Shown one piece after another: positions 1 to 64,000 of a stretch of DNA of 64,000 nucleotides. The first letter of the stretch is position 1. Each line of letters begins with the position of its first letter. The DNA comes from Verrucomicrobiales bacterium. GTDB lineage: Bacteria; Verrucomicrobiota; Verrucomicrobiia; Limisphaerales; UBA11358. The position numbers were made by a program, and so were the translations under genes. The notes under the pieces are model-generated. The model ran no database searches and was not told the DNA's origin. It saw only the letters and a program-made list of their open reading frames with translations. Location of the stretch: positions 67,368 to 131,367 of the forward strand of contig JAQTQB010000004.1 in assembly GCA_028712475.1 (NCBI GenBank). The letters are read 5' to 3'.

Positions 1-184
1 GAACTGGGAACTGCTTTTTGGTTTAGGTTTAGGTTTTAGGAGGAAGCTTGAAATCGGGAGGCGCTTGAAATCCGCAGGCAGGCGATGATCATCGCCGCCA
101 ATCTGGCTGCATCACGCAAGGCCAGCCTGATAAGTGGGGTTAGGTTTTTCGTTAGGTTCAGGTTCTTCATGTGTTTAACCCAAG

Positions 185-327
185 TCTGTTGGTTTTTCCA
201 AATTGCAATTGACCCACACACCTGCAATCCAAAAGCGGTGGCTATTTGAGTGGTTCGCATTGCATGGTTCAACCCAGACATTAATCGCAGCTCAAAGGTT
301 TTGCCATATGTCAAATGACGGATTTTG
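185..327. repeat. 143-bp dispersed repeat, copy 1 of 2 (partner at 8077..8219)
   Basis: An ungapped hand alignment with 8077..8219 gives 119/143 identical positions in the same orientation (tctgttggtttt.cca.attgcaattgaccca.acacctgcaatccaaaagc ... gtcaaatgacggattttg). Both copies lie directly left of a transposase relic. Confidence 0.85.
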
Positions 328-594
328 AACCAACCCAATTCTACCGCCCCCATTCTGGAATTTCCGCAAAAAGTCTGGTGGAGGGAAACCGACGACGCAA
401 AACGGCGCAGACGAAAAGTTAATGCGCAAGAGGAGGTTGCAGCACCGTTGGCTGATGTTTTTGCTGATGACAAAGAGGTGCCGACCATCTTCATGCTGCA
501 AGCCGAAGGCTATCAGGCTCCCGAGATTCAGACCAAACTTTCGATGAATTCAACAAAATACAAGCTATCTCAAAACGAATTCACCGCAAAATCT

Positions 595-1010
595 CATCGT
601 TCCAACCGGTTTCAAGCCTTAATCACCAACCTGCCGTCCAGTGTGGACGCCCTGACGGTTTGGCACCGCTATGAACGGCCGGGCCGACTTGGGAAACCGG
701 ATCAAGGAAAACTGGGCGAACCGTTTGGGATCAAACGGATATGCGTGAAAAATTCTGGGGCACGGAAGCCCTGCCACCATCTGGCGATCACCGCTTACAA
801 CCTCTGTGCCCTCTTGCGACGGCGACTGGGACAGTTGGAAAAATGCGAATTGAACACCCTGCGCTGGCGATTATTTGGACGTGCCGCAGTCTGGAGCCGG
901 GCCGACGGCAAACCCGCGCTCAAACTGGCCGCTGCGGGGGCAGACCATTACAGTTGGTGGCGGGAAATGTTGGCCAAACTCGCCGCGGCGAGCCATCAAA
1001 GTCATCGGTC
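595..1010 (+). pseudogene. C-terminal relic of an IS1380/IS4-superfamily DDE transposase, multiply frameshifted
   Basis: Family-typical C-terminal motifs are present but split over three frames: TVWHRY / NGRADLGNRIKE / KFWGTEAL / HHLAITAYNLCALLRRRL..LNTLRWRLFGRAAVWSRADGKPALKL..WWREML. There is no N-terminal catalytic part. The relic ends against the 3' end of the response-regulator gene. Confidence 0.6.
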
Positions 1011-1039
1011 CCCCTTCCCAATCGCAACCACGCTTACAA

Positions 1040-1693
1040 TTAAACTTGGGCGGCTTCTGACGAAGTTGACTTGGACTGGAAATATATCGCCGCCGCTTCG
1101 CCGCGACATCGCACATGCAGCTTATGGAGGATGTGTTCGACATGCGTGCGGACCGTTCCGGCGCTCACGCCTAGTCGGGCAGCAATTTCCTTGTTGCTGA
1201 GTCCTTCGGCCAGCAGCACCAGAATTTCCAACTCGCGGGCCGACAAGTCCTCCGTGGCATCGCTGTTCACCTGGGCCTGCTTGAAAGAGCGCACCACCAT
1301 CCGTGCAATCTCGCCTGTCATCGGCGAGCCGCCGGCGCGGACGTCCGCGATGGCCCGCAAGATTTCCTCATGCGGACTTCGTTTGAGCACATAGCCGGAG
1401 GCGCCCGCCCGGAGCGCCTGGAAGATGAGTTTGATATCCTTGTAAATGGTGAGAATGATGACCTGAAGTTTGGGAATCTGCGCGGTGAGCTTCGCCGTGC
1501 AAACGATCCCGGATTCTCCCGGGAGGTGGATATCCATGAGCACCACATCCGGCATGTTCTTGGGCACCAGTGTGAGCGCTTCCTTTGAGGTCGAACAGGC
1601 GCATACACACCGGAAACCAGGTGTTCCGTCAATCAGTTCCACCAGGGTTTCGCGCAAGGTGCGGTCGTCTTCAACAATTGCAATGGTTGTCAT
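1040..1693 (-). CDS. NarL/FixJ (LuxR-type) two-component response regulator
   Basis: 217-aa ORF. It has a receiver domain (IAIVEDD..DVVLMDIHLPGESG) and a C-terminal LuxR HTH (LSARELEILVLLAEGLSNKEIAARLGVSAGTVRTHVEHILHKLHV). It lies 74 nt downstream of the kinase gene on the same strand. Confidence 0.93.
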   Translation of the reverse strand: MTTIAIVEDDRTLRETLVELIDGTPGFRCVCACSTSKEALTLVPKNMPDVVLMDIHLPGESGIVCTAKLTAQIPKLQVIILTIYKDIKLIFQALRAGASGYVLKRSPHEEILRAIADVRAGGSPMTGEIARMVVRSFKQAQVNSDATEDLSARELEILVLLAEGLSNKEIAARLGVSAGTVRTHVEHILHKLHVRCRGEAAAIYFQSKSTSSEAAQV

Positions 1694-1767
1694 GGCTGAC
1701 TGCTATTGTGCCGGAGAAACCTTAGCGGAAGGGCGCCGCGGATTCCATCCTGCATTTGACGTTTTTT

Positions 1768-4700
1768 CTATGCAGTGTTGGCCGGCAGCGGGATAATCAG
1801 CCGCACAATGGTTCCGGTTGCTTTGCTGGAGCTAATCTGGCACTCGCCCCCCAGGTCCGCCAGTCGTTGGCGCATATTCCCGAGGCCATTTCCACCTGCG
1901 GCGGTGGATACGTCGAACCCGCGTCCATTGTCAGCAATTTCAATCTTCAAACAGTCGGCCTCAAGGTTGACTCCGAATTCAATCTCATTGGCATGGGAAT
2001 GGCGCACCGCGTTATTCAGCGCTTCTTTGACGGCGAGCAAGAGTCCATGACGGAGACGTCCTTCGACCCGCCTGGCCGGGAACTCCATCGGGATTTTGAA
2101 GCGGCAGACCAACCCGGAGTCCGTGATGAACTCTTGAGCGTAGGCGCTGAGGTAGTCGGCGAAGACCTGCAAACCATCCGCTTCGGGATTTACGGCCCAA
2201 ACAATCGTGTCCAGGGCCGTGACCAGTGTGCGGGCCTTCCCGGCAATGGCCTTCAGCCGCCATGCCGTCCTCGCATCGAGGTTGGAGTGATTCGCAACGC
2301 CGACACTGGCCAGCAAACTGATGCCCGTCAGACTCGATCCGAGGTCGTCGTGTAAATCGCGGCTGATGCGCGCCCGCTCGGCCTCGGAAGCGTGCCGGCG
2401 CTCTGCCAATTCCCGCTGCCGTATGGCGTGCTCAAGCTGTTTCGTCCGCTCCTCGATTCGGCGACCTAGAAGAAAGATCCAGCCGAATGCCAGCAGCAGC
2501 ACTCCGCATAGAACTCCGGCCAGCGTCAAGCCCCGCCTCACCGTCCACCATGACGGACTCGCCAAGATAACCAAATCGCCCGGGGAATTGAGGAGCAGTT
2601 CGAATGACTCGGATCCCGCGCCACTCATGGCACGCCGGGCATGGCTGACGAAAACCCCGGTCAATCGCACACGGCTGCCAACCTCGACTGAAGGCAGTCG
2701 CCCCAATTGCCGTCCCAGACGCGCAGCAATGATGCGCTGGCCCGTCTGGAATTCAAGCACCTGATCAGACTGGATTACGGTCTCGTTGACAACGATACCC
2801 TCGACCTGCACGCGGGTGGCATCGTGCAGCCCAGCCAGCAATTCAGGGATACCGATTTGCGCCGCCGGTGGCAGTTCTCCGGGGGCAATCTGTTGCACCA
2901 TCGCCTCCTGTATTAGTGGAGAATAGCCGCCCAGTTCAGGAAAACCAACGACCTCGACAGTGTCGCCCACTTTGAATTTGGCGCCCTGCTGGGGGATGAA
3001 TCGCAGGCCGTTCGTGCCGTCCATCAGAAAGCTCTCCTCATTTCCCGCATGAACCACCTGTCCGCGCACCCTCACCCGAAAAAAGGAGTTCGCCCCTCGC
3101 GGGTCATACCGGAACAACTCCAGTATGCTCTTGAGCGGGGCGGAAACTGGCGCGCTGGCGGACTCTTCCACGGTGACGAACGCCGGCGAACTGACCCACA
3201 AAGCTCCCCGCTGAATTTTTCCCTGGGCATCGCAGACCGGCCCCACCACGCCGCGCACCCGGACAATTGAATTCTGCAATCGCTCCAGCTCATCGGGTTT
3301 GCTCTGGAACATCATGACCGCAATCTCGCCATCCTTTATTTTGAGCGTGAGGTTCGTGCCGCCCTCGATCTGTTGTGCCACACCGTGAACCTCGACCCAC
3401 TGCTGGTCCAGGCTGCCGTTCATCAGCTGCTCCCAGCCTGGCTTCAGCGGCTCCGGCAGCCCGGCCTGGCCGAGCGGAAACGCCCAGGCCCCGGAGAGGG
3501 TTGGACCGAAGTTGCCGCGGTCAACAAATCCAATCACTTCGACATAATCTCCCGGTTGCAGCGCCTCGCCTTGCAACTGCGCGAAATCGCAGGAGATCCC
3601 ACTGGTGCCATCCTGGATGGTGGCCAGGACTTTGGTGCGATTGCAGGTCACTACTCCTCGAACTCTCACCCAGGGGCGGCGTCCCAATTCTTCCGGGCTT
3701 AACAGCCGGATTTGCTCGATTGAGGTCAGTGGCGGGTTATTGCTCCATGCCTGGGGCCAGTTCTCCCCCGTCAACCTCCAAAAGGCATTGGTTAACTCCA
3801 CGCCGCCGCCCGGTAATACACACACCTCGCCGAGCACTTCAACATTCTCGCCCTTCACCGCCAGATTGGTTCCGACCGTCCGAACCCTGATCACATTCGT
3901 CGGATCGCCCAGCTTGATTCCGTCTATTGAACCGGCCTCCTGAACCTGTCCACGTATCCGCACCCGCGATCCCGGTTTTGGCCCGTCGGACGCAAGCAGG
4001 TTGGTTAGCGACAGGGCCGGGAAACTGGCCCACGCGCTCAACGGCAACTGTTCAATCCGAACCAGTCCCGGATGCGGCACCATCATCGCGCCCGCGACCC
4101 GCTGTCCCGCTGGATTCAGGCGGGCACTGCAGACACCGGTCACGCGCACCCGGCTCTTGAGCAGCAGGGCCGTATCCCAACCCTGCGCCCGCTCCACTTC
4201 GAGTTCCAGCCGTGAGCCATCAGCCACGAGTTCCAGCCATGCCTGGCCGGCATGGAAGCCAACGCTGCTGACCGTTCCGGCGGCTTCAGCCCACCGACAA
4301 TCCTCCTGCTCCGTAATCACCTGCCCCGGGCGAATCTCGATCGGCACCGGCAACGCGGATGGCCCCGCCTCCACCACCCGCACCGGTTGCTCATTTACAT
4401 ACAGGCGATAGTGCTCCCGCGCCTGAACCCAAAATTGAAAAGTGCCCGCCAGCGCCGCTTCAAATGACCCACGGAACTCCAGCGCCAAATCGTAGCTGGA
4501 ATCCACTGTCCCGGCATCAAAGTTTGTGGCTGTGCCGGTGGCAATCGGCAGCCATCGCTCGAAGTTCGGAAGAGTTTTCCATGTTCCCCGGAAAGAACGA
4601 AACTCGGCGCCGGCTGCCCAATTGCCTTCCGCAGTGCGGTAGGAGAGGTTCGCCGGCTCCAACCTGCATCTTGCCTCGTCCGGACCCGCAAAAAAAACCG

Positions 4701-5190
4701 ACGGAGCCGGTTGACCGTGAGCGCGCACAAACTCGAACCGAAAAGAGTTTCGCCCTGGCTCAAGCCGGAGGGAACCCGACGCTTCACGCATTGTGCCTTG
4801 CCCGGCAGGGTTGTCCTCAACCAACGGTTGGCTCACGAAATCAACGTGTCCGCGACCCGCCGCCAGCCGCCCCTCCAGCCTCACACGCTGGCCGAACCCA
4901 ATATCTGCGTTGGGCAGCGGCAATTCAAAACGCGCCGCGCCGGTTTCATCCTGCAGCACAAACGCCGTGCCCGCCGAATTCACCCAGGTTACCACGCCGC
5001 TTAGCTGCGCCAGCCCGCTGATGGAATTGCTTCCACGACCCAGGCGCAGCGCCTCGCCCGCATTCGTGAAAACCAACGGGACATTCTGTGCCACGTCCGC
5101 TGGTTCAACTGTGGCCGCTGCCACGCTCAAGGCGCAATACCAGAGCAAACCCAAAAGCGGCTTTCTGCATATTACCAAGGACAAGTTCAT
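1768..5190 (-). CDS. Sensor histidine kinase (HisKA_3 type) with a very large predicted periplasmic domain
   Basis: H-box RISRDLHDDLGSSLTGI. HATPase_c motifs EALNNAVRHSHA, DNGRGF and GNGLGNMRQRL. One TM helix (LTLAGVLCGVLLLAFGWIFLL) precedes the kinase core. The start is set at ATG 5190 (signal-like MNLSLVICRKPLLGLLWYCALSVAAA), but the ORF is open to 5253. Confidence 0.9.
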   Translation of the reverse strand: MNLSLVICRKPLLGLLWYCALSVAAATVEPADVAQNVPLVFTNAGEALRLGRGSNSISGLAQLSGVVTWVNSAGTAFVLQDETGAARFELPLPNADIGFGQRVRLEGRLAAGRGHVDFVSQPLVEDNPAGQGTMREASGSLRLEPGRNSFRFEFVRAHGQPAPSVFFAGPDEARCRLEPANLSYRTAEGNWAAGAEFRSFRGTWKTLPNFERWLPIATGTATNFDAGTVDSSYDLALEFRGSFEAALAGTFQFWVQAREHYRLYVNEQPVRVVEAGPSALPVPIEIRPGQVITEQEDCRWAEAAGTVSSVGFHAGQAWLELVADGSRLELEVERAQGWDTALLLKSRVRVTGVCSARLNPAGQRVAGAMMVPHPGLVRIEQLPLSAWASFPALSLTNLLASDGPKPGSRVRIRGQVQEAGSIDGIKLGDPTNVIRVRTVGTNLAVKGENVEVLGEVCVLPGGGVELTNAFWRLTGENWPQAWSNNPPLTSIEQIRLLSPEELGRRPWVRVRGVVTCNRTKVLATIQDGTSGISCDFAQLQGEALQPGDYVEVIGFVDRGNFGPTLSGAWAFPLGQAGLPEPLKPGWEQLMNGSLDQQWVEVHGVAQQIEGGTNLTLKIKDGEIAVMMFQSKPDELERLQNSIVRVRGVVGPVCDAQGKIQRGALWVSSPAFVTVEESASAPVSAPLKSILELFRYDPRGANSFFRVRVRGQVVHAGNEESFLMDGTNGLRFIPQQGAKFKVGDTVEVVGFPELGGYSPLIQEAMVQQIAPGELPPAAQIGIPELLAGLHDATRVQVEGIVVNETVIQSDQVLEFQTGQRIIAARLGRQLGRLPSVEVGSRVRLTGVFVSHARRAMSGAGSESFELLLNSPGDLVILASPSWWTVRRGLTLAGVLCGVLLLAFGWIFLLGRRIEERTKQLEHAIRQRELAERRHASEAERARISRDLHDDLGSSLTGISLLASVGVANHSNLDARTAWRLKAIAGKARTLVTALDTIVWAVNPEADGLQVFADYLSAYAQEFITDSGLVCRFKIPMEFPARRVEGRLRHGLLLAVKEALNNAVRHSHANEIEFGVNLEADCLKIEIADNGRGFDVSTAAGGNGLGNMRQRLADLGGECQISSSKATGTIVRLIIPLPANTA

Positions 5191-5382
5191 CTGGTGGGGG
5201 CGGTCAAGCCGCACGGTGTGGGTTTTTAGCCGTCCGTAAGAACCATGAGGCACGCGTTGTCATGCTTTATGTATGGACTGGAATTTTACCGTGTCAATTT
5301 TCAAATGCAGGACTAGTCACGAGCAGACTCGCAACGATGGCTAGATGGCTCAGTTTCAGAATCTGCATTTTTTACTGACGTC

Positions 5383-5490
5383 TCACGGTTTGATGGTTGA
5401 GGGTTGAAACAAGTTGGTTTGCGGGTTCTGAACCTGCCACGAGGCGGGCAAGAAAAATCAAACGCAACGCAAACCAACGCGGGAAAGCAT
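5383..5490. repeat. Solo relic of the 5' end of the IS4-family element (matches 8240..8347)
   Basis: tctcacggtttgatggttgagggttgaaacaagttggtttgcgggttctgaacctgccacgaggcgggca..aaccaacgcg aligns by eye (about three quarters identical) with the leader and first codons of the IS4 transposase relic at 8240..8347. The start codon is lost and there is no ORF. Confidence 0.6.
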
Positions 5491-5508
5491 GTGCCTGACC
5501 CGCCACAA

Positions 5509-6615
5509 CTAGTGCGGAAACTCCTTGGAGGTGGCCAGGGCGATGACATGACCTTGATCACCGCCGGCGCAGTAGAAATGATAGACCACGCCATCGTGCT
5601 TGATGACCCAGGGCTTGTGGGCTAGCCCCTTGTCCCAAGGCTCCGACGGCTCCACCAGATGCGGCCCGGTCCACTTGGTCCAGTGAACCAGATCGGTGGA
5701 ACAGGCAAACGTGTCAAACGTGCCAGGCTGCCAAAAAGCCCCGAAGTAAAACATCACCCATAGATCGCCCATCTTCACGATCTGCGGATCGCCGCTGATG
5801 CCATGTTTTTTTTCATCGCCGTTGGCGACCACTGGATCTTTGCCAAAACGCTGCCAATGAATCATGTCATCGGACACCGCCATGCCGATCCGCTCGCCGG
5901 TCTTGCACTTGCCGTTGTAGAACATGACAAAGGAATGGCCCAGCGTCCGGGCCTTGTCCCAGATGATCTGGCTTTTGTAGAGCGTCAGCGATTCAAATTC
6001 ACGCACATCCGGCTGCGTCCGGCTCAACACCGGGTTTTCCGCGAGGGACGTCCATTCCCGCGCTTCGGTGGGCGTCTTCGTCCACGCCAGGCCGATCGCC
6101 AGCGGATCGGTCTCGTAGCCTTGCAGCGCCCCGCCGATGTAGGACATCCAATATTTGCCATCGTAGGTTTGCAGTTCGCTGGTGCCGCCCCACGTCGGGT
6201 CGCACAGCGCGATGCCACCGCTCAACTGCCAGCGATCCCATCCGTTGGTCCGGAAACTTAGGATTTTCCCGATCTTCTCCCAATGCAACAGGTCGGCACT
6301 GCGGGCGAGGAACGTCTCGTAGCCAACATTCTTGGTGCTGCCAATGTAAACCATATACCACTGATCCCGCTGCCGGAAGATGCTGGGGCAATCCACCAAC
6401 TGGTTCGTCTCGCCGCGGATGACAATGCCATATTTGAAGGGCGTTTTGACCTCCTCATAGACTTGTTGCATCCGTTCGATCGGGACAGATTCGCCCGCCG
6501 CCGCATCGTTGGTTTGGCTCGTCTCCGCGAAACCGGGGAGGGACAGGTAGGACAGGGATAGCGATGCGAGCACCCAACCCACCCGTCGTGACAGCCGTTG
6601 TTCCAGGCTTCTCAT
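5509..6615 (-). CDS. Secreted beta-propeller glycoside-hydrolase-like protein (GH43/GH32/GH130-type fold, family not resolved)
   Basis: 368 aa with an N-terminal signal peptide (VGWVLASLSLSYLSLPGFAETS). Blade-like segments repeat (DQWYMVYIG.., GKYWMSYIGG.., SFVMFYNG.., DLWVMFYFG.., DGVVYHFYCAG) with W/H-W-x-K motifs (LLHWEKIG, MIHWQRFG, LVHWTKW). The family assignment is only by resemblance. Confidence 0.55.
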   Translation of the reverse strand: MRSLEQRLSRRVGWVLASLSLSYLSLPGFAETSQTNDAAAGESVPIERMQQVYEEVKTPFKYGIVIRGETNQLVDCPSIFRQRDQWYMVYIGSTKNVGYETFLARSADLLHWEKIGKILSFRTNGWDRWQLSGGIALCDPTWGGTSELQTYDGKYWMSYIGGALQGYETDPLAIGLAWTKTPTEAREWTSLAENPVLSRTQPDVREFESLTLYKSQIIWDKARTLGHSFVMFYNGKCKTGERIGMAVSDDMIHWQRFGKDPVVANGDEKKHGISGDPQIVKMGDLWVMFYFGAFWQPGTFDTFACSTDLVHWTKWTGPHLVEPSEPWDKGLAHKPWVIKHDGVVYHFYCAGGDQGHVIALATSKEFPH

Positions 6616-6660
6616 ATCGTTCCTTTTCTGTGGCGGGCCTGCGTGCGGGTTCGGTGGAAT

Positions 6661-7506
6661 TTATTGGTCAAGGGCCGCCGCAGCTGCCGGATTGGCGGCC
6701 CAACTCGCCACGGCATCGCCCTCGGCTCCGGTGTGCGCGAGATTGTCATTGTTCCAGCGACGGCGCCACGTATTGTTTGCCGGATCCACAACCTCGGGTC
6801 TCTTGGCGGTTTCGACATGGACATCCGCCATAAGCAAGTTAATGCGATAATTATGCCGGTTGGCCGGCCATTGGGAATGGCCATAATCTTGAGCGGTGGG
6901 ATCCAAGTTGGCCGCAAACGAGATCAGGTCTGGATTTTCCGCGCCTTTGACATCTGCCATGACAATCATCTCTGAAGGCTGCTTGATATTGGATTCGCGC
7001 ACAGCACCTTTGTAGTAGCCACCATCCACATCGCCCCCCAAACCCAACTGGGGAACATGATTAAGATCCAATCCCCAATCGTTGTAGCCATAAGAAAAAC
7101 GGGAAGCGGGTGTGACCGTGAACTGGCTGTAAATTCCATTTTCTCCAAGCCCTCCGAGCGTCTTGTTGATCGTTGGATCCCAGGCATAATCCGCAGGCGC
7201 ACCGGCGCAGCTAAACGCCCCACGATTATTCCCCATCAAACTCTGGATCCGGGTGGGCCAGACGTAGCAACCTCGAGCCACCGACAAACAACCGGGATAT
7301 TGGTTGTAATCCCCGACATACATTGTGAGAGCGAGGCCAATCTGCCGGAGACCATTCATGCAGGAGGCTTGCTTGGCCTTCGCCTTGGCTTTGGACAGTG
7401 CCGGCAGCAACATGGCCGCCAAGATGGCGATGATAGCGATGACTACCAGCAGTTCAATCAACGTAAAGGCAGTCCGGTGGGCGGGCGGTGGCGGGCTGGT
7501 TTTCAT
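6661..7506 (-). CDS. Prepilin-type N-terminal cleavage/methylation domain protein (DUF1559-like pseudopilin)
   Basis: The N-terminus [32 protein letters not shown] is the class III signal/methylation motif. 281 aa. The C-terminal region ..[15 protein letters not shown] resembles the conserved tail of this PVC-abundant family. Confidence 0.88.
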
Positions 7507-7537
7507 TAAATCAAGTTTGGAATGATTGGGGGGATGC

Positions 7538-7933
7538 TCATCGTGCGGGCGCGGTTACGTTTCTGCCCCGGGAGTTTTGGGTCTCCCGGATCACCTTGAC
7601 GGCGGCGGGGTCGTTTTTTTCGGCTGCCGCCCAGAGTCGTTGTCCAAATGCGGCGCGTTCCTTTTCCACCGCCTGCTTTTGGTCGTCGTTCAATTGCATC
7701 TGCCGCAGGCTTTCCAGAAGCTTATGCGTGGTGGCATAGTCATTGGCTTTGTCCGCCGCGAGGGCCTGTTCCCAGGCCAGCTTCACTTCCGCCGGGGCGC
7801 TGTCGAAGGCTTTGCTTTCGCTTGCCGTCAATTTGAGTTGGTTTTGCCCACAGCCAGCCCCGACCAAAAGCGCGAAGATAAAAATTGCGCCACGCGCGAC
7901 CCAGGCAGATTTGAACAACGGTTTTGGTTTCAT
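7538..7933 (-). CDS. Small lipoprotein of unknown function
   Basis: Start at ATG 7933: [31 protein letters not shown] has a lipobox (LVGAGC). About 131 aa. It lies 31 nt upstream of the pseudopilin-like gene on the same strand. The longer ORF to 8137 runs into the 143-bp repeat and is not credible. Confidence 0.6.
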
Positions 7934-8076
7934 GACAAAAAATATTAACCCTTCACGCCATCCGCAGTCGCACCCATTTACCAGAACCGAAAATGCCGCC
8001 TTGCGATTGATTCCTGCGCGCCACAGGCGGCGACCATGGACGACACGACGCGCCCAACAGCCTGCGCCCAGCAAGA

Positions 8077-8219
8077 TCTGTTGGTTTTGCCAGATTGCAA
8101 TTGACCCAAACACCTGCAATCCAAAAGCAGCGGCCATTTGGGCGGTTTACATCGCATGATTTCAATATGATTTTAATCGCAGTTCAAAGGTTTCACCATC
8201 TGTCAAATGACGGATTTTG
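8077..8219. repeat. 143-bp dispersed repeat, copy 2 of 2 (partner at 185..327)
   Basis: See 185..327: 119/143 identical. It lies directly left of the IS4-family relic. Confidence 0.85.
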
Positions 8220-8310
8220 TAGATATAATTACACAGGAGTCCCACGGGTTTAATGGTTGAGGGGTAAAAAGAGTTGGCTTGCCGCGTGTGAACCTGCCAC
8301 AAGGCAGGGG

Positions 8311-8995
8311 ATGAATAAAACCACAACGCACAAGCCAACGCGCAGCAGCTTCGCGCTCCTGCACCAGCTCTGCGATCTTATTCCGGCGCATCTGGTGCCC
8401 CGGCTGGCGCGGGACACCGGCGTTGCCAAACGCGCCCGCACCTTCACGCCGTGGAGTCATGTCGTGAGTCTGCTCTACGCCCAACTGACCCACGCCATCG
8501 GACTCAACGATGTTTGCGACGCCCTGCGTTTGCATTCGGGACCGCTCTCGGCCGTGCGTGGCGCGACCCCGCCCAGCAAGAACGCCCTCTCCACCGCCAA
8601 CCGGGAACGTTCCGCCCAAATGGCCCAAGACCTCTTCTACGCCGTCCTCGGCCATCTGGAAAAACTCCACCCCGGTTTTGGCCGGGATCGCCGTCCACGC
8701 TTTGCCTTCCGTTTCAAACGCGTGATCCATCTGGTGGACGCCACCACCATTCAACTGGTCGCCCGCTGTCTGGACGGGGCCAAACATCGCCGCCGCCAAG
8801 TGCCACCTCCGGCTCGACCTGCAAACCTTCCTGCCGCGCTTCGCCATCGTGGACACCGCCGGCGAACACGAAAGCCTGCGCGCCCGCGAAGTGTGCGCCG
8901 GCGTGCGGGCCGGGGAGATTGTCATCTTTGACAAGGCTTACATGGACTTCACCCATCTGGCCGACCTGTCCGCCCGCGCCGTGTTCTTGTTGACC
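8311..8995 (+). pseudogene. IS4-family transposase (DUF4372 N-terminus + DDE), frameshifted and 3'-truncated
   Basis: MNKTTTHKPTRSSFALLHQLCDLIPAHLVPRLARDTGVAKRARTFTPWSHVVSLLYAQLTHAIGLNDVCDAL.. and ..FRFKRVIHLVDATTIQL match the DUF4372/IS4 layout. The frame shifts near 8790 (the continuation LDLQTFLPRFAIVDTAGEHES..GEIVIFDKAYMDFTHLADLSARAVF is in another frame). Homology stops near 8990. Confidence 0.75.
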
Positions 8996-9105
8996 CCGCA
9001 CATTTTGGCGGCTGTCAACGCCGGCAAGTCATGGGCAAAACAACGCAACACGGCTCGAAAATCCCGCTCCAAAACGCGCGCCCGGCGCAAATACTTGTTT
9101 CGCAT
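8977..9105 (-). pseudogene. N-terminal fragment of an IS1595-family transposase
   Basis: MRNKYLRRARVLERDFRAVLRCFAHDLPALTAAKMCGVNKNTA matches the characteristic IS1595 N-terminal HTH segment. Only about 43 codons remain, and they abut the truncated IS4 relic. Confidence 0.55.
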
Positions 9106-9167
9106 TGTCAGTCCCAGTGTTTCAGCAGGTTCACACCCGCTCAACTAGGAAAGACCCAAAATAATTT

Positions 9168-10433
9168 TCAATCCGGCACCAGTTTCCGCACATCTTTCGG
9201 CAGCCACCAGCGCAGCAGCGGGCCGCACATGGCGGTGGTCAGCAGCGCCATGATGACGAGCATCGTGAACAGCGCGGGCGTGAGCAGTTTCAACTCAAGG
9301 CCGACATTGATGGCAACGAGCCCCATGAGCGCGCGGGTGTTCATCAACGCAGCGATGCTGCCGGCTTCGCGCGGCGGCTGGCCGGTAAGGCGCGCACCGA
9401 GGTAGCAGCCGCCGAGCTTGCCCGCGACGGCGGCGGCCAGCACCAGCCCGCAGGCGAGCCAGGCTTCAGGCGTCTGGAGCGAACCGATCTTGGTGTTCAA
9501 GCCGGTGTTCGTAAAAAAAATCGGGACGAAGGCGACGAACACAACATCGGAAAACCGGTCGCGCCAGGCCTTGACCAGTCCGGTTTCCTGATGCAGCGAA
9601 ACGCCGAATAAAAATGCGCCGAAGATGACGAAGATTCCCAGTTCATGCGTGACCAGGCCGCTGGCGAAAAGCGTGATCAACATCAACGCCAGAAAAGAGA
9701 GCGGCAGTTGATTTCCATTCGCATCGGCCACGCTTTTCCGCCACAACGCCCGCAGGCGCGGGCCGACGATTTTTTGCAGGAACAGGAAAAACACAGCGAT
9801 GCCCGCAAGTTGCAGCAACAGATGGCCGAGGTTGAAATTCGTGGTGACCATCGCAGTCGCAAGGCCGAGCAGAATCCAGCCGATGACGTCGTCAATCGCC
9901 GCCGAACTGATGCCCATCGCGCCGATGGCAGTGCGTTCGAGCTTCATCTCCAAAAGAATCCGGCCCATGATCGGCAGCGCGGAAATGGAAAGCGCGATGC
10001 AGAGGAAAAATTGAAAGCCGAAGCGCGGCGTCTCCGGCGCGAAACGGTCGTGCAGCCACGGGCCGATGGCCAGGCCGCATAAAAACGGCACGATCATGCC
10101 AAGCGCGGAAACCGTCAGAACAGTGCGCGAGCGCGTCCGCAGATGGCCGTAGTCAAATTCCATCCCGACCTGGAACAGCAGAAACACCAGGCCGAGCTTG
10201 CCGAGAAGCTGGAGCGATTGCTGCGTTTCGTGGGGGAACAACACCGGCCAGTCCGCCGGCCAGACCAGGCCGAGCGCGGACGGGCCGAGCAGAATTCCCG
10301 CGAGAATTTCGCCGACGGCTAGCGGCTGGCCGAAGCGTTTGCCGAGCCGGCCAAACGCCCACGCAGCGGCGATGATCACCACCCATTGAATTAAAACGAG
10401 CTTGAAATGTCCCTCAATGGCTTCTGGATTCAT
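9168..10433 (-). CDS. Cation:proton antiporter (CPA2 / Kef-type Na+/H+ exchanger family)
   Basis: Polytopic membrane protein with about 12 hydrophobic segments. The N-terminus is family-typical (LIQWVVIIAAAWAFGRLGKRFGQPLAVGEILAGILLGPSALG). The start is set at ATG 10433, after a small hairpin; the ORF is open to 10481. Confidence 0.85.
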   Translation of the reverse strand: MNPEAIEGHFKLVLIQWVVIIAAAWAFGRLGKRFGQPLAVGEILAGILLGPSALGLVWPADWPVLFPHETQQSLQLLGKLGLVFLLFQVGMEFDYGHLRTRSRTVLTVSALGMIVPFLCGLAIGPWLHDRFAPETPRFGFQFFLCIALSISALPIMGRILLEMKLERTAIGAMGISSAAIDDVIGWILLGLATAMVTTNFNLGHLLLQLAGIAVFFLFLQKIVGPRLRALWRKSVADANGNQLPLSFLALMLITLFASGLVTHELGIFVIFGAFLFGVSLHQETGLVKAWRDRFSDVVFVAFVPIFFTNTGLNTKIGSLQTPEAWLACGLVLAAAVAGKLGGCYLGARLTGQPPREAGSIAALMNTRALMGLVAINVGLELKLLTPALFTMLVIMALLTTAMCGPLLRWWLPKDVRKLVPD

Positions 10434-10482
10434 AAATAGACTGCCCGCAAATAAGCGGCGGGCGGCACTGAAGCAAGCCAAT

Positions 10483-11778
10483 TCAGGCGTGAGTCTCTTT
10501 CACGAACCGTTGCCGCCACTCGCGGCGGGAAATTTTTCCGCGCGCATTGACCGAGAGTGATTTCACAAAATGCCATTCGCGCGGCACCTGCCAGGCCGGC
10601 AGCGTTCGCAGCAAAAATTGTTTCAATTCCATTTCCGTCGCGCCCGCGACGATCACTGCAACGATGATTTCCGTTCGTTCCGCATCACGATCCGGCACGC
10701 CAAAAACCAGGCACTCGCGCACTTGCGGATGCGCGAGCAACGCGCGCTCGACGGTTTCCGGCGATAATTTGCGCCCGGCCACGTTGATCTGGTCGCCCAG
10801 CCGTCCGCGCAGAAAAACCGCGCCTTCTTTCAATTCCGCCAGATCGCTTGTCGAAAAAATCCCGCCGCCGAGCGAATCCGATTTTTCCGGCCAGTAAGTT
10901 TCCGCGACGGCGCGGCTGCGAACGACCAGGCAGCCGGAGTCGTTGAGCGACAAATTTACGCTTTGCATCGGCGCACCGGCGAACGCGGCGTCCGTGCGCG
11001 GCGTTGCGCCCGCGTCGTAAGCGATGCCGCCACATTCGGAGGAGCCAAGAAAATTATGGATTTTGAGGCCGCGCGATTTGAAAATTTCCTGCTCCAGATT
11101 CACCGGCAGCGGCGCGCTGGCGGAAATCGCAAGCCGCACGCCGGCTGGAATCGCATCCGTCGCGTGCCACGCGCGCCACATGGCCGGCACGGCGGCGAGC
11201 GTGACGGCTGGTTCGTTTTCCGCCGCGCGCCGGATGATTTCCGGCAGCGGCGCAGGCGCAAGAATCAGCGGGATGCCGTGGAGCAGCAACGGCAGCACCA
11301 GATTTGAAAATCCGTAGGAATGCGCCATCGAAATGACGCCGAGATTAGGCCAGTCGGGCCGCAGACCCATTGTCGCGACAATGTTTTCCGCGTCGGCCAT
11401 GAGTTGTTCCGCAGTGAAGGCGACGAATCGCGCCGTGCCGCCGGTGGCCGAGGTGGATTTGAGATGAACAATGGGCGGGACGAGGCTGTTGACGGGCCGG
11501 CTCGCAAGGACGCCCGCCCCGCCTTGTCCAGCTTCGAGCGGGCAGACAATTTTATTTTCACGCCACGCGGCGAGCAGATCGAGAATGAATTCCGGCGAAT
11601 GACCTTGCGGCATTGCAATGTCGCACGAACCTGCCGGGGCGGTGTCCGGCGCTCCCTTCCAGCTTTCGCCCGCCGCGAGCAGTTCCGCAAAAGTCCAGCT
11701 CCGTCCCGACGCGGCGTCGCGCAGCGCAAGTTCGTTGCGCCGTTCCCCGGCAATTTTCCGCCAGCGTTCGTAAAGCAT
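10483..11778 (-). CDS. Short adenylate-forming enzyme (AMP-dependent acyl/aryl ligase-like)
   Basis: 431 aa. AMP-binding-type motifs: KSTSATGGTARFV, GSSECGGIAYD, TSDLAELKEGAVFLRGRLGDQINVAGRKLSPETVE and NARGKISRRE. It is the first gene of the lipid-type cluster. Confidence 0.8.
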   Translation of the reverse strand: MLYERWRKIAGERRNELALRDAASGRSWTFAELLAAGESWKGAPDTAPAGSCDIAMPQGHSPEFILDLLAAWRENKIVCPLEAGQGGAGVLASRPVNSLVPPIVHLKSTSATGGTARFVAFTAEQLMADAENIVATMGLRPDWPNLGVISMAHSYGFSNLVLPLLLHGIPLILAPAPLPEIIRRAAENEPAVTLAAVPAMWRAWHATDAIPAGVRLAISASAPLPVNLEQEIFKSRGLKIHNFLGSSECGGIAYDAGATPRTDAAFAGAPMQSVNLSLNDSGCLVVRSRAVAETYWPEKSDSLGGGIFSTSDLAELKEGAVFLRGRLGDQINVAGRKLSPETVERALLAHPQVRECLVFGVPDRDAERTEIIVAVIVAGATEMELKQFLLRTLPAWQVPREWHFVKSLSVNARGKISRREWRQRFVKETHA

Positions 11779-11823
11779 TGTCAGTTTGGTAACGCAGCAT
11801 TAACTTCATGCGCAAGCGAATTG

Positions 11824-12570
11824 ATGATCCTGGCGAAAAATAATTCAATTGAAACCGGCGCGCGACGTTTTGAATTCGCGCGCGACTGTTTCGCCTTTGC
11901 GAACGAATTGGTGTGGGAATACCGGACGGACGCGGCGACGGGCAGGCGGACTTTTGACGCGCGCAACCCCAAACCAGAATATGCCCACCGGTGTTTTGCC
12001 CTCGCACGGGTGGCGCGGCAGTTTTTTTATCACGCGCGGTTTGCGGCAGACCTGCCGGTCTCGACCGATGCAATTTACCGGCAACTTGTCCGCGACGTCA
12101 TGGCCCGCCACCCGCGGATTCCCTGCAAAACAGAAGCGCAAATCATCTTTCCCGGCTATGCGGGTTTGCGCGAATTCAGCCTGGCGCAGGAAAAACTTTT
12201 GAAGACCGAATGCGGCGGCGCGTGGCGCTCGTATTTTTTGCGGAGCCACTGGCGGATGATTTTTCCGTTTTCCCGGGCGCACCAGGCGCGCACCGCCGTG
12301 GCGCTGGCCGCCGCGCTCAAGCAAAATCACCTGCCCATTGTCCATCTGGTGAAATTCCCGGCGCTGACCATCAATCACGCCATCGTTTTGTTCGCCGTGA
12401 CGGAAACCGGGCGCGGCTGGGAATTTGAATCCTACGACCCGAACAATTCCGAAGAGCCGGAGCGGCTCACGTTTGACCGGGCGTCGCAAACTTTTTTTCT
12501 TCCGGCCAATTCCTGCTGGCCCGGCGGCGAATTGAACGTCAGTCACATCTGCCGGTCGTGGTTTTTCTGA
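11824..12570 (+). CDS. Hypothetical protein (248 aa) in the lipid cluster
   Basis: ATG at 11824 (MILAKNNSIETGARRFEF..). The coding-looking ORF has no motif I recognise. The upstream part of the 11320..12570 ORF is antisense to the ligase gene and was discarded. Confidence 0.55.
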   Translation: MILAKNNSIETGARRFEFARDCFAFANELVWEYRTDAATGRRTFDARNPKPEYAHRCFALARVARQFFYHARFAADLPVSTDAIYRQLVRDVMARHPRIPCKTEAQIIFPGYAGLREFSLAQEKLLKTECGGAWRSYFLRSHWRMIFPFSRAHQARTAVALAAALKQNHLPIVHLVKFPALTINHAIVLFAVTETGRGWEFESYDPNNSEEPERLTFDRASQTFFLPANSCWPGGELNVSHICRSWFF

Positions 12571-12917
12571 CCGGCCATGCTGCGTTTTGGACGCCAGAAC
12601 AATGGGCCGAAAAAACTCAAGCCACAGACATTGATGCCGCAGATGTAGCCGATTTTGTAAAGACGCCCGGAATTGTCCGTCGCGAAAATTTCCACGTCCT
12701 GGCCCATGAGCAGGCTTGGCAGCGCGAGCGGCATCAGCGCTCCATGCAACATACCGTAGCCGAAGCCCTTGATTTTATCCTTGGGAAAAGCCCTCGGGGA
12801 CGCCCAGCCGTAAAACCAGCCCAGCAGCAGGGAGGCGATTAAAAAATAGGCAATTTTATTGAGCCACAACTTCTGGCGCGCAGTGAGGGTTCGTTCAGGA
12901 ACGGATGTTGACGGCAT
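12543..12917 (-). CDS. Small membrane protein, unknown function
   Basis: ATG 12917: MPSTSVPERTLTARQKLWLNKIAYFLIASLLLGWFYGW... It has 3 hydrophobic segments. It converges on and overlaps the previous gene by 28 nt. Weak call. Confidence 0.4.
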   Translation of the reverse strand: MPSTSVPERTLTARQKLWLNKIAYFLIASLLLGWFYGWASPRAFPKDKIKGFGYGMLHGALMPLALPSLLMGQDVEIFATDNSGRLYKIGYICGINVCGLSFFGPLFWRPKRSMAGQKNHDRQM

Positions 12918-13057
12918 TTCAGCCACAGCATGATTTTCAAGGCCGGTTGCGCGCAAGGAGAATTTCAGGAAATGAAGGCGGGTTTGTGGGCGCCGCAAAC
13001 TTCACCCTTGAAAAGCTCATTCCAGAAACGCAGGCTGGCGTCACCGGATTGCAAATA

Positions 13058-13861
13058 ATGATTTTTGAGCGGATGGCGACACACACTAAAAACTGGTTCA
13101 AGGGCGTTTTGCAAACGGCGGCATTCTTCGGGGCGTATTTTCTTTTTGCAGCGGTCGGTTCGGTGGTCAGCGTGATCTGCATTGTGCCGGCGGTTTTATT
13201 TCGCGGGGTGCGCGCCCGTGCTTTCGGGCAAAAGCTGATTCATGCGCTGTTCAGGATTTTTGCGGGTTATTTGCGCGCGTCTGGTTTGCTCGAGCTGGAC
13301 GCAGACGAGTTGTCCCGACTGCGCGACAGTAACGGAGTGATTGTCGCGGCGAATCATCCCGGGCTGCTGGACGCGGTGCTGATGGTTTCCCAGATGCCAC
13401 GGGCGGTTTGTCTGATGAAGGGAAGCCTGGCGCGCAACATTGTTTTATCGGGAACGGCGCGGCTGGCCGGGTATATCCACAATAAATCGGGGCTGGGCCT
13501 CGTTAAAAAATGTGAAGAGCGGCTAAACGAGGGGGCGAATCTGCTGGTGTTTCCCGAAGGCACGCGAACCGTGGGCGGGAAATTGCTGCCCTTCAAAATG
13601 GGGTTCGCACTGGCCGCGGTTTCGACCCTGTCGCCGGTGCAGACCGTCATCATCACTGCGGACAGCAACTGCCTGGGCAAAGGCTGGCCGCTGTTCAAGA
13701 AGCCGGCCTTTCCAGTGCGTTATTCCTTGCGGCTGGGCGAGCGCTTTCAGCCGGAGCCGGGCGAGGATGCAAAACATTTTGGCGGAACGGTGGAGAATTA
13801 TTTCCAAAAAACACTTTCCAGCCCCGGGGAGAAAACTGTATCAGCGACCCGACGAAAATGA
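13058..13861 (+). CDS. Lysophospholipid acyltransferase (PlsC/LPLAT family)
   Basis: H(X)4D box AANHPGLLDAVLM and the VFPEGTRT motif. N-terminal TM segment. The start could be ATG 13058 or 13073. The stop overlaps the start of the GT2 gene (ATGA). Confidence 0.85.
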   Translation: MIFERMATHTKNWFKGVLQTAAFFGAYFLFAAVGSVVSVICIVPAVLFRGVRARAFGQKLIHALFRIFAGYLRASGLLELDADELSRLRDSNGVIVAANHPGLLDAVLMVSQMPRAVCLMKGSLARNIVLSGTARLAGYIHNKSGLGLVKKCEERLNEGANLLVFPEGTRTVGGKLLPFKMGFALAAVSTLSPVQTVIITADSNCLGKGWPLFKKPAFPVRYSLRLGERFQPEPGEDAKHFGGTVENYFQKTLSSPGEKTVSATRRK

Positions 13862-14622
13862 CGCCGAGCCAAACCCATCTGGTCATCATCCCCAGCTACA
13901 ATTCGGGAGGCAAACTCGCCGAAACGGTGAAGCAGGCCCTGGCTTGCTGGCGACCCGTGTGGGTCGTGATGGATGGCAGCACAGACGGCAGCGCGGCGGC
14001 CCTGACGGAGGGAAATGGCCTGCGGGTTTTATTTCTGGAACGCAATTCCGGCAAGGGCGCGGCCGTGTTGCACGCGTTGCTTGCGGCGAGCCGGGAGGGT
14101 TTCACCCATGCGCTGGTGCTGGACGCGGACGGCCAGCATTGGGCGGCTGACATTTTCCGTTTCATGCAGGCCTCGCAAAAAAATCCCGCCGCCATGATTC
14201 TGGGCGTGCCGCAGTTTGCCGCCGATGCCCCGGCGTCGCGTAAACATGGCCGGCTCGTGGGCAACTGGTGGGCCAATCTGGAAACCTTCTGGGGCGGAAT
14301 CGAGGATTCGCTGTTCGGTTTCCGTGTTTATCCCATCCAGGAATCAGTGCGCATCCTGCAAGGCACGCGCGGCGCGCGGCGTTTTGATTTCGACACGGAA
14401 CTGGCCGTGCGACTGTTTTGGGCGGGCGTGCCGCCGGTCAATCTTCCCACGCCGGTCCAGTATTTCAAACCGGTGGAAGGCGGCACCTCCCACTTCCATT
14501 ATCTGCGGGACAATTTGCTGCTCATCCGGCGGCACACGCTTTTGGTGCTGGAGATGTTGCCGCAAATGAGACGGATTTGGAAATTGCGCCAGCGGGCAAA
14601 GCACGCGCAGAACTCACAATAG
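13858..14622 (+). CDS. Family 2 glycosyltransferase
   Basis: LVIIPSYNSGGKLAETV..VVMDGSTDGS..NSGKGAAV..LDADGQH are the GT2 (GT-A) signatures. It has a 4-nt start/stop overlap with the acyltransferase gene. Confidence 0.88.
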   Translation: MTPSQTHLVIIPSYNSGGKLAETVKQALACWRPVWVVMDGSTDGSAAALTEGNGLRVLFLERNSGKGAAVLHALLAASREGFTHALVLDADGQHWAADIFRFMQASQKNPAAMILGVPQFAADAPASRKHGRLVGNWWANLETFWGGIEDSLFGFRVYPIQESVRILQGTRGARRFDFDTELAVRLFWAGVPPVNLPTPVQYFKPVEGGTSHFHYLRDNLLLIRRHTLLVLEMLPQMRRIWKLRQRAKHAQNSQ

Positions 14623-14632
14623 CCAATCGTCA

Positions 14633-15688
14633 ATGTCGCAGGAAAAAAATATCGCCGTCGCGCCCGATGCCACCCTGCCCTGGGCTGGCCGCTGGTTTTT
14701 CAACCGCCGCCGGTTTGCCCTGGTTCTGATTCTCGCCATTGGAGTGACCACGCCCGTGTTGCTGGCGCTCAATTGGGATCACAAACTGTTTTTCATCACA
14801 CTGGAACTGGCCACAAAATTTCTGATTGTTTATCCGGCCATTCGCGCCAACTGCCGCTGGTTTGGGCCGGTCGTCACCCGCTTTCGCACGCAGAAAAAAG
14901 CCGTCTGGCTCACCTTTGATGACGGGCCGCATCCCGAAGACACGCCGGAGTTGCTCAAGCTGCTGAAAAAACACAATGCGCGGGCGACGTTTTTCGTGAT
15001 CGGACAGCGGGTCCAAAAATATCCGGAACTGGCGCGGGCGATCTTGCGCGACGGTCACACGCTCGCCAATCACACCCAGACCCATCCCGCCCTGCTCTTC
15101 TGGAGTTTTCTCGCAACCCGCCTGACGCGGGAGATTGATCAATGCAACCAGTCATTGCGCGAAGCCGCCGGCGAACGGACGCATCTTGGCGCTGCCCCCG
15201 CTTTCTCCCTCTCCTCCACCGGGGGAGGAGAGGGTCGGGGTGAGGAGGCATCAATGTTGTCAGTTCAAATTCCCTCTCCCGCCATAGCCGCTGTCGCTGC
15301 TCCCCGTTTGGGCGGGGTGAGGGAGTCGGGGGCGGTGCCAAGATGCGCCCCCGGCGAACCGCCCCGCTGGTTTCGCGCGCCGGCGGGCATGGCCAATCTG
15401 TTCCTGCACTTTTTATTGTGCGACCGGGACATGAAGCTCATCGGCTGGTCGGCGCGCGGATTTGACGGGCTGTTTCACAATACCGAAGCCATGGCCAGGC
15501 GCATCCTCAAATCAATCCGACCCGGCGCGATCATTCTGTTGCACGAAGGCCGGCGCGACCGGCTGGGGCGTCCGGTCAATTTGCTTCTGGCCGAAACCAT
15601 CCTGATTCGGTTGAAGGCGGAAGGCTACGTTTTCACCGTGCCTGATGAAATAGATTTTCGGGGAGAATTAAAACTCACTCCTGAATAA
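14633..15688 (+). CDS. NodB-type polysaccharide deacetylase with N-terminal TM segments, carrying a 183-bp in-frame MITE insertion
   Basis: NodB motifs WLTFDDGPHPEDT, ATFFVIG, HTLANHTQTHP, then ..RWFRAPAG.. and ..IILLHEG. About 61 codons between GER and PRWFRAPAG derive from the repeat at 15177..15350. Confidence 0.88.
   Translation: MSQEKNIAVAPDATLPWAGRWFFNRRRFALVLILAIGVTTPVLLALNWDHKLFFITLELATKFLIVYPAIRANCRWFGPVVTRFRTQKKAVWLTFDDGPHPEDTPELLKLLKKHNARATFFVIGQRVQKYPELARAILRDGHTLANHTQTHPALLFWSFLATRLTREIDQCNQSLREAAGERTHLGAAPAFSLSSTGGGEGRGEEASMLSVQIPSPAIAAVAAPRLGGVRESGAVPRCAPGEPPRWFRAPAGMANLFLHFLLCDRDMKLIGWSARGFDGLFHNTEAMARRILKSIRPGAIILLHEGRRDRLGRPVNLLLAETILIRLKAEGYVFTVPDEIDFRGELKLTPE
15177..15350. 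mobile_element. MITE-like element (about 174 bp) with terminal inverted repeats and a 9-bp target-site duplication, inside the deacetylase CDS
   Basis: The ends ggacgcatcttggcgctgcccccg and cgggggcggtgccaagatgcgcccc are inverted repeats. It is flanked by the direct repeat ccggcgaac at 15168..15176 and 15351..15359. Element plus one TSD copy is 183 bp, or 61 codons. A second copy in inverted orientation lies at 20715..20876. Confidence 0.8.
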
Positions 15689-15726
15689 TCTTGATCACCC
15701 ATGCTCTTTTGATCAATTGATCTTGC

Positions 15727-17094
15727 GTGCCGAAGAAATCCACGCGCCAGCCAAAACCGCTTTACCGCCAGAAGAAGCCTAAAATTAAAGGCGATGATTT
15801 TGTCCATGCCGAGCCGATTGTTCCCGCGCATTTTGAACTCCGCGAAGACGGAACGATTGACGTTGCCAAGCGCGACGAGAAACGCGCCCCGGTTCTGACC
15901 TTCCGCGACGACACCCGCAACCTCTGGCTCTATCAAGGCAACTCCCTTGAATTGCTCGACGCCATCGCCGCCAAACATCCCGAAGGCCGGTTTGATTGCA
16001 TCTTTGCCGATCCACCGTATTTCCTTTCCAACGGAGGCATCAGTTGCCACGCCGGGCGGATGGTGAAGGTGGACAAGGGCGACTGGGACAAATCACGCGG
16101 TGCGGAAGTGAATCACGAGTTCAATCTGGAATGGCTCAAACGCTGCCAGAAAGTTTTGAAACCCAACGGCACAATTTGGATTACCGGCACGCATCACGTC
16201 ATTTTCAGCATCGGCTATGCGATGCAACAACTCGGTTTCAAAATCCTCAACGACATCGCATGGGAAAAGCCTAACCCGCCGCCGAATCTTTCCTGCCGTT
16301 ATTTCACCCACTCCACCGAAACCATTTTGTGGGCGGCCAAAAGTGAAAAATCCAAGCACCTGTTCAACTATCAGGAAATGCGCAAGGTCACGGGCAAGCA
16401 GATGAAAACCGTCTGGCGTGCCAGTGAATTTGGTGGTAGGGCGCGTCACTCCGTGCGCGCCGATGCTGGTCAGCCAGAAGACGGCGCGCAGGGGACTGAC
16501 GCGCCCTACCTTGACCCCATTTGGACGATGACTGCGCCGGGCAACGGCGAAAAGACCTTTGGCAAACATCCCACGCAAAAGCCGGTGGCGCTGGTCGAGC
16601 GTTGCATCTTGGCCTCCACACAACCCGGCGACATGGTGCTTGACCCGTTTTTGGGCGGCGGCACAACTGCCGTGGCTTGCGTCCGGCTGAATCGTGGCTG
16701 CATCGGGATTGAATTGGACTTCTCGCATTTCACGCTGGCGGCCAAACGTGCCGACCGAGAAATCATTGAACTTTGGCTGCGCGAATTCCGCGTGCGTTTC
16801 GACGTTACGATCTTTTTTCCTAATGATCTTGATCTCTTTTCTGAAACGATCAATGGATCAAGCGCGACGATGGACGACAAACCTCAAGTGCCGACCGAAA
16901 GCATTTACCACGAATGTAAATTCGTGTTCCTTTCGTGCGCCCAAGTCGAGCGCGGCGCGGTGGTTCACACGACGGTGGACGTGAGCTTGCAAGAAGCATG
17001 GGCGAAAACGCCGAATGGAAAGAAACGCGAGACGACGCACGTTGTCAGGTGTGAGACGGAAATTTTTCGTGTGGCTGAAAAGAAGCCGGTCTGA
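15727..17094 (+). CDS. Beta-class DNA methyltransferase (N6-adenine or N4-cytosine) with an uncharacterised C-terminal extension of about 100 aa
   Basis: Motif IV IFADPPYF precedes HPTQKPVALVERCI and motif I VLDPFLGGGTTAVAC. Residues after about 350 match nothing I recognise. A palindromic repeat is inserted in frame at 16435..16510. GTG start. Confidence 0.85.
   Translation: MPKKSTRQPKPLYRQKKPKIKGDDFVHAEPIVPAHFELREDGTIDVAKRDEKRAPVLTFRDDTRNLWLYQGNSLELLDAIAAKHPEGRFDCIFADPPYFLSNGGISCHAGRMVKVDKGDWDKSRGAEVNHEFNLEWLKRCQKVLKPNGTIWITGTHHVIFSIGYAMQQLGFKILNDIAWEKPNPPPNLSCRYFTHSTETILWAAKSEKSKHLFNYQEMRKVTGKQMKTVWRASEFGGRARHSVRADAGQPEDGAQGTDAPYLDPIWTMTAPGNGEKTFGKHPTQKPVALVERCILASTQPGDMVLDPFLGGGTTAVACVRLNRGCIGIELDFSHFTLAAKRADREIIELWLREFRVRFDVTIFFPNDLDLFSETINGSSATMDDKPQVPTESIYHECKFVFLSCAQVERGAVVHTTVDVSLQEAWAKTPNGKKRETTHVVRCETEIFRVAEKKPV
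16435..16510. repeat. 76-bp palindromic repeat (family B) inside the methyltransferase CDS
   Basis: ggtagggcgcgtcactccgtgcgcgcc ... ggcgcgcaggggactgacgcgccctacc forms inverted arms. The first 28 nt are identical to 36214..36241 in hsdM. Here it is translated as [25 protein letters not shown]. Confidence 0.85.
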
Positions 17095-17108
17095 TATGAA
17101 TTGCGGCG

Positions 17109-17870
17109 ATGCCGCAGCCAATCACATGGAAACAACTCGTTGCCGATGCGTTACAAAACCTCGGCGGCGAAGCCTCGCTCAAAGACATCACCGCAAAGTT
17201 AGAGAAAGATCCTCACCGGCCAGAGACCGCAACTTGGCAAGCAACAATCCGCCGTGTTGTTCGTCAATACAGTATTTTTCAATCAGTTAAAACCCAGCAA
17301 GGCTTGGCAGGTTATCGGCTTGTTCAAATGCCGAAGCCAAACCCTTCGGCGCAAAGCAAGTCAGACCCACACGGTGAGCAACAGGGAATGTTGCTGCAAT
17401 TGGGCGCTCTCTGCGGTTACGAAACATTTACCAACTCGACGGACAAGACCATTCGCAAATTTCAGGGCGAACCAATCTCAAGTTTCGCCACTGTGCGAAA
17501 TGATGCTGATGACCTGCTGGCTCTACCGCTCGAAAAAATGCGCAATACGGATGTAATGTGGATGGCTTCAGACTCGGAAGGGCTATATCCCCGTTATGCT
17601 TTTGAAATTGAGCACAGCACAAAGGTCAAAAGCGGCTTGCTCCGGCTTTTAAAGATTCCAGAGCGTTTTCCAACGAAACTATTTGTGATTGGACCTGGAG
17701 ATGAAGAGGCAGATTTATTTTCGCGTTATTTGCGTGAGTCTCCATTCAGACAACACGCGCACCGATTCCGTTTCTATCATTACAAGGAGGTTTCGGATTT
17801 TTATAAAAGCGGCATCAACTTCGATAAGCATCGCAAAAACTGGGAGATTCAATTTGCCAGCGCGTTTTAG
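17109..17870 (+). CDS. Putative type II restriction endonuclease (PD-(D/E)xK-like core, N-terminal winged-helix-like region)
   Basis: It starts 15 nt after the methyltransferase stop. A candidate nuclease motif is NTDVMWMASD..YAFEIEHSTKVKSG (D...E-x-E/K pattern). The region is AT-richer than its surroundings. The call rests on context and the motif only. Confidence 0.5.
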   Translation: MPQPITWKQLVADALQNLGGEASLKDITAKLEKDPHRPETATWQATIRRVVRQYSIFQSVKTQQGLAGYRLVQMPKPNPSAQSKSDPHGEQQGMLLQLGALCGYETFTNSTDKTIRKFQGEPISSFATVRNDADDLLALPLEKMRNTDVMWMASDSEGLYPRYAFEIEHSTKVKSGLLRLLKIPERFPTKLFVIGPGDEEADLFSRYLRESPFRQHAHRFRFYHYKEVSDFYKSGINFDKHRKNWEIQFASAF

Positions 17871-18109
17871 CTTCGTTCGCTGTTTTGCTCAAATGGGCTG
17901 AAGAGGAATGTGGCAGTGCTGACGCTTATCAACGATACCGCTATAATGTCGAAAGTTTTCCGAATGGCGGTTGCGTCTATCTGCACCGGCCAGCCTTCAA
18001 GAACAAAGGATGCGATTTTGTGGTGAACTGTGTGCCGCTGATTCCCCGCGATGATGGCAAGCAATACAAAAACCCAAGGCATGAGGATTTGGCTGGCGAT
18101 GTGAAAACA

Positions 18110-18137
18110 GTTGAGGGTTGAGGGTTGAAAGTTGAAG
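18110..18137. repeat. Heptanucleotide tandem array (4 units)
   Basis: gttgagg gttgagg gttgaaa gttgaag. Confidence 0.8.
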
Positions 18138-18193
18138 GCAAAAAGCCGGCACCTCACCCTGCCCTCTCCCCGTTCGAGGCGGAGAGAATCACA

Positions 18194-18230
18194 CAGCCGG
18201 AATGAGAAATCGTTCCGGCTGTTTTATTTT
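18194..18230 (+). terminator. Intrinsic-terminator-like hairpin plus T-run; part of a 49-bp exact repeat (18192..18240 = 19185..19233)
   Basis: 9-bp stem cagccggaa / ttccggctg, 10-nt loop, then ttttatttt. The whole 49-mer cacagccggaatgagaaatcgttccggctgttttattttaccgtgcctg recurs exactly at 19185..19233. Confidence 0.7.
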
Positions 18231-18359
18231 ACCGTGCCTGAAGAAAAAGATTTTCTCTGAAACCGCCCCTGCGCTCAATTACTTTATGACCCTTTTACAA
18301 TCAAAATAATGGCTTGCCCGCCGAATTGACGCCGCCGCAATGCTTCTCTAATCTCCGGC

Positions 18360-18659
18360 ATGGCGAAAAAGATTTCCGGCGCGAAAACTTCCGAGGCTTC
18401 CGGTGGTTCCGGTGTAGCGTCGAGCCTGCGGCTCGATAAATCCGGCCACAGGCCGGACACTACACGGCAAAAACCCAGCTCCCTCCTCGACACCCGCGTC
18501 GTTTATTGCGGTGACAATCTGGAATAGCTCGCCAAGCTGCCCAATGCCTGCGTGGATTTGATCTACATTGACCCGCCCTTCAACTCCAACCGCAACTACG
18601 AGGTGTTTTGGGGCGAGACCAAGGAGAAGCGCGCCTTTGAAGACCGCCACGAGAACTAA
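18360..18659 (+). pseudogene. N-terminal fragment of a DNA methyltransferase with an in-frame stop
   Basis: MAKKISGAK...VVYCGDNLE*LAKLPNACVDLIYIDPPFNSNRNYEVFWGETKEKRAFEDRHEN*. The DPPF motif IV region is present, TAG at 18525..18527 is in frame, and there is no motif I or C-terminal part. Confidence 0.7.
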
Positions 18660-18661
18660 AT

Positions 18662-18889
18662 GTGGAACTGGACGGCAGCCAGCACGGTTTCCCCGACCAG
18701 CGGAAACACGACGAGGAACGGGAAAAGTTTCTGCAATCGCGCGGCATCAAGACGCTGCGGTTTTGGAATTCGCATTTGCGACGCAACGCACAAAGCATCC
18801 GTGACACGATTTTCGATGAGTTGCAGGCACGCGCTCCGCGTCCCTTGCCGGAATACACCCGACCGATGAAAGTTGTAAGGAAAAGTTAG
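18662..18889 (+). pseudogene. C-terminal fragment of a DUF559 (Vsr-like endonuclease domain) protein
   Basis: (V)ELDGSQHGFPDQRKHDEEREKFLQSRGIKTLRFWNSHL matches the DUF559 core pattern (E-x-DG-x-x-H ... D..R...L...G..vlRF.N). The N-terminal part is missing. It starts 2 nt after the methyltransferase fragment. Confidence 0.6.
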
Positions 18890-18896
18890 TTGAACG

Positions 18897-19180
18897 TCCT
18901 CCCTCACCCAACTCTCTCCCCAAGGAGAGGGCTTTCGCGTCCGCCGTCCCCTTGAAAATCCGCACGCCGGGATTTGCCGGATGGTCAATCGAATCACCGA
19001 AATCGTGGCTGCTAAAATCCTCTCCTGGGGGAGAGGACACAGGTGAGGGCGGGCTAAAACACAAATTAAATTGGTTGAACAACCGCCCCCACCCCGGCCC
19101 TCTCCTCCGATGTGACCTTGCGGACAAGGCAGGGACGGCGCGCTGTGCCGTCCGGTTATCGCAGCGCGATGACCTGCCGT
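18897..19180. repeat. Cluster of short interspersed repeat modules (ctcaccc..ctctcc..ggagag type and a GC palindrome)
   Basis: Modules at about 18897..18933, 19019..19052 (inverted) and 19086..19110 share the cctcaccc..ccctctcc..ggagagg core. The same core occurs inside the MITE copies (15205..15248, 20803..20850) and at 18145..18187. Confidence 0.7.
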
Positions 19181-19186
19181 AAAGCA

Positions 19187-19223
19187 CAGCCGGAATGAGA
19201 AATCGTTCCGGCTGTTTTATTTT
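19187..19223 (+). terminator. Second copy of the terminator-like hairpin (within the 49-bp repeat 19185..19233)
   Basis: Identical sequence to 18192..18240. Confidence 0.65.
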
Positions 19224-19344
19224 ACCGTGCCTGGTGATATTTCTGCGTATATTGCCCGGCCGGACACTCAAACGCGACGGCTTGGATTTGATGCAGTTTG
19301 AGGCTGGAGCTTGAGTTCGGCGCGTGTTTCTCTTATCTGACACC

Positions 19345-20034
19345 ATGTTTTTGAGTCATCGTTCCATGCAAGCGGAGTATTTTGACCTGCCGGACCGCAC
19401 GGAGGTTGAGACTGCGGCTTCGTTCCGGGAACTCAACCGCGTCAATTGTCTCTTCCGCTTCTCGCATCCGTTTGAATCGGTGCTGCCTCAATGGCTTGGC
19501 GAGGCGAATTGCGAACGGCTGGAGATTCTCGACGTGGGCGCAGGCACGGGGCTGCTCGGCAAAACATTAACGGAATGGGCGGCGCGGCGCGGCTGGCAGT
19601 GGCGCTTCACCAATCTGGACACCAACCCGGTCGCGCTGAAAATTGGCGGGCAGCCGGACGGCGTCGTGGGTTCGGCGCTGCAACTGCCGTTCGCCGACGG
19701 CAGCTTCGATCTCGTCGTCGCCTCGCAGATGACCCATCACCTGACCGACGAGCAAGTCGTGACGCACTGGCGCGAGGCGTGGCGGGTGACGCGCGACGCC
19801 ATTTTCATCAGCGATCTGCACCGCAACGCCATGCTTTACGCGCTGGTCTGGCTGACGCTGCATCTGATGCGCGCGAACCGAACCGTGGCTGAAGACGGTT
19901 TGATTTCGGTGCGGCGCGGTTTTCGCCAGAACGAGTGGCGCGGACTGGCGGCGCGGGCGGGAATCCCCGGGGCCAATGTCTGGCGGTATCACGGCACGCG
20001 CATCATCCTGCAGGCGCGGAAAAAAACTTCTTGA
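19345..20034 (+). CDS. Class I SAM-dependent methyltransferase
   Basis: Motif I ILDVGAGTGLLG and post-I/II elements (..LQLPFADGSFDLVVAS..). The start is set at ATG 19345; a GTG at 19324 is also in frame. Confidence 0.85.
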   Translation: MFLSHRSMQAEYFDLPDRTEVETAASFRELNRVNCLFRFSHPFESVLPQWLGEANCERLEILDVGAGTGLLGKTLTEWAARRGWQWRFTNLDTNPVALKIGGQPDGVVGSALQLPFADGSFDLVVASQMTHHLTDEQVVTHWREAWRVTRDAIFISDLHRNAMLYALVWLTLHLMRANRTVAEDGLISVRRGFRQNEWRGLAARAGIPGANVWRYHGTRIILQARKKTS

Positions 20035-20068
20035 ACCGCCGTCAGACCGGCCGGCATCCATTGTTGAG

Positions 20069-20659
20069 TCAATCCGCGCTGTTCGGGTGCAGATCAACCT
20101 TGATCAACGAACCGTCCTCGCTTGAAAGAATGACGGTGCCGACGTCCGCATCATCATTGGGGTCTTTCAATTTGGCGGCCCAGATTTTGACACGCCACTG
20201 CGGGCCGGTGTCGCCGTGTTCCAGCCGGAGCTGCGTGGCCTTGAGCGTGAGTTTTTTCAGCAGCGGCTGCGCGGTGGCAAGCTTGATCGCCTTGTCGGAA
20301 TCAATCTTCAATTTTGATGCGTCCAACGGATCCTTCGCGTCGTCAAACAATTCTAGGAACCGGCCGGGATGCGACACGTCCATTTTCTGGCCGGCGCCGA
20401 ATTTCACCTGGACGGCCTTGAACGTCGAGTCGGGATCATAATACACCACATACCAGATGTCCGGGGTGAGGCTGCCGATGGATTTTTCCGAGCGGATTTG
20501 CACGACTTTGTCCTTGGACTGCACGCCGACGTATTGATCGCCCAGTTTGACCAGTTCAAACGCCGTCGGCTCGGCGGCCAGCGCCAGACAGGCGGTGCTG
20601 AACGTCATGGCCGCACTCACGAGAATTTTTCGCGCGAAATTTTTTTGCTTAATTTTCAT
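20069..20659 (-). CDS. Secreted protein of unknown function (possible tandem PepSY-like folds)
   Basis: ATG 20659: MKIKQKNFARKILVSAAMTFSTACLALAAEP is a signal peptide. 196 aa. The domain call is only by resemblance. Confidence 0.6.
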   Translation of the reverse strand: MKIKQKNFARKILVSAAMTFSTACLALAAEPTAFELVKLGDQYVGVQSKDKVVQIRSEKSIGSLTPDIWYVVYYDPDSTFKAVQVKFGAGQKMDVSHPGRFLELFDDAKDPLDASKLKIDSDKAIKLATAQPLLKKLTLKATQLRLEHGDTGPQWRVKIWAAKLKDPNDDADVGTVILSSEDGSLIKVDLHPNSAD

Positions 20660-20714
20660 GCCCAAAGTATTTATCAGACCGCAGGCAGGTGACAACGATT
20701 AAAATACTCCGACA

Positions 20715-20876
20715 GGGGGCGCATTTTGACACAGCCCTGACTCCCTCGCCCCGCCCAAACGTAGAGACGGTTGGGATGAGGGGATTTGAGATGGAAACAT
20801 TGGTGCCTCCTCACCCCGGCCCTCTCCTCCTCGGGGAGGAGAGGGAGATAACAGGGGCGGTGTCAAGCTGCGCCCC
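20715..20876. mobile_element. Second copy of the MITE-like element (intergenic, inverted relative to 15177..15350)
   Basis: gggggcgcattttgacac ... gtgtcaagctgcgcccc are terminal inverted repeats. The internal sequence aligns with the reverse complement of 15177..15350 along its whole length by eye. I found no clear TSD. Confidence 0.75.
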
Positions 20877-20887
20877 TTTGTCAGCCC

Positions 20888-22051
20888 TTGCAAAACACCC
20901 GGCCAGGCCTGTTCCGCCACCAATACATTGAACCGGCTTTTGTGCTGCGCCATGGGGTGTTCACCCCATTGGTTGCGTCAGGACGTTCCGCTTACTATCA
21001 TCCGCCAGTGTCAAGTCACGGTTATTTTCCAACGGAAGCGGAACTCGCCTTGAACGGCGCGGGTCAGACGGCGTTCCATGAACGCGCCGCCGCCGCGACG
21101 CGCGCGGAATTCGGCAGCGATGTCTTCGTGCGCGCCGTGGTGGAGGTCTCGAATTTCTGCCGTGAAAACTGCACCTACTGCGGGATGCGCCGCGACAACC
21201 GCAGCCTCGCCCGCTACCGCGCGCAGCACGAACAGATCGCCGGGATGCTGATCGAACATCGCCCCGCCAGCGTCACGGACGTGAACATCCAGACGGGCGA
21301 AGACCCGGTGGCCGTGCGCGAAGTCGTGCTGCCGCTCATCGAAACCTTGCGGCGCGAAACGTCCCTCGGCATCAGCGTCTGCCTGGGAACCTTGCCGCCG
21401 GAACTTTACGCCGAACTCCAGGCCGCCGGCGCGAGCATCTTCATCATGAAGTTTGAAGCCGGCGACGCCGCGCAATACGAGCAGTTCCAGGCGCCCGGCA
21501 CTCTGGCGGAACGGCTGCGGCACATCCGCCTGCTCGCGGAAAATGACTGGAACGTCAGTTCCGGCTTTATCGCCGGGCTGCCGGGCCAGACGCCGCGCGA
21601 CCTGTTGAAAAATCTGGAGATGGCGGGTTCGCTGCCGTTGAGCGGCTGCAGCGTCAGCCCGTTCATTCCCGGCGAGGCCACGCCGCTGGCAAAACATCCC
21701 ACGGCGAATCCAGACTGGACTTTTAATTGTGTGAGCGCGCTGCGGCTGATGCGGCCGGACTGGGTCATCCCGGCCGTGAGCGCGTTCAACCTGGCCGCCG
21801 AGGACGGCTACCGGCGCGGCCTGCGCGCGGGCGCCAACCTGGTCACGATCAATCTGACGCCGACGGACCAGCGCGGGGATTACGTCATCTACAAGCGCGA
21901 CCGTTTCATCATGACCGAGGAGCGCGTGCTGACGGCGATTGCAGCGGAAGGGCGCACGCCGTCGAAAACGGGGCTTGCGGATTTTTATCGGGACAAGATG
22001 GCCAACGGCACAGCGGCTGAAAAAAATTCAGAGACCGCAATGCAAACGTGA
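20888..22051 (+). CDS. Radical SAM enzyme (BioB/HydE/PylB-like subgroup)
   Basis: Cluster motif VSNFCRENCTYCGMRRDN (CxxxCxxC). The following segments (VTDVNIQTGEDP, ..GISVCLGTL.., ..IFIMKFEAGD..) fit the BioB/HydE-type TIM barrel. The start is uncertain: TTG 20888 abuts the MITE, and GTG near 21008 is plausible. Confidence 0.8.
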   Translation: MQNTRPGLFRHQYIEPAFVLRHGVFTPLVASGRSAYYHPPVSSHGYFPTEAELALNGAGQTAFHERAAAATRAEFGSDVFVRAVVEVSNFCRENCTYCGMRRDNRSLARYRAQHEQIAGMLIEHRPASVTDVNIQTGEDPVAVREVVLPLIETLRRETSLGISVCLGTLPPELYAELQAAGASIFIMKFEAGDAAQYEQFQAPGTLAERLRHIRLLAENDWNVSSGFIAGLPGQTPRDLLKNLEMAGSLPLSGCSVSPFIPGEATPLAKHPTANPDWTFNCVSALRLMRPDWVIPAVSAFNLAAEDGYRRGLRAGANLVTINLTPTDQRGDYVIYKRDRFIMTEERVLTAIAAEGRTPSKTGLADFYRDKMANGTAAEKNSETAMQT

Positions 22052-22058
22052 GGCGCAT

Positions 22059-23306
22059 GTGCTGTTTCCTCCGTCAAAATCTTTAGCGACCGCACAGCCC
22101 AATCGCGTCGTCGTCACCGGCGCAGGCATCGTCACCGCGCTCGGCCTCGGCTGGCGGGCCAACGCCGAGGGGTTTCGCGCCGGACGCCCCGCCTTTCGTC
22201 GCGTGACGTTGTTCGATGTTTCGCGGCAGCGCGCCAAAATCGCGGCGGAAGTTGATCTGCCATCCGGGCTTCCGCAGACAAAACTTTCCGCGAACACCAT
22301 GCGCCGGCTGGACCGCGCCACCCGGATGCTGCTGCACGCCGCCCATGAAGCTTGGACGCAGGCCGGCTGGGAGCCGTCGGAAGATTTGCCCGTGGTTCTT
22401 GGCACCACCAGCGGCGAAATGGCGCTGGGCGAAAAATTTCTGCAACAGGCCCTCGCATCGCCGCTCATGAAAAGACGGCAGGCAACGCGCGTCGTGCACT
22501 ATCAGGTGCAGCAGCAGGGGCTTGATTTGTGCAGCGCCTTTGGTTTTCAGGGTTCACTCACAACCATTTCCAACGCCTGCGCCTCCGGCGCGAACGCCAT
22601 CGGCCACGCCTGGGAATTGCTGCGGAACGGGCGCGCGGAAAAAGTTTTGACGGGCGGCTATGACATGCTGTGCCAGTTGACTTTTGCCGGATTTGATTCG
22701 CTCCAGGCGCTTTCCCCCGCCCCGTGCCGTCCGTTTGACGCGCAACGCGACGGGCTTACCCTTGGCGAAGGCGCGGCCATCCTGACCTTGGAAACGCTCG
22801 CGCACGCACAAAAACGCGGCGCGGAAATCCTTGGCGAAATCATCGGCTACGGCGCGGCGACCGACACGCATCACCTCACGCAACCGCATCCCGAAGGCGA
22901 CGCGGCTCTGGCCGCGATGACCGCGGCGTGCGCACGCGCAAACATTTCACCGGCGCAAATTGATTACGTCAATGCGCACGGCACGGCCACGCCGCAAAAC
23001 GACGCGACCGAGGCCGCCGCCCTCAACCGCTGGGCGGGCGAAGGCGCAAAATCATTGCGGGTCAGCTCCACGAAGGCCGCCAGCGGGCATCTGCTCGGCG
23101 CGGCGGGCGCAATGGAGGCCGTCGTCTGCCTCATGGCCTTGCGCGGACAATGGCTGCCGCCGCAGATGTCGTTGGATAAAATTGATCCCGCCTGCCGTTT
23201 TCAAATCGTGCGCGGACCGGCGGATGCGAGGATCGAAACGGCGCTCTCCAATTCCTTCGGCTTCGGCGGTGCGAATGCCACGCTCATTTTTCGGAGGTGG
23301 GCGTGA
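22059..23306 (+). CDS. Beta-ketoacyl-ACP synthase (FabF/KAS II-like)
   Basis: The catalytic Cys-His-His context is intact: ISNACASGANAIG, VNAHGTATPQND, STKAASGHLLGAAG. GTG start at 22059, just after the radical SAM stop; the upstream part of the ORF overlaps that gene. Confidence 0.9.
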   Translation: MLFPPSKSLATAQPNRVVVTGAGIVTALGLGWRANAEGFRAGRPAFRRVTLFDVSRQRAKIAAEVDLPSGLPQTKLSANTMRRLDRATRMLLHAAHEAWTQAGWEPSEDLPVVLGTTSGEMALGEKFLQQALASPLMKRRQATRVVHYQVQQQGLDLCSAFGFQGSLTTISNACASGANAIGHAWELLRNGRAEKVLTGGYDMLCQLTFAGFDSLQALSPAPCRPFDAQRDGLTLGEGAAILTLETLAHAQKRGAEILGEIIGYGAATDTHHLTQPHPEGDAALAAMTAACARANISPAQIDYVNAHGTATPQNDATEAAALNRWAGEGAKSLRVSSTKAASGHLLGAAGAMEAVVCLMALRGQWLPPQMSLDKIDPACRFQIVRGPADARIETALSNSFGFGGANATLIFRRWA

Positions 23307-24340
23307 ACCGGATTTTCGTCCGCGGCCTCGGCGCAGTCTCCCCGGCGGGCTGGGGTGTTGAAAAATTATGCGCGGCCCTGGACAAGGGCGAATCCCTTCC
23401 GGCGCAAAACCTGGCGCGTCCGGGCTTGGAAAAGCCGTTGCGTGTCCGCAGCGTGCCGCCGCCGGTGCCGCGCCCGGTTTTTTTTATGCATCCGCGTTTG
23501 CGGCGCGCAAGCGTCATCACGCAGCACACCGTGGCCGCCGCGCTCGAAGCGCTGGGCGGCGATGCCGCGCAAGTCCAGTCCGGCGCGTTGCGGCTCGGCA
23601 TCGTGGCTTGCACGATGTCGGGCAGCGTCGCTTACTCACGGCGGTTTTACGAGGAGGTCTTGCGCGCGCCCGAGACGGCAAGCCCGCTGGTTTTTCCCGA
23701 AACGGTTTTCAACGCCCCGGCCAGCCACCTTGCGGCGTATCTCGGCGCGAACGGAAACGGCTGCACGATCGTGGGCGACGATGGAACTTTTTTGCAGGGG
23801 CTGGCGATGGCGGCTGGCTGGCTCCTGAATGACCAGGCGGACGGCGTGGTGGTCGTCGGCGCGGAGGAAACGGACTGGATTGTCTCCGAAGCGATGGGGT
23901 TTTTCCAGCGCGACGCGGTTCACAGCGCCGGCGCCGGCGCGATTTATTTGAGGAGGGAAAAGGCGTCCGCCGCCTGCGCGGAGCTTGCGGCCGTCACGGA
24001 TTCTTTTTTATTCACGCAAAATCAAAACCGCACGGAGGCCGCACGGAAAATGCGGGCGCAGTTGCCGTCCTGTGCGCCAGGGGAACTGCTCGTCGTGAGC
24101 GCGCAACAAAACTCACGGGCGGCGGCGGCGGAAAATCTGGCGTGGGGCGGCTGGTCCGGCAGCCGGCTCGCGCCGAAGGCGGTTCTCGGCGAGGCGTTCG
24201 TGGCATCGTCCGCCTGGCAGTGCGTCGCCGCCTGTGAAGCGGTTGCGCGCGGACAATTTTCCGCCGTGAATGCCAGCGTGGTGGGCGCGAACCAGCAGGC
24301 GATCGGCGCGCGTTTTCTGGCTTGCGCGGAGCCAGTTTAA
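23303..24340 (+). CDS. KS-like partner lacking the active-site cysteine (chain-length-factor-like)
   Basis: Thiolase-fold-like sequence (RIFVRGLGAVSPAGWG..). The position equivalent to ACxSG reads TIVGDDGTFLQGLAMA, and there is no HGT motif. Its GTG overlaps the KS stop (GTGA). Confidence 0.7.
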   Translation: MNRIFVRGLGAVSPAGWGVEKLCAALDKGESLPAQNLARPGLEKPLRVRSVPPPVPRPVFFMHPRLRRASVITQHTVAAALEALGGDAAQVQSGALRLGIVACTMSGSVAYSRRFYEEVLRAPETASPLVFPETVFNAPASHLAAYLGANGNGCTIVGDDGTFLQGLAMAAGWLLNDQADGVVVVGAEETDWIVSEAMGFFQRDAVHSAGAGAIYLRREKASAACAELAAVTDSFLFTQNQNRTEAARKMRAQLPSCAPGELLVVSAQQNSRAAAAENLAWGGWSGSRLAPKAVLGEAFVASSAWQCVAACEAVARGQFSAVNASVVGANQQAIGARFLACAEPV

Positions 24341-24387
24341 GTTACAGGCTTGCCCGCCAAAAAACAGCGGCAGATTATTTATTTTCA

Positions 24388-24660
24388 ATGAACGATTCAA
24401 CGGAACTCAAGGCGCAGATCAAACAGATGCTGGTTGATAACCTGATGCTCAAGATCAGCGCGGCGGAAATCGGGGATGACCAGCCGCTGTTCGGGCCGGG
24501 CAGCCTGGGGCTGGATTCGATAGATGCAATGCAACTGGTCGTCGCCCTGGAAAAAAATCATCAGATGAAGCTTTCCGACATTGAAGTTGCGCGCAAAGTG
24601 ATTCAGACCGTCAACACCATCGCCGCAGCGATTCAAGAACACCAGTCCCTGCCCAGGTAA
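24388..24660 (+). CDS. Acyl carrier protein
   Basis: 90 aa. The phosphopantetheine attachment motif is LGLDSIDAMQLV. Confidence 0.9.
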   Translation: MNDSTELKAQIKQMLVDNLMLKISAAEIGDDQPLFGPGSLGLDSIDAMQLVVALEKNHQMKLSDIEVARKVIQTVNTIAAAIQEHQSLPR

Positions 24661-24761
24661 AAATTCCGGTTTTGCCGGATCCGTGGAACCCGGATGTCGC
24701 GCGGGAATTCCGGCATGTTCGCGGACAAATGGCAGCCGCCGTTCGTGAACCAGTCCTCTCT

Positions 24762-25283
24762 TCAGCGCGCCGGACGTTTGCCCGTCATCAACGCCATGTG
24801 GCGCGGGGCGAGCAGGCACACGAGCGCCGCGCAACGGGCGTAACGCAGCGATTCCGTCTCCAGCTTGCACAGGCTGCCTTTCTTCAGATCAATCTCCATG
24901 CTCGTGTTGCCCGCCGTGAGCAGCGCAATGAACCGGCTCAAGTAAGGTTCGTGGCCCACGAGCAGAATGTTTTTTGGCCGGGGCCGCAACTCGTTCAACT
25001 GCTGGATGAGTGACTTCGGATTGCCACCGGGCGTCAGTTCTTCGGTGAATTTCAACTGCTTCCGGCGCTTGAGGGATTTTGCGACGATTTCCGCCGTCTG
25101 CCTCGCGCGCACATACGGGCTGGAAAGAATCACATCAAAGGAAATTTTCAGCGCAGCCATCGCCTTGGCGATCTGCAACAACCGGCGTCGGCCCTTTGGT
25201 GTGAGCGGACGTTCCGCATCCTTGGCAAAGCCCGGCTTGCTGGGATCAACGGCGATCCCGTGGCGCAATAAATAAAGGTTCAT
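24762..25283 (-). CDS. sixA: Phosphohistidine phosphatase SixA
   Basis: MNLYLLRHGIAV.. carries the RHG catalytic motif, and LLVGHEPYLS is also present. 173 aa. It has a 4-nt overlap with the ppk stop. Confidence 0.88.
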   Translation of the reverse strand: MNLYLLRHGIAVDPSKPGFAKDAERPLTPKGRRRLLQIAKAMAALKISFDVILSSPYVRARQTAEIVAKSLKRRKQLKFTEELTPGGNPKSLIQQLNELRPRPKNILLVGHEPYLSRFIALLTAGNTSMEIDLKKGSLCKLETESLRYARCAALVCLLAPRHMALMTGKRPAR

Positions 25284-27457
25284 GATTTTAGCAGCCGGAT
25301 TTTTCGCGGACGCATGACGGCGGCTTCAGGCCGCGACAACAACGTGACACGCGGATATTTCGCGCGGCCATTGACCGGCCGCACCGGCTCGTCCGGCGAT
25401 GCCAGCGCGATGAACTCCGCCTGGCTGCGCCGTTTCTTTTCTCCCCGGCCCGGCGGCGGGCGATGATAGCTGCCGTCGGCGCGCAGAAACCGCGCCTTCA
25501 CGTTGTCGGCGAGCGTCACGGCGAGAATTTCGCTGATGACCCGCTCGCGCAGGTTGCCGTCCTCGATGGGGAAAACGACTTCGATGCGGCGGAACAGGTT
25601 GCGCGGCATCCAGTCCGCGCTGCCCGCGAACACTTCCGACTGGCGGGCGTTCTCAAAATAATAAATCCGGCTGTGTTCCAGAAAACGGTCCACGACGCTG
25701 CGCACGGTGATGTTCTCGCTCACGCCCTTGACGCCGGGCCGCAGGCAGCAGATGCCGCGCACGATCAGTTCAATCTTCACCCCGGCCTGTGACGCGCGGT
25801 AAAGCGTCCCGATCAGCGCCGGCTCCACGAGCGAATTCATCCGCGCGATCATTTTCGCGGGCAGGCCTTTTTGCGCATGGCCGATTTCGCGCTCGATCAA
25901 CTGGTTCAGCCGCGTGTGCAAGTCGAACGGCGCGACGACCAGTTTTTTCATGCCCTGAAACTGGCAGATGCCGGTGAGCAGATTGAACAGGTTCGTCGCG
26001 TCCTCGCCAAATTCCGGTTTGCACGTCAGCAGGCCGATGTCCGTGTAAAAGCGCGCCGTGGTGGGATTGTAATTGCCGGTGGCCAGATGGACGTAGCGGC
26101 GGATCTTGCCTGCTTCCGAGCGCACGACGAGCGCGACCTTCGCGTGAATCTTGAATCCGACCAGGCCGTAAACCACATGCACGCCATTCTCTTCAAGCTG
26201 CCGGGTCCACTCGATGTTGTTGGCCTCGTCGAACCGCGCGCGCAGTTCCACCACCGCCGTCACCTGCTTGCCGTTGTTCACCGCGTCCATCAGCGCGCCG
26301 ACGATGCGCGGATCGCCGCCGGTGCGGTAGAGCGTGACCTTGATGGTGAACACGCCCGCGTCCTGCGCCGCGTGTTCGAGAAATTCCACCACGCTGTTGA
26401 AATTTTCGTAAGGGTGGTGCAGCAGCACGTCGCGTTCACGGATGGCGGCGAACAAATCTTCGCGCCCGCGCAACGCGCGCGCGACCGGCGCGACGAACGG
26501 CGGGTCGCGCAGTTCCGGCGAATGGTCGCCCTGATACAGCGCCATCAACCGCGTCGGGTTCAACGGGCCGTTGACCAGATACAGGTCGTCCTCGGTCAGG
26601 CGGAACGTCTTCAGCAGCGCCAATCGGATTTGTTCCGGGCATTTGCAATCAATCTCCAGGCGGACGGCATCGCCTTTGCGCCGGTTATGCAGTTCGGTTT
26701 CGACCGCCTTGAGCAGGCTGCTGGAATCCTCCTCGTCAATATACAGCTCGCTGTTGCGCGTGACGCGGAACGGCCAGCAGCCAAGAATGGTCGTGCCCGG
26801 AAACAGGTCGGCGATGAAACGCCCGATGAGGTGGCTCAAGAAAACGTAATCGCGGCGGGCGTCGTCGCGCGGCAACTGGATGAGGCGCGGCAGGATCGCC
26901 GGGCATTGGACGACCGCCAGGTGTTTGAGCGGCTGGCCGGAGCCGTCGCGCGGAACCATTTCCAGCCGCACCATCAGGTTCAGCGATCTGTTCAGCAGTT
27001 GCGGAAACGGATGCGCCGGATCAATGGCGAGCGGCGTCAGCACCGGGCGGATTTTGGTCAGGTAATATTCCTCAAGCCAGCCCATGTCGGCGGCGGTCAG
27101 GTCATCCATTTCGAGGATGCGGATGCTGTGCCTGGCGAGCGCGGGCTTCAGATCCTCCCGCCAGCAATCGTATTGGTCGGCCACCATCCGGCGCACGCGG
27201 CTGACGATCTCCTGAAATGTTTCCCGCGCCGTCAGCCCGTCCGTGCTGCGTTCCCCCTGCCCGCTTTCGATCTCCTGTTTCAAACCGGCCACGCGCACCT
27301 CGAAAAATTCATCCAAGTTGGAGCTGACGATGGTGAAGAACTTGAGCCGTTCGAGCAGCGGATTGGCCGTGTCGAGCGCCTCGTCGAGCACGCGCTGGTT
27401 GAATTCCAGCCAGCTCAACTCCCGGTTGATGAAATGCTCCGGCTTAAAACCGCTCAT
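25280..27457 (-). CDS. ppk1: Polyphosphate kinase 1
   Basis: FINRELSWLEFNQRVLDEA.., NLDEFF.., the HxK-type PLD-like C-terminal repeats (KIHAKVALVV.., FLEHSRIYYF) and a length of about 725 aa. ATG at 27457; the ORF is open to 27535. Confidence 0.95.
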   Translation of the reverse strand: MSGFKPEHFINRELSWLEFNQRVLDEALDTANPLLERLKFFTIVSSNLDEFFEVRVAGLKQEIESGQGERSTDGLTARETFQEIVSRVRRMVADQYDCWREDLKPALARHSIRILEMDDLTAADMGWLEEYYLTKIRPVLTPLAIDPAHPFPQLLNRSLNLMVRLEMVPRDGSGQPLKHLAVVQCPAILPRLIQLPRDDARRDYVFLSHLIGRFIADLFPGTTILGCWPFRVTRNSELYIDEEDSSSLLKAVETELHNRRKGDAVRLEIDCKCPEQIRLALLKTFRLTEDDLYLVNGPLNPTRLMALYQGDHSPELRDPPFVAPVARALRGREDLFAAIRERDVLLHHPYENFNSVVEFLEHAAQDAGVFTIKVTLYRTGGDPRIVGALMDAVNNGKQVTAVVELRARFDEANNIEWTRQLEENGVHVVYGLVGFKIHAKVALVVRSEAGKIRRYVHLATGNYNPTTARFYTDIGLLTCKPEFGEDATNLFNLLTGICQFQGMKKLVVAPFDLHTRLNQLIEREIGHAQKGLPAKMIARMNSLVEPALIGTLYRASQAGVKIELIVRGICCLRPGVKGVSENITVRSVVDRFLEHSRIYYFENARQSEVFAGSADWMPRNLFRRIEVVFPIEDGNLRERVISEILAVTLADNVKARFLRADGSYHRPPPGRGEKKRRSQAEFIALASPDEPVRPVNGRAKYPRVTLLSRPEAAVMRPRKIRLLKS

Positions 27458-27556
27458 AAAGATTGTTCGCAGATGGTCGGATGCTTGAATGTTAGTTTCC
27501 GGCCATCCAGCGGGAAAGTTACAATCCGGTGACAATCCTTGTCGAGCGCGCAGAAA

Positions 27557-30500
27557 TCAAACCGCCCACTCGGCGCACAGCAGCCTGGCCTGCTCCAAAA
27601 CGGTTTGCGTGGCCTTCTCCTGCTTGTCTGGCGGATAGCCGTATTTGCGGAGGATGCGGCGGACGAGGACACGGATTTGAGCCTGGGCAGATTCGCGCAG
27701 CGTCCAGTCAATCGTCACGCTTTTGCGGACGTGTGAGACTAACTCGCGGGCGATGTCCTTTAATGTGGGTTCACCAAGAACTTTCACGGCGCTGTCGTTC
27801 ACTTCCAACGCGTCGTAAAACGCAACTTCATCATCCGTGAGGCCGAGGTCTTTGCCGCGCTTATGGCCTTCGCGCATCTGCTTGGCGAGTTCGATGAGTT
27901 CTGCAATGACCTGCGCCGCTTCAATGGTTCGGTTTTGGTATTTGCGGATGGTGGCTTCCAGCATTTCGGCAAACGAGCGGGATTGAACGAGGTATTTCTT
28001 CGAGCGGATTTTCAGTTCGTTGTTGAGCAGCTTTTGCAGCAACTCGACGGCAAGGTTGCGCTGGGGCAAATGCTGGACTTCCGCCAGGAACTCGTCGGAC
28101 AAAATTGAAATGTCCGGCTTCTTCAACCCGGCGGCGTCGAAGATGTCGATGACCTTGTCGGATGAAATCGCGCGGGAAACAATTTGCCGGACGGCCAGCT
28201 CCAATTCTTCCGGTGATTTTCCGCCGCCTTCGCTGATGCTCTTGGCCAGCACGGCGCGGACTTCCTGAAAGAATCCGACTTCATCACGAATCTCCAATGC
28301 CGAGTCATGCGGCACAGAGAGAGCGAACGCCTTGGACAGTTCCGTGACTGCCAACAGGTAGCGCGGCTTGCCGTCTTTTTGCTGCAACACATGCTCGGCG
28401 GCTTGTGCAATGAGCGGCAGCCTCTTTGCCGCTGTTGCCTTGGCCGCGCCCTCGTAATCAAACCCGTGCAGGATGGCGCAGACCTGCTCGTATTTCTCCA
28501 GCATCACGGCGACGGCTTCTTCCTGATCCAGCGTGATGTCGCCTTTGCCTTTGCTGTTCGTGTAATCGGCCAGCGCCTGTTTCAATTCCTCCGCCAGTCC
28601 GAGGTAATCCACCACCAAGCCGCCGGGCTTGTCTTTGAAAACCCGGTTCACCCGCGCGATGGCCTGCATCAGGCCGTGACCGCGCATCGGCTTGTCCACA
28701 TACATCGTGTGCAGGCTCGGCGCATCAAAGCCGGTCAGCCACATGTCGCGCACGATGACGATGCGGAACGGCTTCTTCGGATTCTTGAACGCTTTCGCCA
28801 GTTCCTCGCGCCTTGCTTTGCTGCGGATGTGTTGCTGCCACTCCAATGTGTCGGAAGCCGAGCCGGACATGACGATCTTCATCGTGCCTTTGTCATCGTC
28901 CTCGTGATGCCAGGCCGGGCGCAGTTTCTGGATCGCCTTGTAAAGCTCCACGCAGATGCGGCGGCTCATGCAGACGACCATCGCCTTGCCTTCCATCGCG
29001 GCGTAACGCGCTTCCCAATGCTTCACCAAATCCTCAGCCACGAGCGCGATGCGCTTGTCCGTCCCGACCATCGCTTCCAGTTGCGCCCACTTCCGGCGCA
29101 GACTTTCCTTCGTGGATTCCTCCGCATCTTCCGTCACTTCTTCAAAGTTCGGGTCAATCTTCGGGCGTTCCTCCGGCTTCAAATCAATCTTCGCCAGCCG
29201 CGCCTCGTAATAAATCGGCACGGTGGCCTTGTCCTCCTTCGATTGCAGAATGTCGTAAACGTCAATGTAATCGCCGAACACGGCCTGCGTGTTCTTGTCG
29301 CCACTTTCAATCGGCGTGCCGGTGAAGCCGATGAACGACGCCTTGGGCAGCGCATCCCTCATGTGTTTGGCGAAGCCGTCAATAAAATCGTATTGGCTGC
29401 GGTGCGCTTCGTCAGCGATGACGACGATGTTGCGCCGGTCGGATAGCAGCGGATGCTTGCCGCCTTTTTCATCGGGAAAGAATTTCTGAATCGTGGTGAA
29501 CACCACCCCGCCGCTGGCGACGTTGAGCAACTCGCGCAAATGTTCCCGGCTCTCCGCCTGAACGGGTATTTGCCGGATCAACTCTTTGCAAAAGGAGAAC
29601 GTGTCGAAAAGCTGGTCGTCCAGATCGTTGCGGTCGGTGAGCACGACGATGGTGGGATTCTCCATCGCCGGGTGCTGCACGATTTTTCCGGCGTAGAAAA
29701 CCATCGAAAGACTTTTGCCGCTGCCTTGCGTGTGCCAGATGACGCCCGCCCGTCTGTCGCCGATTTGATTCGTAGCAGCCGACGTGAGTCGGCTCTGACT
29801 TTCCGCTGGGGAATTAGAATGAGCGGACTCACGTCCGCTGCTACCAGTTAAAGCAACCCCCGCCGCCTTCAACGTAGATTCCACCGCCTTGTTGACTGCG
29901 TGGAATTGGTGATAGCCCGCCAGCTTCTTCACGACCTTTTCGCCATCATCTTCAAAGACGATGAAGTTGCGGACCAAGTCCAGCAGACGAGCCTTCTCGA
30001 ACACGCCTTTGAGCATGGTTTCCAGTTGCAACGAACCGGGCGGCACAAGCTCCTTGCCGGTGATGGTGCGCCACGTCATGAACCGCTCCCAATCCGACGT
30101 GACCGTGCCGAGCCGCGCTTCGTGGCCGTCCGAAATCACCAGCAGCGCGTTGGAGTGGAACAGCGACGGGATTTGCGCCTTGTAAGTCTGGAACTGGTCG
30201 AACGCCTTGCGGATGGTGGCCTGTTCGTCCGCAATGTTTTTGAGTTCCAGCAGTGCCAGCGGGATGCCGTTGATGAACACCACTACGTCAGCGCGGCGGT
30301 TGAAATGGCCTTCCTCCACTGTGAATTGATTGACCGCGAGGAATTCGTTGGCTTCGGGATTCGCAAAATCAATCAGCCAGACCTTGTCGTGAACGATTTG
30401 CCCTTCGCGGTTGCGAAACTCCACGTCCGCGCCTTCAACAAGCAGGCGATGAAACGCGCGGTTGTTTTCGATGAGCGTCGGATGGCTGATGAGCCGGAGT

Positions 30501-30721
30501 TTCCGCAACGCTTCTTGCAACCCTTCCTGCGGAACCTTGGGATTCAAATCCTTCAGCTTGGTTTGCAACCGGTCGAAAAGAAAAACCTGCTTGTAATCCG
30601 CGCGCTCCGCCGCCGGTTCGCCCGGCGCAATCGCCAGTCCCGACAAAACTTCGTATCCCAGCCCACGAAGCCAGTCGAGCGCGGCATCCTCCACGACAGA
30701 TTCGGTGATGCCTTTGCTCAT
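27557..30721 (-). CDS. hsdR: Type I restriction enzyme R subunit (HsdR), with a 72-bp in-frame palindromic insertion
   Basis: 1054 aa. N-terminal nuclease region, then helicase motifs [29 protein letters not shown] and QAIARVNR. The repeat-derived segment [24 protein letters not shown] sits just before motif I. Confidence 0.95.
29772..29843. repeat. 72-bp palindromic repeat (family C) inside hsdR
   Basis: gtagcagccgacgtgagtcggctc + 24-nt spacer (tgactttccgctggggaattagaat region) + gagcggactcacgtccgctgctac. The 24-bp arms are near-perfect inverted repeats. Related copies are at 53738..53813 and 56392..56467. Confidence 0.85.
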
Positions 30722-31834
30722 TTATGCAGGCTCAGGCAGTGTTTCGCTGAATTGTAGCCGCATCCAGCCCAGCACAACCAGATTACGGATGGCGTTGGCC
30801 AGTGCCTGCTGCTTTTCCTCCGTGCGCCACGTTTTTTTCCAATCCAGAATGAACTCGTAAAGATCGCGCTCGGCAACTTCTTGCTGGGGTTTGGATCGCT
30901 TCAATTGACGGCTGGCAAACAGCACCGTCAGCACTTCCTCGGCTTGCTCGGTGTTTTTGATGCGGCTGAATAAATCCACGGTCTTGGCAATCTTCCGCTC
31001 GTGCCGCTTCAAGATTTCCTCGTATTTCGCTCGCTCCTTTTCGTATTGTGGGCCGACGCGCAACGCGATCATCTGGCCCAAGCGTTCCTCGTGCAGCCAG
31101 TTCCGGTTCGCGAAATCATGCAGCGCCAGTTTCACCTCGTCGGCAAAAGGCCCGTAGCTGCCTTTGCCAAACTTAAAACCAGTCTCGACTCCCATTTCCG
31201 TGACGACGTAGCAAATCTTTTGAAAGATCGTCCGACCCACTGGATTCGCGTAGGGCTGCTTCTCCAACTCCCGCAGAACTTCCATCAGGACAACCCACTC
31301 AGGATTTAACTTCTCGTGCTTACGACCCCGACCATCCAATTCCATCTGCGCCGGCCCGGCCAGAAAATCTTCCTCCAACTGCGTCTTTGAAGTTCCGTAG
31401 GGGGCATAGACTTCGATCTCGATGTTGAGATGCCGCAGCTTGCCATACATCAGCGGCCCGACTTCCTCCCAACTCAATCCGCCGTTGCCGCAACCGAGCG
31501 GCGGGAACGCCACGCTCTTGACGCCCCATTCCGCATGATGTTGCACGAAATAATCCAGCCCGCGCTCGATGTCCGCCAAACGCGAGGGCGACCGCCAATG
31601 ATCCTTCGTCGGAAAATTCACAATCAGGATTCCTGAACGGTCACGGAAAAGATACGGCTCGCCCAGCCGCACTTGCTTCCGTTCACACCGTTCGGCGTAA
31701 TCCTCAAACATAGCTGGATAGCGCTTCTTGAATTCCTGCGCGACGCCCTTGCCCATGATGCCGACGCAGTTCACCGTGTTCACCCGGGTCTGGGCTTGGC
31801 TTGCAAACAAATCGCCTAAGAGTGCTTTGAACAT
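30722..31834 (-). CDS. darG: DarG antitoxin (N-terminal macrodomain ADP-ribosylglycohydrolase + C-terminal DarT-binding region)
   Basis: N-terminus ..VNTVNCVGIMGKGVAQEFKKRYP..LIVNFPTKDHWRSPSRLADIERGL..VAFPPLGCGNGGLSWEEV closely follows the DarG macrodomain pattern. It lies immediately downstream of the DarT-like gene. Its stop abuts the hsdR ATG. Confidence 0.88.
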   Translation of the reverse strand: MFKALLGDLFASQAQTRVNTVNCVGIMGKGVAQEFKKRYPAMFEDYAERCERKQVRLGEPYLFRDRSGILIVNFPTKDHWRSPSRLADIERGLDYFVQHHAEWGVKSVAFPPLGCGNGGLSWEEVGPLMYGKLRHLNIEIEVYAPYGTSKTQLEEDFLAGPAQMELDGRGRKHEKLNPEWVVLMEVLRELEKQPYANPVGRTIFQKICYVVTEMGVETGFKFGKGSYGPFADEVKLALHDFANRNWLHEERLGQMIALRVGPQYEKERAKYEEILKRHERKIAKTVDLFSRIKNTEQAEEVLTVLFASRQLKRSKPQQEVAERDLYEFILDWKKTWRTEEKQQALANAIRNLVVLGWMRLQFSETLPEPA

Positions 31835-31840
31835 GGCTGG

Positions 31841-32428
31841 TTATCGGAAAAACATTTGTGGACTGATGGTAATCGGAAGGCCAAAGCCCTGCGATTGTAA
31901 ATTTGCCGCCGCCGCTTCGTCCACGGCGTATGCCCCGGTCAGAAACCGTGGCTCGACACAATGCGGCACGAGCACTTCCGCACACTTTTGCGAACGGTGA
32001 CGGTAGTAGGCAATTGGGTCGTTCGCGTGCCGCCAGTCCATCGCGAAAATCGCGTCGTAGTCCAGCACCCCTTCCTGCCTCGGATGCAGGAAGCGAACAT
32101 AGTCACTCGACGCATTGCGATCCGCGAACACCACGCCGTCAATATGCCTCACTTCCGTTGACACCCGCAAGACGCACAACGTCGCCGCTGTGTCCTTGCG
32201 TTTGAAGAGCATCGGATTGCGGGCGTGAAAATAAAGGTTGGCGTATTGATGCAGCTTCAAACCACCGGGAACGTGCTTCAAGTCGCGCCGTTCCTGCACG
32301 ACCTCCAGTGCCACGGAATAATGCGGCACTTTCGCCGCGCGCTCGTTCGACAGAATCCCGAGCTTCACGACCGACGGAATGTTTTCCAACGGCATGATGC
32401 ATTGAAATTCTGTGACGCGGGCGTTCAT
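31841..32428 (-). CDS. darT: DarT (DUF4433) ssDNA ADP-ribosyltransferase toxin
   Basis: ..ERRDLKHVPGGLKLHQYANLYFHARNPMLF.., ..VVFADRNASS.., ..QKCAEVLVPHCV.. parallel the DarT motifs (H-x-Y-V-PFYF..R-x-PML, FTD.., AEFLV with the catalytic Glu). The start is ATG 32428, or TTG 32437 (a 4-nt overlap with the upstream gene). Confidence 0.8.
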   Translation of the reverse strand: MNARVTEFQCIMPLENIPSVVKLGILSNERAAKVPHYSVALEVVQERRDLKHVPGGLKLHQYANLYFHARNPMLFKRKDTAATLCVLRVSTEVRHIDGVVFADRNASSDYVRFLHPRQEGVLDYDAIFAMDWRHANDPIAYYRHRSQKCAEVLVPHCVEPRFLTGAYAVDEAAAANLQSQGFGLPITISPQMFFR

Positions 32429-32433
32429 TTCAA

Positions 32434-33369
32434 TCAAGAAGCCAGCTTGTGCTTCACATCAACCGCAAATTCTTCCTTGTTGATCTTTGAACTCAAGCGG
32501 TCGTTGTTCAAATACTTCAGTATGTTCTCAATCGTGCCTTCGTCGGCAATGATACGCCCCTTGCTGTCATAATTGAGCCCCCATTTGTCAGACTTGTTAA
32601 TTCTCCGAAGCGCCTTCAGATAATCGGGCTTGCGATAATAGGCGGAGTTCTTCACTTGTGAAAGCCTCCGAAGGCGGGTGACGTTATTGCCGATAAGCGT
32701 TGTTATGTCTTGAGCGTTGGCGAAGAACCCGAGGGTTTGGAATTCTTTAACAATTTCGTCGCGGTTTCGCTCCATCCCCTCTCTAAAGTTGAGTGCCGTT
32801 TCAAAGTTCTTTTTGTCAGCCACAAACAACACTCCATCGAATGAGAAGAAGTCAATTTTGGAATCAATTCGGAAGATCTCTCCTTGCTCCAGATCCACCA
32901 ACATGTTGTTTTTGAAAATCGCATTCACCAATTGCGATACCTCTTTGGCTATCCAGCCGGAGGAGATTTTTCTCGCTCCATACAAAGATGGCGTGTTTGG
33001 CAAATCCAGACGGGCGATATAAAGCCATGAGCCAACAAGGTCGTCGTAGCTATTTGCACCCTGAACATCTCCATTGCTGATTTGGTCAATCACCGCCTGG
33101 AGATCTGTCTCGTCTGTTTTGAGGCCCAACACATCATCATCCAAATCAGCCGTGTTGAAGTCGTATTGCCGAACGGCATTGCTGCTCAAAATTTTTCCTT
33201 TGGTAATCGTTCTTACCTTTTTTGCCAAAGCCGCATCAACGTTCACGTTCAGAACTTCGTAGTGAGCATCCCGATGAACCAACCTTCGCTTCACCACATA
33301 GAAAGACACGGTTGCATTCTGCCATGGATGGTCCTTGGCGTTCTTCAGGCTGGTTTGGAGTTGGCTCAT
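32434..33369 (-). CDS. KwaB-like (DUF4868-like) protein, candidate Kiwa effector
   Basis: 311-aa soluble protein directly downstream of a 4-TM protein. The C-terminal half (..IDFFSFDGVLFVADKKNFETALNFREGMERNRDEIVKEF..) resembles my memory of DUF4868. It is AT-richer than the flanking hsd genes. No search was run, so the family call is provisional. Confidence 0.5.
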   Translation of the reverse strand: MSQLQTSLKNAKDHPWQNATVSFYVVKRRLVHRDAHYEVLNVNVDAALAKKVRTITKGKILSSNAVRQYDFNTADLDDDVLGLKTDETDLQAVIDQISNGDVQGANSYDDLVGSWLYIARLDLPNTPSLYGARKISSGWIAKEVSQLVNAIFKNNMLVDLEQGEIFRIDSKIDFFSFDGVLFVADKKNFETALNFREGMERNRDEIVKEFQTLGFFANAQDITTLIGNNVTRLRRLSQVKNSAYYRKPDYLKALRRINKSDKWGLNYDSKGRIIADEGTIENILKYLNNDRLSSKINKEEFAVDVKHKLAS

Positions 33370-33924
33370 TTAGACTTTGGGGTTAACCGCAGTGACAAGA
33401 AATAGCTGTTCGGAAAGCTCTACGATTCTGCACTGGTCACTTGCTTTCAAACGCGGACCTTTGACCAAAAAGAAATCTTCCCTCTCTTGGCCGTTCTTCT
33501 CGTATTGAACGTCATAAAGGTTATAGCCAAGACAGGCCAAAATTGGGTTCACGAAGATGTTGTGTGTTTTAAGGGTCATCCAATACATGATGACCATGAA
33601 AAAGCCGAAGGAGAGCAGCATTTTGATGTCATCCAAGTTGATCACGAAGAACGAAACCAGATAAGGGATGCTGTAATTCACCAACTCACCAGAGCGATTG
33701 GACACTTTTACAATCTTGACTGTCGGAGTTGAGGTTTTGAGAAAGCGGACCGCAGCCCAGATGACAATGCAGGAAATAATTGAAATGCCGACGATGGGCA
33801 AAACAATTTCAGGATGCTTCAAACGCCAATCTGGAAGTTCAAAGTCTTGAATGAGAAAAATTACGGACAGCGGAGAGTATGCGCTGATGAAAATGAGAAC
33901 CGACGATAAAAAGCGGAGTTTCAT
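33370..33924 (-). CDS. KwaA-like four-TM membrane protein
   Basis: ATG 33924 (MKLRFLSSVLIFISAYSPLSVIFLI..). Four hydrophobic helices are followed by a soluble tail of about 55 aa. The start is 2 nt from the hsdS stop, and the stop abuts the next gene's ATG. The longer ORF to 34020 overlaps hsdS and was discarded. Confidence 0.5.
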   Translation of the reverse strand: MKLRFLSSVLIFISAYSPLSVIFLIQDFELPDWRLKHPEIVLPIVGISIISCIVIWAAVRFLKTSTPTVKIVKVSNRSGELVNYSIPYLVSFFVINLDDIKMLLSFGFFMVIMYWMTLKTHNIFVNPILACLGYNLYDVQYEKNGQEREDFFLVKGPRLKASDQCRIVELSEQLFLVTAVNPKV

Positions 33925-33925
33925 A

Positions 33926-35149
33926 TCATGTATTCCCTTTCTGTATTGGCACGCGCAACTCGCCCGACAGTAGCTTCGGCAGCAGCGCGTCGCGCAGCGC
34001 GGCGAGGGTGCGGGATTCAAGCAGATTGTTCCGAATGCGTTCCATCAATGGCGAAACCTTTTCTTCAAACTGCTCAACAACTGCCGCAAGCGGCAAAGTT
34101 ACTTGCACACCCGCCAACGTGTCCCGCGTGATTGTGTCGAAGACAGAACCGTGTGCGTGCTGTTGAAGCTGTGAAACAAGCGCACGCGTTACGAAATAGG
34201 AGTGGAAACCTTTCGTGCCCGCTTTGCCACGAAGTCCGTAGCACGATTGATTCATTGCCATTGGAACACCAACCAACGCGACTTTGCCAACCGTTCCGCG
34301 AGCGGAAATGATAGTGGTGCCTATTGGCAAAACTTGAGTGGACGAATTATCAACGCCCGCTTGGGTGATTTTCTTTTCCGTGTCTATCACGAACAAATCT
34401 GAACCTTGCGGCGCGTCCACAACTGAGAACCACGGAATGTCACCGCTCCAATACTCAGCCACAGAAGTTTTGGGCGTGCCGCCGCCGATGATTTCAACGG
34501 TTTCGGTGAACGGCACTTCGCGCCAGCCTTTGGGGAGGGCGGATTGGGTGGCGTCCACGAACCAGGATTTGAACAGGCTCTGGGCCAGCGCCTCCATCGT
34601 CTCGTTCATCCGCCGGTTCAACTCAATCTTGTCGTCCAGCGCACCCAACACCGAAGCAATGGCGTCGCGTTCTTTTTTGGGCGGAAGTGGAATGGGAATA
34701 TTTGCAAGATCGCGCAGGTTGAACGTTGCTTGAACCGTCGTTGTTGCGCGTGTCCCGATGAAATTCTGACTGAGAGAAGACCGCAGACAAAGCTCAACCC
34801 AACGCGATCCAATTTCCGTTCTAACCGGAATCACGCCAACAGCGCGAGCGACGTTCCAGCCTGCTAATTCAGTCGGAACAACTGCCGATTCACCGAGCGA
34901 CCCCACGAGCGTGAGAAGCACTTCACCACCACGAAGTCGTGAGCGTCTATATTTCGCTTCAATGTCGCTGGAAACACGAAGCGCGTCACCGGTTTCAATT
35001 CGCCCAAATTTGATATTGTTGACGCGAATTACTGGAACACCATTGGCAGCATGAGAACCGGGTTGAACAATGCCGTAACAGATACCGCGCTCTTTATCCA
35101 CCAAGTCGGACAACACCTGATGCTCCCAATTTTCTGGCAACGCATTCAC
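33926..35149 (-). CDS. hsdS: Type I restriction-modification specificity subunit (HsdS)
   Basis: 407 aa with two target-recognition halves. Each is followed by a conserved helical spacer (..LGALDDKIELNRRMNETMEALAQSLFKSWFVD.. and ..EKVSPLMERIRNNLLESRTLAALRDALLPKLLSGEL). GTG start. Confidence 0.9.
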   Translation of the reverse strand: MNALPENWEHQVLSDLVDKERGICYGIVQPGSHAANGVPVIRVNNIKFGRIETGDALRVSSDIEAKYRRSRLRGGEVLLTLVGSLGESAVVPTELAGWNVARAVGVIPVRTEIGSRWVELCLRSSLSQNFIGTRATTTVQATFNLRDLANIPIPLPPKKERDAIASVLGALDDKIELNRRMNETMEALAQSLFKSWFVDATQSALPKGWREVPFTETVEIIGGGTPKTSVAEYWSGDIPWFSVVDAPQGSDLFVIDTEKKITQAGVDNSSTQVLPIGTTIISARGTVGKVALVGVPMAMNQSCYGLRGKAGTKGFHSYFVTRALVSQLQQHAHGSVFDTITRDTLAGVQVTLPLAAVVEQFEEKVSPLMERIRNNLLESRTLAALRDALLPKLLSGELRVPIQKGNT

Positions 35150-35224
35150 TTCCGGCCTCCCGTTCTGAAAAGCCGGGTGCGGCGGGTGGTGGCCGCCGCC
35201 CCACGCGCGCCCGCCAGCGACCCA

Positions 35225-35325
35225 AGGGACTCCAACGACGGAAGATTACTCACGCCCGCCAGTGACTGAAGGGACTCAAGCGACGGAAAGGGGCGCTTCG
35301 TTTTGGTCGTTCGAGTCCTTGAAGT
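35225..35325. repeat. Hairpin-forming repeat built from gggact/aaggac-type units, downstream flank of the four-helix-bundle gene
   Basis: gggactccaacgacggaag .. gggactcaagcgacggaaagg .. cgttttggtcgttcgagtccttgaagtc. A related element in the same orientation lies at about 35895..35975 (ggacggaagggacttcaaggacggcgagggactgcgag..cgctttggtcgttattgtccctttagtcc). Confidence 0.65.
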
Positions 35326-35993
35326 CATTTCCACCCTCCTTGCTGGGCGCGGGCCGCGAGGCGGGCGCGGGTCATGCGTTCGCGCAGGCCGCCTTCTTTC
35401 AGGAAATCCTGTTCCAGGCGGCGGAGTTGCTGGTCGAGCAGGTAGTTGGTCACCTTGATCAAACCCACAATCACATTGGCGCAGATGGCGGGGTCGGGAT
35501 GCTCGATGCCTTTCTTGAAGGTGTCGTAATTTGCGCCGGGCGTGCGGTTGAGCCGGCGCAAGCGCTGGGCGTAGCGGTGGTCGGGCGTCCATTCCTCGAT
35601 TTTGCGGGCGCGCATGAAATCGCGGTAATCTTCGAGCAATTCCTCCTGGCTGGCGCGGGCCACGTTGGTGAGCTTGAGTTCGGTTTCCTTGGATGTGCCG
35701 CTGGCCTGGCTGCCTTCGAGGATGTTTTGTTTGCCGGAGCGCGCGGCCTGCACCATCTGGTCGTGGGTGCGGGACTTTTTGTCAACAAACCGGTCACAAA
35801 AATACTGCGTGGCCTGAAACACCACCAAGGCTTTCTGGTAGGAGAGGAGTTCCTGGTAGCCGCCGTGAGCGGGGATGAAGCCATCAGCATCATCCGGAGG
35901 AAAGGACGGAAGGGACTTCAAGGACGGCGAGGGACTGCGAGTTGCCGTCGTCGCTTTGGTCGTTATTGTCCCTTTAGTCCTTGGCTCAGGCAT
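35325..35993 (-). CDS. Four-helix-bundle protein with suffix domain (23S rRNA intervening-sequence-protein-like family)
   Basis: Core ..[80 protein letters not shown].. matches this family. The first 30 or so codons (..[22 protein letters not shown]) are read through a repeat element, so the true start is uncertain. It overlaps the hsdM stop by 8 nt. Confidence 0.75.
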
Positions 35994-37641
35994 GGCTCAG
36001 GGCTTTTAAGTTTTGCCGGATGGCTTTCTCCAGCTTGGCAGATTCCGCAAACTGCGTTTCCAGAGTCTGAATGAGCCGCTTCATCTTTTCCTCGAAGGGT
36101 TCGCCGTCGTCCTCCACATCCGCTGCGCCCACGTAACGACCGGGCGTGAGGACGTAACCGTGCGAGGAAATTTCTTCGAGCTTCACGGATTTGCAAAAGC
36201 CCGGTTCGTCCTGGTAGGGCGCGTCACTCCGTGCGCGCCGTTCACTTGTTTTGCCACCAGCGGCCGGCAGAGGACTGCCAGCCCTACCTTCTTTGGACTT
36301 CCACGCGTGGTAACAGTCCGAAACTTTTTTGATTTCCTCGGCGGTCAATTCCCGGTGGATGCGGTCAACCAGCACGCCCATTTTCCGCGCATCAATGAAA
36401 AGCGTCTCACCACGCCGGTCGCGGCGTTTGTGGTTCTTCTTGTCGCGGGCCAGAAACCAGAGGCAGACGGGAATTTGCGTGGTGAAAAACAACTGGCCGG
36501 GCAGCGCGACCATGCAATCCACGAGGTCGGCTTCAATCAACGCCTTGCGAATCTCGCCTTCGTTCGAGGTCTGCGTGGACATTGAACCGTTGGCCATGAC
36601 GAATCCCGCCACGCCCACGGGCGAGAGGTGATGGATGAAATGTTGAATCCAGGCGTAGTTGGCGTTGTTCACCGGCGGCATCCCGAATTTCCAGCGCACG
36701 TCCTGCCGCAGATTTTCGCCGCCCCAATCGCTCATGTTGAACGGCGGGTTGGCGAGAATAAAATCGGCCTTGAGGTCGGGATGCAAATCCTGCCGGAAGC
36801 TGTCGGCGTTGCGCGGGCCGAGATTGGCGTCAATGCCGCGAATGGCGAGGTTCATCCGCGCCAGTTTCCAGGTGGTGTAGTTGGATTCCTGCCCGTAAAC
36901 CGCGATGTCGCCCACGCGCCCGCCGTGTTCTTCCACGAATTTTTCCGAGGACACGAACATGCCGCCCGAACCGCAGCACGGATCGAACACGCGGCCTTTG
37001 TAGGGTTCAAGCATGGCGACGAGCACCTGCACGACGCATTGCGGGGTGTAGAACTCGCCGCCGCCCTTGCCTTCCGCGCTGGCGAATTTGCCGAGAAAGT
37101 ATTCATAGACGCGCCCAAGCACGTCCTTGGACTTCGCCGCCGATTCGTTGAAGCCGATGTTGCTGATGATGTCCACGAGTCCGCCGAGCCGGACTTTGTC
37201 GAGGCTGGGCCGGGCGTAATCGCGCGGCAGCACGCCTTTGAGCGTGGGGTTCTCGCGCTCAATCGCGCCCATCGCGTCGTCAATGACCTTGCCGATCTCC
37301 GGCGATTTGGCCCTGGCCTTGATGGTGTGCCAGCGGGCTTCGGGCGGCAGCCAGAAGACATTCGCGGCCAGGTATTCGTCGCGGTTCTCGGCGGCTTCGG
37401 CCCGTTGCGGTTCGTCCTTGATGAACCATTCGCTCTTGGGATTGGAGAAGCCGAACAGCAGTTGTTCGCGTTTTTCCTCGAAGGCGTCGGAGATGTATTT
37501 CAGGAAGATGAGGCCAAGGCAGACGTGCTTGTATTCCGACGCGTCCATGTGTCCGCGCATCTTGTCGGCGGCGGCCCAGAGCTGGGCTTCAAAGTTCAGG
37601 CCGGAGTCGTTGGACTGTTTCTGATTGTTTCCTTTAGCCAT
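35986..37641 (-). CDS. hsdM: Type I restriction-modification methyltransferase subunit (HsdM), with a 75-bp in-frame palindromic insertion
   Basis: N-terminal HsdM_N ([32 protein letters not shown]), motif [14 protein letters not shown] and motif [10 protein letters not shown]. The repeat-derived [27 protein letters not shown] sits in the C-terminal loop before [20 protein letters not shown]. Confidence 0.95.
36214..36288. repeat. 75-bp palindromic repeat (family B) inside hsdM
   Basis: ggtagggcgcgtcactccgtgcgcgccg ... ggcagaggactgccagccctacc. The first 28 nt are identical to 16435..16462. Confidence 0.85.
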
Positions 37642-38070
37642 GCAAGTCAGGCAAATCGTAAGCCGCAGAAGATTTTAAGCAAGGTCTTTGCAGGCGGCCA
37701 CCTGTAAACAAGCTGAATGTTGAAAGTTGAGAGCCGGGCGTGGGGCAAGAATCCAGACACCAGACGCCGGTCCGCGACCGTGTGCTGATCATTCGTTGAG
37801 GCCCCAGCGATGGATGCCCTCAATCCGGGAGAAGTCGGTTTCCGGTCGCACCAATGGCTTGGCGACGCCAGCCTGGCCGCCGGCCGGCACCGACAGGGTG
37901 GCAAGCCGGGGCGTTGACGCCCTGGAGGCGACAATCATTCCGGCGGACATCACGAAGGTGAGCAGTAAAATCCGGGCCGGAGCTTTCAATGATTTCTGGC
38001 GCAACATCGTCCTTATTGGAACCCGGCGGGCGAAAATCGTTCAATCATTGATGAGGCACAGGCCGGCTGA

Positions 38071-38826
38071 TCAATCTTTCAATGCCGACACCGCCGCGTG
38101 CAACTGCTGCGCCAGTTCCTTCCGGTCCGCGCTGTGCTGTTCCACCGGGGCGAACCAGACGCTGGCGCGGACTTTTTTTTGACTTAACAGGTTCAGCAGG
38201 TGAGGAAAAAATGTCGCGTCGCCCCAATAGGCCACCGCATCGTCGGCGCCGCCGTTTTCCGAGGTGTAATGCACCCGGCCAATGGTGAGCGGATGCTTCA
38301 GCCGCGTGGCCGGTTCGAGCAGCGAGGACTTGAACGGCAGAATTGTTTTGCCGTCGAAACTGGTGCCTTCGGGAAAGATGATCACGAGCGCGCCGGCGTC
38401 GAGCGCAGCCTGTATCTCGTCGTTCACCTGGCCGACGTGCGTGCGGCGCTGGCGGTCAATGAACACGGTGCCGCCCAGCCGCGCCATCAGGCCCAGGACG
38501 GGCCAGGATTTGACCTCGTGCTTGGCGACAAACACGGACGGCGTGAGCGAGACCAGCACGAGGATGTCCACATAGCTGACGTGGTTGCAGACGAGCAGGC
38601 CGCGGGTGGGAATGGCTCCGGCGGATTGGATCTGCAATTGAAAAATTCTTCCGACGTGCCGGGCGGTGCGTTGCAACCACAAGGCCCGCGCCGAAAACCG
38701 GGACGCTTCCGGGCAAAAGACGCAGCGCAGCAAAAAAACAAAGACTGCCTGAAGCATTTCAAAGCCGAACCAGAGGAGCCGGCCAACGACGCGGAACGGG
38801 TGCTGGCGGAATCCTTTCATCCGCAA
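38071..38826 (-). CDS. 1-acyl-sn-glycerol-3-phosphate-type acyltransferase (PlsC family; OlsA-like)
   Basis: H(X)4D box VCNHVSYVDILVL and IFPEGTSFDG. It lies directly downstream of an OlsB-like GNAT gene. Confidence 0.8.
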   Translation of the reverse strand: MRMKGFRQHPFRVVGRLLWFGFEMLQAVFVFLLRCVFCPEASRFSARALWLQRTARHVGRIFQLQIQSAGAIPTRGLLVCNHVSYVDILVLVSLTPSVFVAKHEVKSWPVLGLMARLGGTVFIDRQRRTHVGQVNDEIQAALDAGALVIIFPEGTSFDGKTILPFKSSLLEPATRLKHPLTIGRVHYTSENGGADDAVAYWGDATFFPHLLNLLSQKKVRASVWFAPVEQHSADRKELAQQLHAAVSALKD

Positions 38827-38851
38827 ATTTCTAACGGGGCGTGCATGGCGG

Positions 38852-39610
38852 TCAACTCATAAATCGCTGGCGCACGGGCGGCGGCAGATTCTCCAGATCC
38901 AGCAGCGTGAGAAAATCAATGGTCTTGAAGCTCCGGTCCAACGCCGGCGGCCCGCAGATTTGTGCGCCGACGCTCATGTAGGCGCGCAGCAGTTTTGGGA
39001 TTTTCACAGCTTCGTCCGCCAGATGGTCGAGAGGGCAGTCATATTCCGGCAGGGGCCGCGTGCGCCATTGAGGCGGGGCCAGGGATTTCCGGCAGAGTTC
39101 CGAGTAGGCCGAGGCGCCCACCGCCGGATCCTGGGACGTGATGGAACTGCAGCCGAGCAGATAACGCCCGCCGCGCTGCTTCGCGTAATCGGCGATGCCT
39201 TTCCACAACATTCCAAGAACAATGAGATTCCGATGCTGGACGTGGACGCAGGCGCGGCCGAGTTCGATGATTTGCGGGCGGCGCGTCGCGAAAGGTCTGA
39301 AGTCAAATTCCAGCGCGCTGTAATAGCCCAGCTTGGAAGCGGCATTCACGCCGGTCTGCAACCGATACGTCCCGACTATCTGGCGCGACGGCAGATGCTC
39401 GATGAGGAGATGGTCGCACACGGCATCGAACGGGTCGGCGTCCAGCCCGCTGGCGTAGGATTGCTCCAGCCCCTCGTTTAGTTCGATGTTGAAGATCTCA
39501 AAGCGCAAGGCCTGCGCGGCGCGGATTTCGTCAGCATGGCAAGCCAGCCGCGCGGCATAATTTGCCGGGGCGCTGACAATTAATCTGACGGAATGCAGCA
39601 TGGATGTCAC
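38852..39610 (-). CDS. GNAT-type N-acyltransferase (OlsB-like, aminolipid synthesis)
   Basis: 252 aa. ..AQALRFEIFNIELNEGL..DAVCDHLLI..VGTYRLQ..YYSALEFDF..ELGRACVHVQHRN..VLGMLWKGIADYA follows the OlsB/hemolysin-like acyltransferase pattern. It is paired with a PlsC-family gene. Confidence 0.65.
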   Translation of the reverse strand: MTSMLHSVRLIVSAPANYAARLACHADEIRAAQALRFEIFNIELNEGLEQSYASGLDADPFDAVCDHLLIEHLPSRQIVGTYRLQTGVNAASKLGYYSALEFDFRPFATRRPQIIELGRACVHVQHRNLIVLGMLWKGIADYAKQRGGRYLLGCSSITSQDPAVGASAYSELCRKSLAPPQWRTRPLPEYDCPLDHLADEAVKIPKLLRAYMSVGAQICGPPALDRSFKTIDFLTLLDLENLPPPVRQRFMS

Positions 39611-39772
39611 AGGCTAATCCTTCCAAAAACGCGTGTCAATTATGTGTCGGGCAGGTTAATTCCACGCGATTTTCAGGGCGCGCCTGATCCATTCGCCTCT
39701 TTCGGCAAGGCTGGCAAACGGCTCGTGGCTTTTAGAAAAAATCTGCGCCCGTTACCGGCCGCCCGCGCGCGG

Positions 39773-40390
39773 CTACCGTTTCTTTGCGGCAGGTTTCGGC
39801 TTTTGAGCCGCCTTCCGTTTCAGGCGGGCGATTTCGGCCTTTGCCTTCACCAGATCGGCTTTGGTTTTTTTGCAGTCATCGCGGGTTTTGGCCAGTTCAA
39901 GCGCGTGGCGGCGGAGTTCCAACTGGGTCATGACGTGCCGGGCCAGCACGCGCAACGCCTGTTTTTGATCCGCCGTCAGCTCGCGCGGCACCTTATCAAT
40001 GACGCAGAGCGTGCCGAGCGCATGGCCGTCCGGCGTGATGAGCGGCATGCCGGCGTAGAAACGGATTTTCGGGGCCGAGGTGACGAGCGGATTGTTTTTG
40101 AAACGCCTGTCCAGCGTGGCGTCAGGAACGATGAACAATTCCCTCTGCAAAATCGCGTGCGCGCACAAGGAAATGTCGCGTCCGGTCTCGCGGACCGTTA
40201 CCCCGACCTTTGACTTGAACCACTGGCGGTTTTCATCCACGAGCGTGATCAGCGCAATCGGCGCGCCGCAGATGTGCGACGCCAGATCGGTGAGTTCGTC
40301 GAAGACTGCCTCCGGCACGGTGTCGAGCACGTCGTATTGCCAGAGAACCTTGATGCGTCTGGCCTCGTTTTTTGGAATCGGTGCTTTCAT
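39773..40390 (-). CDS. GAF domain protein
   Basis: [73 protein letters not shown] is a typical GAF domain. It has a Lys-rich C-terminal coiled tail. ATG at 40390. Confidence 0.8.
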
Positions 40391-40507
40391 GGGGAACCTT
40401 TGTTCACGTCTGTTTGGTTCAATTCCGTTTGCCGCAGGATGGTCTGAATCGCCACCCCTGTCAACGCGGCCATCAAACCGGAATGCCAATGACCGTTGAA
40501 GAAATAG

Positions 40508-41344
40508 TCAGCGGGAAATCGTTCCTTCAATCTGCCCGTGCGGCTCGTCAGTCGGAACGAACAGCTCGTTCTTGTTTTCCAGGCCGAACGGCGCAAGGTT
40601 GACGAGCAGGCAGTGTTTGTTCGGCATCGCGAGGTGAACCTTTGCGATTTCCGGTGCGGCCTTCAACGCCGCCACGCCCATCTGGAACAGCGTCGCCTGC
40701 AAGGAGGGGCTGTAATTTTTTGCGAACACCGCCAGCATCGCGGCGAGAATTTTCCCGCTGGTCGCGGAATAGCTCTTTGGCCTCTTCGTGTAAGTCCATG
40801 TCGCCTTGAGCTTCGTGGCGCAAATCCGGTCGCTGGTTTCCGGCAGCGTCGTGAACTCGTCGCGCAGAAATTTTTCAAAGCCCGAACCCGTCGTCTTCAA
40901 GATCAGCAAATCCTCGATGCCGGATTCGATCCGGGTTTCCTTTCTGGTGCAGACAATTGTTGCGAACGGTTTCGCCGCGCCTTTTTCGGTGAAGGAATGG
41001 GCGTGCGGTTTTCCGCCAGCCTGAATCCGGCTCCAGCAACGCTCCGACAGGCCGACCTCCACGCGCTTCACCTGTGGATACGTTTTCAAGAAATGCCGGC
41101 CGAGGGCGAGGCCGAACTCCTCGTTCTCCGCGCCGAGCTTTTCCTTCGCAAAAACATTGACGGTGTTTTTCATCGAGTCCGTCGCCACCACCAGCCGGTT
41201 GTCAGCCTTCGTGTAGGACGCATCGAATCCGCCCGACAGCCCGACCGAGACGTCAAGTTCCTTCAGGGAATGTTGCCTGCCGCTGCGGGTGACTTTCAAG
41301 ACACGGACGTGCGCCTTGCCGTATTGATGCTGGATCAGTTTCAT
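40508..41344 (-). CDS. Urate oxidase (factor-independent uricase)
   Basis: MKLIQHQYGKAHVRVLKV..DVSVGLSGGFDASYTKADNRLVVATDSMKNTV.. has the tunnel-fold uricase signatures. 278 aa. Confidence 0.9.
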   Translation of the reverse strand: MKLIQHQYGKAHVRVLKVTRSGRQHSLKELDVSVGLSGGFDASYTKADNRLVVATDSMKNTVNVFAKEKLGAENEEFGLALGRHFLKTYPQVKRVEVGLSERCWSRIQAGGKPHAHSFTEKGAAKPFATIVCTRKETRIESGIEDLLILKTTGSGFEKFLRDEFTTLPETSDRICATKLKATWTYTKRPKSYSATSGKILAAMLAVFAKNYSPSLQATLFQMGVAALKAAPEIAKVHLAMPNKHCLLVNLAPFGLENKNELFVPTDEPHGQIEGTISR

Positions 41345-41389
41345 GTCGCTTTCCTCTTTTGAAGTTTTATCTTAAACCTTCAGACAAGG

Positions 41390-41932
41390 ATGACACGCAA
41401 AATGTGCATGGCTGAAAACAAACAAATCACGCCCGCCGGATTGAACGGATTGAGCTGCGAGGATTTCACCCGCATCGTTGGCCCGGTGTTTGAACATTCG
41501 CCGTGGATCGCGGAGGCGGCCTGGGCGAAGCGCCCGTTTGCCGCCCTGGAAAATCTGCACCGCGCCCTGTGCGAGGTGGTTGAAAAATCCGGCGAGGAAA
41601 AACAACTCGCGCTCATCCGCGCGCATCCCGACCTCGTGGGCCGTGCCGCACGCGCCGGCGCGCTCACCCGCGAATCAGCCGGCGAACAGGCAGGCGCGGG
41701 CTTGAACAGTCTCTCGCCGGACGAAATCGCGCTGTTCCAGAAGCAAAACGCCGCCTACCAGGAACGGTTCGGTTTTCCATTCGTCATCTGCGCGCGTTTG
41801 AACAAAAAAGAGGCGATTCTCGACGGCTTTGAAAGGCGCTTGAAAAACTCGCGCGCGCGGGAGATCAAAACGGCGCTTGAAGAAATTTTCAAAATCGCGG
41901 AACTTCGGCTCAAAGATTCAATCGCCAACTGA
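41390..41932 (+). CDS. uraD: OHCU decarboxylase
   Basis: ..FTRIVGPVFEHSPWIAEAAW.., ..LIRAHPDLVG.., ..YQERFGFPFVICA.. are the UraD motifs. Confidence 0.9.
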   Translation: MTRKMCMAENKQITPAGLNGLSCEDFTRIVGPVFEHSPWIAEAAWAKRPFAALENLHRALCEVVEKSGEEKQLALIRAHPDLVGRAARAGALTRESAGEQAGAGLNSLSPDEIALFQKQNAAYQERFGFPFVICARLNKKEAILDGFERRLKNSRAREIKTALEEIFKIAELRLKDSIAN

Positions 41933-41935
41933 CTT

Positions 41936-42292
41936 ATGCCCGCAAAATTGAGCACGCACGTCCTCGATGCCGCGCACGGCTGCCCGGCGTCGGGAATGAA
42001 AATCGAACTCTGGTCGCTCGACGGCGAAGACCGCACGCTGGTCGTCACCGCCAAGACCAATGCCGACGGCCGCACCGAAGCGCCGTTGCTGGCCGACGAC
42101 GAGATGCAGGTGGGCCAATACGAAATTATTTTCTTCGTTGGCGATTACTTCGCCGCCAAGTCCGCCAACCTGCCGAAAATCCGGTTCCTCGACAAAGTGC
42201 CCGTGCGCTTCGGCCTCGCCGACGCGGGCGCGGGCTACCACGTTCCCCTGCTCTGCTCACCATGGGCCTACTCGACTTATCGCGGCAGTTGA
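41936..42292 (+). CDS. uraH: 5-hydroxyisourate hydrolase (transthyretin-like)
   Basis: LSTHVLDAAHGCPASGMKIEL.. and the C-terminal YHVPLLCSPWAYSTYRGS signature. 118 aa. Confidence 0.92.
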   Translation: MPAKLSTHVLDAAHGCPASGMKIELWSLDGEDRTLVVTAKTNADGRTEAPLLADDEMQVGQYEIIFFVGDYFAAKSANLPKIRFLDKVPVRFGLADAGAGYHVPLLCSPWAYSTYRGS

Positions 42293-43437
42293 TGCTCCGC
42301 TGCGACGAACTCGGCGCGATCAGCGACGAGCCGGGCCGCCTTACGCGCACCTTCGCGTCGCCCGCCATGCGCCGCGCGAACAAACTCGTCGGCTCGTGGA
42401 TGCGCAAGGCCGGCCTGCAAGTCCGCGAAGACGCCGCCTTCAATCTGCTCGGTCGCCGGAACTCCGAGCGACGCGGCGCGAAAACTTTTTTGCTCGGCTC
42501 GCATCTGGACACCGTGCGCGACGCGGGCAATTACGACGGCCCGCTTGGCGTGCTAACGGCGATTGCCACCGTGCAACTGTTGCGTGAACGTGGCGTGAAA
42601 TTGCCGTTCAATCTCGAAGTCGCCGGCTTCAGTGACGAGGAAGGAGTGCGTTATCACACCACCTGTCTCGGCAGCCGCGCGCTGGCCGGCACACTCACCG
42701 CCGCCGACCTCGCGCGCATCAAGGAAAAGCAAATCGTCAAAGCCCGCCGCCGCCAAGGCGAATTTCTCGGCTACGCGGAAGTCCACATCGAACAAGGTCC
42801 GGTGCTGGAGAAAAACAATGTGCCCGTCGGCGTCGTCACCGCCATCGCGGGACAAAGCAGGTTGTGCGTGGAATTTCACGGCGTCGCCGGCCACGCCGGA
42901 ACGGTGCCGATGAATCTGCGCCATGATGCGCTCGCAGGCGCGGCGGAACTTGTTCTCGCCGCCGGGTGCTGCGGCGCGCTGGCCACCGTCGGCAAACTCG
43001 AAGTCGCGCCCGGCGCGAGCAACGTGATTCCCGGCCACGCCGCACTCACGCTTGACGTGCGTGACCAAAATGATCCGCGCCGTCTTGCCGCCGTGCGCTT
43101 GCTGCACGCGAAAGCCAAAATCATCGCCAGGCGTCGCGGACTCAAACTGACTTGGACGCCCGTGCAGCAAACTTCCGCAGTGCAGTGCGACAAGGCTTTG
43201 ACCCGGATATTTTCCAGGTGCATCGCGCAACGCGGACTGGAAGTTCTCAAATTGACCAGTGGCGCAGGCCATGATGCCGCCGCGTTGGCCGCGATTTGTC
43301 CGGTGGCGATGTTGTTTGTCCGTTGCAAAGGCGGCATCAGCCACAACCCCGCAGAGTCGGTGAATACGACCGACATCGCACCCGCCATTGACGTGCTGGC
43401 GGACTTCATCCAAACTCTCGCCACGCGCCATGCCTGA
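42262..43437 (+). CDS. allC: Allantoate amidohydrolase (M20 family)
   Basis: ..LTRTFASPAMRRANKLVGSWMRKAGL..GSHLDTVRDAGNYDGPLGVL..GFSDEEG..HIEQGPVLE..GHAGT..SGAGHDA.. It sits in the purine catabolic context. An alternative ATG at 42292 overlaps the uraH stop. Confidence 0.85.
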   Translation: MGLLDLSRQLMLRCDELGAISDEPGRLTRTFASPAMRRANKLVGSWMRKAGLQVREDAAFNLLGRRNSERRGAKTFLLGSHLDTVRDAGNYDGPLGVLTAIATVQLLRERGVKLPFNLEVAGFSDEEGVRYHTTCLGSRALAGTLTAADLARIKEKQIVKARRRQGEFLGYAEVHIEQGPVLEKNNVPVGVVTAIAGQSRLCVEFHGVAGHAGTVPMNLRHDALAGAAELVLAAGCCGALATVGKLEVAPGASNVIPGHAALTLDVRDQNDPRRLAAVRLLHAKAKIIARRRGLKLTWTPVQQTSAVQCDKALTRIFSRCIAQRGLEVLKLTSGAGHDAAALAAICPVAMLFVRCKGGISHNPAESVNTTDIAPAIDVLADFIQTLATRHA

Positions 43438-44752
43438 TTTCGACCTGTTAATCCGCGGCGCGCAGCCGTTTCCTGAAATCGGAATTGCTGATGGAAAGAT
43501 TGCTTCATTCAGTGGCGGTTCATCGCGCGAAGATATTGACGCAACCGGCCTGCACGTTTTCCCCGGCGTGATTGATTCGCACGTCCACTTCAACGAACCG
43601 GGCCGCACGGATTGGGAAGGCATCGAAACCGGGGCGCGCGCGCTCGCGGCGGGCGGCGGCACTTTGTTCTTCGACATGCCGCTTAACGCGTATCCGCCGA
43701 CTTGTGACGCGGAGAGTTTTGATTTGAAGCTGGCGGCGGCGCAAAAAAAATCCATCACCGACTTCGCGTTCTGGGGCGGACTTGTGCCGGGCAATCTCGA
43801 CAAGCTCGAAGAACTCTCGGCGCGCGGAGTCATCGGTTTTAAGGCGTTCATGGCGAACAGCGGCATTGAGGATTTTTCGTGCGTAAATGACGCGACGCTG
43901 CGAGAAGGCATGAAGCGCGCGGCGAAATTAAAATTGCCGGTCGCCGTCCACGCCGAGAGTGAAACGCTCACCAGCAAACTGGCGCGGGAGAAAATTGCCG
44001 CCGGGAAAACCTCCATCCGCGATTACCTCGACTCTCGGCCTGTCGCCGCTGAACTTGATGCCATTCGCCGCGCGATTGGCCTGGCGGGTGAAACGGGCTG
44101 CGCACTGCATGTCGTCCACGTCAGCAGCGGCGAGGGCGTGGCGCTGATCGCCGCCGCAAAAAAATCCGGCGTGGATGTTTCGTGCGAAACGTGTCCGCAC
44201 TATCTCGTCCTGACCGAAGACGACATGGAGAAACTTGGCGCTGTTGCCAAGTGCGCTCCGCCGTTGCGCCCGGCCAGCGTTCAAGAAAGTCTCTGGCGGC
44301 AATTGCTCGCGGGAAATATCACGACGATTGGCTCGGATCATTCGCCGTCGCCGCCGGAATTGAAAACGGACCAAAGCTTTTTCAAGGTGTGGGGCGGTAT
44401 TTCAGGCGTGCAGCACACATTGCCGCTGTTGCTGACAGAAGGACGTGTCAATCGCGGCGCGGCACTTTCGCTCATCACGGATTTGCTTTCTGCCAGCGTC
44501 GCCCGCCGTTTCAAGATTCCGAACAAGGGACAAATCGCCTTCGGGTTTGATGCCGACTTTGCGCTCGTGGATTTGAACCAGACGTTCACAGTGGCGAAGG
44601 ACGGTTTATTTTATCGTCACCGGCAAAGCCCCTACGTTGGCCGCGCGTTGACAGGGCGCGTGGTTCAGACCATTCTTCGCGGACAAACGGTTTTCAAGGA
44701 CGGCAGGATTGTTTCGACACCGGCTGGCCGCCTCGTAAAACCGAAACCCTAA
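43430..44752 (+). CDS. allB: Allantoinase
   Basis: MPDFDLLIRG..PGVIDSHVHFNEPGRTDWEGIETGARALAAGGGTLFFDMPLN..FKAFM..HAE..HVVHVSS..CETCPHYL..GSDHSP: cyclic amidohydrolase motifs of the allantoinase type. It has an 8-nt overlap with allC. Confidence 0.9.
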   Translation: MPDFDLLIRGAQPFPEIGIADGKIASFSGGSSREDIDATGLHVFPGVIDSHVHFNEPGRTDWEGIETGARALAAGGGTLFFDMPLNAYPPTCDAESFDLKLAAAQKKSITDFAFWGGLVPGNLDKLEELSARGVIGFKAFMANSGIEDFSCVNDATLREGMKRAAKLKLPVAVHAESETLTSKLAREKIAAGKTSIRDYLDSRPVAAELDAIRRAIGLAGETGCALHVVHVSSGEGVALIAAAKKSGVDVSCETCPHYLVLTEDDMEKLGAVAKCAPPLRPASVQESLWRQLLAGNITTIGSDHSPSPPELKTDQSFFKVWGGISGVQHTLPLLLTEGRVNRGAALSLITDLLSASVARRFKIPNKGQIAFGFDADFALVDLNQTFTVAKDGLFYRHRQSPYVGRALTGRVVQTILRGQTVFKDGRIVSTPAGRLVKPKP

Positions 44753-44757
44753 AAATT

Positions 44758-45504
44758 ATGTCAGACTTATTTGGCTTCACCCGCACGGTCGTCAAACCGC
44801 GCTACGCACTCATCACGCCCGATGGCTTCGTGCCGGGCGTCCTGCCCGGCTGGCGCAACGCCGTCGTCATCGTCAACATCTCGCCGGCGATGAACGGCCC
44901 GCGCTTCACGCAGATGCAGGTCACGCTCGACCCAAACAGCAGCGGCGCGGGCAACACCGGCGCGCTGGAACATTTTTATTATGTTCTCGCTGGAAGTTGT
45001 GGTGCGCAGCTCGGCGGCAAGAAATCCAGGCTGACTGCGGGCAGTTACGCTTTTGTCCCGCCGGAAACTGATTTTCAATTCGGCGATGCCGCCAAAGGAA
45101 CGAAGCTGCTGGTTTTCCAGAAACAATTTCAACCGCTCGCCAGCGGGAAAATTTCCGGCGTCATCGTCGGCCACGAGCGGGACGTGAAAGGCCAGCCGTT
45201 TCTCGGCAATAAAGACGCGCGCCTGCAAGTGCTGCTGCCTGACCAGCCAGCGTTCGACATGGCGGTGAACATTTTCACCTATCAACCCGGTGCGACATTG
45301 CCGTTCGTCGAGACGCACATCATGGAGCATGGCCTTCTGATGTTAAAGGGCCAGGGCGTCTATCGCCTCGACGCGGATTATCATCCCGTGACGGCGGGCG
45401 ACGTGATCTGGATGGCGTCGTATTGCCCGCAATGGTTCGTGGCGATGGGCAAGACGCCTGCGAGCTATATTTATTACAAGGATGTGAACCGCGCGCCGCA
45501 GTGA
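44758..45504 (+). CDS. allE: (S)-ureidoglycine aminohydrolase (bicupin)
   Basis: 248 aa. The N-terminus ..TRTVVKPRYALITPDGFVP.. and the second cupin ..ETHIMEHGLLMLKGQGVYRL..GDVIWMA.. fit this family. It follows allB. Confidence 0.8.
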   Translation: MSDLFGFTRTVVKPRYALITPDGFVPGVLPGWRNAVVIVNISPAMNGPRFTQMQVTLDPNSSGAGNTGALEHFYYVLAGSCGAQLGGKKSRLTAGSYAFVPPETDFQFGDAAKGTKLLVFQKQFQPLASGKISGVIVGHERDVKGQPFLGNKDARLQVLLPDQPAFDMAVNIFTYQPGATLPFVETHIMEHGLLMLKGQGVYRLDADYHPVTAGDVIWMASYCPQWFVAMGKTPASYIYYKDVNRAPQ

Positions 45505-45981
45505 GAGCTTCTCAAGCCAATATCGCGAGGTTAGAAAAAAATTGATGACCTCGCTCTCATCACCGAAGCCCCACCGCCGGTCGTCACGCGCGTTTTGTTT
45601 TCCGAATCCGATTTAAGCGGCCGCGCGCCCGTCAAAAATCTCTGCCATGAGGTTGGGCTGGTTTTTCGCGAGGAGGCGGTTGGAAACATTTTCGCGCGCG
45701 GCAAGCCGCAGGTTTTCAGCCGAAGCGTTCCATCGAACTCACCACCTTCACCCCGGAAGAGATGATCGTGGCGGCGAAGGAAAATTCAGAAAACAGCCCG
45801 CCGGCATCCAAAAAGAGGGGGCCGTAATCCATTCTCGCCGCGCTCACGCCAATGCGGCCACCCGATATCAGACCGGAGGAACCGCTGAAAGGGTCAAACC
45901 CGTAAATTTGGACGCTCCCATGGTTCGCGCATCTCTTCTTGGATTTACACTCCGGCGCGATAACGGTTAGCTTGACAGCCG

Positions 45982-47241
45982 ATGACCGCAACCACCTCGC
46001 GCAAGCAACTCTCGCCCGCCTGGATTCTGTTCATCCTCACCGGCCTCAACCTGTTCAACTACCTCGACCGCTATGTGCTGTCGGCGGTGCTGACGCCGCT
46101 GCAACAAGATCTTGGCATCAACGACGGCCAGACCGGGCGGCTCGTGACGGCATTCATGATCGGCTATTTTGTCACGTCGCCTGTCTTTGGCTGGCTGGGT
46201 GACCGCTGCTCGCGCAAGTGGCTCATCGCCGCCGGCATTTTCGTGTGGAGCGTGGGCACAATCCTGACGGGGTTCGCGTCAACGTTTGCGATGATGATTG
46301 CGTTTCGCGTATTCGTCGGCGTGGGCGAAGCGAGCTATGCGACCATCAGTCCAAGTCTGATCTCCGACAGTTACGCCCCCGCAAAAAGGAACAACGCGTT
46401 GACGATATTTTACGTCGCCATTCCCGTCGGCGCGGCGCTGGGCACGATCATCGGCGGAGTCATCGCCGCGAAATGGGGCTGGCGGCACGCCTTCATCTGG
46501 GCGGGCGCACCGGGGTTGCTCCTCGCCCTCGTGATGCTGCCGTTCGCCGAGCTCAAGCGCGGCCAGACCGAGGGCAAAACGGCTGAAGCGGCCAAACGAC
46601 CATCCGTCCGCGACATCGTGAATCTCATTCGCATCCCGGATTATGTGCTCGTCGTGTTCGGCTATACGGCTTACACCTTTGCGCTGGGCGCGTTCGCGAT
46701 TTGGGGGCCGACGTTCCTGCATCGCACCCACGGCGTGGCCGTGGATCAGGCCGCTGAATTTTTCGGTGCGGTGCTCGTGGTCGCCGGACTCGTGGGCACG
46801 TTGATCGGCGGTTTCGCCGCGACTGCGTGGCACAAGCGCAATCCCGCAGGCTACGCGTGGACATTGGGACTCTCGGTGCTGGTGGCCGTGCCGCTGGCGT
46901 TCGGCGCGTTCCTCGCAGTTTCGACGTTTTGGTCCATGACATGCCTGGCGGCGGCGATGTTCTTTCTGTTTCTGCCCACCGGCCCGGTCAATACGCTCAT
47001 TCTGGAGACCGCGCCGGTGAACATGCGCGCCAGCGCCATGGCTATTTCCATTTTCACCATCCACCTGTTCGGCGACATGTGGTCGCCGGAGATCGTCGGA
47101 CGGCTCGCGGATTCGTTCGGGGGAAATTTGCAGAAGGCCGTTTTGATTTTGCCGGTCGCGTTGATCGTGGCCAGCGCGCTGTGGCTGGCGCTTGCGGTGA
47201 AAACCAAGCGGGGCAAAGGAACCAATTCTGCGTCTGCATGA
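45982..47241 (+). CDS. MFS transporter (Spinster-like subgroup)
   Basis: 12 TM segments. The MFS signature is GWLGDRCSRKW, and FRVFVGVGEASY is also present. Confidence 0.88.
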   Translation: MTATTSRKQLSPAWILFILTGLNLFNYLDRYVLSAVLTPLQQDLGINDGQTGRLVTAFMIGYFVTSPVFGWLGDRCSRKWLIAAGIFVWSVGTILTGFASTFAMMIAFRVFVGVGEASYATISPSLISDSYAPAKRNNALTIFYVAIPVGAALGTIIGGVIAAKWGWRHAFIWAGAPGLLLALVMLPFAELKRGQTEGKTAEAAKRPSVRDIVNLIRIPDYVLVVFGYTAYTFALGAFAIWGPTFLHRTHGVAVDQAAEFFGAVLVVAGLVGTLIGGFAATAWHKRNPAGYAWTLGLSVLVAVPLAFGAFLAVSTFWSMTCLAAAMFFLFLPTGPVNTLILETAPVNMRASAMAISIFTIHLFGDMWSPEIVGRLADSFGGNLQKAVLILPVALIVASALWLALAVKTKRGKGTNSASA

Positions 47242-47366
47242 AAAGATTTACCTGGTTGTGCGCGCGGACAACGGATCAATTTCAATGCCGGTAACCGTCG
47301 AGCGATGGATTTGAGTTGAGTGTCGCACCCGTTGGCTGCAAAGTTTCTCGCAACAGATAATTCAAG

Positions 47367-48551
47367 ATGGCAACGAACGTGAATAAACCATCCAAGAGCT
47401 TCGCGGAGTTTTTCGCTGGCATCGGCTTGATGCGCATAGGACTGGAACGAGCTGGCTGGCGTGTCGCGTTTGCCAATGACATTGATGAAGACAAGCAGCG
47501 CATGTATCGTGACCACTTCGGTGACAACGAGGAATTCGTCCTGGGTGATGTTCATAAGTTGGATGCTTGCGAGATTCCCGACATTGCTTTGGCCACCGCT
47601 TCGTTCCCATGCAATGACCTTTCGCTCGCTGGAGCACGACGTGGTTTAGCTGGAGATCAGTCATCTGCTTTCTGGGGCTTCGTTGACGTCCTGACCAAAA
47701 TGGGACAACGGCGTCCACCGATGGTCTTGCTCGAAAACGTCACGGGCTTTCTCAGTTCACATGAAGGGAACGATTTCAGAGATGCCCTTTTGGCGCTTAA
47801 TCGTTTGGGCTACGCGGTTGACGCCTTGATTATTGATGCCCGTCGTTTTGTCCCGCAGAGCCGTCAACGCCTCTTTGTGATTGGAATGCGGACACCAAAT
47901 GTTTCCGCGCTGAATGATACGCCAAAATTTTACGAAAGTGATTGCAGACCTCCCGCTCTCGCTGACTTTATTATGTGGAATGCGGACATCAATTGGCGCA
48001 TTCGACAACTTTCTCCGCTGCCAGTTCCAACGACTCTTCTTCCAGACATCTTGGAAGACTTATCGCCCAACTCCCAAGTATGGTGGAGTCGCGAACGCGC
48101 CGATTATTTGCTCAATCAGATGAGTCCGAAGCATCGGGCACAAGCTGAGGTGATGATTCAAGGCAAGCGTATAACTTACGGCACCGTGTTCCGAAGAGTT
48201 CGCAAAGAACGGTCGATGGCCGAATTGCGCATTGACGGAATTGCCGGCTGTTTGCGCACACCACGCGGCGGGAGCGGAAGGCAAATTCTCTTTGCCGCCG
48301 GGAGAGGGCGTTTTGCTGTCCGGTTGCTTACGCCGCGCGAATGCGCGCGTTTGATGGGGGCGGATGACTTTGTCATCAATGTGCCGTTGAACCAAGCATT
48401 CTTTGGTTTTGGTGATGCCGTTTGTGTGCCGGTAATCGAGTGGATTGCGCGCAACTATCTTAACAACGTCTGGGAAGAAGATTATGCCTCACAAGAAATC
48501 ACAAACAAAATCGAAAACTTCGTCTCCTACCGGAAAACCAGACGCAAGTAA
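47367..48551 (+). CDS. dcm: DNA (cytosine-5)-methyltransferase
   Basis: Motif I FAEFFAGIGLM, motif IV SFPCNDLSLAG, motif VI LLENV and the C-terminal ..RLLTPRECARLMG..GDAVCVPV. AT-richer island. Confidence 0.93.
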   Translation: MATNVNKPSKSFAEFFAGIGLMRIGLERAGWRVAFANDIDEDKQRMYRDHFGDNEEFVLGDVHKLDACEIPDIALATASFPCNDLSLAGARRGLAGDQSSAFWGFVDVLTKMGQRRPPMVLLENVTGFLSSHEGNDFRDALLALNRLGYAVDALIIDARRFVPQSRQRLFVIGMRTPNVSALNDTPKFYESDCRPPALADFIMWNADINWRIRQLSPLPVPTTLLPDILEDLSPNSQVWWSRERADYLLNQMSPKHRAQAEVMIQGKRITYGTVFRRVRKERSMAELRIDGIAGCLRTPRGGSGRQILFAAGRGRFAVRLLTPRECARLMGADDFVINVPLNQAFFGFGDAVCVPVIEWIARNYLNNVWEEDYASQEITNKIENFVSYRKTRRK

Positions 48552-49218
48552 GGGGAAGGCCGTTGGTCTTCCGTCCGATGTTGCGGCCATTCGCAGGGAG
48601 ATAAAGTCATTCTTCGACAGTCTTGACGATTGTGGTCACCGAATTGGTGGTCGCAAGTGGGGCGTCTATGCCTTTTACGACTACGACGGCGAGCCCATAT
48701 ATGTCGGTCAGACCTTTGAAGGTCTTGGCAGCAGAATTGGCCGTCACCTGACCAATCAAAGAACGGATGCCGTAGCCATGAACGTGCTCGACCCTTTTGA
48801 AGTCGCGGAGATTTGCGTCTGGCCATTGGATTTGGGTCATCTCAATGCGGAAGAGCAAAAAGAACAGCTTGACCGGGCTGAATTCACGGTCTTTGAAAAA
48901 GTAATTGCAGAGTCCAAGCTGGGTGCGGTGCTCAATGAAAAGCCTCCACGGCCAACACCAGCGGTGAAACTCCCGAAGTGCTACCGGCAGCGTATCATCC
49001 CCGATGATATTTTCCCGCATCGGAAGCATCCAGACATCCGAATCGCGCGCCGGGCAAATACCATTGCCAGTCTTGCCCGCGTCATCAGCGAGCGGAAGGT
49101 TTCAAAAGGACTTCGGCAAACCCTTTTGACTCAAGCTCGGCGCTTGGAACGACTGGCTGAAGAACGTCTCAAGCATTTTCCGAAAGACAAAGACGGGGTG
49201 GAAAATACAGACGAGTAG
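48484..49218 (+). CDS. GIY-YIG nuclease, candidate cognate restriction endonuclease
   Basis: GVYAFYDYDGEPIYVGQTFEGLGSRIGRH..N is a GIY-(x10)-YVG .. R..RH GIY-YIG core. ATG at 48484 overlaps the dcm 3' end by 68 nt (the ORF is open from 48445). Confidence 0.65.
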   Translation: MPHKKSQTKSKTSSPTGKPDASKGKAVGLPSDVAAIRREIKSFFDSLDDCGHRIGGRKWGVYAFYDYDGEPIYVGQTFEGLGSRIGRHLTNQRTDAVAMNVLDPFEVAEICVWPLDLGHLNAEEQKEQLDRAEFTVFEKVIAESKLGAVLNEKPPRPTPAVKLPKCYRQRIIPDDIFPHRKHPDIRIARRANTIASLARVISERKVSKGLRQTLLTQARRLERLAEERLKHFPKDKDGVENTDE

Positions 49219-49289
49219 CCATCTTTTCGTCTGCGCCATGCCGCGCAAGCAACCAGAAGGCGAGTTGGTCTTTAGGCTGTTCGCATTGT

Positions 49290-51455
49290 TTATTTGTCCG
49301 GCGGTGCGGGCGCAGGTGATTTCGACTCCGATTCCATCTGCGCCTGAAGCCCGCGATGATCCACCTTGCCGGTGCCGAGTTTCGGAATCTCTTTCACCGC
49401 CTTGATCTCGCGCGGCACGGAGAGATTCGTCAATCCCCTGGCTTTGATGGCGTCGCGGATTTCGTCCAGGGTCAGCTTCGGCTCGTTCGTCACGGCGATG
49501 AGCATTTCCCCTTTGTTTTCATCGGGACGCGTGACGACGGCGATCTGGCAGCGCAGACCGTATTGCGGAAACGCCCCGGCCAGCGCGTCTTCCACCGCCG
49601 TAAGGCTCACCATCTCGCCGCTCACCTTGGCGAAGCGTTTCATCCGCCCGCGGATGTGCAGATAGCCTTCGGCATCCACGCTCACGATGTCGCCGGTGTC
49701 ATACCATCCGCCGAGGGCCAGGAATTTTGCGTTCGCGTCGGCGTTCAAGTAGCCTTTCATCACGTTCGGCCCGCGCACGAAGAGGCGTCCGCCTTCGTCC
49801 ACGCCTTCGACTTTTTCCAGCTTGCATTCCATGCCGGGCAGGAGCCGGCCCACGGAGCCATTGCGCGGCTCGAGCGGCGTGTTGACACTCACGCACGGGG
49901 CGCATTCCGTCGCGCCATAACCTTCGAGGATGCGCACGCCGTATTTTTGCGACCACGCGAGCGCGGTGGCTTCCTGCAATTTCTCGGCGGCGGAAAAAAG
50001 ATACCGCAGGCTGCGAAAGTCATAGGGATGGGCCTTGCGGGCGTAGCCGTTCAGGAAGGTGTTCGTGCTGATGAACACCGTGCAATCACGGTCGTAAAAC
50101 ACCGATGGCACCACGCGATAATGCAGGGGGGAAGGATAAAGGAAGACATAGATGCCGCGCACCAGCGGCACAAACGTCCCCACGGTGAGGCCAAAGCTGT
50201 GAAAGAGCGGGAGACAGTTGAAGAGGCGGTCGCGGTCGGTGAAATCCGTGACGGCCAGCATCTGGCGGATGTTGGCGAGGATGTTTCCGTGAGTCAGTTC
50301 AACGCCCTTGGGCACGCCTTCGGAGCCGCTTGTGAAAACAATCACGGCGGCGGAGCTGGCAGATGGAGGATGGAGGATGGAGGATGGAAGATGGAGAATA
50401 TGCCGGAGCAGCGTGAGGAATTTCCGGGGACTGCTTACGCCAGCTTGCGCGTCTTCGAGATAGATCACGCTGACGCCCGCTTTGATAAAATCGTCCACGT
50501 TGAGCCGGGCGCGTTCGAGAAAGGCGCGCGAAGTGATGATGTGTTTCAGTCCGGCGAGTTCCACGCACGCCAGCATGGTGGGCATGCCCGAGGAAAAGTT
50601 CAGCATGGCGGGCACTTTGCCCAGCCGCCACAAGGCGAGGATGACCACCGGCGTGGCGTTGACATTGGGCAACAACAGGCCAATGCGTCCGCCACCCGCA
50701 ACGGTGCCGCGCAACGCGTGCGCCAGCACATCCGCCCCCACCATCAGTTTCCGACAGGTCAGCTTTTGCAGCGTCGCGTCTTCGAGAATGATTTGGCCCG
50801 GGCGTTCGCGTGCGGTCTCCGCCACCGCAGAGAGGACATTCTGCGCGCCGAAATTCATCTCGACCTCGAACTGCTGCCGCACCATCTGGTCGCGGAGCCA
50901 GATGGTCAGCCGCGACCGTGCGCGGCCGGTGCTGACTTCCCCCAGCTCGGGCGCGGCCAGCGCGGCGCTGAAATGCGCGGTCACTTTGGGGAAACATTTT
51001 TTCCAGCCCGGATTGGGTGAATACGGCAGGCGTTCGGCGCCGCGCAAGTAGGCCGTGATGACGCGCGCCTTGGTTTTGAAAATCAAAAATCCCGTGCCAT
51101 CAAAAAGCTTCATCAAGTCACCCGTGCGAGAGAGGCGGCCTTCGGCAAAAAGCACGAGCCGCCCGCCGCCTTTAAGAAACTCCGCCATGCGCTTCACTGC
51201 ATAAGGCGAACCGGGATCAACGGGCAGGGTGTAATGGTTGATCATCAATTTACGATGCAGCCAGCTCGTCTGCGCCGCGATGCTCGAGGTGACGAACTTC
51301 CAATCATCCTCCAGGCAGACCCAGAGAAACAGCCAGTCAAACCAGGAGCAGTGATTGGGGATCAACAGCACCGGGCCGGGTGTTTTCAGCGCGTCCAGGT
51401 CATAAGCCCGAAAGCGAAACAAAACCTGGAGCAAAAAGCGGAAGCAAGTTTTCAT
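49290..51455 (-). CDS. aas: Bifunctional acyltransferase / acyl-ACP (AMP-dependent) synthetase, Aas-like
   Basis: The N-terminal LPLAT has LIPNHCSWFDWLFL and FAEGRLSRTG. The C-terminal adenylation domain has IVFTSGSEGVPKGVELTH, EGYGATE, YDTGD and GTGKVDHR. The heptamer-array-derived LPSSILHPPS precedes the AMP motif. ATG at 51455; a TTG at 51494 is also in frame. Confidence 0.88.
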   Translation of the reverse strand: MKTCFRFLLQVLFRFRAYDLDALKTPGPVLLIPNHCSWFDWLFLWVCLEDDWKFVTSSIAAQTSWLHRKLMINHYTLPVDPGSPYAVKRMAEFLKGGGRLVLFAEGRLSRTGDLMKLFDGTGFLIFKTKARVITAYLRGAERLPYSPNPGWKKCFPKVTAHFSAALAAPELGEVSTGRARSRLTIWLRDQMVRQQFEVEMNFGAQNVLSAVAETARERPGQIILEDATLQKLTCRKLMVGADVLAHALRGTVAGGGRIGLLLPNVNATPVVILALWRLGKVPAMLNFSSGMPTMLACVELAGLKHIITSRAFLERARLNVDDFIKAGVSVIYLEDAQAGVSSPRKFLTLLRHILHLPSSILHPPSASSAAVIVFTSGSEGVPKGVELTHGNILANIRQMLAVTDFTDRDRLFNCLPLFHSFGLTVGTFVPLVRGIYVFLYPSPLHYRVVPSVFYDRDCTVFISTNTFLNGYARKAHPYDFRSLRYLFSAAEKLQEATALAWSQKYGVRILEGYGATECAPCVSVNTPLEPRNGSVGRLLPGMECKLEKVEGVDEGGRLFVRGPNVMKGYLNADANAKFLALGGWYDTGDIVSVDAEGYLHIRGRMKRFAKVSGEMVSLTAVEDALAGAFPQYGLRCQIAVVTRPDENKGEMLIAVTNEPKLTLDEIRDAIKARGLTNLSVPREIKAVKEIPKLGTGKVDHRGLQAQMESESKSPAPAPPDK
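50362..50396. repeat. Heptanucleotide tandem array (5 units) inside aas
   Basis: gatggag gatggag gatggag gatggaa gatggag. Confidence 0.85.
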
Positions 51456-51737
51456 CGTTTTGGGAAGTGCATCATTGGGGAGCGAACACTTCAATCAAAT
51501 TTGTGCCGTTTTGGTAGCATCCCATGGCACATGCCAGGTTTTCTCGTGCAATATGGCGATGTGAAATGGAACATGTTTTCCAGAATTGAAAATCAACCGT
51601 CCCGATGAATCACCAGCCGTGAAACATAATCATAACCACGACAACGCCCCTGGCGCCGGCAACTGGTGGAAGGGAACGGCGTGGCATGGCGCAAGATTGA
51701 GTTCACGAGGAACGCTTGGCCAGCAGTTGATCGGTGA

Positions 51738-51908
51738 CACCTTCTTCGCCTCGTAATTGCCGAAGCCGATAATGCGCCCGTCCTCGACCGCGACATGAGT
51801 CCTGTGGATTTCGCCGCTGAACACGTTGACGACGCGGGCGTTTTTGAAAAGCAGCTCGGCGCGTTGTTCACCGCGCGCCACGGAAAGTTTCTGCTGGATG
51901 TTGCGCAT
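51738..51908 (-). pseudogene. N-terminal relic (about 57 codons) of adenine deaminase
   Basis: MRNIQQKLSVARGEQRAELLFKNARVVNVFSGEIHRTHVAVEDGRIIGFGNYEAKKV follows the Ade N-terminal pattern (A-D-L-x-x-K-N-x-R-V-V-N-V-F-T-G-E-I ... V-A-I-x-D-G-R-I-x-G-x-G-x-Y). Similarity stops before the metal-binding HxH region. Confidence 0.55.
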
Positions 51909-51973
51909 TTGTTTTCCCCCCTCTCGCGTCAAAGTAAAATTTTAATGCGCAGATTAAAAGCCGCAAATTTCAA

Positions 51974-53035
51974 ATGAGGAATGGCAGGCCGATGCTGCAA
52001 TTCCATTCGTTATTTGTCATTCGTCATTCTGGACGCTACGCTTTGCCTGTGACCGATTCCATCTTCCAATCACTTGCCGCCGCCGCGCGTGGCGGCGAAT
52101 CCGTCGCGCTCGGCATCATCACCGCCGTGAAAGGGTCGAGTCCGCAGAAGCTCGGCGCGAAGGCGCTGTTTTATCCCGACCGGAAAATCAAAGGCACGCT
52201 CGGCGGCGGCTGTCTGGAGGCCGAGGCGCAGCGGCTCGCCCTCAATTCGCTCAAGACCGGCAAGCCGGAATCTTTTGAACTCGTCCTTGACCACGATTTC
52301 GGCTGGGACGACGGCCTGATCTGCGGCGGGAAAGTTTTGGGCGTTATTTTGCCCAACGCGCAGCGGCTCGGCGAAAAATTCTGGAGTGAACTGGCCGAAC
52401 GCCACGCAGCTAAAATTTGGGGTGTAAGAAAGGATTTTTCAATCGCCTCCCCCGGCCCGGCTCTCAAACCTCAAACCTCAAACCTCAACCCTTCCGACTG
52501 GCTCTACACCGAAACCATCACGCCGTCGTGCGCGTTGTGGATAGCCGGTTCCGGCCACATCGCCCAGGCCGTCGCGCCGCTGGCCTTGCAACTGGATTTC
52601 GCCGTCACGATTTTTGACGACCGTCCTGAACTGGCGAACCACGAAATATTTCCGCGCGATGTTTCCATCCACGTCGGCAACTGGGGCGATCTGTGCGCCG
52701 CTCCGCTTCCCAATGTGCCGGCGTTTGGCCTCATCGTCACACGTGGACACAAGCACGACGCGCTCGTGCTGGAGACGTGGATTCACAGGCCGTTCCGATT
52801 CCTCGGCATGATCGGCAGCACCCGCAAGGCGCGGACGATTGCCGAGCACTTCGTGAAAAAGCAGATTGCCACCGCCGAAGAAGTCGCGCGCGTCGCTTGT
52901 CCGGTCGGAATAAAAATCCGCTCGCAAAGCGTGATGGAAATCGCCGTGGACATCCTGGCGCAATACATAGACAAGCGGGCGGAACTGGTGAGCGAGAAGC
53001 AAGCTGCGGCGGCGGGAAAAATTGAATTGGTCTAG
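51974..53035 (+). CDS. xdhC: XdhC/CoxI-family molybdenum-cofactor insertion accessory protein
   Basis: ..GESVALGIITAVKGSSPQKLGAKALFYPDRKIKGTLGGGCLEAEA.. and the C-terminal Rossmann-like part LWIAGSGHIAQAVAPLA..IVTRGHKHD. The start is uncertain because the first codons run through a heptamer array. A second array is in frame at 52463..52490. Confidence 0.88.
   Translation: MRNGRPMLQFHSLFVIRHSGRYALPVTDSIFQSLAAAARGGESVALGIITAVKGSSPQKLGAKALFYPDRKIKGTLGGGCLEAEAQRLALNSLKTGKPESFELVLDHDFGWDDGLICGGKVLGVILPNAQRLGEKFWSELAERHAAKIWGVRKDFSIASPGPALKPQTSNLNPSDWLYTETITPSCALWIAGSGHIAQAVAPLALQLDFAVTIFDDRPELANHEIFPRDVSIHVGNWGDLCAAPLPNVPAFGLIVTRGHKHDALVLETWIHRPFRFLGMIGSTRKARTIAEHFVKKQIATAEEVARVACPVGIKIRSQSVMEIAVDILAQYIDKRAELVSEKQAAAAGKIELV
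52004..52031. repeat. Heptanucleotide tandem array (4 units) at the 5' end of xdhC
   Basis: cattcgt tatttgt cattcgt cattctg. Confidence 0.75.
52463..52490. repeat. Heptanucleotide tandem array (4 units) inside xdhC
   Basis: ctcaaac ctcaaac ctcaaac ctcaacc, the reverse complement of the gtttgag/gttgagg type seen at 18110..18137. It is translated as LKPQTSNLNP. Confidence 0.85.
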
Positions 53036-53036
53036 C

Positions 53037-56000
53037 TTACTTGGCCAAAACCAGATCCGGCTTCGGTGATTCTTTGCTGTCCACGTCTCGTTGCTCCTGA
53101 ATCGCCATCCAGATCGCCTCGCAAGTCGCGGGTGACGCTAGCGCCACCTCACCTTTGCCTGAACCAAACGCCGCCACGGCATCACGGATCGCCTCGCGCA
53201 CCGAGATGGCCAGCATCAACGGCGGTTCGCCCACGGCTTTGCTGCCATGAACAACGCTTTTCTGCGTCGCGTTCTTGAGCAAGGTCACTTTGAAGATTTG
53301 CGGCGTGTCACCGATGGACGGGATTTTGTAGGTGTCCGGTGAATGCGTGAGCAAAACCCCTTGGTCATCCCACTTCAATTCCTCGGCCGTGAGCCAGCCC
53401 ATGCCTTGCACGAAGCCGCCTTCGATCTGGCCGCGATTCACGCCTTCATTCACCGAGTCGCCCACGTCATGCAAAATGTCCACGCGCAAGACGCAGTGCA
53501 TTCCCGTGAAGCCATCCACCTCGACCTCCGTCACCGCCGCGCCGTTTGCAAAATAATGAAACGGCTTGCCATGTCCCGCCGCGCGATCCCAATGAATCCC
53601 CGGCGTCGCATAATATCCCGTCGCCAGCAAGCTCACGCGCGACAAATAGGCTTTCTTCACGACATCGGCGAAGGAAATTTTCACGTCTGGCAGCGTGCGA
53701 TGAAAAGAAAATCCGTCGGCGAAAACCAAATCCTCCGCAGCAGCCGGCGTAAGGAGGCTCTGAGCGCTTTCGTTTTCCGCTTTTGATTTGAGCCTCGTCA
53801 CCTCGGCTGCTACGAGTTCAAGAGCCGCCGGCGTCAGCCGCGCTCGCAAAATTTCGCACGCATTTTTCACCGCCGCGCCGTTCAAGTCCGTGCCCGCGCT
53901 CGCCGCCGTGGCGGAAGTGTTCGGCACTTTGTCCGTGCTGGTCGGCATCACGCGGATATTCTCCAGCTTCACGCCGAGCGTTTGCGCCGCGATCATCGCC
54001 ACGTTCGTGTGCAATCCCTGCCCCATCTCCGTGCCGCCGTGGTTCAACTGCACCGTGCCGTCCTGATAAATCAAAATGAACGCGCCCGCTTGATTCATAT
54101 GCGTGACGGTAAAACTGATGCCGAATTTCACCGGCGTGATGGCAATGCCTCGTTTGGTGTGAGGATGCCTTGCGTTCCAGTCAGCGATTTCCTTGCGGCG
54201 TTTTTCCAGCTCGGAAGTTTTTTTCAACTCGTGCCAGATGGTCTGGATCCGATTGTCTTCAATCTCCTGCCCGTAGTGCGTGGTGTTCGTCTCACCGCTG
54301 CCACGGTAAAGGTTTCGTTCGCGGACAACTTCCGGTGGCAGGCCGAGCCTGCGCGCGATACGGTCGAGGATTTCTTCCATGACCAGCATGCCCTGCGGCC
54401 CGCCGAAGCCGCGAAATGCCGTGTTTGATGACAGATTTGTTTTTGCAACCTGCCCGCGAAACTCCACCGCCGGAATATAATACGCGTTGTCGAGATGGAA
54501 CAGCGCGCGGTCGGTCACGGCCTGCGACAAATCCTGCGACCAGCCGCCATTGGAAGTCAGATGAACTTGCGCCGCCTGCAACAAACCGTCCTTGTCAAAA
54601 CCAACATTAAACTTCGCGAGAAACGGATGGCGATGGCCGGTGAGCGCCATGTCCTGATCGCGATTGAACCGCACGCGCACCGGCTTGCCGGTATGATGCG
54701 TCGCCAGCGCGGCCAGCGCGGCAGGTGTGGCCGCCTGCGTTTCCTTGCCGCCGAAACCGCCGCCCATGCGCGGCACTTGCACCACCACCTTGTTCGCGGG
54801 CAGATGCAACACATGAGAAATCACCTGCTGCACCTCCGACGGATGCTGCGTGGACGAAACGACGAACACCGACCCGTCCTCGCCGCGTGTCGCATGCGCC
54901 GCCTGCGTCTCCAGGTAGAAATGTTCCTGACCGCCAAGTTCAAACTCGCCTTCAATTACCAGTGGCGCAGCGGACAAGCCTTTTACTGAATCACCGCGCC
55001 GGATAAAGTTGGGTTCGTTGTGAAAACTCCCTTTTGCCACCGCATCGCGCAATGTGAGAATCGGCGCCAGCGGTTCATATTCAACGACGACCTTCTCCGC
55101 CGCCGCGCGACACGTCTCCTGCGAATCTCCGACGACGAGCGCGACAAGCTGGCTGTGGAAGAGAACTTCGCGCGACGCCAGCAACGGCTCGTCGTGCTTC
55201 GTGCCAACGTCGTTCTCGCCCGGAATGTCCTCGGCAAACAGCACGGCTTTGATGCCGGGCATCTGGCGCGCGGCGGTCGCGTCGCATTTGATAATTTTCG
55301 CCCGCGCGTGCGGCGAGCAGACGGGCCAGACTTCGAGCATGCCGCTGGTCTGGTCATCCACATACATCGCCTCGCCTGTGACGTGTTTGTGCGCGCTTTC
55401 GTGGGGCTGTGCCTGGAGCGCGGACTTCAGGCCGCTTCGACATTCGAGCGGTGACGCGGCATGAACGCTGCGCTCCGATTCGCCGGCGAAAAATTTCCCC
55501 AGCAGACTCGCAATCAAACCGCTGCGGTATTCCGCCGTGCCGCGCACGTCAGAGATGGGCGTGAACTCCGTCCGTAATACCGGCAACGCGCGCTGAATCG
55601 TTTCTTCACTCCAAATTTTGCCAGCCAATGCGGCTTCTGTTTTCCGTGCCCGCGCAGGCATGGCGGCAACGCCGCCGTAAGCGAGCCGCACATGACGCAC
55701 GATGTTCTGTTTATCCAAATCCACCACGAAACACCCGGCCACGGTGCTGATGTCCATCTCGCGGCGTTTGGAAACTTTGAACCACTCCGCCTTGCGCGTC
55801 AGTCCCGCCGCCGCGCCGCCGCGCGGGATGATGATGGTTTTGAGGACTTCGTTTAGTTGCAGCGCAGTCTTTCGATAGGAAATAAAAAAGTCACTGATGG
55901 GCAACGTGCGTTCCCCAGATTCGGATGCAAGCACAACCCTTGCATCCAGCGCGAGCAGCACGGGCGCGCTGTCGCCGATGGGCGAGGCGATGGCGAGGTT

Positions 56001-56978
56001 GCCGCCCATCGTGGCGCGATTACGGATCTGCCGCGAGCCGAACACGCAGAGCATGTCGCCCAGCACGGGAAATTCTTCGCCGAGCCGGTCTTCAATTTCC
56101 GTGAGCGTGACCGCAGCGCCGATGTGCCATTCGCTGGCGGCGCGGCGGATTTTGTTCAAATCCGAGACGGCTTCCACGGAAATCAGCGTGGTGAATTTTT
56201 TGTAGCGCTTGGTGATGTCGAGTCCCATTTCCGTGGCCCCGGCAATGATGCGCGCCTCGGGAAATTTCTTCAGCAGGACGAGAAGTTTGTGCAGCGTGGC
56301 AGGGCGGAAAAAATTTTCCCCGTTAAATTCGTATGCGGCCGCGCCGAGCTTCGCGTCCGATTTTTTCAGGCGGTCGGCAAACATATCTTCGTAGGAGCCG
56401 ACGTCAGGAGGCTCTGACTGTTTCCCATTTCCGCTTTTGATTTGAGCCTCGTCACCTCGTCTCCTACAGGAAAAAGCTTCCACCGCCGCGTCACGGATTG
56501 AACGATACCCGGTGCAGCGGCAGAGATTGCCGGCAAGTTGTTCGTCGAGATCGCCGTGCGTGTGAAGGTCGTCGCGATAGTAGCCCTCGAACATCGAGCA
56601 GATGAAGCCGGGCGTGCAATAGCCGCATTGCGAGCCGTGAAGTTCGACCATGGCGTGCTGCACCGGATGTAATCCCGAAAGCGCGGAGTGCGGAGTGCGG
56701 AGTGTGGAATTACAAACACCTTCAGCGCTTACCACCTCGCGGCCCGCGAGCAGGCAGACGGGCATGAGGCAACTGTTCACCGCGCGATAAGTTGGCTTGC
56801 CGTTCGCGCCGCGCTCGACAATGGCGACGGAGCACGCGCCGCAATCGCCTTCGGCACAGCCTTCCTTCGATCCGGTGAAGCCGGAACTGCGGAGAAATTC
56901 AAGCAGCGTCGTGTTGGGAGAAGTGTTCTCAACGCAAACCGGCTGGCCGTTCAAAATGAATTCAAATGCGCCGGACAT
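53037..56978 (-). CDS. Xanthine dehydrogenase, single polypeptide (2Fe-2S + FAD + molybdopterin domains fused)
   Basis: 1313 aa. Motifs: GCAEGDCGACSV and HGSQCGYCTPGF (the two 2Fe-2S centres), the FAD domain (..IIAGATEMG..GGNLAIASPIGD..) and the Mo domain (..GGGFGGKE.., ..FRGFGGPQG.., ..GTEMGQG.., ..KAVGEPP). Three repeat-derived in-frame segments are present. Confidence 0.93.
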   Translation of the reverse strand: MSGAFEFILNGQPVCVENTSPNTTLLEFLRSSGFTGSKEGCAEGDCGACSVAIVERGANGKPTYRAVNSCLMPVCLLAGREVVSAEGVCNSTLRTPHSALSGLHPVQHAMVELHGSQCGYCTPGFICSMFEGYYRDDLHTHGDLDEQLAGNLCRCTGYRSIRDAAVEAFSCRRRGDEAQIKSGNGKQSEPPDVGSYEDMFADRLKKSDAKLGAAAYEFNGENFFRPATLHKLLVLLKKFPEARIIAGATEMGLDITKRYKKFTTLISVEAVSDLNKIRRAASEWHIGAAVTLTEIEDRLGEEFPVLGDMLCVFGSRQIRNRATMGGNLAIASPIGDSAPVLLALDARVVLASESGERTLPISDFFISYRKTALQLNEVLKTIIIPRGGAAAGLTRKAEWFKVSKRREMDISTVAGCFVVDLDKQNIVRHVRLAYGGVAAMPARARKTEAALAGKIWSEETIQRALPVLRTEFTPISDVRGTAEYRSGLIASLLGKFFAGESERSVHAASPLECRSGLKSALQAQPHESAHKHVTGEAMYVDDQTSGMLEVWPVCSPHARAKIIKCDATAARQMPGIKAVLFAEDIPGENDVGTKHDEPLLASREVLFHSQLVALVVGDSQETCRAAAEKVVVEYEPLAPILTLRDAVAKGSFHNEPNFIRRGDSVKGLSAAPLVIEGEFELGGQEHFYLETQAAHATRGEDGSVFVVSSTQHPSEVQQVISHVLHLPANKVVVQVPRMGGGFGGKETQAATPAALAALATHHTGKPVRVRFNRDQDMALTGHRHPFLAKFNVGFDKDGLLQAAQVHLTSNGGWSQDLSQAVTDRALFHLDNAYYIPAVEFRGQVAKTNLSSNTAFRGFGGPQGMLVMEEILDRIARRLGLPPEVVRERNLYRGSGETNTTHYGQEIEDNRIQTIWHELKKTSELEKRRKEIADWNARHPHTKRGIAITPVKFGISFTVTHMNQAGAFILIYQDGTVQLNHGGTEMGQGLHTNVAMIAAQTLGVKLENIRVMPTSTDKVPNTSATAASAGTDLNGAAVKNACEILRARLTPAALELVAAEVTRLKSKAENESAQSLLTPAAAEDLVFADGFSFHRTLPDVKISFADVVKKAYLSRVSLLATGYYATPGIHWDRAAGHGKPFHYFANGAAVTEVEVDGFTGMHCVLRVDILHDVGDSVNEGVNRGQIEGGFVQGMGWLTAEELKWDDQGVLLTHSPDTYKIPSIGDTPQIFKVTLLKNATQKSVVHGSKAVGEPPLMLAISVREAIRDAVAAFGSGKGEVALASPATCEAIWMAIQEQRDVDSKESPKPDLVLAK
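53738..53813. repeat. Palindromic repeat (family C) inside xdh, copy 1
   Basis: gcagcagccggcgtaaggaggctc .. tttccgcttttgatttgagcctcgtcacctcg gctgctac. The 32-mer at 53774..53805 is identical to 56428..56459. It is translated as ..VAAEVTRLKSKAENESAQSLLTPAAA.. Confidence 0.8.
56392..56467. repeat. Palindromic repeat (family C) inside xdh, copy 2
   Basis: gtaggagccgacgtcaggaggctc + spacer + gagcctcgtcacctcgtctcctac. It shares the exact 32-mer with copy 1 but sits in a different codon phase (offset 2654 nt, which is 2 mod 3). It is translated as ..RRGDEAQIKSGNGKQSEPPDVGSY.. Confidence 0.85.
56683..56710. repeat. Heptanucleotide tandem array (4 units) inside xdh
   Basis: gcggagt gcggagt gcggagt gtggaat. 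It is translated on the minus strand as ..NSTLRTPHSALSG.. between the two Fe-S motifs. Confidence 0.85.
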
Positions 56979-56984
56979 ACATGT

Positions 56985-57389
56985 TCAACAACGTGACTGA
57001 ATCCACTTTGTCACTTTCTCGTGAATTTGATTGATCCAATCTTTTTCAAAGTCTTCGGTAACCGAAGGCAGCCTTTCATTGATTTTGGCGAGCGCATAAT
57101 CGTCAAAGTGATTCATTTGATCCATAAATCCCAAAACCGAAAGCCTGATGTGTTTCAATGGATGACCAAGATGACTGATAATCTCATGTCTGACTTCGTC
57201 AGAATCAATCTTGGAAAGGAAAAGCAGACCCATTTCAAGATGTTGTCCATCCCATCGCTTGGAATTCTTTCTGAAATAATTGAGGCAATCAGGCGGTAAA
57301 TTGCCTTCTTTTGCGATGGTTGCCGCGTAAAGCCCCAAAGGGATTCGACTTAATTGTTCAAATTGTTCCGGGTCGAATTTGTCGCTCAT
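56985..57389 (-). CDS. Hypothetical protein (134 aa), AT-rich orphan
   Basis: Clean ORF MSDKFDPEQFEQLSRIPLGLYAATIAKEGNLPPDCLNYFRK... It is clearly AT-richer than both neighbours and is wedged between xdh (6-nt gap) and the M20 hydrolase gene (7-nt gap). I recognise no motif. Confidence 0.55.
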   Translation of the reverse strand: MSDKFDPEQFEQLSRIPLGLYAATIAKEGNLPPDCLNYFRKNSKRWDGQHLEMGLLFLSKIDSDEVRHEIISHLGHPLKHIRLSVLGFMDQMNHFDDYALAKINERLPSVTEDFEKDWINQIHEKVTKWIQSRC

Positions 57390-57396
57390 AGATTGC

Positions 57397-58644
57397 CTAT
57401 TTAGACTTTATCCACCCCATCGCCTTCTCCGCCAGCTTGTCGAACGCGGCCACGCAGAGTTCGAGATGTTCTTCCTTCGTGTCCTCGATCTTGTTGTGGC
57501 TGATGCCGTGCAGGCTTTGGACAAACATCATCACGGTCGGCACGTCCGCGCGCGCGACTTCGGCGGCGTCGTGCAACGGGCCGCTCGGCAGACGATGCGA
57601 TTGGCCGCAGGTTTCGCGTATTGATTCGTCGCACAGCGCGATGAGTTCGTCGTTGAACGGACGTGGGTCAATTTGCCAGAGGCGTTCCCACAAGACTTTC
57701 ACGTTGCCTTCCTTGGCGAATTTTTCGCTGGCGTCCTTCGCTTCCTGCAACATTTTTGCAAGCACGGCGGCTTCAAGATGGCGCTGGTCGAGCGTGATCC
57801 GACATTCCTCCACGACGCTGGTGACGATGCCGGGTTTGGTTGTGCAAGAGCCAATGGTGCAAACGCCGTTGCCGCTGCGCCCGGCGATTTTGTAAATCTC
57901 CTGGCTCATTTTCGCCGCAGCGAGAAAAGCGTCTTTGCGGCGGTTCATCGGCGTGCTGCCGGAGTGCGCGGCCTGGCCGTGAAACGTGATGGCATGACGT
58001 TCAACGCCGAACGTGCCAAGCACCGCGCCGAGCGGCAAACCTAAATCCAAAAGCACCGGCCCTTGTTCAATGTGCAATTCCAGATACGCGGCGGCATTTT
58101 TTAATTCCTTGCCAGAATCTTTCACGCGCTCGAAATCTATGCCGACATCTTTCAAAGCATCAGGCAGTTTGATTCCCTGCTTGTCCACCAGCCCACGCGC
58201 TTCGTTCATGTCAAGATTGCCGGAGCAGGCGGAGGAGCCGAACAGACTTTTACCGAACCGCGCCCCTTCTTCATCGGCCCAATCAACGAGACGCACGGTG
58301 ACAGGCGGCTTGCCGTGGTATTGCGCGTTGATACGGCGGAGAATCTCCACGCCCGCAAGAACATTGAGGCAACCATCGAGCCAGCCGCCGTTCGGCACAG
58401 AATCCATGTGCCCGCCGATGAGCAGGCACTTTTCTGATTCGCCGCACAAGGTGAACCATGTGTTGCCCGCCGCGTCGTCATGGATTTCGAGCGGCAGACT
58501 CTCTGCCTGTTTCCGCAGCCACGCACGCGTCTTCACCCACATCGGCGTGAAGGCGACGCGTTGCGCGCCGTTTTCGTCGCTGGTGAGGGCGCGAAGTTCT
58601 TTCAGTTCGGCAACGGTGCGTTTTGGGTTCAGCGTTGGATTCAT
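57397..58644 (-). CDS. M20-family amidohydrolase (beta-ureidopropionase / N-carbamoyl-amino-acid hydrolase type)
   Basis: ..ENGAQRVAFTPMW..IGGHMDSVPNGGWLDGCLNVLAG..DWADEEGARFG..LELHIEQGPVL..GQAAHSGSTPM..SGPLHDAAE.. It sits next to pyrimidine-degradation genes, hence the beta-alanine synthase suggestion. Confidence 0.8.
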   Translation of the reverse strand: MNPTLNPKRTVAELKELRALTSDENGAQRVAFTPMWVKTRAWLRKQAESLPLEIHDDAAGNTWFTLCGESEKCLLIGGHMDSVPNGGWLDGCLNVLAGVEILRRINAQYHGKPPVTVRLVDWADEEGARFGKSLFGSSACSGNLDMNEARGLVDKQGIKLPDALKDVGIDFERVKDSGKELKNAAAYLELHIEQGPVLLDLGLPLGAVLGTFGVERHAITFHGQAAHSGSTPMNRRKDAFLAAAKMSQEIYKIAGRSGNGVCTIGSCTTKPGIVTSVVEECRITLDQRHLEAAVLAKMLQEAKDASEKFAKEGNVKVLWERLWQIDPRPFNDELIALCDESIRETCGQSHRLPSGPLHDAAEVARADVPTVMMFVQSLHGISHNKIEDTKEEHLELCVAAFDKLAEKAMGWIKSK

Positions 58645-58738
58645 GCCCGCTGTTATTTATTCCTTTTGTGCAAAATTATTGTAGCCAATGCGCCCAAAGC
58701 GAGTTAAAAGTTGAAAACAATTAACAAGGGAAGATGTT

Positions 58739-59866
58739 ATGCCGACACTAGCCACAACCATAGACGGACTTAAATTGCCCAACCCGTTCATCATCGGATC
58801 AGGCCCGCCGGGAACCAATCTCAATGTCATCGCCCGCGCTTTCAAGGAGGGCTGGGGCGCGGTCATCGCCAAAACGGTGAGCCTCGACGCGTCGAAAGTC
58901 GTCAACGTCACGCCGCGTTACGGCAAGCTGCATTCCAGCGACGGCAAGGAAGTCATCGGCTGGGAAAACATCGAACTGATCAGCGACCGGCCTTTCAAGA
59001 TCTGGGAGGAGGAGTTCAAAAAGTGCAAGGACATGTTCCCCGACCGCATCCTCATCGCGTCCATCATGGAGGAGTATCGCAAAGACGCGTGGATTGAAAT
59101 CGTTGAGCGCTGCCAGGCGTGCGGCGTGGATGCGTTCGAGCTGAACTTCTCGTGCCCGCACGGCCTGCCCGAACGCAAGATGGGCGCGGCAATGGGTGAG
59201 AACCCGGAGATCCTCGAAGAAGTGTGCGGCTGGGTGAAGAGCGCGGCGAAGATTCCATTTTGGGCGAAGATGACACCGAACGTCACGCACATCGAAGATC
59301 CAAGTCGCGCATCGCTCAAAGGCGGCGCGGCCGGCATCAGCGCCATCAACACCATCCGCAGCGTCATCGGTGTGAACCTTGATACGCTCCGGCCCGAACC
59401 GAATGTCGAGGGTTACACCACGCCTGGCGGCTATTCCTCAAGGGCCGTGAAGCCGATTGCGCTCCGCATGGTCATGGAAGTTGCGCAACTCATCCGCAGC
59501 GAATTCCCGGATCGTTCGCTGTCGGCCATCGGCGGCGTCGAGAACGGCAAGGACGCGGCGGAGTTCATTTTGCTGGGCGCGGACACCGTGCAAGTCTGCA
59601 CCGGCGTGATGAAGTTCGGTTACGAAATGGTGAAGCCCATGTGCGGCGAACTGCTCGCGTTCATGGAGAAGCACAAATTCGAGACGCTCGCCGATTTCAA
59701 GGGCAAGAGCCTCGATTATTTCACCACGCACGCCGACCTCGTCAAACGCCAGACCGAACGCAAGGCCACGCAAAAAGCCGCTGCTGCCGCCAAAGTCGTC
59801 AAAGCCGACGGCGAATGGAGCGGTGATGAATTCGTGAAACAATCGGATGCGTTGTCGAGGGGATGA
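58739..59866 (+). CDS. Dihydropyrimidine dehydrogenase-like flavoenzyme (PreA/DHOD family, without the C-terminal ferredoxin domain)
   Basis: ..LKLPNPFIIGSGPPGTN..GWGAVIAKT..ELNFSCPHG..ISAINT..GGV..GADTVQVCT.. is a class 1 DHOD/DPD TIM-barrel pattern. It sits in the pyrimidine catabolic context. Confidence 0.8.
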   Translation: MPTLATTIDGLKLPNPFIIGSGPPGTNLNVIARAFKEGWGAVIAKTVSLDASKVVNVTPRYGKLHSSDGKEVIGWENIELISDRPFKIWEEEFKKCKDMFPDRILIASIMEEYRKDAWIEIVERCQACGVDAFELNFSCPHGLPERKMGAAMGENPEILEEVCGWVKSAAKIPFWAKMTPNVTHIEDPSRASLKGGAAGISAINTIRSVIGVNLDTLRPEPNVEGYTTPGGYSSRAVKPIALRMVMEVAQLIRSEFPDRSLSAIGGVENGKDAAEFILLGADTVQVCTGVMKFGYEMVKPMCGELLAFMEKHKFETLADFKGKSLDYFTTHADLVKRQTERKATQKAAAAAKVVKADGEWSGDEFVKQSDALSRG

Positions 59867-59874
59867 AGCGCCAG

Positions 59875-59963
59875 GCTCCAACATCCAAGTTTCGGAGAAG
59901 CTCCAAACTTCAACGTCCAATCGGAAGCGCGCACCGCCAGGTTTGGAGCTTGGAACTTGGAGC
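59875..59963. repeat. Inverted pair of heptamer arrays (Ntccaa units vs ttggagc units) in the intergenic region
   Basis: Left: gctccaa catccaa .. gctccaa acttcaa cgtccaa. Right: ttggagc ttggaac ttggagc. gaagctccaaac and gtttggagctt can pair as a long hairpin just upstream of the mmsA ATG. Confidence 0.75.
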
Positions 59964-59971
59964 TTTTTAAC

Positions 59972-61468
59972 ATGGCTATGCTCGAACCTTGTCCCAATTT
60001 CATCGGCGGCGAATGGATTGAATCCAAAACCGCGCGCACGCCGGTTTTCAATCCCTCCATCGGCGAAGTGATTTCTGAATGTCCGGTCGGAAATGTCGCT
60101 GATGCAAATGCCGCAGTCGAGGCCGCGCACGCCGCATTTCCCGCGTGGATGGAAACGCCGCCCGTCGAACGCGCGCGGATTCTTGGCCGCTTCAAATTTT
60201 TGATGGAGGATAATTTTGAGGATATTGTCCGCAGCAACACCCGCGAGCACGGCAAGACGCTGGTGGAATCGCGCGGTGATGTGAAGCGCGGCATGGAAGT
60301 CATCGAGTTCGCGCTCGGTGTGCCGTCGTTGATGATGGGTGAGGTGCTGGAGAACATCGCGCGCGGCATTGATTGCGAGGCGATCCGCCAGCCGCTCGGC
60401 GTTTGCACCGGCATCACGCCGTTCAATTTTCCCGCGATGGTGCCGCTCTGGATGTATCCCATCGCCATCGCGTGCGGCAACACATTCGTCCTCAAGCCGA
60501 GCGAGAAAGTTCCGCTCACCGCCCTCAAGATCGCGAAGCTGCTCGAAAAGGCCGGTCTGCCGAAAGGCGTGCTGAACATCGTCCACGGCGGACGCGAAGT
60601 CGTGGACGCATTGCTCACGCATCCGAAAGTGAAGGCGATTTCGTTCGTCGGCTCGACGCCGATTGCGCGTTACATTTACGAAACCGGCACGAAGCACGGC
60701 AAACGCGTGCAATCCAACGGCGGCGCGAAGAATTACGTCATCATCATGCCCGACGCCGACGTGGAAAACTCCACGCGCGGTGTCATCGAAGCGGCGTTCG
60801 GCTGTGCGGGCGAGCGCTGCATGGCCGGTTCAACGGCTGTCGTCGTTGGCGGTGCGGAAAAATCTGTCTTGCCCACTCTCATTGAAGCCACGCGCAAAAT
60901 CAAAGTCGGCCCGACCGACCGCGAAGCGCAACCGGACATGGGCGCGGTCATCACCCGCCAGCATCGCGACCGCGTTCTGGAATTGATTGAAGCCGGCGTG
61001 AAGGAAGGCGCAAAGATTCCCGCCGACGGGCGCGGCGTGAAAGTCAATGAAGCACCGAATGGTTTCTACGTCGGCGCAACAATTCTCGATCACGTCCAAA
61101 CCGGCATGATCGTGGCGAAAGAGGAAATTTTTGGCCCGGTGCTGAATGTGATGCACATGGAAGATTTGGACGCGGCGATTGAACTAGCAAATAAATCGGC
61201 CTACGGCAATGGCGCCTCCATCTTTACCCGCTCCGGCAAGGCGGCACGCGAGTTTAAGCATCGCGTCAACTGCGGCATGGTCGGCATTAACATCGGCGTG
61301 CCCGCCTCGATGGCCTGGTTTCCATTCAACGGCTGGAACGAATCGTTCTTCGGCGACCTGCACATGCAAGGGCGCGAAGGCGTGCAATTTTTCACGCAGC
61401 AGAAAGTCACCACCAGCCGCTGGTTCAGCTACGGCGAGGGGGACATCTGGCATACGGAAAATAAGTGA
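59972..61468 (+). CDS. mmsA: CoA-acylating methylmalonate/malonate-semialdehyde dehydrogenase
   Basis: ..FIGGEW..FNPS.GEVI.., ..ITPFNFPAMVPLWM..ACGNTFVLKPSE.., ..GAKN.., ..FGCAGERCMA.. (catalytic Cys context) and the C-terminal ..GINIGVP..FPFNGW..SFFGDLH.. ATG at 59972. Confidence 0.92.
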   Translation: MAMLEPCPNFIGGEWIESKTARTPVFNPSIGEVISECPVGNVADANAAVEAAHAAFPAWMETPPVERARILGRFKFLMEDNFEDIVRSNTREHGKTLVESRGDVKRGMEVIEFALGVPSLMMGEVLENIARGIDCEAIRQPLGVCTGITPFNFPAMVPLWMYPIAIACGNTFVLKPSEKVPLTALKIAKLLEKAGLPKGVLNIVHGGREVVDALLTHPKVKAISFVGSTPIARYIYETGTKHGKRVQSNGGAKNYVIIMPDADVENSTRGVIEAAFGCAGERCMAGSTAVVVGGAEKSVLPTLIEATRKIKVGPTDREAQPDMGAVITRQHRDRVLELIEAGVKEGAKIPADGRGVKVNEAPNGFYVGATILDHVQTGMIVAKEEIFGPVLNVMHMEDLDAAIELANKSAYGNGASIFTRSGKAAREFKHRVNCGMVGINIGVPASMAWFPFNGWNESFFGDLHMQGREGVQFFTQQKVTTSRWFSYGEGDIWHTENK

Positions 61469-61492
61469 CGAGCGATATGTGATGAGTGACGA
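61465..61492. repeat. Heptanucleotide array (4 units), left flank of the four-helix-bundle gene
   Basis: gtgacga gcgatat gtgatga gtgacga. It is the inverted counterpart of 61925..61952. Confidence 0.8.
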
Positions 61493-61508
61493 GTTTCCAA
61501 ATCGGACT

Positions 61509-61922
61509 ATGAACGCGAATGGCAAGGCGCAGAGTTATCACGACTTGCTGGTTTGGCAGAAAGGCATTGCGCTCGCAAAGATGATTTACAAGATCACCGG
61601 CGAATTTCCGTCCGAAGAAAAGTTTGGGCTGATTTCACAAATGCGCCGGGCGGCGGTTTCCGTTCCCTCAAACATCGCCGAAGGCCAGGCACGCCATACA
61701 ACCGGCGAGTTCGTTCTATTTATTTCCCATGCCGGGGGTTCGCTTGCCGAACTAGATACGCAATTGACTCTCGCAACCGAACTCAATCTTTTACCCGCTG
61801 TTCAGGCCAAACCCTGCGCTGACTCGATTTCTGAACCGCGCCGGATGCTAAATGGTCTTCGCCGTGTTGTGAACGGGCAGAAGCCCGCAGCACCCAACTC
61901 CAAACTTGCAGCTCGTCGCTAA
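61509..61922 (+). CDS. Four-helix-bundle protein (23S rRNA intervening-sequence-protein family, TIGR02436-like)
   Basis: ..SYHDLLVWQKGIALAKMIYKITGEFPSEEKFGLISQMRRAAVSVPSNIAEGQARHTTGEFVLFISHAGGSLAELDTQL.. is the canonical pattern. ATG at 61509; an ATG at 61482 inside the heptamer array is also in frame. Confidence 0.9.
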   Translation: MNANGKAQSYHDLLVWQKGIALAKMIYKITGEFPSEEKFGLISQMRRAAVSVPSNIAEGQARHTTGEFVLFISHAGGSLAELDTQLTLATELNLLPAVQAKPCADSISEPRRMLNGLRRVVNGQKPAAPNSKLAARR

Positions 61923-61924
61923 AA

Positions 61925-61952
61925 CTCATCACTTATCACACATCACATGTCA
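61925..61952. repeat. Heptanucleotide array (4 units), right flank of the four-helix-bundle gene; overlaps the dihydropyrimidinase start codon
   Basis: ctcatca cttatca cacatca catgtca. Its reverse complement (tgacatg tgatgtg tgataag tgatgag) mirrors 61465..61492. Confidence 0.8.
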
Positions 61953-63329
61953 CTAGTAATTAAAAACGGCGAAATCGTTACCGCGAGCGAACGCTACGTC
62001 GCGGACATCTTCTGCGAGAACGAGACCATCACACGCATTGACCGCAGTATCACGCCGCCCAAGGGCGCGGAGGTGATTGATGCGAGAGGCAAGTTCGTTT
62101 TCCCCGGCTTCATTGACCCGCATGTCCATATTTACCTGCCGTTCATGGGCACGTTTTCCAAGGACGATTACATCACCGGCAGTGAGGCCGCGCTGATTGG
62201 CGGCACGACAACTCTGATCGAAATGTGCTGCCCGGCGCGCAAGGACGATGCGTTGGAGAGTTTCGAGCTTTGGATGAAGCAGGCGGTTGGCAAGTCCGCG
62301 TGCGACTTTTCGTTCCACATGGGCGTGACGAAGTTTGATGACAAATCGGAGAAGCAGCTCCGCGAAATCGTGAAGCGCGGCATCAGCTCGTTCAAAATCT
62401 TCCTTGCCTACAAAGGCGCGTTCGGCGTGAATGACACGGAACTGTATCGCACGCTCAAGCTCGCGAAGGAACTTGGCGTCATCGTCACCGCGCATTGCGA
62501 GAACGAAACGCTTGTCAGCGAACGCTGCAAGGAATTGATCGCCGCCGGCAAGACCGGTCCGGGCCAGCATCACGAAAGCCGCCCGCCCGCCGTCGAAGCC
62601 GAGGGCGTGCATCACTTGATGACGTTTGCCGAACTCACCGGCGCGGCGACTTACATCGTCCACTTGAGTTGCAAGGAAGCGCTCGATCAGGCCATCGCTG
62701 CCCGCCAACGCGGTGTGCGCGTCACTGTCGAAACGCTCATCCAATATCTCACGCTCGACAAAACCTACGCGGAAAAACCGAAGTTCGAGGGCGCGAAATT
62801 CGTGATGTCGCCGCCGTTGCGCGACAAAAGTAACCAGCCGGTTCTCTGGAACGGCCTGCGCGACGGGCTGATTCAAACCGTCGCCACGGATCACTGCCCG
62901 TTCGATTTTAAGACCCAGAAGCCGATGGGAAAAAATGATTTCACCAAGATTCCCAACGGCATCCCGTCACTGGAGGAACGCATCAACCTGCTTTACACCT
63001 ACGGCGTGAAGACGGGCAAGATTGACCTGCACACGTTCGTGAACGTCGCCAGCACGCAGGTCGCAAAGACCTTCGATCTGTTTCCGCGCAAAGGCACGAT
63101 CCAGCCCGGCGCGGATGCCGACCTTGTGGTGTTCGATCCGGATTATCGCGGGAAAATTTCCGTGAAGACGCAGCACATGAACGTGGATTACAGCGCGTTT
63201 GAAGGCTGGAAAATCGAAGGCCGTCCCAGCGTCGTCACCGTGCGCGGACAAGTCGCCGTTCGTGATGGCAAATTCGTCGGCAAGCACAGCCACGGGAAAT
63301 TCCTCCAGCGCAAGCCGAGTCATTTTTAA
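61947..63329 (+). CDS. Dihydropyrimidinase (D-hydantoinase)
   Basis: ..PGFIDPHVHIYLPFMGT..GGTTT.., FKIFLAYKG (carboxylated Lys context), ..VTAHCEN.., ..YIVHLSC.., ..VATDHCPF.. 460 aa. Confidence 0.93.
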   Translation: MSLVIKNGEIVTASERYVADIFCENETITRIDRSITPPKGAEVIDARGKFVFPGFIDPHVHIYLPFMGTFSKDDYITGSEAALIGGTTTLIEMCCPARKDDALESFELWMKQAVGKSACDFSFHMGVTKFDDKSEKQLREIVKRGISSFKIFLAYKGAFGVNDTELYRTLKLAKELGVIVTAHCENETLVSERCKELIAAGKTGPGQHHESRPPAVEAEGVHHLMTFAELTGAATYIVHLSCKEALDQAIAARQRGVRVTVETLIQYLTLDKTYAEKPKFEGAKFVMSPPLRDKSNQPVLWNGLRDGLIQTVATDHCPFDFKTQKPMGKNDFTKIPNGIPSLEERINLLYTYGVKTGKIDLHTFVNVASTQVAKTFDLFPRKGTIQPGADADLVVFDPDYRGKISVKTQHMNVDYSAFEGWKIEGRPSVVTVRGQVAVRDGKFVGKHSHGKFLQRKPSHF

Positions 63330-63332
63330 CGC

Positions 63333-64000
63333 ATGAGTCCTCTTTCCAGCGGCCTTACTACCAACGCCCCTGATGTCGAGGCTGACATCGAGCAAAGCCG
63401 GCTGTTCAACGCCGACCTCGCGCCCGTGCCGCAATCGCGGCGCAAGTGGGGCATGTTGAGCTTCGCCGCGCTGTGGATTTCCATGTCCGCGTGCATCCCG
63501 ACCTACATGCTCGCGTCGGGGATCATCGGCGGCGGCATGAACTGGTGGCAGGCCATCCTCACCATTTTTCTCGGCAACCTCATCGTGCTCATCCCGATGA
63601 TCCTCAACGCGCACGCCGGAACGCTTTACGGAATTCCGTTTCCGGTCTATTGCCGCGCATCGTTCGGAACGAAGGGCGCGAATGTGCCGGCCATTCTCCG
63701 CGCGCTCGTTGCGTGCGGCTGGTTCGGCATCCAGACGTGGATTGGCGGCGAGGCGATCTACAAAATCTGCGTGACGATCTTCAACCTGCATCCCGCGCCG
63801 GCGACGAACTGGCTGGGCATCACGGGCGGACAATTCCTCTGCTTTCTGTTTTTCTGGGGCGTCAACATGTGGGTGATTTATCGCGGCATCGAGACGATCC
63901 GCTGGCTGCTGAACATCAAGGCACCGCTGTTGCTCGCGCTCGGATTGCTGCTGCTGTGGTGGGCGTGGCGCGCGGCGGGCGGCTTCGGACCGGTCCTGTC
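63333..64000 (+). CDS. NCS1-family nucleobase/hydantoin:cation symporter (5' part; the gene runs off the window)
   Basis: My translation from ATG 63333: MSPLSSGLTTNAPDVEADIEQSRLFNADLAPVPQSRRKWGMLSFAALWISMSACIPTYMLASGIIGGGMNWWQAILTIFLGNLIVLIPMILNAHAGTLYGIPFPVYCRASFGTKGANVPAILRALVACGWFGIQTWIGG... These are typical NCS1 N-terminal motifs. It is open to the end of the window. Confidence 0.88.
   Translation, partial: MSPLSSGLTTNAPDVEADIEQSRLFNADLAPVPQSRRKWGMLSFAALWISMSACIPTYMLASGIIGGGMNWWQAILTIFLGNLIVLIPMILNAHAGTLYGIPFPVYCRASFGTKGANVPAILRALVACGWFGIQTWIGGEAIYKICVTIFNLHPAPATNWLGITGGQFLCFLFFWGVNMWVIYRGIETIRWLLNIKAPLLLALGLLLLWWAWRAAGGFGPVL

Follow-up and report, generated by a model that had tools for sequence, protein, structure and literature searches.

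Does the nesting of a Kiwa-like gene pair and a DarTG toxin–antitoxin pair inside a type I restriction–modification (R-M) locus reflect functional coupling, or have independent defences been gathered into one transcription unit? In the window, by which we mean the whole 64,000-nt stretch of Verrucomicrobiales DNA analysed here, eight genes lie on the minus strand between positions 27557 and 37641 in the order hsdM, four-helix-bundle gene, hsdS, kwaA, kwaB, darT, darG and hsdR (Table 1). This order had been proposed in a preliminary description, together with the Kiwa-like, DarTG and HsdR/M/S identities. The ORF layout and the family models bore out the order, Pfam and PADLOC profile searches bore out the identities, and all eight gene assignments passed family models (Pfam, PADLOC, NCBIfam). 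The next gene past hsdR is ppk1, and no Pfam match was found for the ORFs upstream of hsdM.

Table 1. Features of the type I R-M locus in the window
Feature	Position	Strand	Description
Candidate promoter/5' leader of the locus (inferred)	37642..37690	-	~41 nt preceding the hsdM ATG shared with L028
hsdM, type I methyltransferase subunit	35986..37641	-	551 aa; Pfam N6_Mtase 1.4e-105, HsdM_N 5e-26; PADLOC MTase_I 3e-216
Four-helix-bundle gene, hsdM–hsdS slot	35325..35993	-	222 aa; NCBIfam TIGR04258 (suffix domain) 3e-21, TIGR02436 2e-5
Spacer, four-helix-bundle gene to hsdS	35150..35324	-	175 nt; 45-nt tandem duplication
hsdS, specificity subunit	33926..35149	-	407 aa, GTG start; PADLOC Specificity_I 8e-89
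hsdS 3' end, conserved; left edge of Kiwa module	33926..34029	-	'ESRTLAALRDALLPKLLSGELRVP' plus cassette-specific tail
kwaA, Kiwa membrane subunit	33370..33924	-	184 aa; GC 0.436; PADLOC KwaA PDLC00215 1e-46
kwaB, Kiwa DUF4868 DNA-binding subunit	32434..33369	-	311 aa; GC 0.466; Pfam KwaB 7e-31
Promoter-like match inside kwaB	32662-32635	coding	TTCACA-16-TATTAT, 10/12
darT, ssDNA ADP-ribosyltransferase toxin	31841..32428	-	195 aa from ATG; Pfam DarT 8e-28; PADLOC DarT 6e-32
Promoter-like match inside darT	31923-31894	coding	9/12
darG, macrodomain antitoxin	30722..31834	-	370 aa; PADLOC DarG 8e-92, residues 1-352
hsdR, type I restriction/translocase subunit	27557..30721	-	1054 aa; PADLOC REase_I 1107 bits

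HsdM, which is identical to MDD5140208.1 from a Verrucomicrobiales metagenome-assembled genome (MAG), contains an NPPF motif ('LANPPFN'). HsdS has two target-recognition domains, with Pfam Methylase_S matching in two stretches (3e-25); at the DNA level its central region shares 87–92% identity with related loci L005 and L029, and its C-terminal region 91% with L029. The domain models place the N-terminal nuclease, the SF2 translocase and the C-terminal assembly domain in HsdR (Pfam HSDR_N 1e-47, SWI2_SNF2 1e-79 and T1RH-like_C 7e-133, with ResIII and T1R_D3-like also matching). The DEAH box is visible in its translation ('IADEAHRSQ'), and the protein is identical to MDD5140201.1.

KwaA also matched 12 further PADLOC KwaA models and the KwaA structure PDB 9mrg (6.6e-6), and Pfam PF28043 was precomputed on the identical gene of locus L004. 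Its hydropathy profile contained three strong hydrophobic segments and a fourth under the threshold used. KwaB scored 108 bits with its Pfam model (gathering score 26.3), matched PADLOC PDLC00235 over its full length (1e-95) and had 178 homologues at E <= 1e-10. Matches among plasmid records reached <=26% identity. No PDB chain matched KwaB at the sequence level, this clade being too far in sequence from any solved structure. The profile matches identify the two genes as a genuine kwaA–kwaB pair. Like E. coli Kiwa, it is a two-gene unit of membrane KwaA and DUF4868 KwaB. The account of the characterised Kiwa systems (PMC11785009) presents them as stand-alone operons, frequently carried by mobile elements, and does not bring up type I R-M; the window pair is nested.

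In the alignment of the toxin with PDB 7omu, 'caEvLVP' of the window corresponded to 'aAcLVP'. We take the glutamate to be the catalytic residue of DarT and the alanine at the corresponding position of 7omu to be an inactivating substitution. The Pfam Macro domain spans residues 18–127 of DarG (5e-20), and comparison with the DarG macrodomain of PDB 5m3i (3e-36) showed that 'NFPTKDHWR' is kept. Judged by its sequence, the pair is of the DarTG2 type, its antitoxin having an N-terminal macrodomain, and not the NADAR domain of DarTG1, together with a C-terminal DarT-binding region; the distinction between the two types is taken from PMC12255303.

Every junction agreed with the earlier description. 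The hsdM and four-helix-bundle genes overlap by 8 nt at the hsdM stop (ATGCCTGA), and the hsdS stop TGA (33928–33926) is followed after 1 nt by the kwaA ATG at 33924. The kwaA stop TAA (33372–33370) abuts the kwaB ATG (33369), as the darG stop TAA (30724–30722) abuts the hsdR ATG (30721), each forming TAAATG. The kwaB stop (32436–32434) either precedes a darT ATG at 32428 by 5 nt or is overlapped by 4 nt from a TTG at 32437, and 6 nt separate the darT stop from the darG ATG at 31834. ATG 32428 is the better gene model because similarity to DarT of both L028 and L029 begins there (MNARVTEF/MNPRVKEF). Five junctions with gaps of 0–6 nt, all on one strand, leave a single gap of 175 nt, before hsdS. 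As tight spacing is ordinary in operons, what exceeds chance is that this layout recurs elsewhere, not the spacing.

The source is a MAG, and GC content drops by ~12 points across kwaAB (0.44–0.47 in the Kiwa genes vs 0.55–0.60 in their neighbours), as might follow if the metagenome assembly had wrongly placed a low-GC Kiwa segment inside a type I locus. We find this explanation scarcely credible. L004, from an independent short-read assembly (Logan SRR22315508), reads hsdS'-kwaA-kwaB-darT-darG-hsdR' with 100% protein identity, and therefore the join is not a MAG-binning chimera. The hsdS–kwaA junction sequence, aligned by eye, is common to L001, L005 and L007 from other samples, and nested Kiwa was also found in the isolate genome of Sulfuricella sp. 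T08 (L070) and on a 4.6-Mb contig (L071).

A survey of KwaB relatives showed that the nesting recurs and is not a one-off: 13 of the 22 that remained after dereplication lie inside type I loci, mostly straight after hsdS, and in the largest cluster the Kiwa clade also directly follows hsdR. The nested clade extends over several phyla, with HsdR families only 27–33% identical to that of the window. Most loci have −25 to +1 nt between hsdS and kwaA, and L056 has +31 nt; other cargo lies between these genes in L052, L049 and L070. Between kwaB and hsdR the relatives carry varied cargo (none, DarTG, PsyrT, Gabija, TIR, Fic, Abi_2, RhuM and others), and DarTG stands beside Kiwa again only in L051. 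The Kiwa DNA homology block runs from 34017–34029 to exactly the kwaB stop (L001, 87.5%; L005, 88.8%; L007, 72%), while the DarTG block is bounded in L028 exactly by the darT ATG and the darG stop, and in L029 extends into hsdR. Kiwa occurs without adjacent R-M genes in L002 and L006, and DarTG without Kiwa in L028. By these block boundaries and solo occurrences, the two modules are separable.

In L001, L029/L030, L037 and L038, pieces of hsdS (3' end) or hsdR (5' end) separate stacked cargo genes, the scars in L001 and L029 being copies of the hsdS 3' end. Such scars of flanking-gene ends point to cassette exchange by recombination at the conserved hsdS 3' and hsdR 5' ends. The cassette-specific tail of the window's hsdS 3' end carries the kwaA ribosome-binding site. 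No scar remains at the window's own kwaB–darT junction, which leaves the relatives as the only guide to how insertion occurred there.

The kind of locus is known. The presence of DarTG within type I R-M, which the preliminary description had called established, has its precedent in the enteropathogenic E. coli (EPEC) RRDM island, rptR-hsdM-hsdS-darT2-darG2-hsdR-M48, a functional anti-phage locus (Zhang et al., NAR 2025, PMC12255303). The authors regard the hsdS–hsdR site as a probable hotspot for recombination of defence genes. Like that island, the window has DarTG2 between hsdS and hsdR on one strand; unlike it, the window lacks rptR, the TAGCTA operator and the M48 peptidase, has Kiwa alongside DarTG2 and a four-helix-bundle gene in the hsdM–hsdS slot, and comes from a member of the Verrucomicrobiales and not a gammaproteobacterium. 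Under the name 'guilt-by-embedding', the nesting of defence genes on the same strand within Hma, BREX, DISARM and type I R-M systems has been presented as a general pattern, with 96.7% of embedded genes co-oriented with the host system and co-regulation proposed (Payne et al., bioRxiv 10.1101/2024.01.29.577857). That text mentions neither Kiwa nor cassette entry or stacking, and does not use the words 'recombination', 'hotspot' or 'remnant'; the window, in contrast, stacks two known systems, and scars left by flanking genes are seen in its relatives. The earlier claim that such an arrangement was undescribed thus has to be narrowed, as embedding in type I R-M had been reported in both papers. 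It stands narrowly for Kiwa in the hsdS–hsdR slot, of which we found no description in the literature.

Could the embedded systems, Kiwa above all, be tied physically or functionally to the type I enzyme, following the PrrC paradigm? HsdMS(R) might then keep them silent until a phage anti-restriction protein knocks out the enzyme, or else KwaB-bound DNA or DarT-stalled forks might serve as roadblocks and thereby set off cleavage by the type I enzyme. In favour of such a tie, type I enzymes cleave where translocation stalls, and EcoprrI–PrrC is the classical model of back-up when restriction is inhibited. The linkage of the Kiwa clade to type I loci, including its position after hsdR, its spread across phyla and divergent HsdR families, and the generally tight hsdS–kwaA junction are consistent with such a tie. 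So is the precedent of the anticodon nuclease PrrC, likewise a second defence gene inside a type I locus and an established case of control by that locus (cited in bioRxiv 10.1101/2022.08.21.504612). However, the R-M complex exerts physical control over PrrC, whereas the window shows genomic linkage, and Kiwa and DarTG each work alone in published tests. Kiwa systems cloned alone in E. coli are protective, and the protection is reported to act in individual cells without abortive infection (PMC11785009). The same clade also occurs away from R-M genes, hsdS and kwaA can be separated by other cargo, and Kiwa hardly ever has the same partner in the slot. We consider coupling to the enzyme unlikely. 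A shared trigger or a specific Kiwa–DarTG link, as initially suggested, is also unlikely because Kiwa's partner cargo differs in almost every related locus. Back-up abortive infection, suggested at the same time, does not suit the non-abortive Kiwa but could fit DarTG.

Whether the genes form one transcription unit was approached with simple consensus scans, the promoters of Verrucomicrobiales being poorly known. No terminator-like site was found at the junctions, and the 14 in the region did not exceed the 15.9 expected from shuffles. Promoter-like sites numbered 9, with 3.5 expected from shuffles. The region might be a co-oriented, packed gene cluster in which each module has its own promoter inside the upstream coding sequence, hsdR being independent of read-through. 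Classical type I systems such as EcoKI have separate hsdMS and hsdR promoters. The excess of promoter-like sites and the coding-strand matches in kwaB and darT are in line with such a cluster, as is the AT-richer Kiwa segment, which could harbour an unrecognised promoter. However, 7 of the 9 sites are on the non-coding strand, and neither coding-strand match is conserved in close relatives beyond the constraint from the encoded residues. Related loci have hsdR starting <=22 nt after the preceding gene in 15 of 17 cases, with that gene drawn from >10 families; as hsdR adjoins so many unrelated cargo families, a dedicated conserved hsdR promoter is unlikely. Moreover, two decayed loci still have the hsdM 5' end joined to cargo: in L001, hsdM residues 3–116 are fused to hsdS residues 371–407 and followed by kwaAB, and in L028, hsdM residues 1–58 with 41 nt of upstream DNA lead directly into darTG. 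The EPEC island has a single mapped promoter, upstream of rptR at its 5' end (PMC12255303). A separate promoter for each module is improbable, and co-transcription of all eight genes is plausible. The preliminary description had named separating promoters or terminators, middle ORFs outside defence families, and a one-off nesting without conserved spacing as findings that would speak against coupling; instead, those ORFs are KwaA and KwaB, the nesting recurs, and the scans gave no junction terminator and no conserved internal promoter.

The candidate leader upstream of hsdM contains an extended −10-like element, TGCTTAAAAT. A sigma-70 scan called no full promoter in this segment, no rptR was found upstream of hsdM, and the 434 nt upstream lack TAGCTA. 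The 175-nt gap before hsdS is the sole junction with room for a promoter or terminator and could hold a promoter or an attenuator. It contains repeat family D2 (35203–35243 and 35248–35288, 83% identity), and its predicted RNA fold had no extra stability over shuffles (z = −0.74). Imperfect direct repeats lie on either side of the four-helix-bundle gene (35298–35329 vs 35951–35982; 35219–35292 vs 35896–35933), whose product scored under the family cut-off of Pfam 23S_rRNA_IVP.

Taken together, we think it probable that the locus comprises three independent defences in one transcription unit that share regulation and inheritance but not mechanism, in a stack built stepwise. This Verrucomicrobiales type I R-M locus has both internal cargo slots filled, that between hsdM and hsdS by the four-helix-bundle gene and that between hsdS and hsdR by a tandem of two complete anti-phage systems, each known separately: Kiwa, directly after hsdS, and DarTG2, directly before hsdR. 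A single transcript of the eight genes would most likely start upstream of hsdM, and the abutting stop–start pairs at kwaA/kwaB and darG/hsdR may permit translational coupling. By analogy with the family literature, HsdMSR would methylate self DNA and cleave unmodified incoming DNA; KwaA/KwaB would reside in the membrane, where KwaB would bind entering DNA and block replication and late transcription; and DarT would ADP-ribosylate thymidines of ssDNA unless DarG reversed the mark or sequestered DarT. The homology boundaries, the GC content and the scars in relatives suggest a stepwise build-up in which the ancestor was hsdS-darTG-hsdR, as in EPEC and L029, and the low-GC Kiwa cassette would then have entered at the hsdS 3' end by recombination through the conserved terminal segment of hsdS. 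Against this reading, the Kiwa clade is strongly and recurrently linked to hsdS (13 of 22 clusters), a hint of something beyond shared regulation.

Eight ORFs on the minus strand of the window occupy positions 27557–37641. The eight-gene order and the junction spacing claimed in a preliminary description agree with a direct reading of the sequence. The gene identities that it proposed (type I R-M, a Kiwa-like pair and DarTG) were also right, every assignment being backed with strong scores by Pfam, PADLOC and NCBIfam models. hsdM shares 8 nt with the four-helix-bundle gene (ATGCCTGA, read directly from the sequence), and a 175-nt gap separates the latter gene from hsdS. A single nucleotide lies between the hsdS stop codon and the kwaA ATG, while at both the kwaA–kwaB and the darG–hsdR junction the stop codon abuts the ATG (TAAATG). 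The distance from the kwaB stop codon to the darT ATG is 5 nt, and from the darT stop codon to the darG ATG 6 nt. An alternative darT start is a TTG located 4 nt inside kwaB; the ATG was preferred because it is precisely where the homology to two other DarT genes starts.

Coordinates of genes and other features in the window and in related loci (numbered L)
Source	Feature	Coordinates	Strand	Remarks
Window	hsdM	35986-37641	-	carries NPPF; identical to MDD5140208.1 (241-kb contig, Verrucomicrobiales MAG; exact-sequence match)
Window	four-helix-bundle gene	35325-35993	-	TIGR04258 suffix domain, 3e-21
Window	hsdS	33926-35149	-	
Window	kwaA	33370-33924	-	PADLOC KwaA, 1e-46; solved KwaA 9mrg, 6.6e-6
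Window	kwaB	32434-33369	-	Pfam, 7e-31; PADLOC, 1e-95
Window	darT	31841-32428	-	start placed at ATG 32428
Window	darG	30722-31834	-	macrodomain; best solved match DarG macrodomain 5m3i, 3e-36; 'NFPTKDHWR' segment kept
Window	hsdR	27557-30721	-	DEAH box; HSDR_N, SWI2_SNF2, T1RH-like_C; identical to MDD5140201.1
Window	imperfect direct repeats	35219-35329 and 35896-35982		
Window	start of DNA homology with other Kiwa loci	34017-34029		
Window	low-complexity stretch of HsdR	28800-29900		residues ~290-320
L001	polymerase-like ORF	4577-8851		1424 aa
L028	hsdM remnant with darTG	8140-10113		Dongiaceae MAG
L029	small cargo-slot gene	2916-3395		159 aa
L037	small cargo-slot gene	7813-8319		168 aa
L051	small cargo-slot gene	3942-4451		169 aa
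L051	DarT-macrodomain ORF	5081-6796		571 aa
L070	complete island with Kiwa	3333-14072		Sulfuricella sp. T08, cultured isolate, DF967523.1

Judged by sequence, kwaA and kwaB are a true Kiwa pair, beyond "Kiwa-like". A search with the KwaB sequence against solved structures gave no match. As the antitoxin is a macrodomain protein, the toxin–antitoxin pair is of the DarTG2 type. DarT contains Glu at a position occupied by Ala in the solved chain 7omu; this Glu is presumably the catalytic residue. The low-complexity stretch of HsdR is rich in Ser, Ala and Thr, lies between the nuclease and translocase domains and is skipped by the family models.

Several indirect but consistent observations suggest that the eight genes plausibly constitute one transcription unit. 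Terminator-like sites were absent from the junctions, and their total across the region did not exceed that of shuffled sequences. Two coding-strand promoter-like matches were found, one inside kwaB and one inside darT, neither of which was conserved in close relatives beyond the demands of the encoded amino acids. In 15 of 17 related loci hsdR starts no more than 22 nt from the preceding gene, which across these loci comes from more than ten unrelated families. As hsdR is placed tightly behind so many unrelated genes, a conserved dedicated hsdR promoter is unlikely. The 175-nt spacer preceding hsdS is the sole stretch with room for a hidden promoter or terminator; its predicted RNA fold was no more stable than those of shuffled sequences (z = -0.74), and thus does not support a terminator or riboswitch-like element.

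Two decayed loci (L001 and L028) have lost most of their R-M genes while keeping the hsdM 5′ end, which is joined to cargo. In L001 an hsdM N-terminal fragment is fused to the last 37 hsdS codons and followed by kwaAB. In L028, darTG is preceded by the first 58 hsdM codons and the 41 nt upstream of them, a remnant with 77% DNA identity to the window. Because its hsdM 5′ remnant matches the window, the 'stand-alone' DarTG of L028 is best described as a decayed type I locus with its promoter-proximal end kept. Retention of the hsdM 5′ end beside cargo is what would be expected if the cargo were driven by the hsdM promoter. The long ORF just upstream of the R-M remnant of L001 combines an N-terminal Y-family polymerase part (IMS/IMS_C) with PHP, DNA_pol3_alpha, finger and HHH_6 domains, and appears to be an ImuB-like/DnaE2-like fusion.

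Housekeeping genes flank the locus (ppk1 and sixA at one end, olsA and olsB at the other), and the 64-kb window contains no tRNA gene. The four-helix-bundle gene, which looks like an inserted cassette in the hsdM–hsdS slot, is flanked by the imperfect direct repeats (~650 nt apart, 62–76% identity), and the spacer downstream of it contains a 45-nt tandem duplication. In four other loci (L037, L042, L070 and L071) this slot holds an NTase_sub_bind gene; in the last two, the gene that follows, called together with hsdS, also has a nucleotidyltransferase domain.

In EPEC, DarTG2 between hsdS and hsdR belongs to a working anti-phage island with a mapped promoter upstream, and its authors regard the hsdS–hsdR site as potentially a hotspot at which defence systems recombine (PMC12255303). 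That RRDM island includes rptR, TAGCTA operators and an M48 peptidase, whereas a check of the window locus for these three features showed that it has none of them. Defence genes embedded in type I R-M, BREX, DISARM and Hma systems have been described as general, with co-orientation in 96.7% of cases and co-regulation proposed (bioRxiv 10.1101/2024.01.29.577857). Kiwa has been reported to act as a membrane supercomplex of KwaA and KwaB, with KwaB attaching to DNA as it enters and preventing replication and late transcription, and with no abortive infection (PMC11785009). Back-up abortive infection, one of the functions suggested in the preliminary description, therefore does not fit Kiwa. The Kiwa mechanism paper makes no mention of type I R-M, and no description of Kiwa in the hsdS–hsdR slot was found in the literature searched. 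Given the DarTG2 precedent and the known generality of embedding, the window locus is a new combination of an already known arrangement, and the earlier claim of novelty narrows to the presence of Kiwa in the slot.

Recurrence was assessed in a survey of 71 loci around KwaB and DarG relatives, annotated with reference BLAST and Pfam/PADLOC. A scan of genome contigs with KwaB alone gave only 3 loci; the usable survey came from an alignment-based metagenome scan. A tblastn search of plasmids with KwaB returned only relatives with ≤26% identity, and hence no annotated context for the Kiwa clade of the window. Dereplication of the KwaB sequences at 90% identity yielded 22 clusters, and in 13 of these Kiwa is nested in a type I locus and shares its strand (the window with L001 and L005; L037, L038, L039 and L042; L045 and L064; L060 and L061; and, singly, L007, L046, L049, L050, L051, L052, L056, L057 and L066). 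Nesting, considered as a possible one-off, is thus recurrent. Two further nested cases are L070, from an isolate genome, and L071, from a 4.6-Mb contig. An assembly chimera was rejected on the basis of L004 (an independently assembled contig with the hsdS-to-hsdR stretch at 100% protein identity), the same hsdS–kwaA junction in other samples, and nested Kiwa in L070 and L071. The L070 island (hsdM-NTase_sub_bind-hsdS-AAA_13 ATPase-kwaA-kwaB-hsdR) lies inside a hydrogenase hox/hyp gene cluster.

The spacing from hsdS to kwaA is usually -25 to +1 nt (+31 nt in L056), and other cargo separates the two genes in L049, L052 and L070. Identity between the partner HsdR proteins and that of the window varies from 70% to as little as 27%, indicating that several type I families are involved. 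In the largest KwaB cluster (38 loci) Kiwa is found 58–78 nt after hsdR, within a co-oriented train of HTH, hsdM, hsdS, hsdR, kwaAB, a TerB/ATPase/helicase trio and Hachiman. A train of this kind, widely sampled and nearly identical from contig to contig, occurs on dozens of metagenome contigs (L008–L027, L031–L036 and others), where kwaB is followed by genes for a TerB_N/TerB_C protein, a BrxC/D-like ATPase, a DEAD helicase, HamA and HamB; variants have DUF1016, PRTase-CE or NADAR genes inserted within the R-M part. The remaining clusters, L002 and L006 among them, were too short to judge or had no nearby R-M gene.

The stretch between kwaB and hsdR holds different genes in nearly every locus. 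There are none in L039, L049, L064 and L070; DarTG is present in the window and in L051, where it comes behind a 169-aa gene and a gene for a TIR protein. Elsewhere this place is taken by PsyrT (L005, L068), Gabija (L001), TIR with a 168-aa gene (L037), HATPase_c_3, RhuM and DUF4268 (L038), DUF6978, DUF1828/1829 and YaaC (L042), RhuM (L050), Fic (L056), AlbA_2/HATPase_c_4 (L057), DuOB with two DUF488 genes (L060), Abi_2 (L061), DUF1016 (L046), DUF4145 (L007) or ThsB-TIR with 8xMP (L071). This variability argues against a specific Kiwa–DarTG partnership, which we rejected; the pairing is repeated only in L051, with other genes between. Specific coupling of the three modules, for which a shared trigger had been suggested, is likewise unsupported. 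In L051, DarT and the macrodomain antitoxin form a single ORF directly before hsdR, in the same slot as Kiwa and the TIR gene, which could be a natural fusion or an assembly frameshift. The small cargo-slot genes of L029, L037 and L051 have no Pfam match, and that of L029 encodes a predicted N-terminal hydrophobic segment. By position, all three are candidate defence genes that may hold new defence functions.

Three other Kiwa loci share with the window a block of DNA homology that begins ~90–100 nt inside the hsdS 3′ end and ends exactly at the kwaB stop codon. This hsdS segment codes for the conserved 'ESRTLAALRDALLPKLLSGELRVP' helix, followed by a short cassette-specific tail containing the kwaA ribosome-binding site. 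The GC content of Kiwa is 44–47% compared to 55–60% in its neighbours, and on this basis Kiwa looks like the most recent arrival. L029 and L030 have the order hsdM-hsdS-[159-aa gene]-darT-darG-hsdR; their DarG and HsdR are 85% and 67% identical to those of the window, and DNA homology is unbroken from darT into hsdR. This layout and the unbroken homology suggest that DarTG beside hsdR is the older arrangement and that the site beside hsdS is the entry point for new cargo.

Four related loci contain fragments of hsdS or hsdR amid their stacked cargo genes. L001 has another copy of the hsdS 3′ end, lying between kwaB and gajA; in L029/L030 a 39-codon piece of the hsdS 3′ end separates the 159-aa gene from darT; in L037 two cargo genes flank a fusion of N-terminal hsdR and C-terminal hsdS fragments; and in L038 an hsdR N-terminal fragment was recognised by eye. 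Such scars are not described in the papers searched, and the kwaB–darT junction of the window has none. We infer that cassettes bounded by hsdS 3′ and hsdR 5′ ends may be swapped or stacked between differently loaded type I loci, the route being homologous or unequal recombination via these conserved hsdS and hsdR termini. The fragments between cargo genes are the scars expected if cassettes were exchanged by such recombination.

Taken as a whole, this type I R-M locus probably holds three independent defences in one transcription unit, with the hsdS–hsdR gap as an exchangeable cargo site. It is very unlikely that the Kiwa clade of the window is instead a dedicated accessory of type I R-M and no mere passenger, its near-obligate place after hsdS in different phyla and divergent type I families reflecting a functional partnership. 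As such an accessory, KwaB on entering DNA, or forks stalled by KwaB, might be the roadblock at which HsdR is prompted to cut, or else Kiwa might be gated by the HsdMS complex. On this reading, the hsdS 3′ and hsdR 5′ ends would in addition be the homology arms of a recombinase-free platform for cassette swapping and stacking. A functional tie of any kind between this clade and type I enzymes is unlikely, and if true would be the interesting outcome.

The recurrent Kiwa–hsdS linkage and the hsdS/hsdR scars are modest additions to what is known. If the genes form one transcription unit, a single promoter would determine how much is made of the restriction enzyme, the membrane-anchored DNA-binding defence and the toxin–antitoxin pair, and the locus would offer a compact natural setting in which to study the co-regulation of layered defences. 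The comparative result, that one Kiwa clade is mostly found within type I R-M loci, always near hsdS and with an ever-changing second cargo, may outweigh the locus itself, and with the scars between cargo genes it provides a concrete model, open to testing, of the way embedded defence systems are acquired and build up.

Follow-up and report, generated by a model that had tools for sequence, protein, structure and literature searches.

In-frame GTAG-type REP dimers in the hsdR and xanthine dehydrogenase genes of a Verrucomicrobiales bacterium

How can one kind of palindrome lie within two unrelated genes, be read in different codon phases and leave both reading frames open? The question is raised by a 64-kb stretch of DNA from a Verrucomicrobiales bacterium (hereafter the window), which contains three copies of an element termed family C. 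It could be argued that such elements are constrained to remain stop-free in several phases, or that only compatible insertions survive; these were the two alternatives offered by the original prediction, and as we describe here only the second agrees with the behaviour of the family as a whole.

Three palindromes within two intact genes

The window palindromes have GTAG...CTAC ends, 24-nt arms and total lengths of 73-77 nt. The copy in hsdR (29772..29844, minus strand) is 73 nt long, its arms (29772-29795 and 29821-29844) being separated by a 25-nt spacer. The other two, each of 77 nt and on the minus strand, reside in a xanthine dehydrogenase (XDH) gene, one (56391..56467) in the linker after the 2Fe-2S domains and the other (53737..53813) in the molybdopterin-binding part. 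All three had been recognized previously, although with coordinates that were off by one base (the hsdR copy ends at 29844, not 29843). The arms of the hsdR copy are mismatched at two positions only, and each is also self-complementary (GCCGAC-GTGA-GTCGGC and GCGGAC-GTGA-GTCCGC); a repeat search returned this copy as a 32-nt inverted repeat with 84% complementarity. A weak 8-nt extension of its arms was also visible. The plus-strand first tetranucleotide of the 53737-53813 copy is a degenerate GCAG, the sole degenerate tag among the six window arms. Matches to the arm pattern in the window exceed chance, with nine observed against 1.46 expected, a number reached in none of 100 shuffles.

Both host genes are intact. 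HsdR, the R subunit of a type I restriction enzyme (27557..30721, minus strand; 1054 aa), displays the Pfam domains HSDR_N, ResIII, SWI2_SNF2 and T1RH-like_C. On the sense (minus) strand the palindrome supplies 23 residues between a flanking G and T, ~15 residues upstream of the GSGKS motif, and falls between the segments that align to residues 119-267 and 294-411 of EcoR124I HsdR. An AlphaFold2 model of HsdR, derived from a 28-sequence alignment, was discarded (mean pLDDT 45.9, pTM 0.28), and thus the coil predicted at residues 287-335 carries no information. The second host is a single-chain XDH (53037..56978, minus strand; 1313 aa) in which the Fe-S, FAD and molybdopterin parts are fused. 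Its 56391-56467 insert is read as (C)RRRGDEAQIKSGNGKQSEPPDVGSY in the phase GT|AGG, and the linker that holds it aligns only weakly, with gaps, to rat XDH. The 53737-53813 insert is read as VAAEVTRLKSKAENESAQSLLTPAA in the phase GTA|GCA, and there the HMMER alignment to the rat enzyme is interrupted (residues 1051 to 1107 of the query, 1104 to 1117 of rat XDH). The peptides predicted to span the XDH inserts are EVTRLKSKAENESAQ and GDEAQIKSGNGK. These data bear out the proposed in-frame location, once in the HsdR open reading frame (ORF) and twice in that of XDH. The exact 32-mer reported for the XDH copies (53774-53805 and 56428-56459) is likewise present, its two occurrences being 2654 nt apart (2 mod 3), and EVTRLKSKAE and GDEAQIKSG are indeed the same DNA in two codon phases.

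The comparison with orthologues that had been advocated for both genes revealed presence/absence variation at the insert sites. HsdR orthologues of ~85-93% identity comprise some with and some without the insert, many close ones lacking any, and the 56391-56467 insert is found in some XDH orthologues and missing from others. The 53737-53813 site is occupied by family C, by another GTAG family or is empty, while among HsdR orthologues of >90% identity the occupants of the insert site include a CCCTCTCCC/GGGAGAGGG hairpin, a TCGGAGGG palindrome and GTAG REPs of at least two families. At the HsdR nuclease-helicase junction and at both XDH sites, closely related orthologues carry several unrelated palindromic families, remnants or nothing, at exactly the same codon-level position. 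Such recurrent occupancy may mean that insertion is targeted to pre-existing hairpins, with a rapid turnover of 'linker cassettes' that diversifies protein linkers, rather than mere scarcity of permissive sites, although we regard this extension as rather improbable.

RNA folding, another of the checks suggested at the outset, showed that the window copies form stable hairpins, whose dG lies between -32 and -48 kcal/mol and whose z-score lies between -3 and -10 (-46.6 kcal/mol and z -10 for the hsdR copy); at gathering thresholds Rfam matched no family anywhere in the window. It could be argued that a function at the level of the nucleic acid keeps the intragenic copies in place, possible roles being an mRNA-stability hairpin, ribosome pausing between domains or a gyrase/IHF site in DNA of the type proposed for other REPs. 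Such a function would be compatible with a REP/RAYT origin, and is consistent with the very stable hairpins (mean minimum free energy -45 kcal/mol), with the position of the inserts at domain boundaries of HsdR and XDH, and with the different palindromic families that occupy the same sites in orthologues. It should be emphasized, however, that many close orthologues lack the insert and that spacers and lengths are hypervariable. Furthermore, in 25 of 35 intragenic copies (p 0.005) the hairpin of the sense strand is slightly less stable than its antisense counterpart, whereas selection for an mRNA hairpin predicts the reverse. We thus consider retention through a nucleic-acid function to be unlikely.

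Arm structure of family C and its association with RAYT genes

A scan of species-representative genomes with the arm pattern identified at least 120 loci, and among the matches listed almost all are in Verrucomicrobiota metagenome assemblies. The listed loci and the three window copies provided 85 full elements (inverted dimers), a biased sample, in which the arms are conserved, the spacers are hypervariable in both sequence and length (17-50 nt) and the elements span 61-98 nt. The 24-nt arm, with the consensus GTAGCAGCCGACGTGAGGAGGCTC, starts with GTAG and 2 nt, continues with a hairpin whose 6-bp stem pairs positions 7-12 with 17-22 and whose loop is GTGA, GTAA or GTCA, and ends with a further 2 nt. 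At each of positions 1-4 the consensus base of the GTAG tag is present in both arms of 77-83 of the 85 elements. The stem covaries: at positions 12/17, which the search pattern left free as S/S, 129 arms have CG, 21 have GC and 2 are mismatched, and at positions 9/20, scored in the partner arms that were unconstrained, 44 have CG, 16 have GC and 3 have another combination. The covariation score of 0.272 compares with 0.072 +/- 0.016 for shuffles, none of 500 being as high, and with at most 0.095 for slid controls, although the covariation could partly stem from a few subfamilies inherited many times. In 17-25 of the 85 elements the two arms differ from each other at exactly positions 9/20 and 12/17, so that the long hairpin is mismatched and each arm hairpin is preserved. 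The small arm hairpin is weak in the main arm subtype, as its 6-bp stem contains two G.A mismatches (10/19 and 11/18, G.A/A.G), and the 24-bp hairpin between the two arms would be thermodynamically favoured over the arm hairpins within a single strand. As each arm comprises GTAG and a covarying 6-bp hairpin, the element constitutes a REPIN-like inverted dimer of GTAG-type REPs. Lone single arms also exist (locus L125).

At all six independent loci examined in related genomes, family C REPs adjoin a gene encoding a homologue of RAYT, the REP-associated tyrosine transposase. REPs lie on both sides of this gene, within ~15-120 nt, at four of the loci (L014, L127, L129/L130 and L131); at L108 the contig ends inside the RAYT gene, and at L128 there are diverged upstream copies only. 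The L014 gene (L014:935-1561) encodes a protein of 208 aa with the HUH motif DHIHLV and the Tyr motif YVLMNPV (in YVLMNPVKDG). The protein matches NCBIfam NF047646, 'REP-associated tyrosine transposase', with an E-value of 7e-12 at 45 bits, which is below the curated cut-off of 80, and a Pfam search of the same protein gave no match. Its homologues number 1362 at E <= 1e-10, many bearing the JGI name 'REP element-mobilizing transposase RayT'. The best match of known structure, albeit weak (E 8.5e-5, 25 bits), is E. coli TnpA-REP with a REP hairpin (PDB 4ER8; Messing et al. 2012, PMC3479197), the aligned motifs being lpdHiHlvW/lpeHmHciW and gYvlmNPVKdG/dYiyiNPVKhG. Within the 64-kb window no RAYT gene was found, and thus the enzyme is tied to this genome by family and not by locus. 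The RAYT genes are often on short contigs, perhaps because assemblies break at the repeats that flank them.

From these observations we consider it likely that family C comprises GTAG-tagged REPs, arranged as REPIN-like inverted dimers, that are mobilised by RAYT and survive in genes where they are compatible. The original description of the palindromes as a mobile family landing in genes is the right one. The family is dispersed among Verrucomicrobiota of the Limisphaerales/Pedosphaera type, and a cognate RAYT, an HUH/Y1 enzyme like E. coli TnpA-REP, would most likely move its elements as single-stranded DNA, copies landing between genes and within genes alike.

With its 24-nt terminal inverted repeats, its elements of 61-98 nt and its numerous scattered copies, family C also resembles a classical MITE, a deletion derivative of an insertion sequence with a DDE transposase that would be unrelated to RAYT. 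Such elements, however, would not explain why the arms consist of GTAG and a self-complementary, covarying hairpin that can occur alone, or why RAYT genes are flanked by family C repeats at every locus examined. In addition, no target-site duplication was evident, since in 84 copies direct repeats 2-8 nt long, sought at offsets of 0-8 nt, were only as frequent as expected by chance. A MITE origin is thus highly improbable. Beyond the 24-nt arms, complementarity exceeded chance at flank position 1 only (34/84). It was expected that intragenic copies would preserve the frame by a GTAG-to-CTAC length that is a multiple of three; contrary to this expectation, that is the case in just 3 of 37, and lengths congruent to 1 or 2 (mod 3) are found in intragenic and intergenic copies alike. 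As filled and empty alleles also differ in the residues that flank the insert, insertion of the RAYT-associated dimer is not a clean cut-and-paste of the unit as delimited here.

Reading phases and survival within genes

Of the 85 listed copies, 37 (44%) are deep inside long ORFs and 48 are not, many of the latter lying 0-20 nt from the end of an ORF. The same criterion scores 61% of random segments of 75 nt as intragenic, and family C is thus depleted inside genes relative to such segments. Nine host ORFs contain full Pfam domains and are real genes (FtsX, TPR/CHAT, PSD/PSCyt, UvrA in three cases, AcrB, P-type ATPase and UvrB).

The intragenic copies are read in only two phases, GT|AGC (23 copies) and GTA|GCA (14 copies), which are those left open by the arms, the TAG of GTAG always closing one phase per strand. 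Use of both arm-open phases family-wide, and of two phases in the window, together with an arm consensus that on each strand is closed solely in the phase with the TAG of GTAG, might suggest that the element evolved to be stop-free in several phases and thereby to colonise genes. This adaptive design is very unlikely. Over the 85 copies a mean of 2.26 of six phases is open compared with 2.45 for mononucleotide shuffles of the same sequences, and openness is no greater in intragenic copies (2.22) than in intergenic ones (2.29). Indeed, the XDH copies are closed in four of six phases, in part by a TGA immediately after the arm (GGCTCTGA), and the remaining two are the phases in actual use; the hsdR copy is closed in three of six. 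In the absence of a stop-codon deficit relative to shuffles, and given the depletion in genes and the mere two open phases of the XDH copies, the data indicate survivorship and not multi-phase design. Thus, of the alternatives originally proposed, survival of compatible insertions stands, and the constraint to be stop-free in several phases does not.

Persistence of a family C dimer in a gene would need a phase in which neither the terminal TAG nor a stop codon of the spacer is read, a total length that keeps the frame, and a permissive linker or loop as its site. Inserts that pass this filter would be translated as ~22-31 hydrophilic residues, VAADVRRL...SLLTSAAT or xSSRREEA...EPPHVGCY, and are probably neutral for the host protein. 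Five same-strand ORF pairs that abut non-deep elements, candidates for genes split by insertion, were tested with Pfam and all proved to be separate, complete genes. That the inserts are not really coding, being excised from the RNA or, in an intein-like manner, from the protein before it matures, is extremely unlikely: nothing direct favours it beyond a 24-bp RNA stem that should be a good RNase III substrate, removal would need no open frame, yet no split gene emerged among these five pairs, intein or intron features and Rfam matches are lacking, and Rickettsia proteins that carry RPE-1 are reported in PMC3733652 to be expressed in vivo.

Relation to known palindromic elements

In-frame GTAG REP dimers have been known in a related bacterium since 2013, and family C adds another member without revealing a new mechanism. 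GTAG REPs, REP dimers, RAYT 'REPtrons' and intragenic REPs are described by Di Nocera, De Gregorio and Rocco (2013, BMC Genomics 14:522, PMC3733652). Intragenic GTAG REP dimers are there most numerous in the verrucomicrobium Opitutus terrae (~70 intragenic copies), where they encode 20-30 residues, are hosted by genes including uvrA, an AcrB-type pump and an N-6 DNA methylase, and again include one REP read in several frames. Family C and the O. terrae elements have in common the terminal GTAG, a short stem-loop, frequent inverted dimers, variable spacers and a REP-flanked RAYT; the 6-bp stem of family C is within the 6-9 bp typical of most of the GTAG superfamily. The encoded peptides, however, are different (VAGVADPG, GTGVPPV and VGPALAAG in O. 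terrae; VAADVRRL and SSRREEA in family C), as is the host clade, which for family C consists of Limisphaerales/Pedosphaera-type metagenome genomes. By these peptides family C is a different sequence family, although it might formally equal one of GTAG-1 to GTAG-24. Furthermore, the superfamily is mostly intergenic and near the 3' ends of ORFs, whereas the deep intragenic fraction of family C (37/85) is far above that of typical REPs.

The REPIN-RAYT systems (Bertels and Rainey 2011, PLoS Genet, PMC3116915; Nunvar et al. 2010) resemble family C in the inverted REP pair that forms a long hairpin, in encoding no transposase internally and in a RAYT flanked by REPs. In contrast, classical REPINs of Pseudomonas and enterobacteria are extragenic with conserved spacers, while family C has hypervariable spacers and almost half of the copies sampled lie in frame in genes. 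Rickettsia palindromic elements (RPEs; Ogata et al. 2000, via PMC3733652) are similar to family C as in-frame palindromes that add a peptide to a gene that stays functional. RPE-4 and RPE-6 belong to the CGTC superfamily and RPE-1 is longer, and RPEs lack the GTAG tag and occur in a different phylum. Judged from their tags, the two probably have no sequence relation. As the family C tag is GTAG and not CGTC, the relation is one of behaviour, namely in-frame residence, and not of membership.

These findings document a wide occurrence of REP/RAYT systems among uncultured Verrucomicrobiota of soil and freshwater, in which 'extragenic' palindromes are routinely read through as predicted protein segments. 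In annotation the inserts appear as orthologues of variable length and as low-complexity loops, and for protein engineering they flag naturally permissive sites in HsdR, XDH, UvrA, UvrB and AcrB. Family C also constitutes a large natural data set in which selection filters mobile hairpins by phase and position.

Family C elements in hsdR and the XDH gene

Three copies of the family C palindromic repeat lie within minus-strand genes of the window, one in hsdR (29772-29844) and two in the gene encoding xanthine dehydrogenase (XDH), at site 2 (53737-53813) and site 1 (56391-56467). All three consist of 24-nt inverted arms around a spacer of 25-29 nt and end in CTAC; two, including the hsdR copy, begin with GTAG and one with GCAG. 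The palindromes are present as described in the original prediction, which located the three sites correctly but gave each element one base too short. It also held, correctly, that the XDH copies share an exact 32-mer offset by 2 mod 3, and the XDH translation indeed reads this one DNA as both EVTRLKSKAE and GDEAQIKSG. The arm motif has nine matches in the window against 1.46 expected, a number attained by none of 100 shuffles, and the hairpins, folded as RNA, have free energies between -32 and -48 kcal/mol (z-scores between -3 and -10). The observation holds, its limits are well defined, and it is clear what the window elements are: dimers of short GTAG-tagged hairpins (REPs), tolerated in frame at permissive sites.

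Both host ORFs are intact and minus-strand: HsdR, the R subunit of a type I restriction enzyme (27557-30721), comprises 1054 aa and XDH (53037-56978) 1313 aa. The latter is one fused, eukaryote-like chain with Fe-S, FAD and molybdopterin parts, in contrast to Rhodobacter capsulatus XDH, whose two chains were matched separately as 1jro_A and 1jro_B. The best-scoring 120 XDH homologues are all fused chains of 1236-1407 aa, and those that are named come mostly from Verrucomicrobiota.

Insertion sites, reading phase and survival

HsdR homologues at ~85-93% identity fall into two groups, without an insert or with 20-45 extra residues at exactly the same point, which is ~15 residues ahead of the GSGKS motif and falls between segments aligning to residues 119-267 and 294-411 of EcoR124I HsdR. 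In DNA the filler is a family C dimer in the window and in L126 (L-numbers denote loci from other genomes), a single family C arm in L125, a GTAG…CTAC dimer other than family C in L121, a nested hairpin (CCCTCTCCC/GGGAGAGGG, read as PLPSDGRG) in L124 and a palindrome (TCGGAGGG…CCCTCCGA) in L123; L122 has no filler. Both XDH sites display the same patchwork of fillers, or none, among XDH orthologues of 70-82% identity. Site 1 is the linker following the Fe-S domains, and site 2 coincides with a break in the rat XDH alignment, where 55 query residues stand against 12 rat residues. As judged from these alignments, the window elements are insertions into genes that are conserved apart from them, and the HsdR site represents an insertion hot spot, or else its fillers turn over fast.

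Viewed at the codon level, the HsdR site (window ~29760-29860; L121-L126) is occupied in orthologues more than 90% identical by no fewer than four unrelated kinds of palindrome or by a single REP, or is empty; identical sites are used repeatedly by unrelated palindromic families. Among the site 2 orthologues examined (proteins P0031, P0032, P0037, P0060 and P0065), some contain a second GTAG family, read VGQASRLS…ETGATPVL, and others a longer segment, QAATKKPGEPDLTRASLPDD...TAHK.GE.

Scanning a degenerate 24-nt arm pattern against species-representative genomes returned at least 120 loci, and nearly all the matches listed are metagenome-assembled Verrucomicrobiota of Limisphaerales, Pedosphaera-like and Verrucomicrobiia types. 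These matches and the window yielded 85 complete elements of 61-98 nt. A copy was termed deep intragenic when a stop-free frame crossed it within an ORF no shorter than 750 nt, with at least ~150 nt of ORF on either side. By this test, which is blind to copies that destroyed a gene, and in a sample anchored on one well-conserved arm among the matches listed, 37 of the 85 copies (44%) were deep intragenic compared with 61% of random 75-nt segments from the same loci, ~3 standard deviations under expectation by our own arithmetic. A Pfam check identified nine host ORFs as real genes (FtsX-type permease, TPR/CHAT, PSD/PSCyt, three UvrA, AcrB, P-type ATPase and UvrB), and the remaining copies lie mostly 0-20 nt from ORF ends. 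Five same-strand ORF pairs beside an element, suspected of being split genes, proved to be separate, complete genes.

It could be argued, as in the original prediction, that the elements are constrained to be stop-free in several phases. On average, however, an element has 2.26 of six phases open compared with 2.45 for mononucleotide shuffles, and intragenic copies have 2.22 compared with 2.29 for the others; thus, there is no sign of a stop-free build, and the adaptive multi-phase interpretation is not supported. The alternative also offered there, that only compatible insertions survive, is by itself an adequate account, selection purging incompatible insertions being sufficient to explain the pattern. 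Intragenic copies, whose length is seldom divisible by three, are read in phase GT|AGC (n=23) or GTA|GCA (n=14), the phase that meets TAG being uncountable by construction of the test. XDH-type copies have just two phases open, and they share one orientation because both of these are on the sense strand of XDH. In the intragenic copies (37; L003-L117 and the window) the sense (mRNA) hairpin is slightly less stable than the antisense hairpin in 25 of 35 copies (means -44.3 and -46.6 kcal/mol; Wilcoxon p 0.005).

REP architecture and a candidate mobilising enzyme

Across the 85 elements the arms are strongly conserved (consensus GTAGCAGCCGACGTGAGGAGGCTC), and the spacers are hypervariable, with frequent short heptamer tandem arrays. 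Every arm also forms a small hairpin of its own, with a stem of positions 7-12 and 17-22 closed by a GTGA, GTAA or GTCA loop. Positions 12/17, unconstrained (S/S) in the search pattern, carry CG in 129 arms and GC in 21, with a mismatch in only two, and positions 9/20 in unconstrained partner arms are CG in 44, GC in 16 and other in three. The covariation score for 57 distinct arms is 0.272 compared with 0.072 +/- 0.016 for shuffles, none of 500 of which scored as high, and no slid control exceeds 0.095. Within a single element the arms often differ at exactly the covarying positions (17-25 of 85 elements), leaving the long hairpin mismatched and both arm hairpins intact, as in the hsdR copy (GCCGAC…GTCGGC and GCGGAC…GTCCGC). 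The palindrome extends no more than one base past GTAG/CTAC, and no target-site duplications surround the elements at offsets of 0 to 8 nt. The architecture is that of a GTAG-type REP as an inverted dimer, resembling a REPIN. Two of the loci, L030 (contig CAWBHS010000087.1) and L061 (CAWBHS010000062.1), belong to one metagenome-assembled genome, MFD05684.bin.2.284.

Family C repeats lie on either side of a 208-aa ORF in L014 that contains HUH (DHIHLV) and tyrosine (YVLMNPVKDG) motifs. The protein had no match in a Pfam search; it matches NCBIfam NF047646, 'REP-associated tyrosine transposase' (RAYT), at E 7e-12 and 45 bits, under the 80-bit cut-off, and its closest solved structure is E. coli TnpA-REP (PDB 4ER8, E 8.5e-5), with which both motifs align. 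Homologues at E <= 1e-10 number 1362; JGI calls many of them 'REP element-mobilizing transposase RayT', and many sit on very short contigs, perhaps because assemblies broke at the flanking repeats. A family C repeat adjoins the RAYT-homologue gene in all six loci inspected, L014, four further independent homologue loci and L108. In L014, L127, L129/L130 and L131, family C REPs lie both upstream and downstream of the gene, within ~15-120 nt; L128 has only diverged copies, upstream, and the L108 contig ends within the gene. The 64-kb window itself contains no RAYT gene. Family C REP dimers are probably mobilised by RAYT.

The GTAG- and CGTC-tagged REP superfamilies were defined by Di Nocera, De Gregorio and Rocco in 2013 (PMC3733652), who reported RAYT 'REPtrons' as well as REP dimers whose spacers vary. 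Dimers or groups, which encode 20-30 residues, made up more than half of their intragenic inserts; many of the hosts were DNA-repair genes, uvrA being one, and a supplementary table gives ~70 examples from O. terrae that include uvrA, an AcrB-type pump and an N-6 DNA methylase. One REP was read in several frames (GTGVPPV, HGRDARAT, WHGRPAR, TGGTPVP), and ASPIC/UnbV paralogues carried different REP families at about one position. These authors argued that selection purged inactivating insertions, the tolerated ones being in linkers or loops. Family C differs from these GTAG REPs in sequence and host clade but is of the same kind; the Rickettsia palindromic elements, from a different phylum, are a behavioural analogue.

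Other repeats in the window

A fourth in-frame GTAG...CTAC dimer, of another sequence family (GTAGGGCGCGTCACTCC...GGACTGACGCGCCCTAC), occupies 74 nt at 16436-16509 within a DNA methylase gene (ORF 15721-17094, plus strand; Pfam N6_N4_Mtase), in phase GT|AGG. A 50-nt GTAG...CTAC unit at 18414-18463 comprises two small hairpins (GTAGCGTCGAGCCTGCGGCTCGA...CCGGCCACAGGCCGGACACTAC) and may be intergenic, since a Pfam search with the short ORF around it gave no match. The palindrome CCCTCTCCTCCACC/GGGGGAGGAGAGGG at 15207-15234 is similar to the hairpin family found at the HsdR site of L124. Tandem arrays of 7-nt units, with 2.7-5 copies each, occur at 56683-56708, 50362-50396, 52004-52029, 52463-52492, 59943-59965 and 18110-18128. 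The first of these (GCGGAGT) is within the XDH gene and encodes NSTLRTPHSALS, and at this site XDH orthologues have the variants NSALRTSHSAL, NSELRTPNSEL or NAECGMRNAEC, or nothing. Similar heptamer arrays occur in the family C dimer spacers of other genomes (L017, L035, L074 and L103).

Follow-up and report, generated by a model that had tools for sequence, protein, structure and literature searches.

The locus lies in a 64-kb stretch of DNA from a Verrucomicrobiales bacterium (the whole stretch is called the window below) and consists of an operon whose genes are all on the minus strand, in the order hsdM, a four-helix-bundle gene, hsdS, kwaA, kwaB, darT, darG and hsdR (Table 1). The type I restriction-modification (R-M) system is complete by PADLOC and NCBIfam, with hsdM, hsdS and hsdR intact on one strand; hsdR scored 631 bits against NCBIfam TIGR00348, where the cut-off is 285. 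The DarTG pair is also intact by Pfam and PADLOC, with the ADP-ribosyltransferase DarT followed by DarG and its N-terminal macrodomain; NCBIfam scored DarG above its cut-off (287 bits vs 250) and DarT below it (92 vs 150). Together with kwaA and kwaB, which we identify below as Kiwa, these genes form a defence array of about 10 kb. The four-helix-bundle gene sits between hsdM and hsdS and shares 8 nt with the hsdM end; its product also has a match to Pfam 23S_rRNA_IVP that falls below the cut-off.

Table 1. Genes and features of the operon, with positions in the window and the matches or observations that define them
Feature	Position	Strand	Support
hsdM, type I R-M methyltransferase, first gene of the operon	35986..37641	-	PADLOC MTase_I E 3e-216; NCBIfam hsdM match
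Four-helix-bundle protein, 4helix_suffix domain	35325..35993	-	NCBIfam TIGR04258 E 3e-21, TIGR02436
hsdS, type I R-M specificity subunit	33926..35149	-	PADLOC Specificity_I E 8e-89
hsdS 3' end (last ~31 codons and 1-nt spacer)	33925..34018	-	blastn identity and GC drop
kwaA	33370..33924	-	ATG at 33924, 184 aa
kwaB	32434..33369	-	ATG start, 311 aa
darT, ssDNA ADP-ribosyltransferase toxin	31841..32428	-	Pfam PF14487 E 8e-28; PADLOC DarT E 6e-32
darG, macrodomain antitoxin	30722..31834	-	PADLOC DarG E 8e-92; NCBIfam antitoxin_DarG; Pfam Macro domain E 5e-20
hsdR, type I restriction endonuclease/translocase, last gene of the operon	27557..30721	-	PADLOC REase_I E 0, 1107 bits

Gene packing in the operon

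From hsdS to hsdR, the spacers taken from the sequence and the gene calls are 1, 0, 5, 6 and 0 nt. Read directly at the junctions, a single nucleotide separates the hsdS stop codon from the kwaA ATG, the kwaA stop codon (TAA) abuts the ATG of the co-oriented kwaB, and the darG stop codon abuts the hsdR ATG. The darT ATG lies 5 nt past the kwaB stop, and the corresponding 195-aa gene was called on an identical contig (L014); the TTG at 32437 that opens the darT ORF is probably not the start that is used.

A sequence-only reading of the window had described a 185-aa protein with four hydrophobic helices and a 311-aa soluble partner. Both ORFs were confirmed on the minus strand at the coordinates given there; for the membrane protein, the four helices held up in an AlphaFold2 model, and the length is 184 aa. 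A 216-aa version of kwaA that starts at a TTG and reaches 34020 was rejected because it overlaps hsdS and because homologues are nearly all 184 aa long.

A promoter scan found no minus-strand promoter-like site upstream of kwaA, and in a terminator scan, terminator-like sites did not outnumber those in shuffled sequence, results that are compatible with co-transcription without proving it. The two genes would most likely be co-transcribed and translationally coupled with their neighbors. Rfam and tRNA scans of the 64-kb window gave no match, so that neither a tRNA integration site nor a known RNA element lies beside the cassette described below.

Family and fold of the two proteins

The C-terminal half of the 311-aa protein had been likened to DUF4868/KwaB in the sequence-only reading, which quoted the motif IDFFSFDGVLFVADKKNFETALNFREGMERNRDEIVKEF, and this motif is present in the protein. 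The resemblance was borne out by Pfam PF16162 (E 7e-31, 108.1 bits vs a cut-off of 26.3, residues 125-297), and PADLOC model PDLC00235 matched residues 2-310 of 311 (E 9.7e-96). KwaB has an N-terminal alpha/beta (Rossmann-like) domain and a C-terminal DUF4868 domain, and its AlphaFold2 model (pLDDT 78) returned only six Foldseek matches in the PDB with E ≤ 0.001, all of them KwaB (9nyu, 9mtn and 9mrx; E 3e-9 to 4e-7, probability 1.0, TM 0.44-0.50, 318-333 aligned columns). The fold match is moderate (TM about 0.5, rmsd 8-9 Å), probably because the two domains are placed differently relative to each other. Searches of the PDB sequences with phmmer or with a 23-sequence profile of the clade gave no KwaB match; the clade is too distant from E. 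coli KwaB for methods based on sequence, and fold comparison alone linked them. We regard KwaB as the predicted DNA-binding effector of Kiwa.

For KwaA, phmmer did reach a solved KwaA in the PDB (9mrg, E 6.6e-6). PADLOC PDLC00215 matched residues 2-178 of 184 (E 9.8e-47), 12 more KwaA sub-models matched, and a protein identical to KwaA (P0121) has a precomputed Pfam PF28043 KwaA assignment. A hydropathy scan marked three hydrophobic stretches (roughly 3-28, 35-65 and 94-118), while the AlphaFold2 model (pLDDT 77) has four helices (5-27, 38-60, 78-94 and 100-120) and, after them, a C-terminal domain rich in beta strands; one strand (68-76) occupies the loop that joins helices 2 and 3, and the others lie at 134-143, 146-155, 164-169 and 174-180. 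The best seven Foldseek PDB matches of this model were all KwaA (9mrx, 9mrr and 9mrg; TM 0.58-0.73), and the superposition covers the full length at a TM of about 0.7. The Foldseek comparison proposed in the sequence-only reading tied both models to KwaA or KwaB chains. We predict that KwaA is the membrane sensor and anchor of Kiwa, with a cytosolic beta-rich domain.

Both proteins miss the cut-offs of the NCBIfam equivalog models, KwaA with 70.9 bits vs 100 for NF041622 and KwaB with 38.4 bits vs 200 for NF041623. We infer that these are narrow models built around E. coli-type proteins; the scores show that the pair is not a close E. coli-type equivalog, yet they do not place it outside the family.

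The reference Kiwa systems come from E. coli O55:H7 RM12579 and ECOR strains, with structures 9mrg, 9mrr, 9mrx, 9mtn and 9nyu (PMC11785009). There, KwaA tetramers and KwaB dimers form a membrane supercomplex that senses membrane distortion where a phage attaches, where it ejects its DNA or where conjugation occurs; KwaB binds the incoming DNA non-specifically and without cutting it, replication forks stall, late transcription is blocked and the cell survives, and protection from phage and conjugation needs both genes (PMC11785009). Published KwaA has four transmembrane helices and a cytosolic beta-barrel made from an intracellular loop and the C terminus (PMC11785009). Five Kiwa systems from different clusters were each protective when cloned alone in E. 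coli, and the variants tested differ in phage range; in a neighborhood survey, about half of Kiwa loci were assigned to prophages, plasmids or genomic islands (PMC11785009).

The present pair resembles E. coli Kiwa in its two-gene operon with kwaA before kwaB, in a KwaA that measures about 185-195 aa and combines four transmembrane helices with a cytosolic beta-barrel, in a KwaB of about 310-315 aa that joins an N-terminal alpha/beta domain to a C-terminal DUF4868 domain and has a flexible loop at the same place, and in signs of horizontal transfer with partly independent kwaA and kwaB histories. It differs in the low identities that structural alignments give, about 12-13% (KwaB) and 17-20% (KwaA), in matching different PADLOC sub-models and missing the equivalog cut-offs, in its host, an uncultured Verrucomicrobiales bacterium, and in its place within a type I R-M operon. 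The residues that were mutated at the E. coli interface are K75/V76/N77 and Y181/F183/K194 of KwaA and R21/R35/Y157 and P100/N101/Q103 of KwaB (PMC11785009). In the phmmer alignment to 9mrg, where identity is about 20% and the register unreliable, the residues opposite Y181 and F183 are I167 and E169, so details of the E. coli interface may not be transferable. The trigger and specificity of the clade may differ as well, since phage range varies among the Kiwa variants tested.

The cassette, its relatives and their neighborhoods

The GC content of kwaA (0.436) and kwaB (0.466) is well below that of hsdS (0.537), hsdR (0.574), hsdM (0.593) and the window (0.581). The pair had been judged AT-richer than an hsdS and an hsdR on either side, and the composition agrees; the neighbor on the kwaB side is, however, darT, not hsdR. 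With a GC of 0.465, positions 32434-34018 are the minimum for a stretch of that size across the 64 kb (mean 0.581, sd 0.033), where no other stretch falls below 0.491. By blastn, ~88% identity to three relatives (L001, L002 and L015) is confined to window positions 34017/34018 to 32434/32439, the latter at the kwaB stop, and the DNA shared with these nearest relatives comprises the last ~31 hsdS codons, kwaA and kwaB only. The GC drop starts where the blastn identity starts, in the hsdS 3' end, which forms the left boundary of the cassette. Composition and homology boundaries together support a separately acquired cassette, as the sequence-only reading had proposed. An identical segment is present in an independent assembly (L014).

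Relatives were collected by a single-protein search of genome contigs (3 loci), a metagenome search with alignment A1 (39 loci) and exact-protein look-ups, and KwaB clusters were defined at 90% identity. Co-occurrence of the pair, another check suggested in the sequence-only reading, was nearly invariant, with kwaA directly upstream of kwaB in 21 of the 22 KwaB clusters that have enough upstream DNA. For kwaA and kwaB alike, dN/dS is 0.03-0.14, values that indicate purifying selection on both coding sequences. L005 has a truncated kwaB and no kwaA. L001 has intact kwaAB, also under purifying selection, although only a chimeric remnant is left of the adjoining hsd gene.

Of 17 informative clusters, about 12 have the pair within a co-oriented type I R-M operon or directly behind one, and kwaA usually starts a few to about 30 nt past the end of hsdS; four loci (L004, L021, L050 and L053) have no hsd gene in the available flanks. 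The genes behind kwaB vary, with DarTG here, PsyrT in L015, Gabija in L001 and TIR, Fic/RhuM-like or ATPase genes in other relatives. A search of a phage collection gave no match to the clade, and a plasmid collection held distant relatives only (23-26% identity, annotated as DUF4868 or KwaB-like); these searches gave no evidence that the clade rides on known phages or plasmids.

Defence genes nested in hsd operons have precedents. The gap between hsdS and hsdR serves as a general landing site for defence genes of unrelated kinds, DarTG2 and TgvAB among them. A published type I R-M operon with the order hsdS-DarT-DarG-hsdR has DarTG in the same place, and the site was called a likely recombination hotspot for defence genes; unlike that operon, ours has two systems in the gap, Kiwa and then DarTG, and a four-helix-bundle gene between hsdM and hsdS. 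The anticodon nuclease PrrC, encoded between the hsd genes of the EcoprrI locus, is physically regulated by its R-M enzyme, whereas Kiwa needs no physical coupling to an R-M enzyme. TgvAB is a two-gene type IV restriction system inside the type I R-M cluster of Vibrio cholerae VPI-2, and its nesting was read as layered defence (10.1101/2024.04.04.588119). It is an autonomous two-gene defence within an hsd operon, as the present pair is predicted to be, but its proteins are unrelated (GmrSD-like nucleases) and have no membrane component (10.1101/2024.04.04.588119).

A Kiwa system and a proposed layered defence

We conclude, with high confidence, that kwaA and kwaB are a Kiwa anti-phage/anti-plasmid system carried on a low-GC cassette at the 3' end of hsdS and sharing a type I R-M operon with DarTG. 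The pair is a divergent but clear copy of Kiwa, and both its biology and its type of setting are known. The sequence-only reading had left two options, a Kiwa-like module and an uncharacterised sensor-effector pair that was its candidate for something undescribed, and had added that a clear KwaA/KwaB match would mean known biology. The Pfam match of KwaB and the PADLOC and fold matches of both proteins bear out the first option, and the second falls away.

By analogy with E. coli Kiwa, the kwaA product would be a four-helix inner-membrane subunit and the kwaB product a cytosolic DUF4868 DNA-binding subunit. The two would assemble into a membrane complex that senses phage attachment, DNA ejection or conjugation, after which KwaB would bind the incoming DNA uncut, stall forks and block late transcription, and the cell would survive. 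The cassette was presumably gained horizontally and recombined in at the conserved hsdS 3' end, and a single operon would thereby provide three layers of defence (type I R-M, Kiwa and DarTG).

A broader proposal, which we consider possible but rather unlikely, is that the Kiwa branch of the PDLC00215/PDLC00235 type (184-aa KwaA, ~311-316-aa KwaB) is an hsdS-anchored lineage specialised for R-M operons, with variable cargo, and that it may also cooperate with R-M. Such a lineage could spread by recombination between hsdS genes, with the slot behind kwaB taking up cargo. Cooperation might mean that KwaB keeps DNA at its point of entry for HsdMSR to act on, or that two DNA-binding defences split DNA-mimic anti-restriction proteins between them, like Kiwa and RecBCD, another DNA-targeting defence, both of which are inhibited by the DNA mimic Gam.

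Less likely still, and in our view improbable, is a dependent accessory of type I R-M in the manner of PrrC/EcoprrI, gated by HsdMSR or recruiting it. The accessory might keep incoming DNA at the membrane for the enzyme to restrict, or stand in once R-M has been disabled by anti-restriction DNA mimics. The frequent same-strand linkage to R-M operons, the position of kwaA near the hsdS end, the inclusion of the hsdS 3' end in the cassette and the sharing of Gam sensitivity with RecBCD would fit such a role. Dependence is difficult to reconcile, however, with the five Kiwa systems that protect when cloned alone, with the four loci whose flanks have no hsd gene and with L001, where kwaAB stays intact beside a mere hsd remnant; and since the hsdS-hsdR gap also hosts unrelated defence genes, linkage alone needs no functional explanation.

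We consider it very improbable that the pair is inactive, the relic of a decaying cassette that no longer serves in defence. Its composition is atypical for the host, kwaA has no promoter of its own that we could find and the L005 copy is broken, but neither ORF is truncated relative to its profile, dN/dS is low, the exact segment recurs in the independent assembly, and the tight spacing keeps the downstream darTG and hsdR translated. A new membrane-sensor and effector system unrelated to Kiwa, for which the low pairwise identity to E. coli KwaA/KwaB and the sub-threshold equivalog scores are the sole support, is refuted by the Pfam, PADLOC and PDB sequence matches, by Foldseek matches exclusively to KwaA and KwaB, and by gene order, protein sizes and topology as in Kiwa, and we give it almost no credence.

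The main value of the Kiwa assignment is in annotation. NCBI-style labels for these proteins are "hypothetical protein" and "DUF4868 domain-containing protein", and once Kiwa is recognized, a pair that looked unknown becomes a known defence system carried by a Verrucomicrobiales genome. A literature search on Kiwa with type I R-M operons, hsdS anchoring or "guilt-by-embedding" found no describing paper, and although such absence is not proof of novelty, the hsdS anchoring of Kiwa deserves a note. The locus is a compact case of three tightly spaced defence systems, and the repeated anchoring at the hsdS end with swappable cargo supports the hsdS-hsdR gap as a recombination hotspot for defence genes. 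If the linkage reflects functional cooperation, it would add a modest new point on how defence systems are coordinated.

Assignment of the pair to Kiwa

The sequence-only reading had taken two adjacent AT-rich genes for either a Kiwa-like module or a new membrane-anchored system. Its 311-aa second ORF was borne out, and reading the sequence at the junction showed that the TAA stop of the first ORF immediately abuts the ATG of the second. The first protein, given there as 185 aa with four hydrophobic helices, does have four helices in an AlphaFold2 model and is 184 aa long.

The DUF4868/KwaB lead offered for the 311-aa protein, with PF16162 and KwaA models proposed for checking it, proved sound. 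The protein matched Pfam PF16162 (KwaB/DUF4868) at E 7e-31, scoring 108 bits where the gathering score is 26.3. PADLOC sub-model PDLC00235 matched over its whole length (E 9.7e-96, residues 2-310), and six other PADLOC KwaB sub-models matched more weakly. Neither phmmer nor a 23-sequence profile reached the solved Escherichia coli KwaB from this protein, and we therefore compared folds. At E ≤ 0.001, the only PDB matches of an AlphaFold2 model built on an alignment (A1; mean pLDDT 78) were six KwaB chains (9nyu, 9mtn, 9mrx; E 3e-9 to 4e-7, probability 1.0, 318-333 columns aligned, TM 0.44-0.50, identity 12-13%), and the next match beyond these was at E 0.28. The one low-confidence stretch of the model (139-169) falls on the flexible DE loop of E. 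coli KwaB (134-174), which in the E. coli complex touches KwaA at its second transmembrane helix (PMC11785009).

The 184-aa protein matched PADLOC KwaA model PDLC00215 (E 9.8e-47) and 12 further KwaA sub-models, and plain phmmer connected it to the solved E. coli KwaA (9mrg, 9mrr, 9mrx; E 6.6e-6). An identical public protein bears the newer Pfam family PF28043 KwaA. Hydropathy scanning gave three hydrophobic stretches (roughly 3-28, 35-65 and 94-118); the AlphaFold2 model (pLDDT 77) has four long helices (5-27, 38-60, 78-94 and 100-120), one beta-strand in the loop past helix 2, and four strands within the C-terminal 50 residues. This arrangement matches the topology published for KwaA of E. 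coli Kiwa, in which there are four transmembrane helices and a cytosolic beta-barrel contributed by an intracellular loop and the C terminus. The best seven PDB matches of the model were all KwaA chains (TM 0.58-0.73, full length), and the structure comparison suggested for both proteins thus returned Kiwa in every significant match of the KwaB model and in the top seven of the KwaA model. We conclude that the 184-aa protein is KwaA and the 311-aa protein is KwaB.

The NCBIfam equivalog models score below their curated cut-offs for both KwaA (70.9 versus 100) and KwaB (38.4 versus 200), which is why public labels read "hypothetical" or "DUF4868". The public proteins P0121, P0021 and P0029 are labeled "hypothetical protein" or "DUF4868 domain-containing protein", and PADLOC and the newer Pfam families call them Kiwa. 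In the single alignment inspected, neither Y181 nor F183 of the E. coli KwaA interface was conserved; at ∼20% identity that alignment is unreliable. Judged from the sub-threshold scores and apparent interface differences, the pair is a divergent member of Kiwa rather than a close equivalog, and is still in the family. The undescribed membrane-sensor/effector system that had been hoped for was rejected, as the profile and fold matches of both proteins are to Kiwa, itself already known and structurally characterized (PMC11785009).

The surrounding type I restriction-modification operon

The kwaAB pair lies within a complete type I restriction-modification (R-M) operon, whose minus-strand order is hsdM, a four-helix-bundle gene, hsdS, kwaA, kwaB, darT, darG and hsdR.

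Coordinates of the operon genes in the window
Feature	Coordinates	Strand	Remarks
hsdM	35986-37641	-	
Four-helix-bundle protein	35325-35993	-	4helix_suffix domain, 222 aa; TIGR04258, TIGR02436
hsdS	33926-35149	-	
kwaA	33370-33924	-	ATG at 33924; 184 aa
kwaB	32434-33369	-	311 aa
darT	31841-32428	-	
darG	30722-31834	-	
hsdR	27557-30721	-	

From hsdS to hsdR the spacers are 1, 0, 5, 6 and 0 nt, too short to hold a promoter or terminator between genes, and scanning the minus strand for promoter consensus sequences gave no candidate upstream of kwaA; co-transcription of kwaAB with its operon neighbors, with translational coupling, is therefore likely. The operon's only minus-strand sigma-70-like consensus matches are at 32635-32662 in kwaB (10/12 positions, ∼210 nt upstream of darT) and at 31894-31923 in darT, and these may either drive darTG and hsdR from inside the operon or have arisen by chance. 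The DarT/DarG toxin–antitoxin pair (30722-32428, minus strand) directly follows kwaB and directly precedes hsdR, so that the hsdS-hsdR gap holds two defense systems in tandem. Translation of darT probably begins at the ATG at 32428, giving 195 aa, rather than at the TTG at 32437. The four-helix-bundle protein, from the 23S rRNA intervening-sequence protein family, is encoded between hsdM and hsdS with an 8-nt overlap with hsdM and a 175-nt gap to hsdS.

As the sequence-only reading had judged by eye, the pair is AT-richer than its neighbors: GC is 0.436 for kwaA and 0.466 for kwaB, versus 0.537 for hsdS, 0.574 for hsdR, 0.593 for hsdM and 0.581 for the window. Scanning all 64 kb, we found that 32434-34018 (GC 0.465) is the minimum for stretches of equal size (mean 0.581, SD 0.033; minimum elsewhere 0.491). 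A second low-GC patch (15727-17870, plus strand; GC 0.49 near 16801) contains the gene for an N6/N4 DNA methylase of 455 aa and, behind it, a 253-aa ORF that matches nothing in Pfam; the two could form a type II R-M pair. Close behind them, a short ORF (18662-18889) looks in translation like a DUF559 endonuclease fragment.

The genes flanking the operon are housekeeping (acyltransferase, GNAT and GAF proteins and, from its translation, a putative polyphosphate kinase), and PADLOC gave no defense-family match among the flanking proteins. These flanks and the identical KwaA in a public metagenome-assembled genome fit a chromosomal locus of a Verrucomicrobiales genome.

The kwaAB cassette and its relatives

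Homology searches returned 178 KwaB and 148 KwaA proteins, with PF16162 in all 120 KwaB matches listed and PF28043 in all 120 KwaA matches listed, nearly all of the latter 184 aa. We fetched 54 relative loci and compared them with the window proteins by tblastn; grouping at 90% KwaB identity gave 25 clusters. The co-occurrence check that had been suggested came out positive: where the upstream DNA was long enough to tell, kwaA immediately precedes kwaB in 21 of 22 clusters. Both genes have dN/dS of 0.03-0.14 when compared with the two nearest relatives and are therefore under purifying selection. KwaA is closer to L001 (95%) than to L015 (86%) and KwaB closer to L015 (95%) than to L001 (90%), suggesting that the two genes have recombined, as also reported for the Kiwa family overall (PMC11785009). 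A Desulfobacteraceae contig (L005, 10001-10618) encodes just residues 106-311, the C-terminal two-thirds, of a kwaB homologue; the 10 kb to each side showed neither kwaA nor hsd genes, and this is therefore probably a decayed copy.

With the nearest relatives (L001, L002 and L015), DNA identity (∼88%) is confined to window 34018-32434, a cassette comprising the last ∼31 codons of hsdS, kwaA and kwaB, with homology stopping at the kwaB stop. We compared this segment with L001 8848-10933 and L015 1-4200. L015 shares a second hsdS piece (34664-34493, 92% identity), presumably the central conserved region, and the hsdS region between the two pieces has no match, as expected if the target-recognition domain had been swapped. 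The three loci have different neighbors around kwaAB: behind kwaB are DarTG in the window, a PsyrT helicase in L015 (E 2e-245), and Gabija (GajA and GajB) in L001, where a chimeric remnant with an HsdM N terminus and an HsdS C terminus precedes kwaA. The leading proposal of the sequence-only reading, a separately acquired Kiwa within a defense operon, was right.

More distant relatives (50-60% KwaB identity) from other phyla showed the same theme. Of the 17 clusters whose flanks were informative, about 12 had adjacent same-strand hsd genes; L004, L021, L049, L050 and L053 had none. The loci inside or right behind type I R-M operons (L006-L011, L012, L013, L016-L029, L031, L033-L035, L042-L044, L048 and L052) come from unrelated hosts (Verrucomicrobiota, Sulfuricella and various metagenome-assembled genomes), and in them kwaA usually starts a few to ∼30 nt from the hsdS stop. 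Seven (L012, L013, L023, L024, L027, L042 and L043) have the embedded order hsdM, hsdS, kwaA, kwaB, optional cargo, hsdR. Cargo in embedded loci includes TIR and 8xMP and, from translations, putative Fic-like, RhuM-like, DUF1016/YhcG-like and GHKL-type ATPase genes; L013 has an AAA_13 ATPase between hsdS and kwaA. In the L006 group, kwaAB instead trails right behind hsdR, adjoining Hachiman and TerB/BrxC-like genes.

Nesting of defense genes in the hsdS-hsdR gap is already known, and the site has been called a potential recombination hotspot for defense systems (PMC12255303): the RRDM island of enteropathogenic E. coli carries DarTG2 between hsdS and hsdR (PMC12255303). TgvAB of Vibrio cholerae is likewise embedded in the VPI-2 type I R-M cluster. 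A limited literature search, which does not establish novelty, found no published report of Kiwa at the hsdS-hsdR position or of an hsdS-anchored Kiwa clade. We consider it unlikely that these loci represent an hsdS-anchored Kiwa lineage cooperating with type I restriction; the window pair is a divergent Kiwa in a known kind of context.

Expected mode of action

In E. coli Kiwa, KwaA tetramers and KwaB dimers form a fence-like membrane supercomplex. Sites of phage attachment or DNA ejection trigger it, as does conjugation, probably via a change in membrane curvature (PMC11785009). KwaB uses its DUF4868 domain to bind DNA, which it does not cut, and the binding stalls replication forks and blocks late transcription; the cell survives, hence this is not abortive infection, and the DNA mimic Gam inhibits KwaB (PMC11785009). 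For the window pair, the analysis showed that both proteins belong to the Kiwa families by sequence and fold, that the pairing is conserved and that both genes are under purifying selection. By analogy with E. coli, its KwaA and KwaB would assemble into a membrane supercomplex that may be triggered by phage attachment, DNA ejection or conjugation, and its KwaB would bind DNA without cutting, stall forks and block late transcription while the cell survives.
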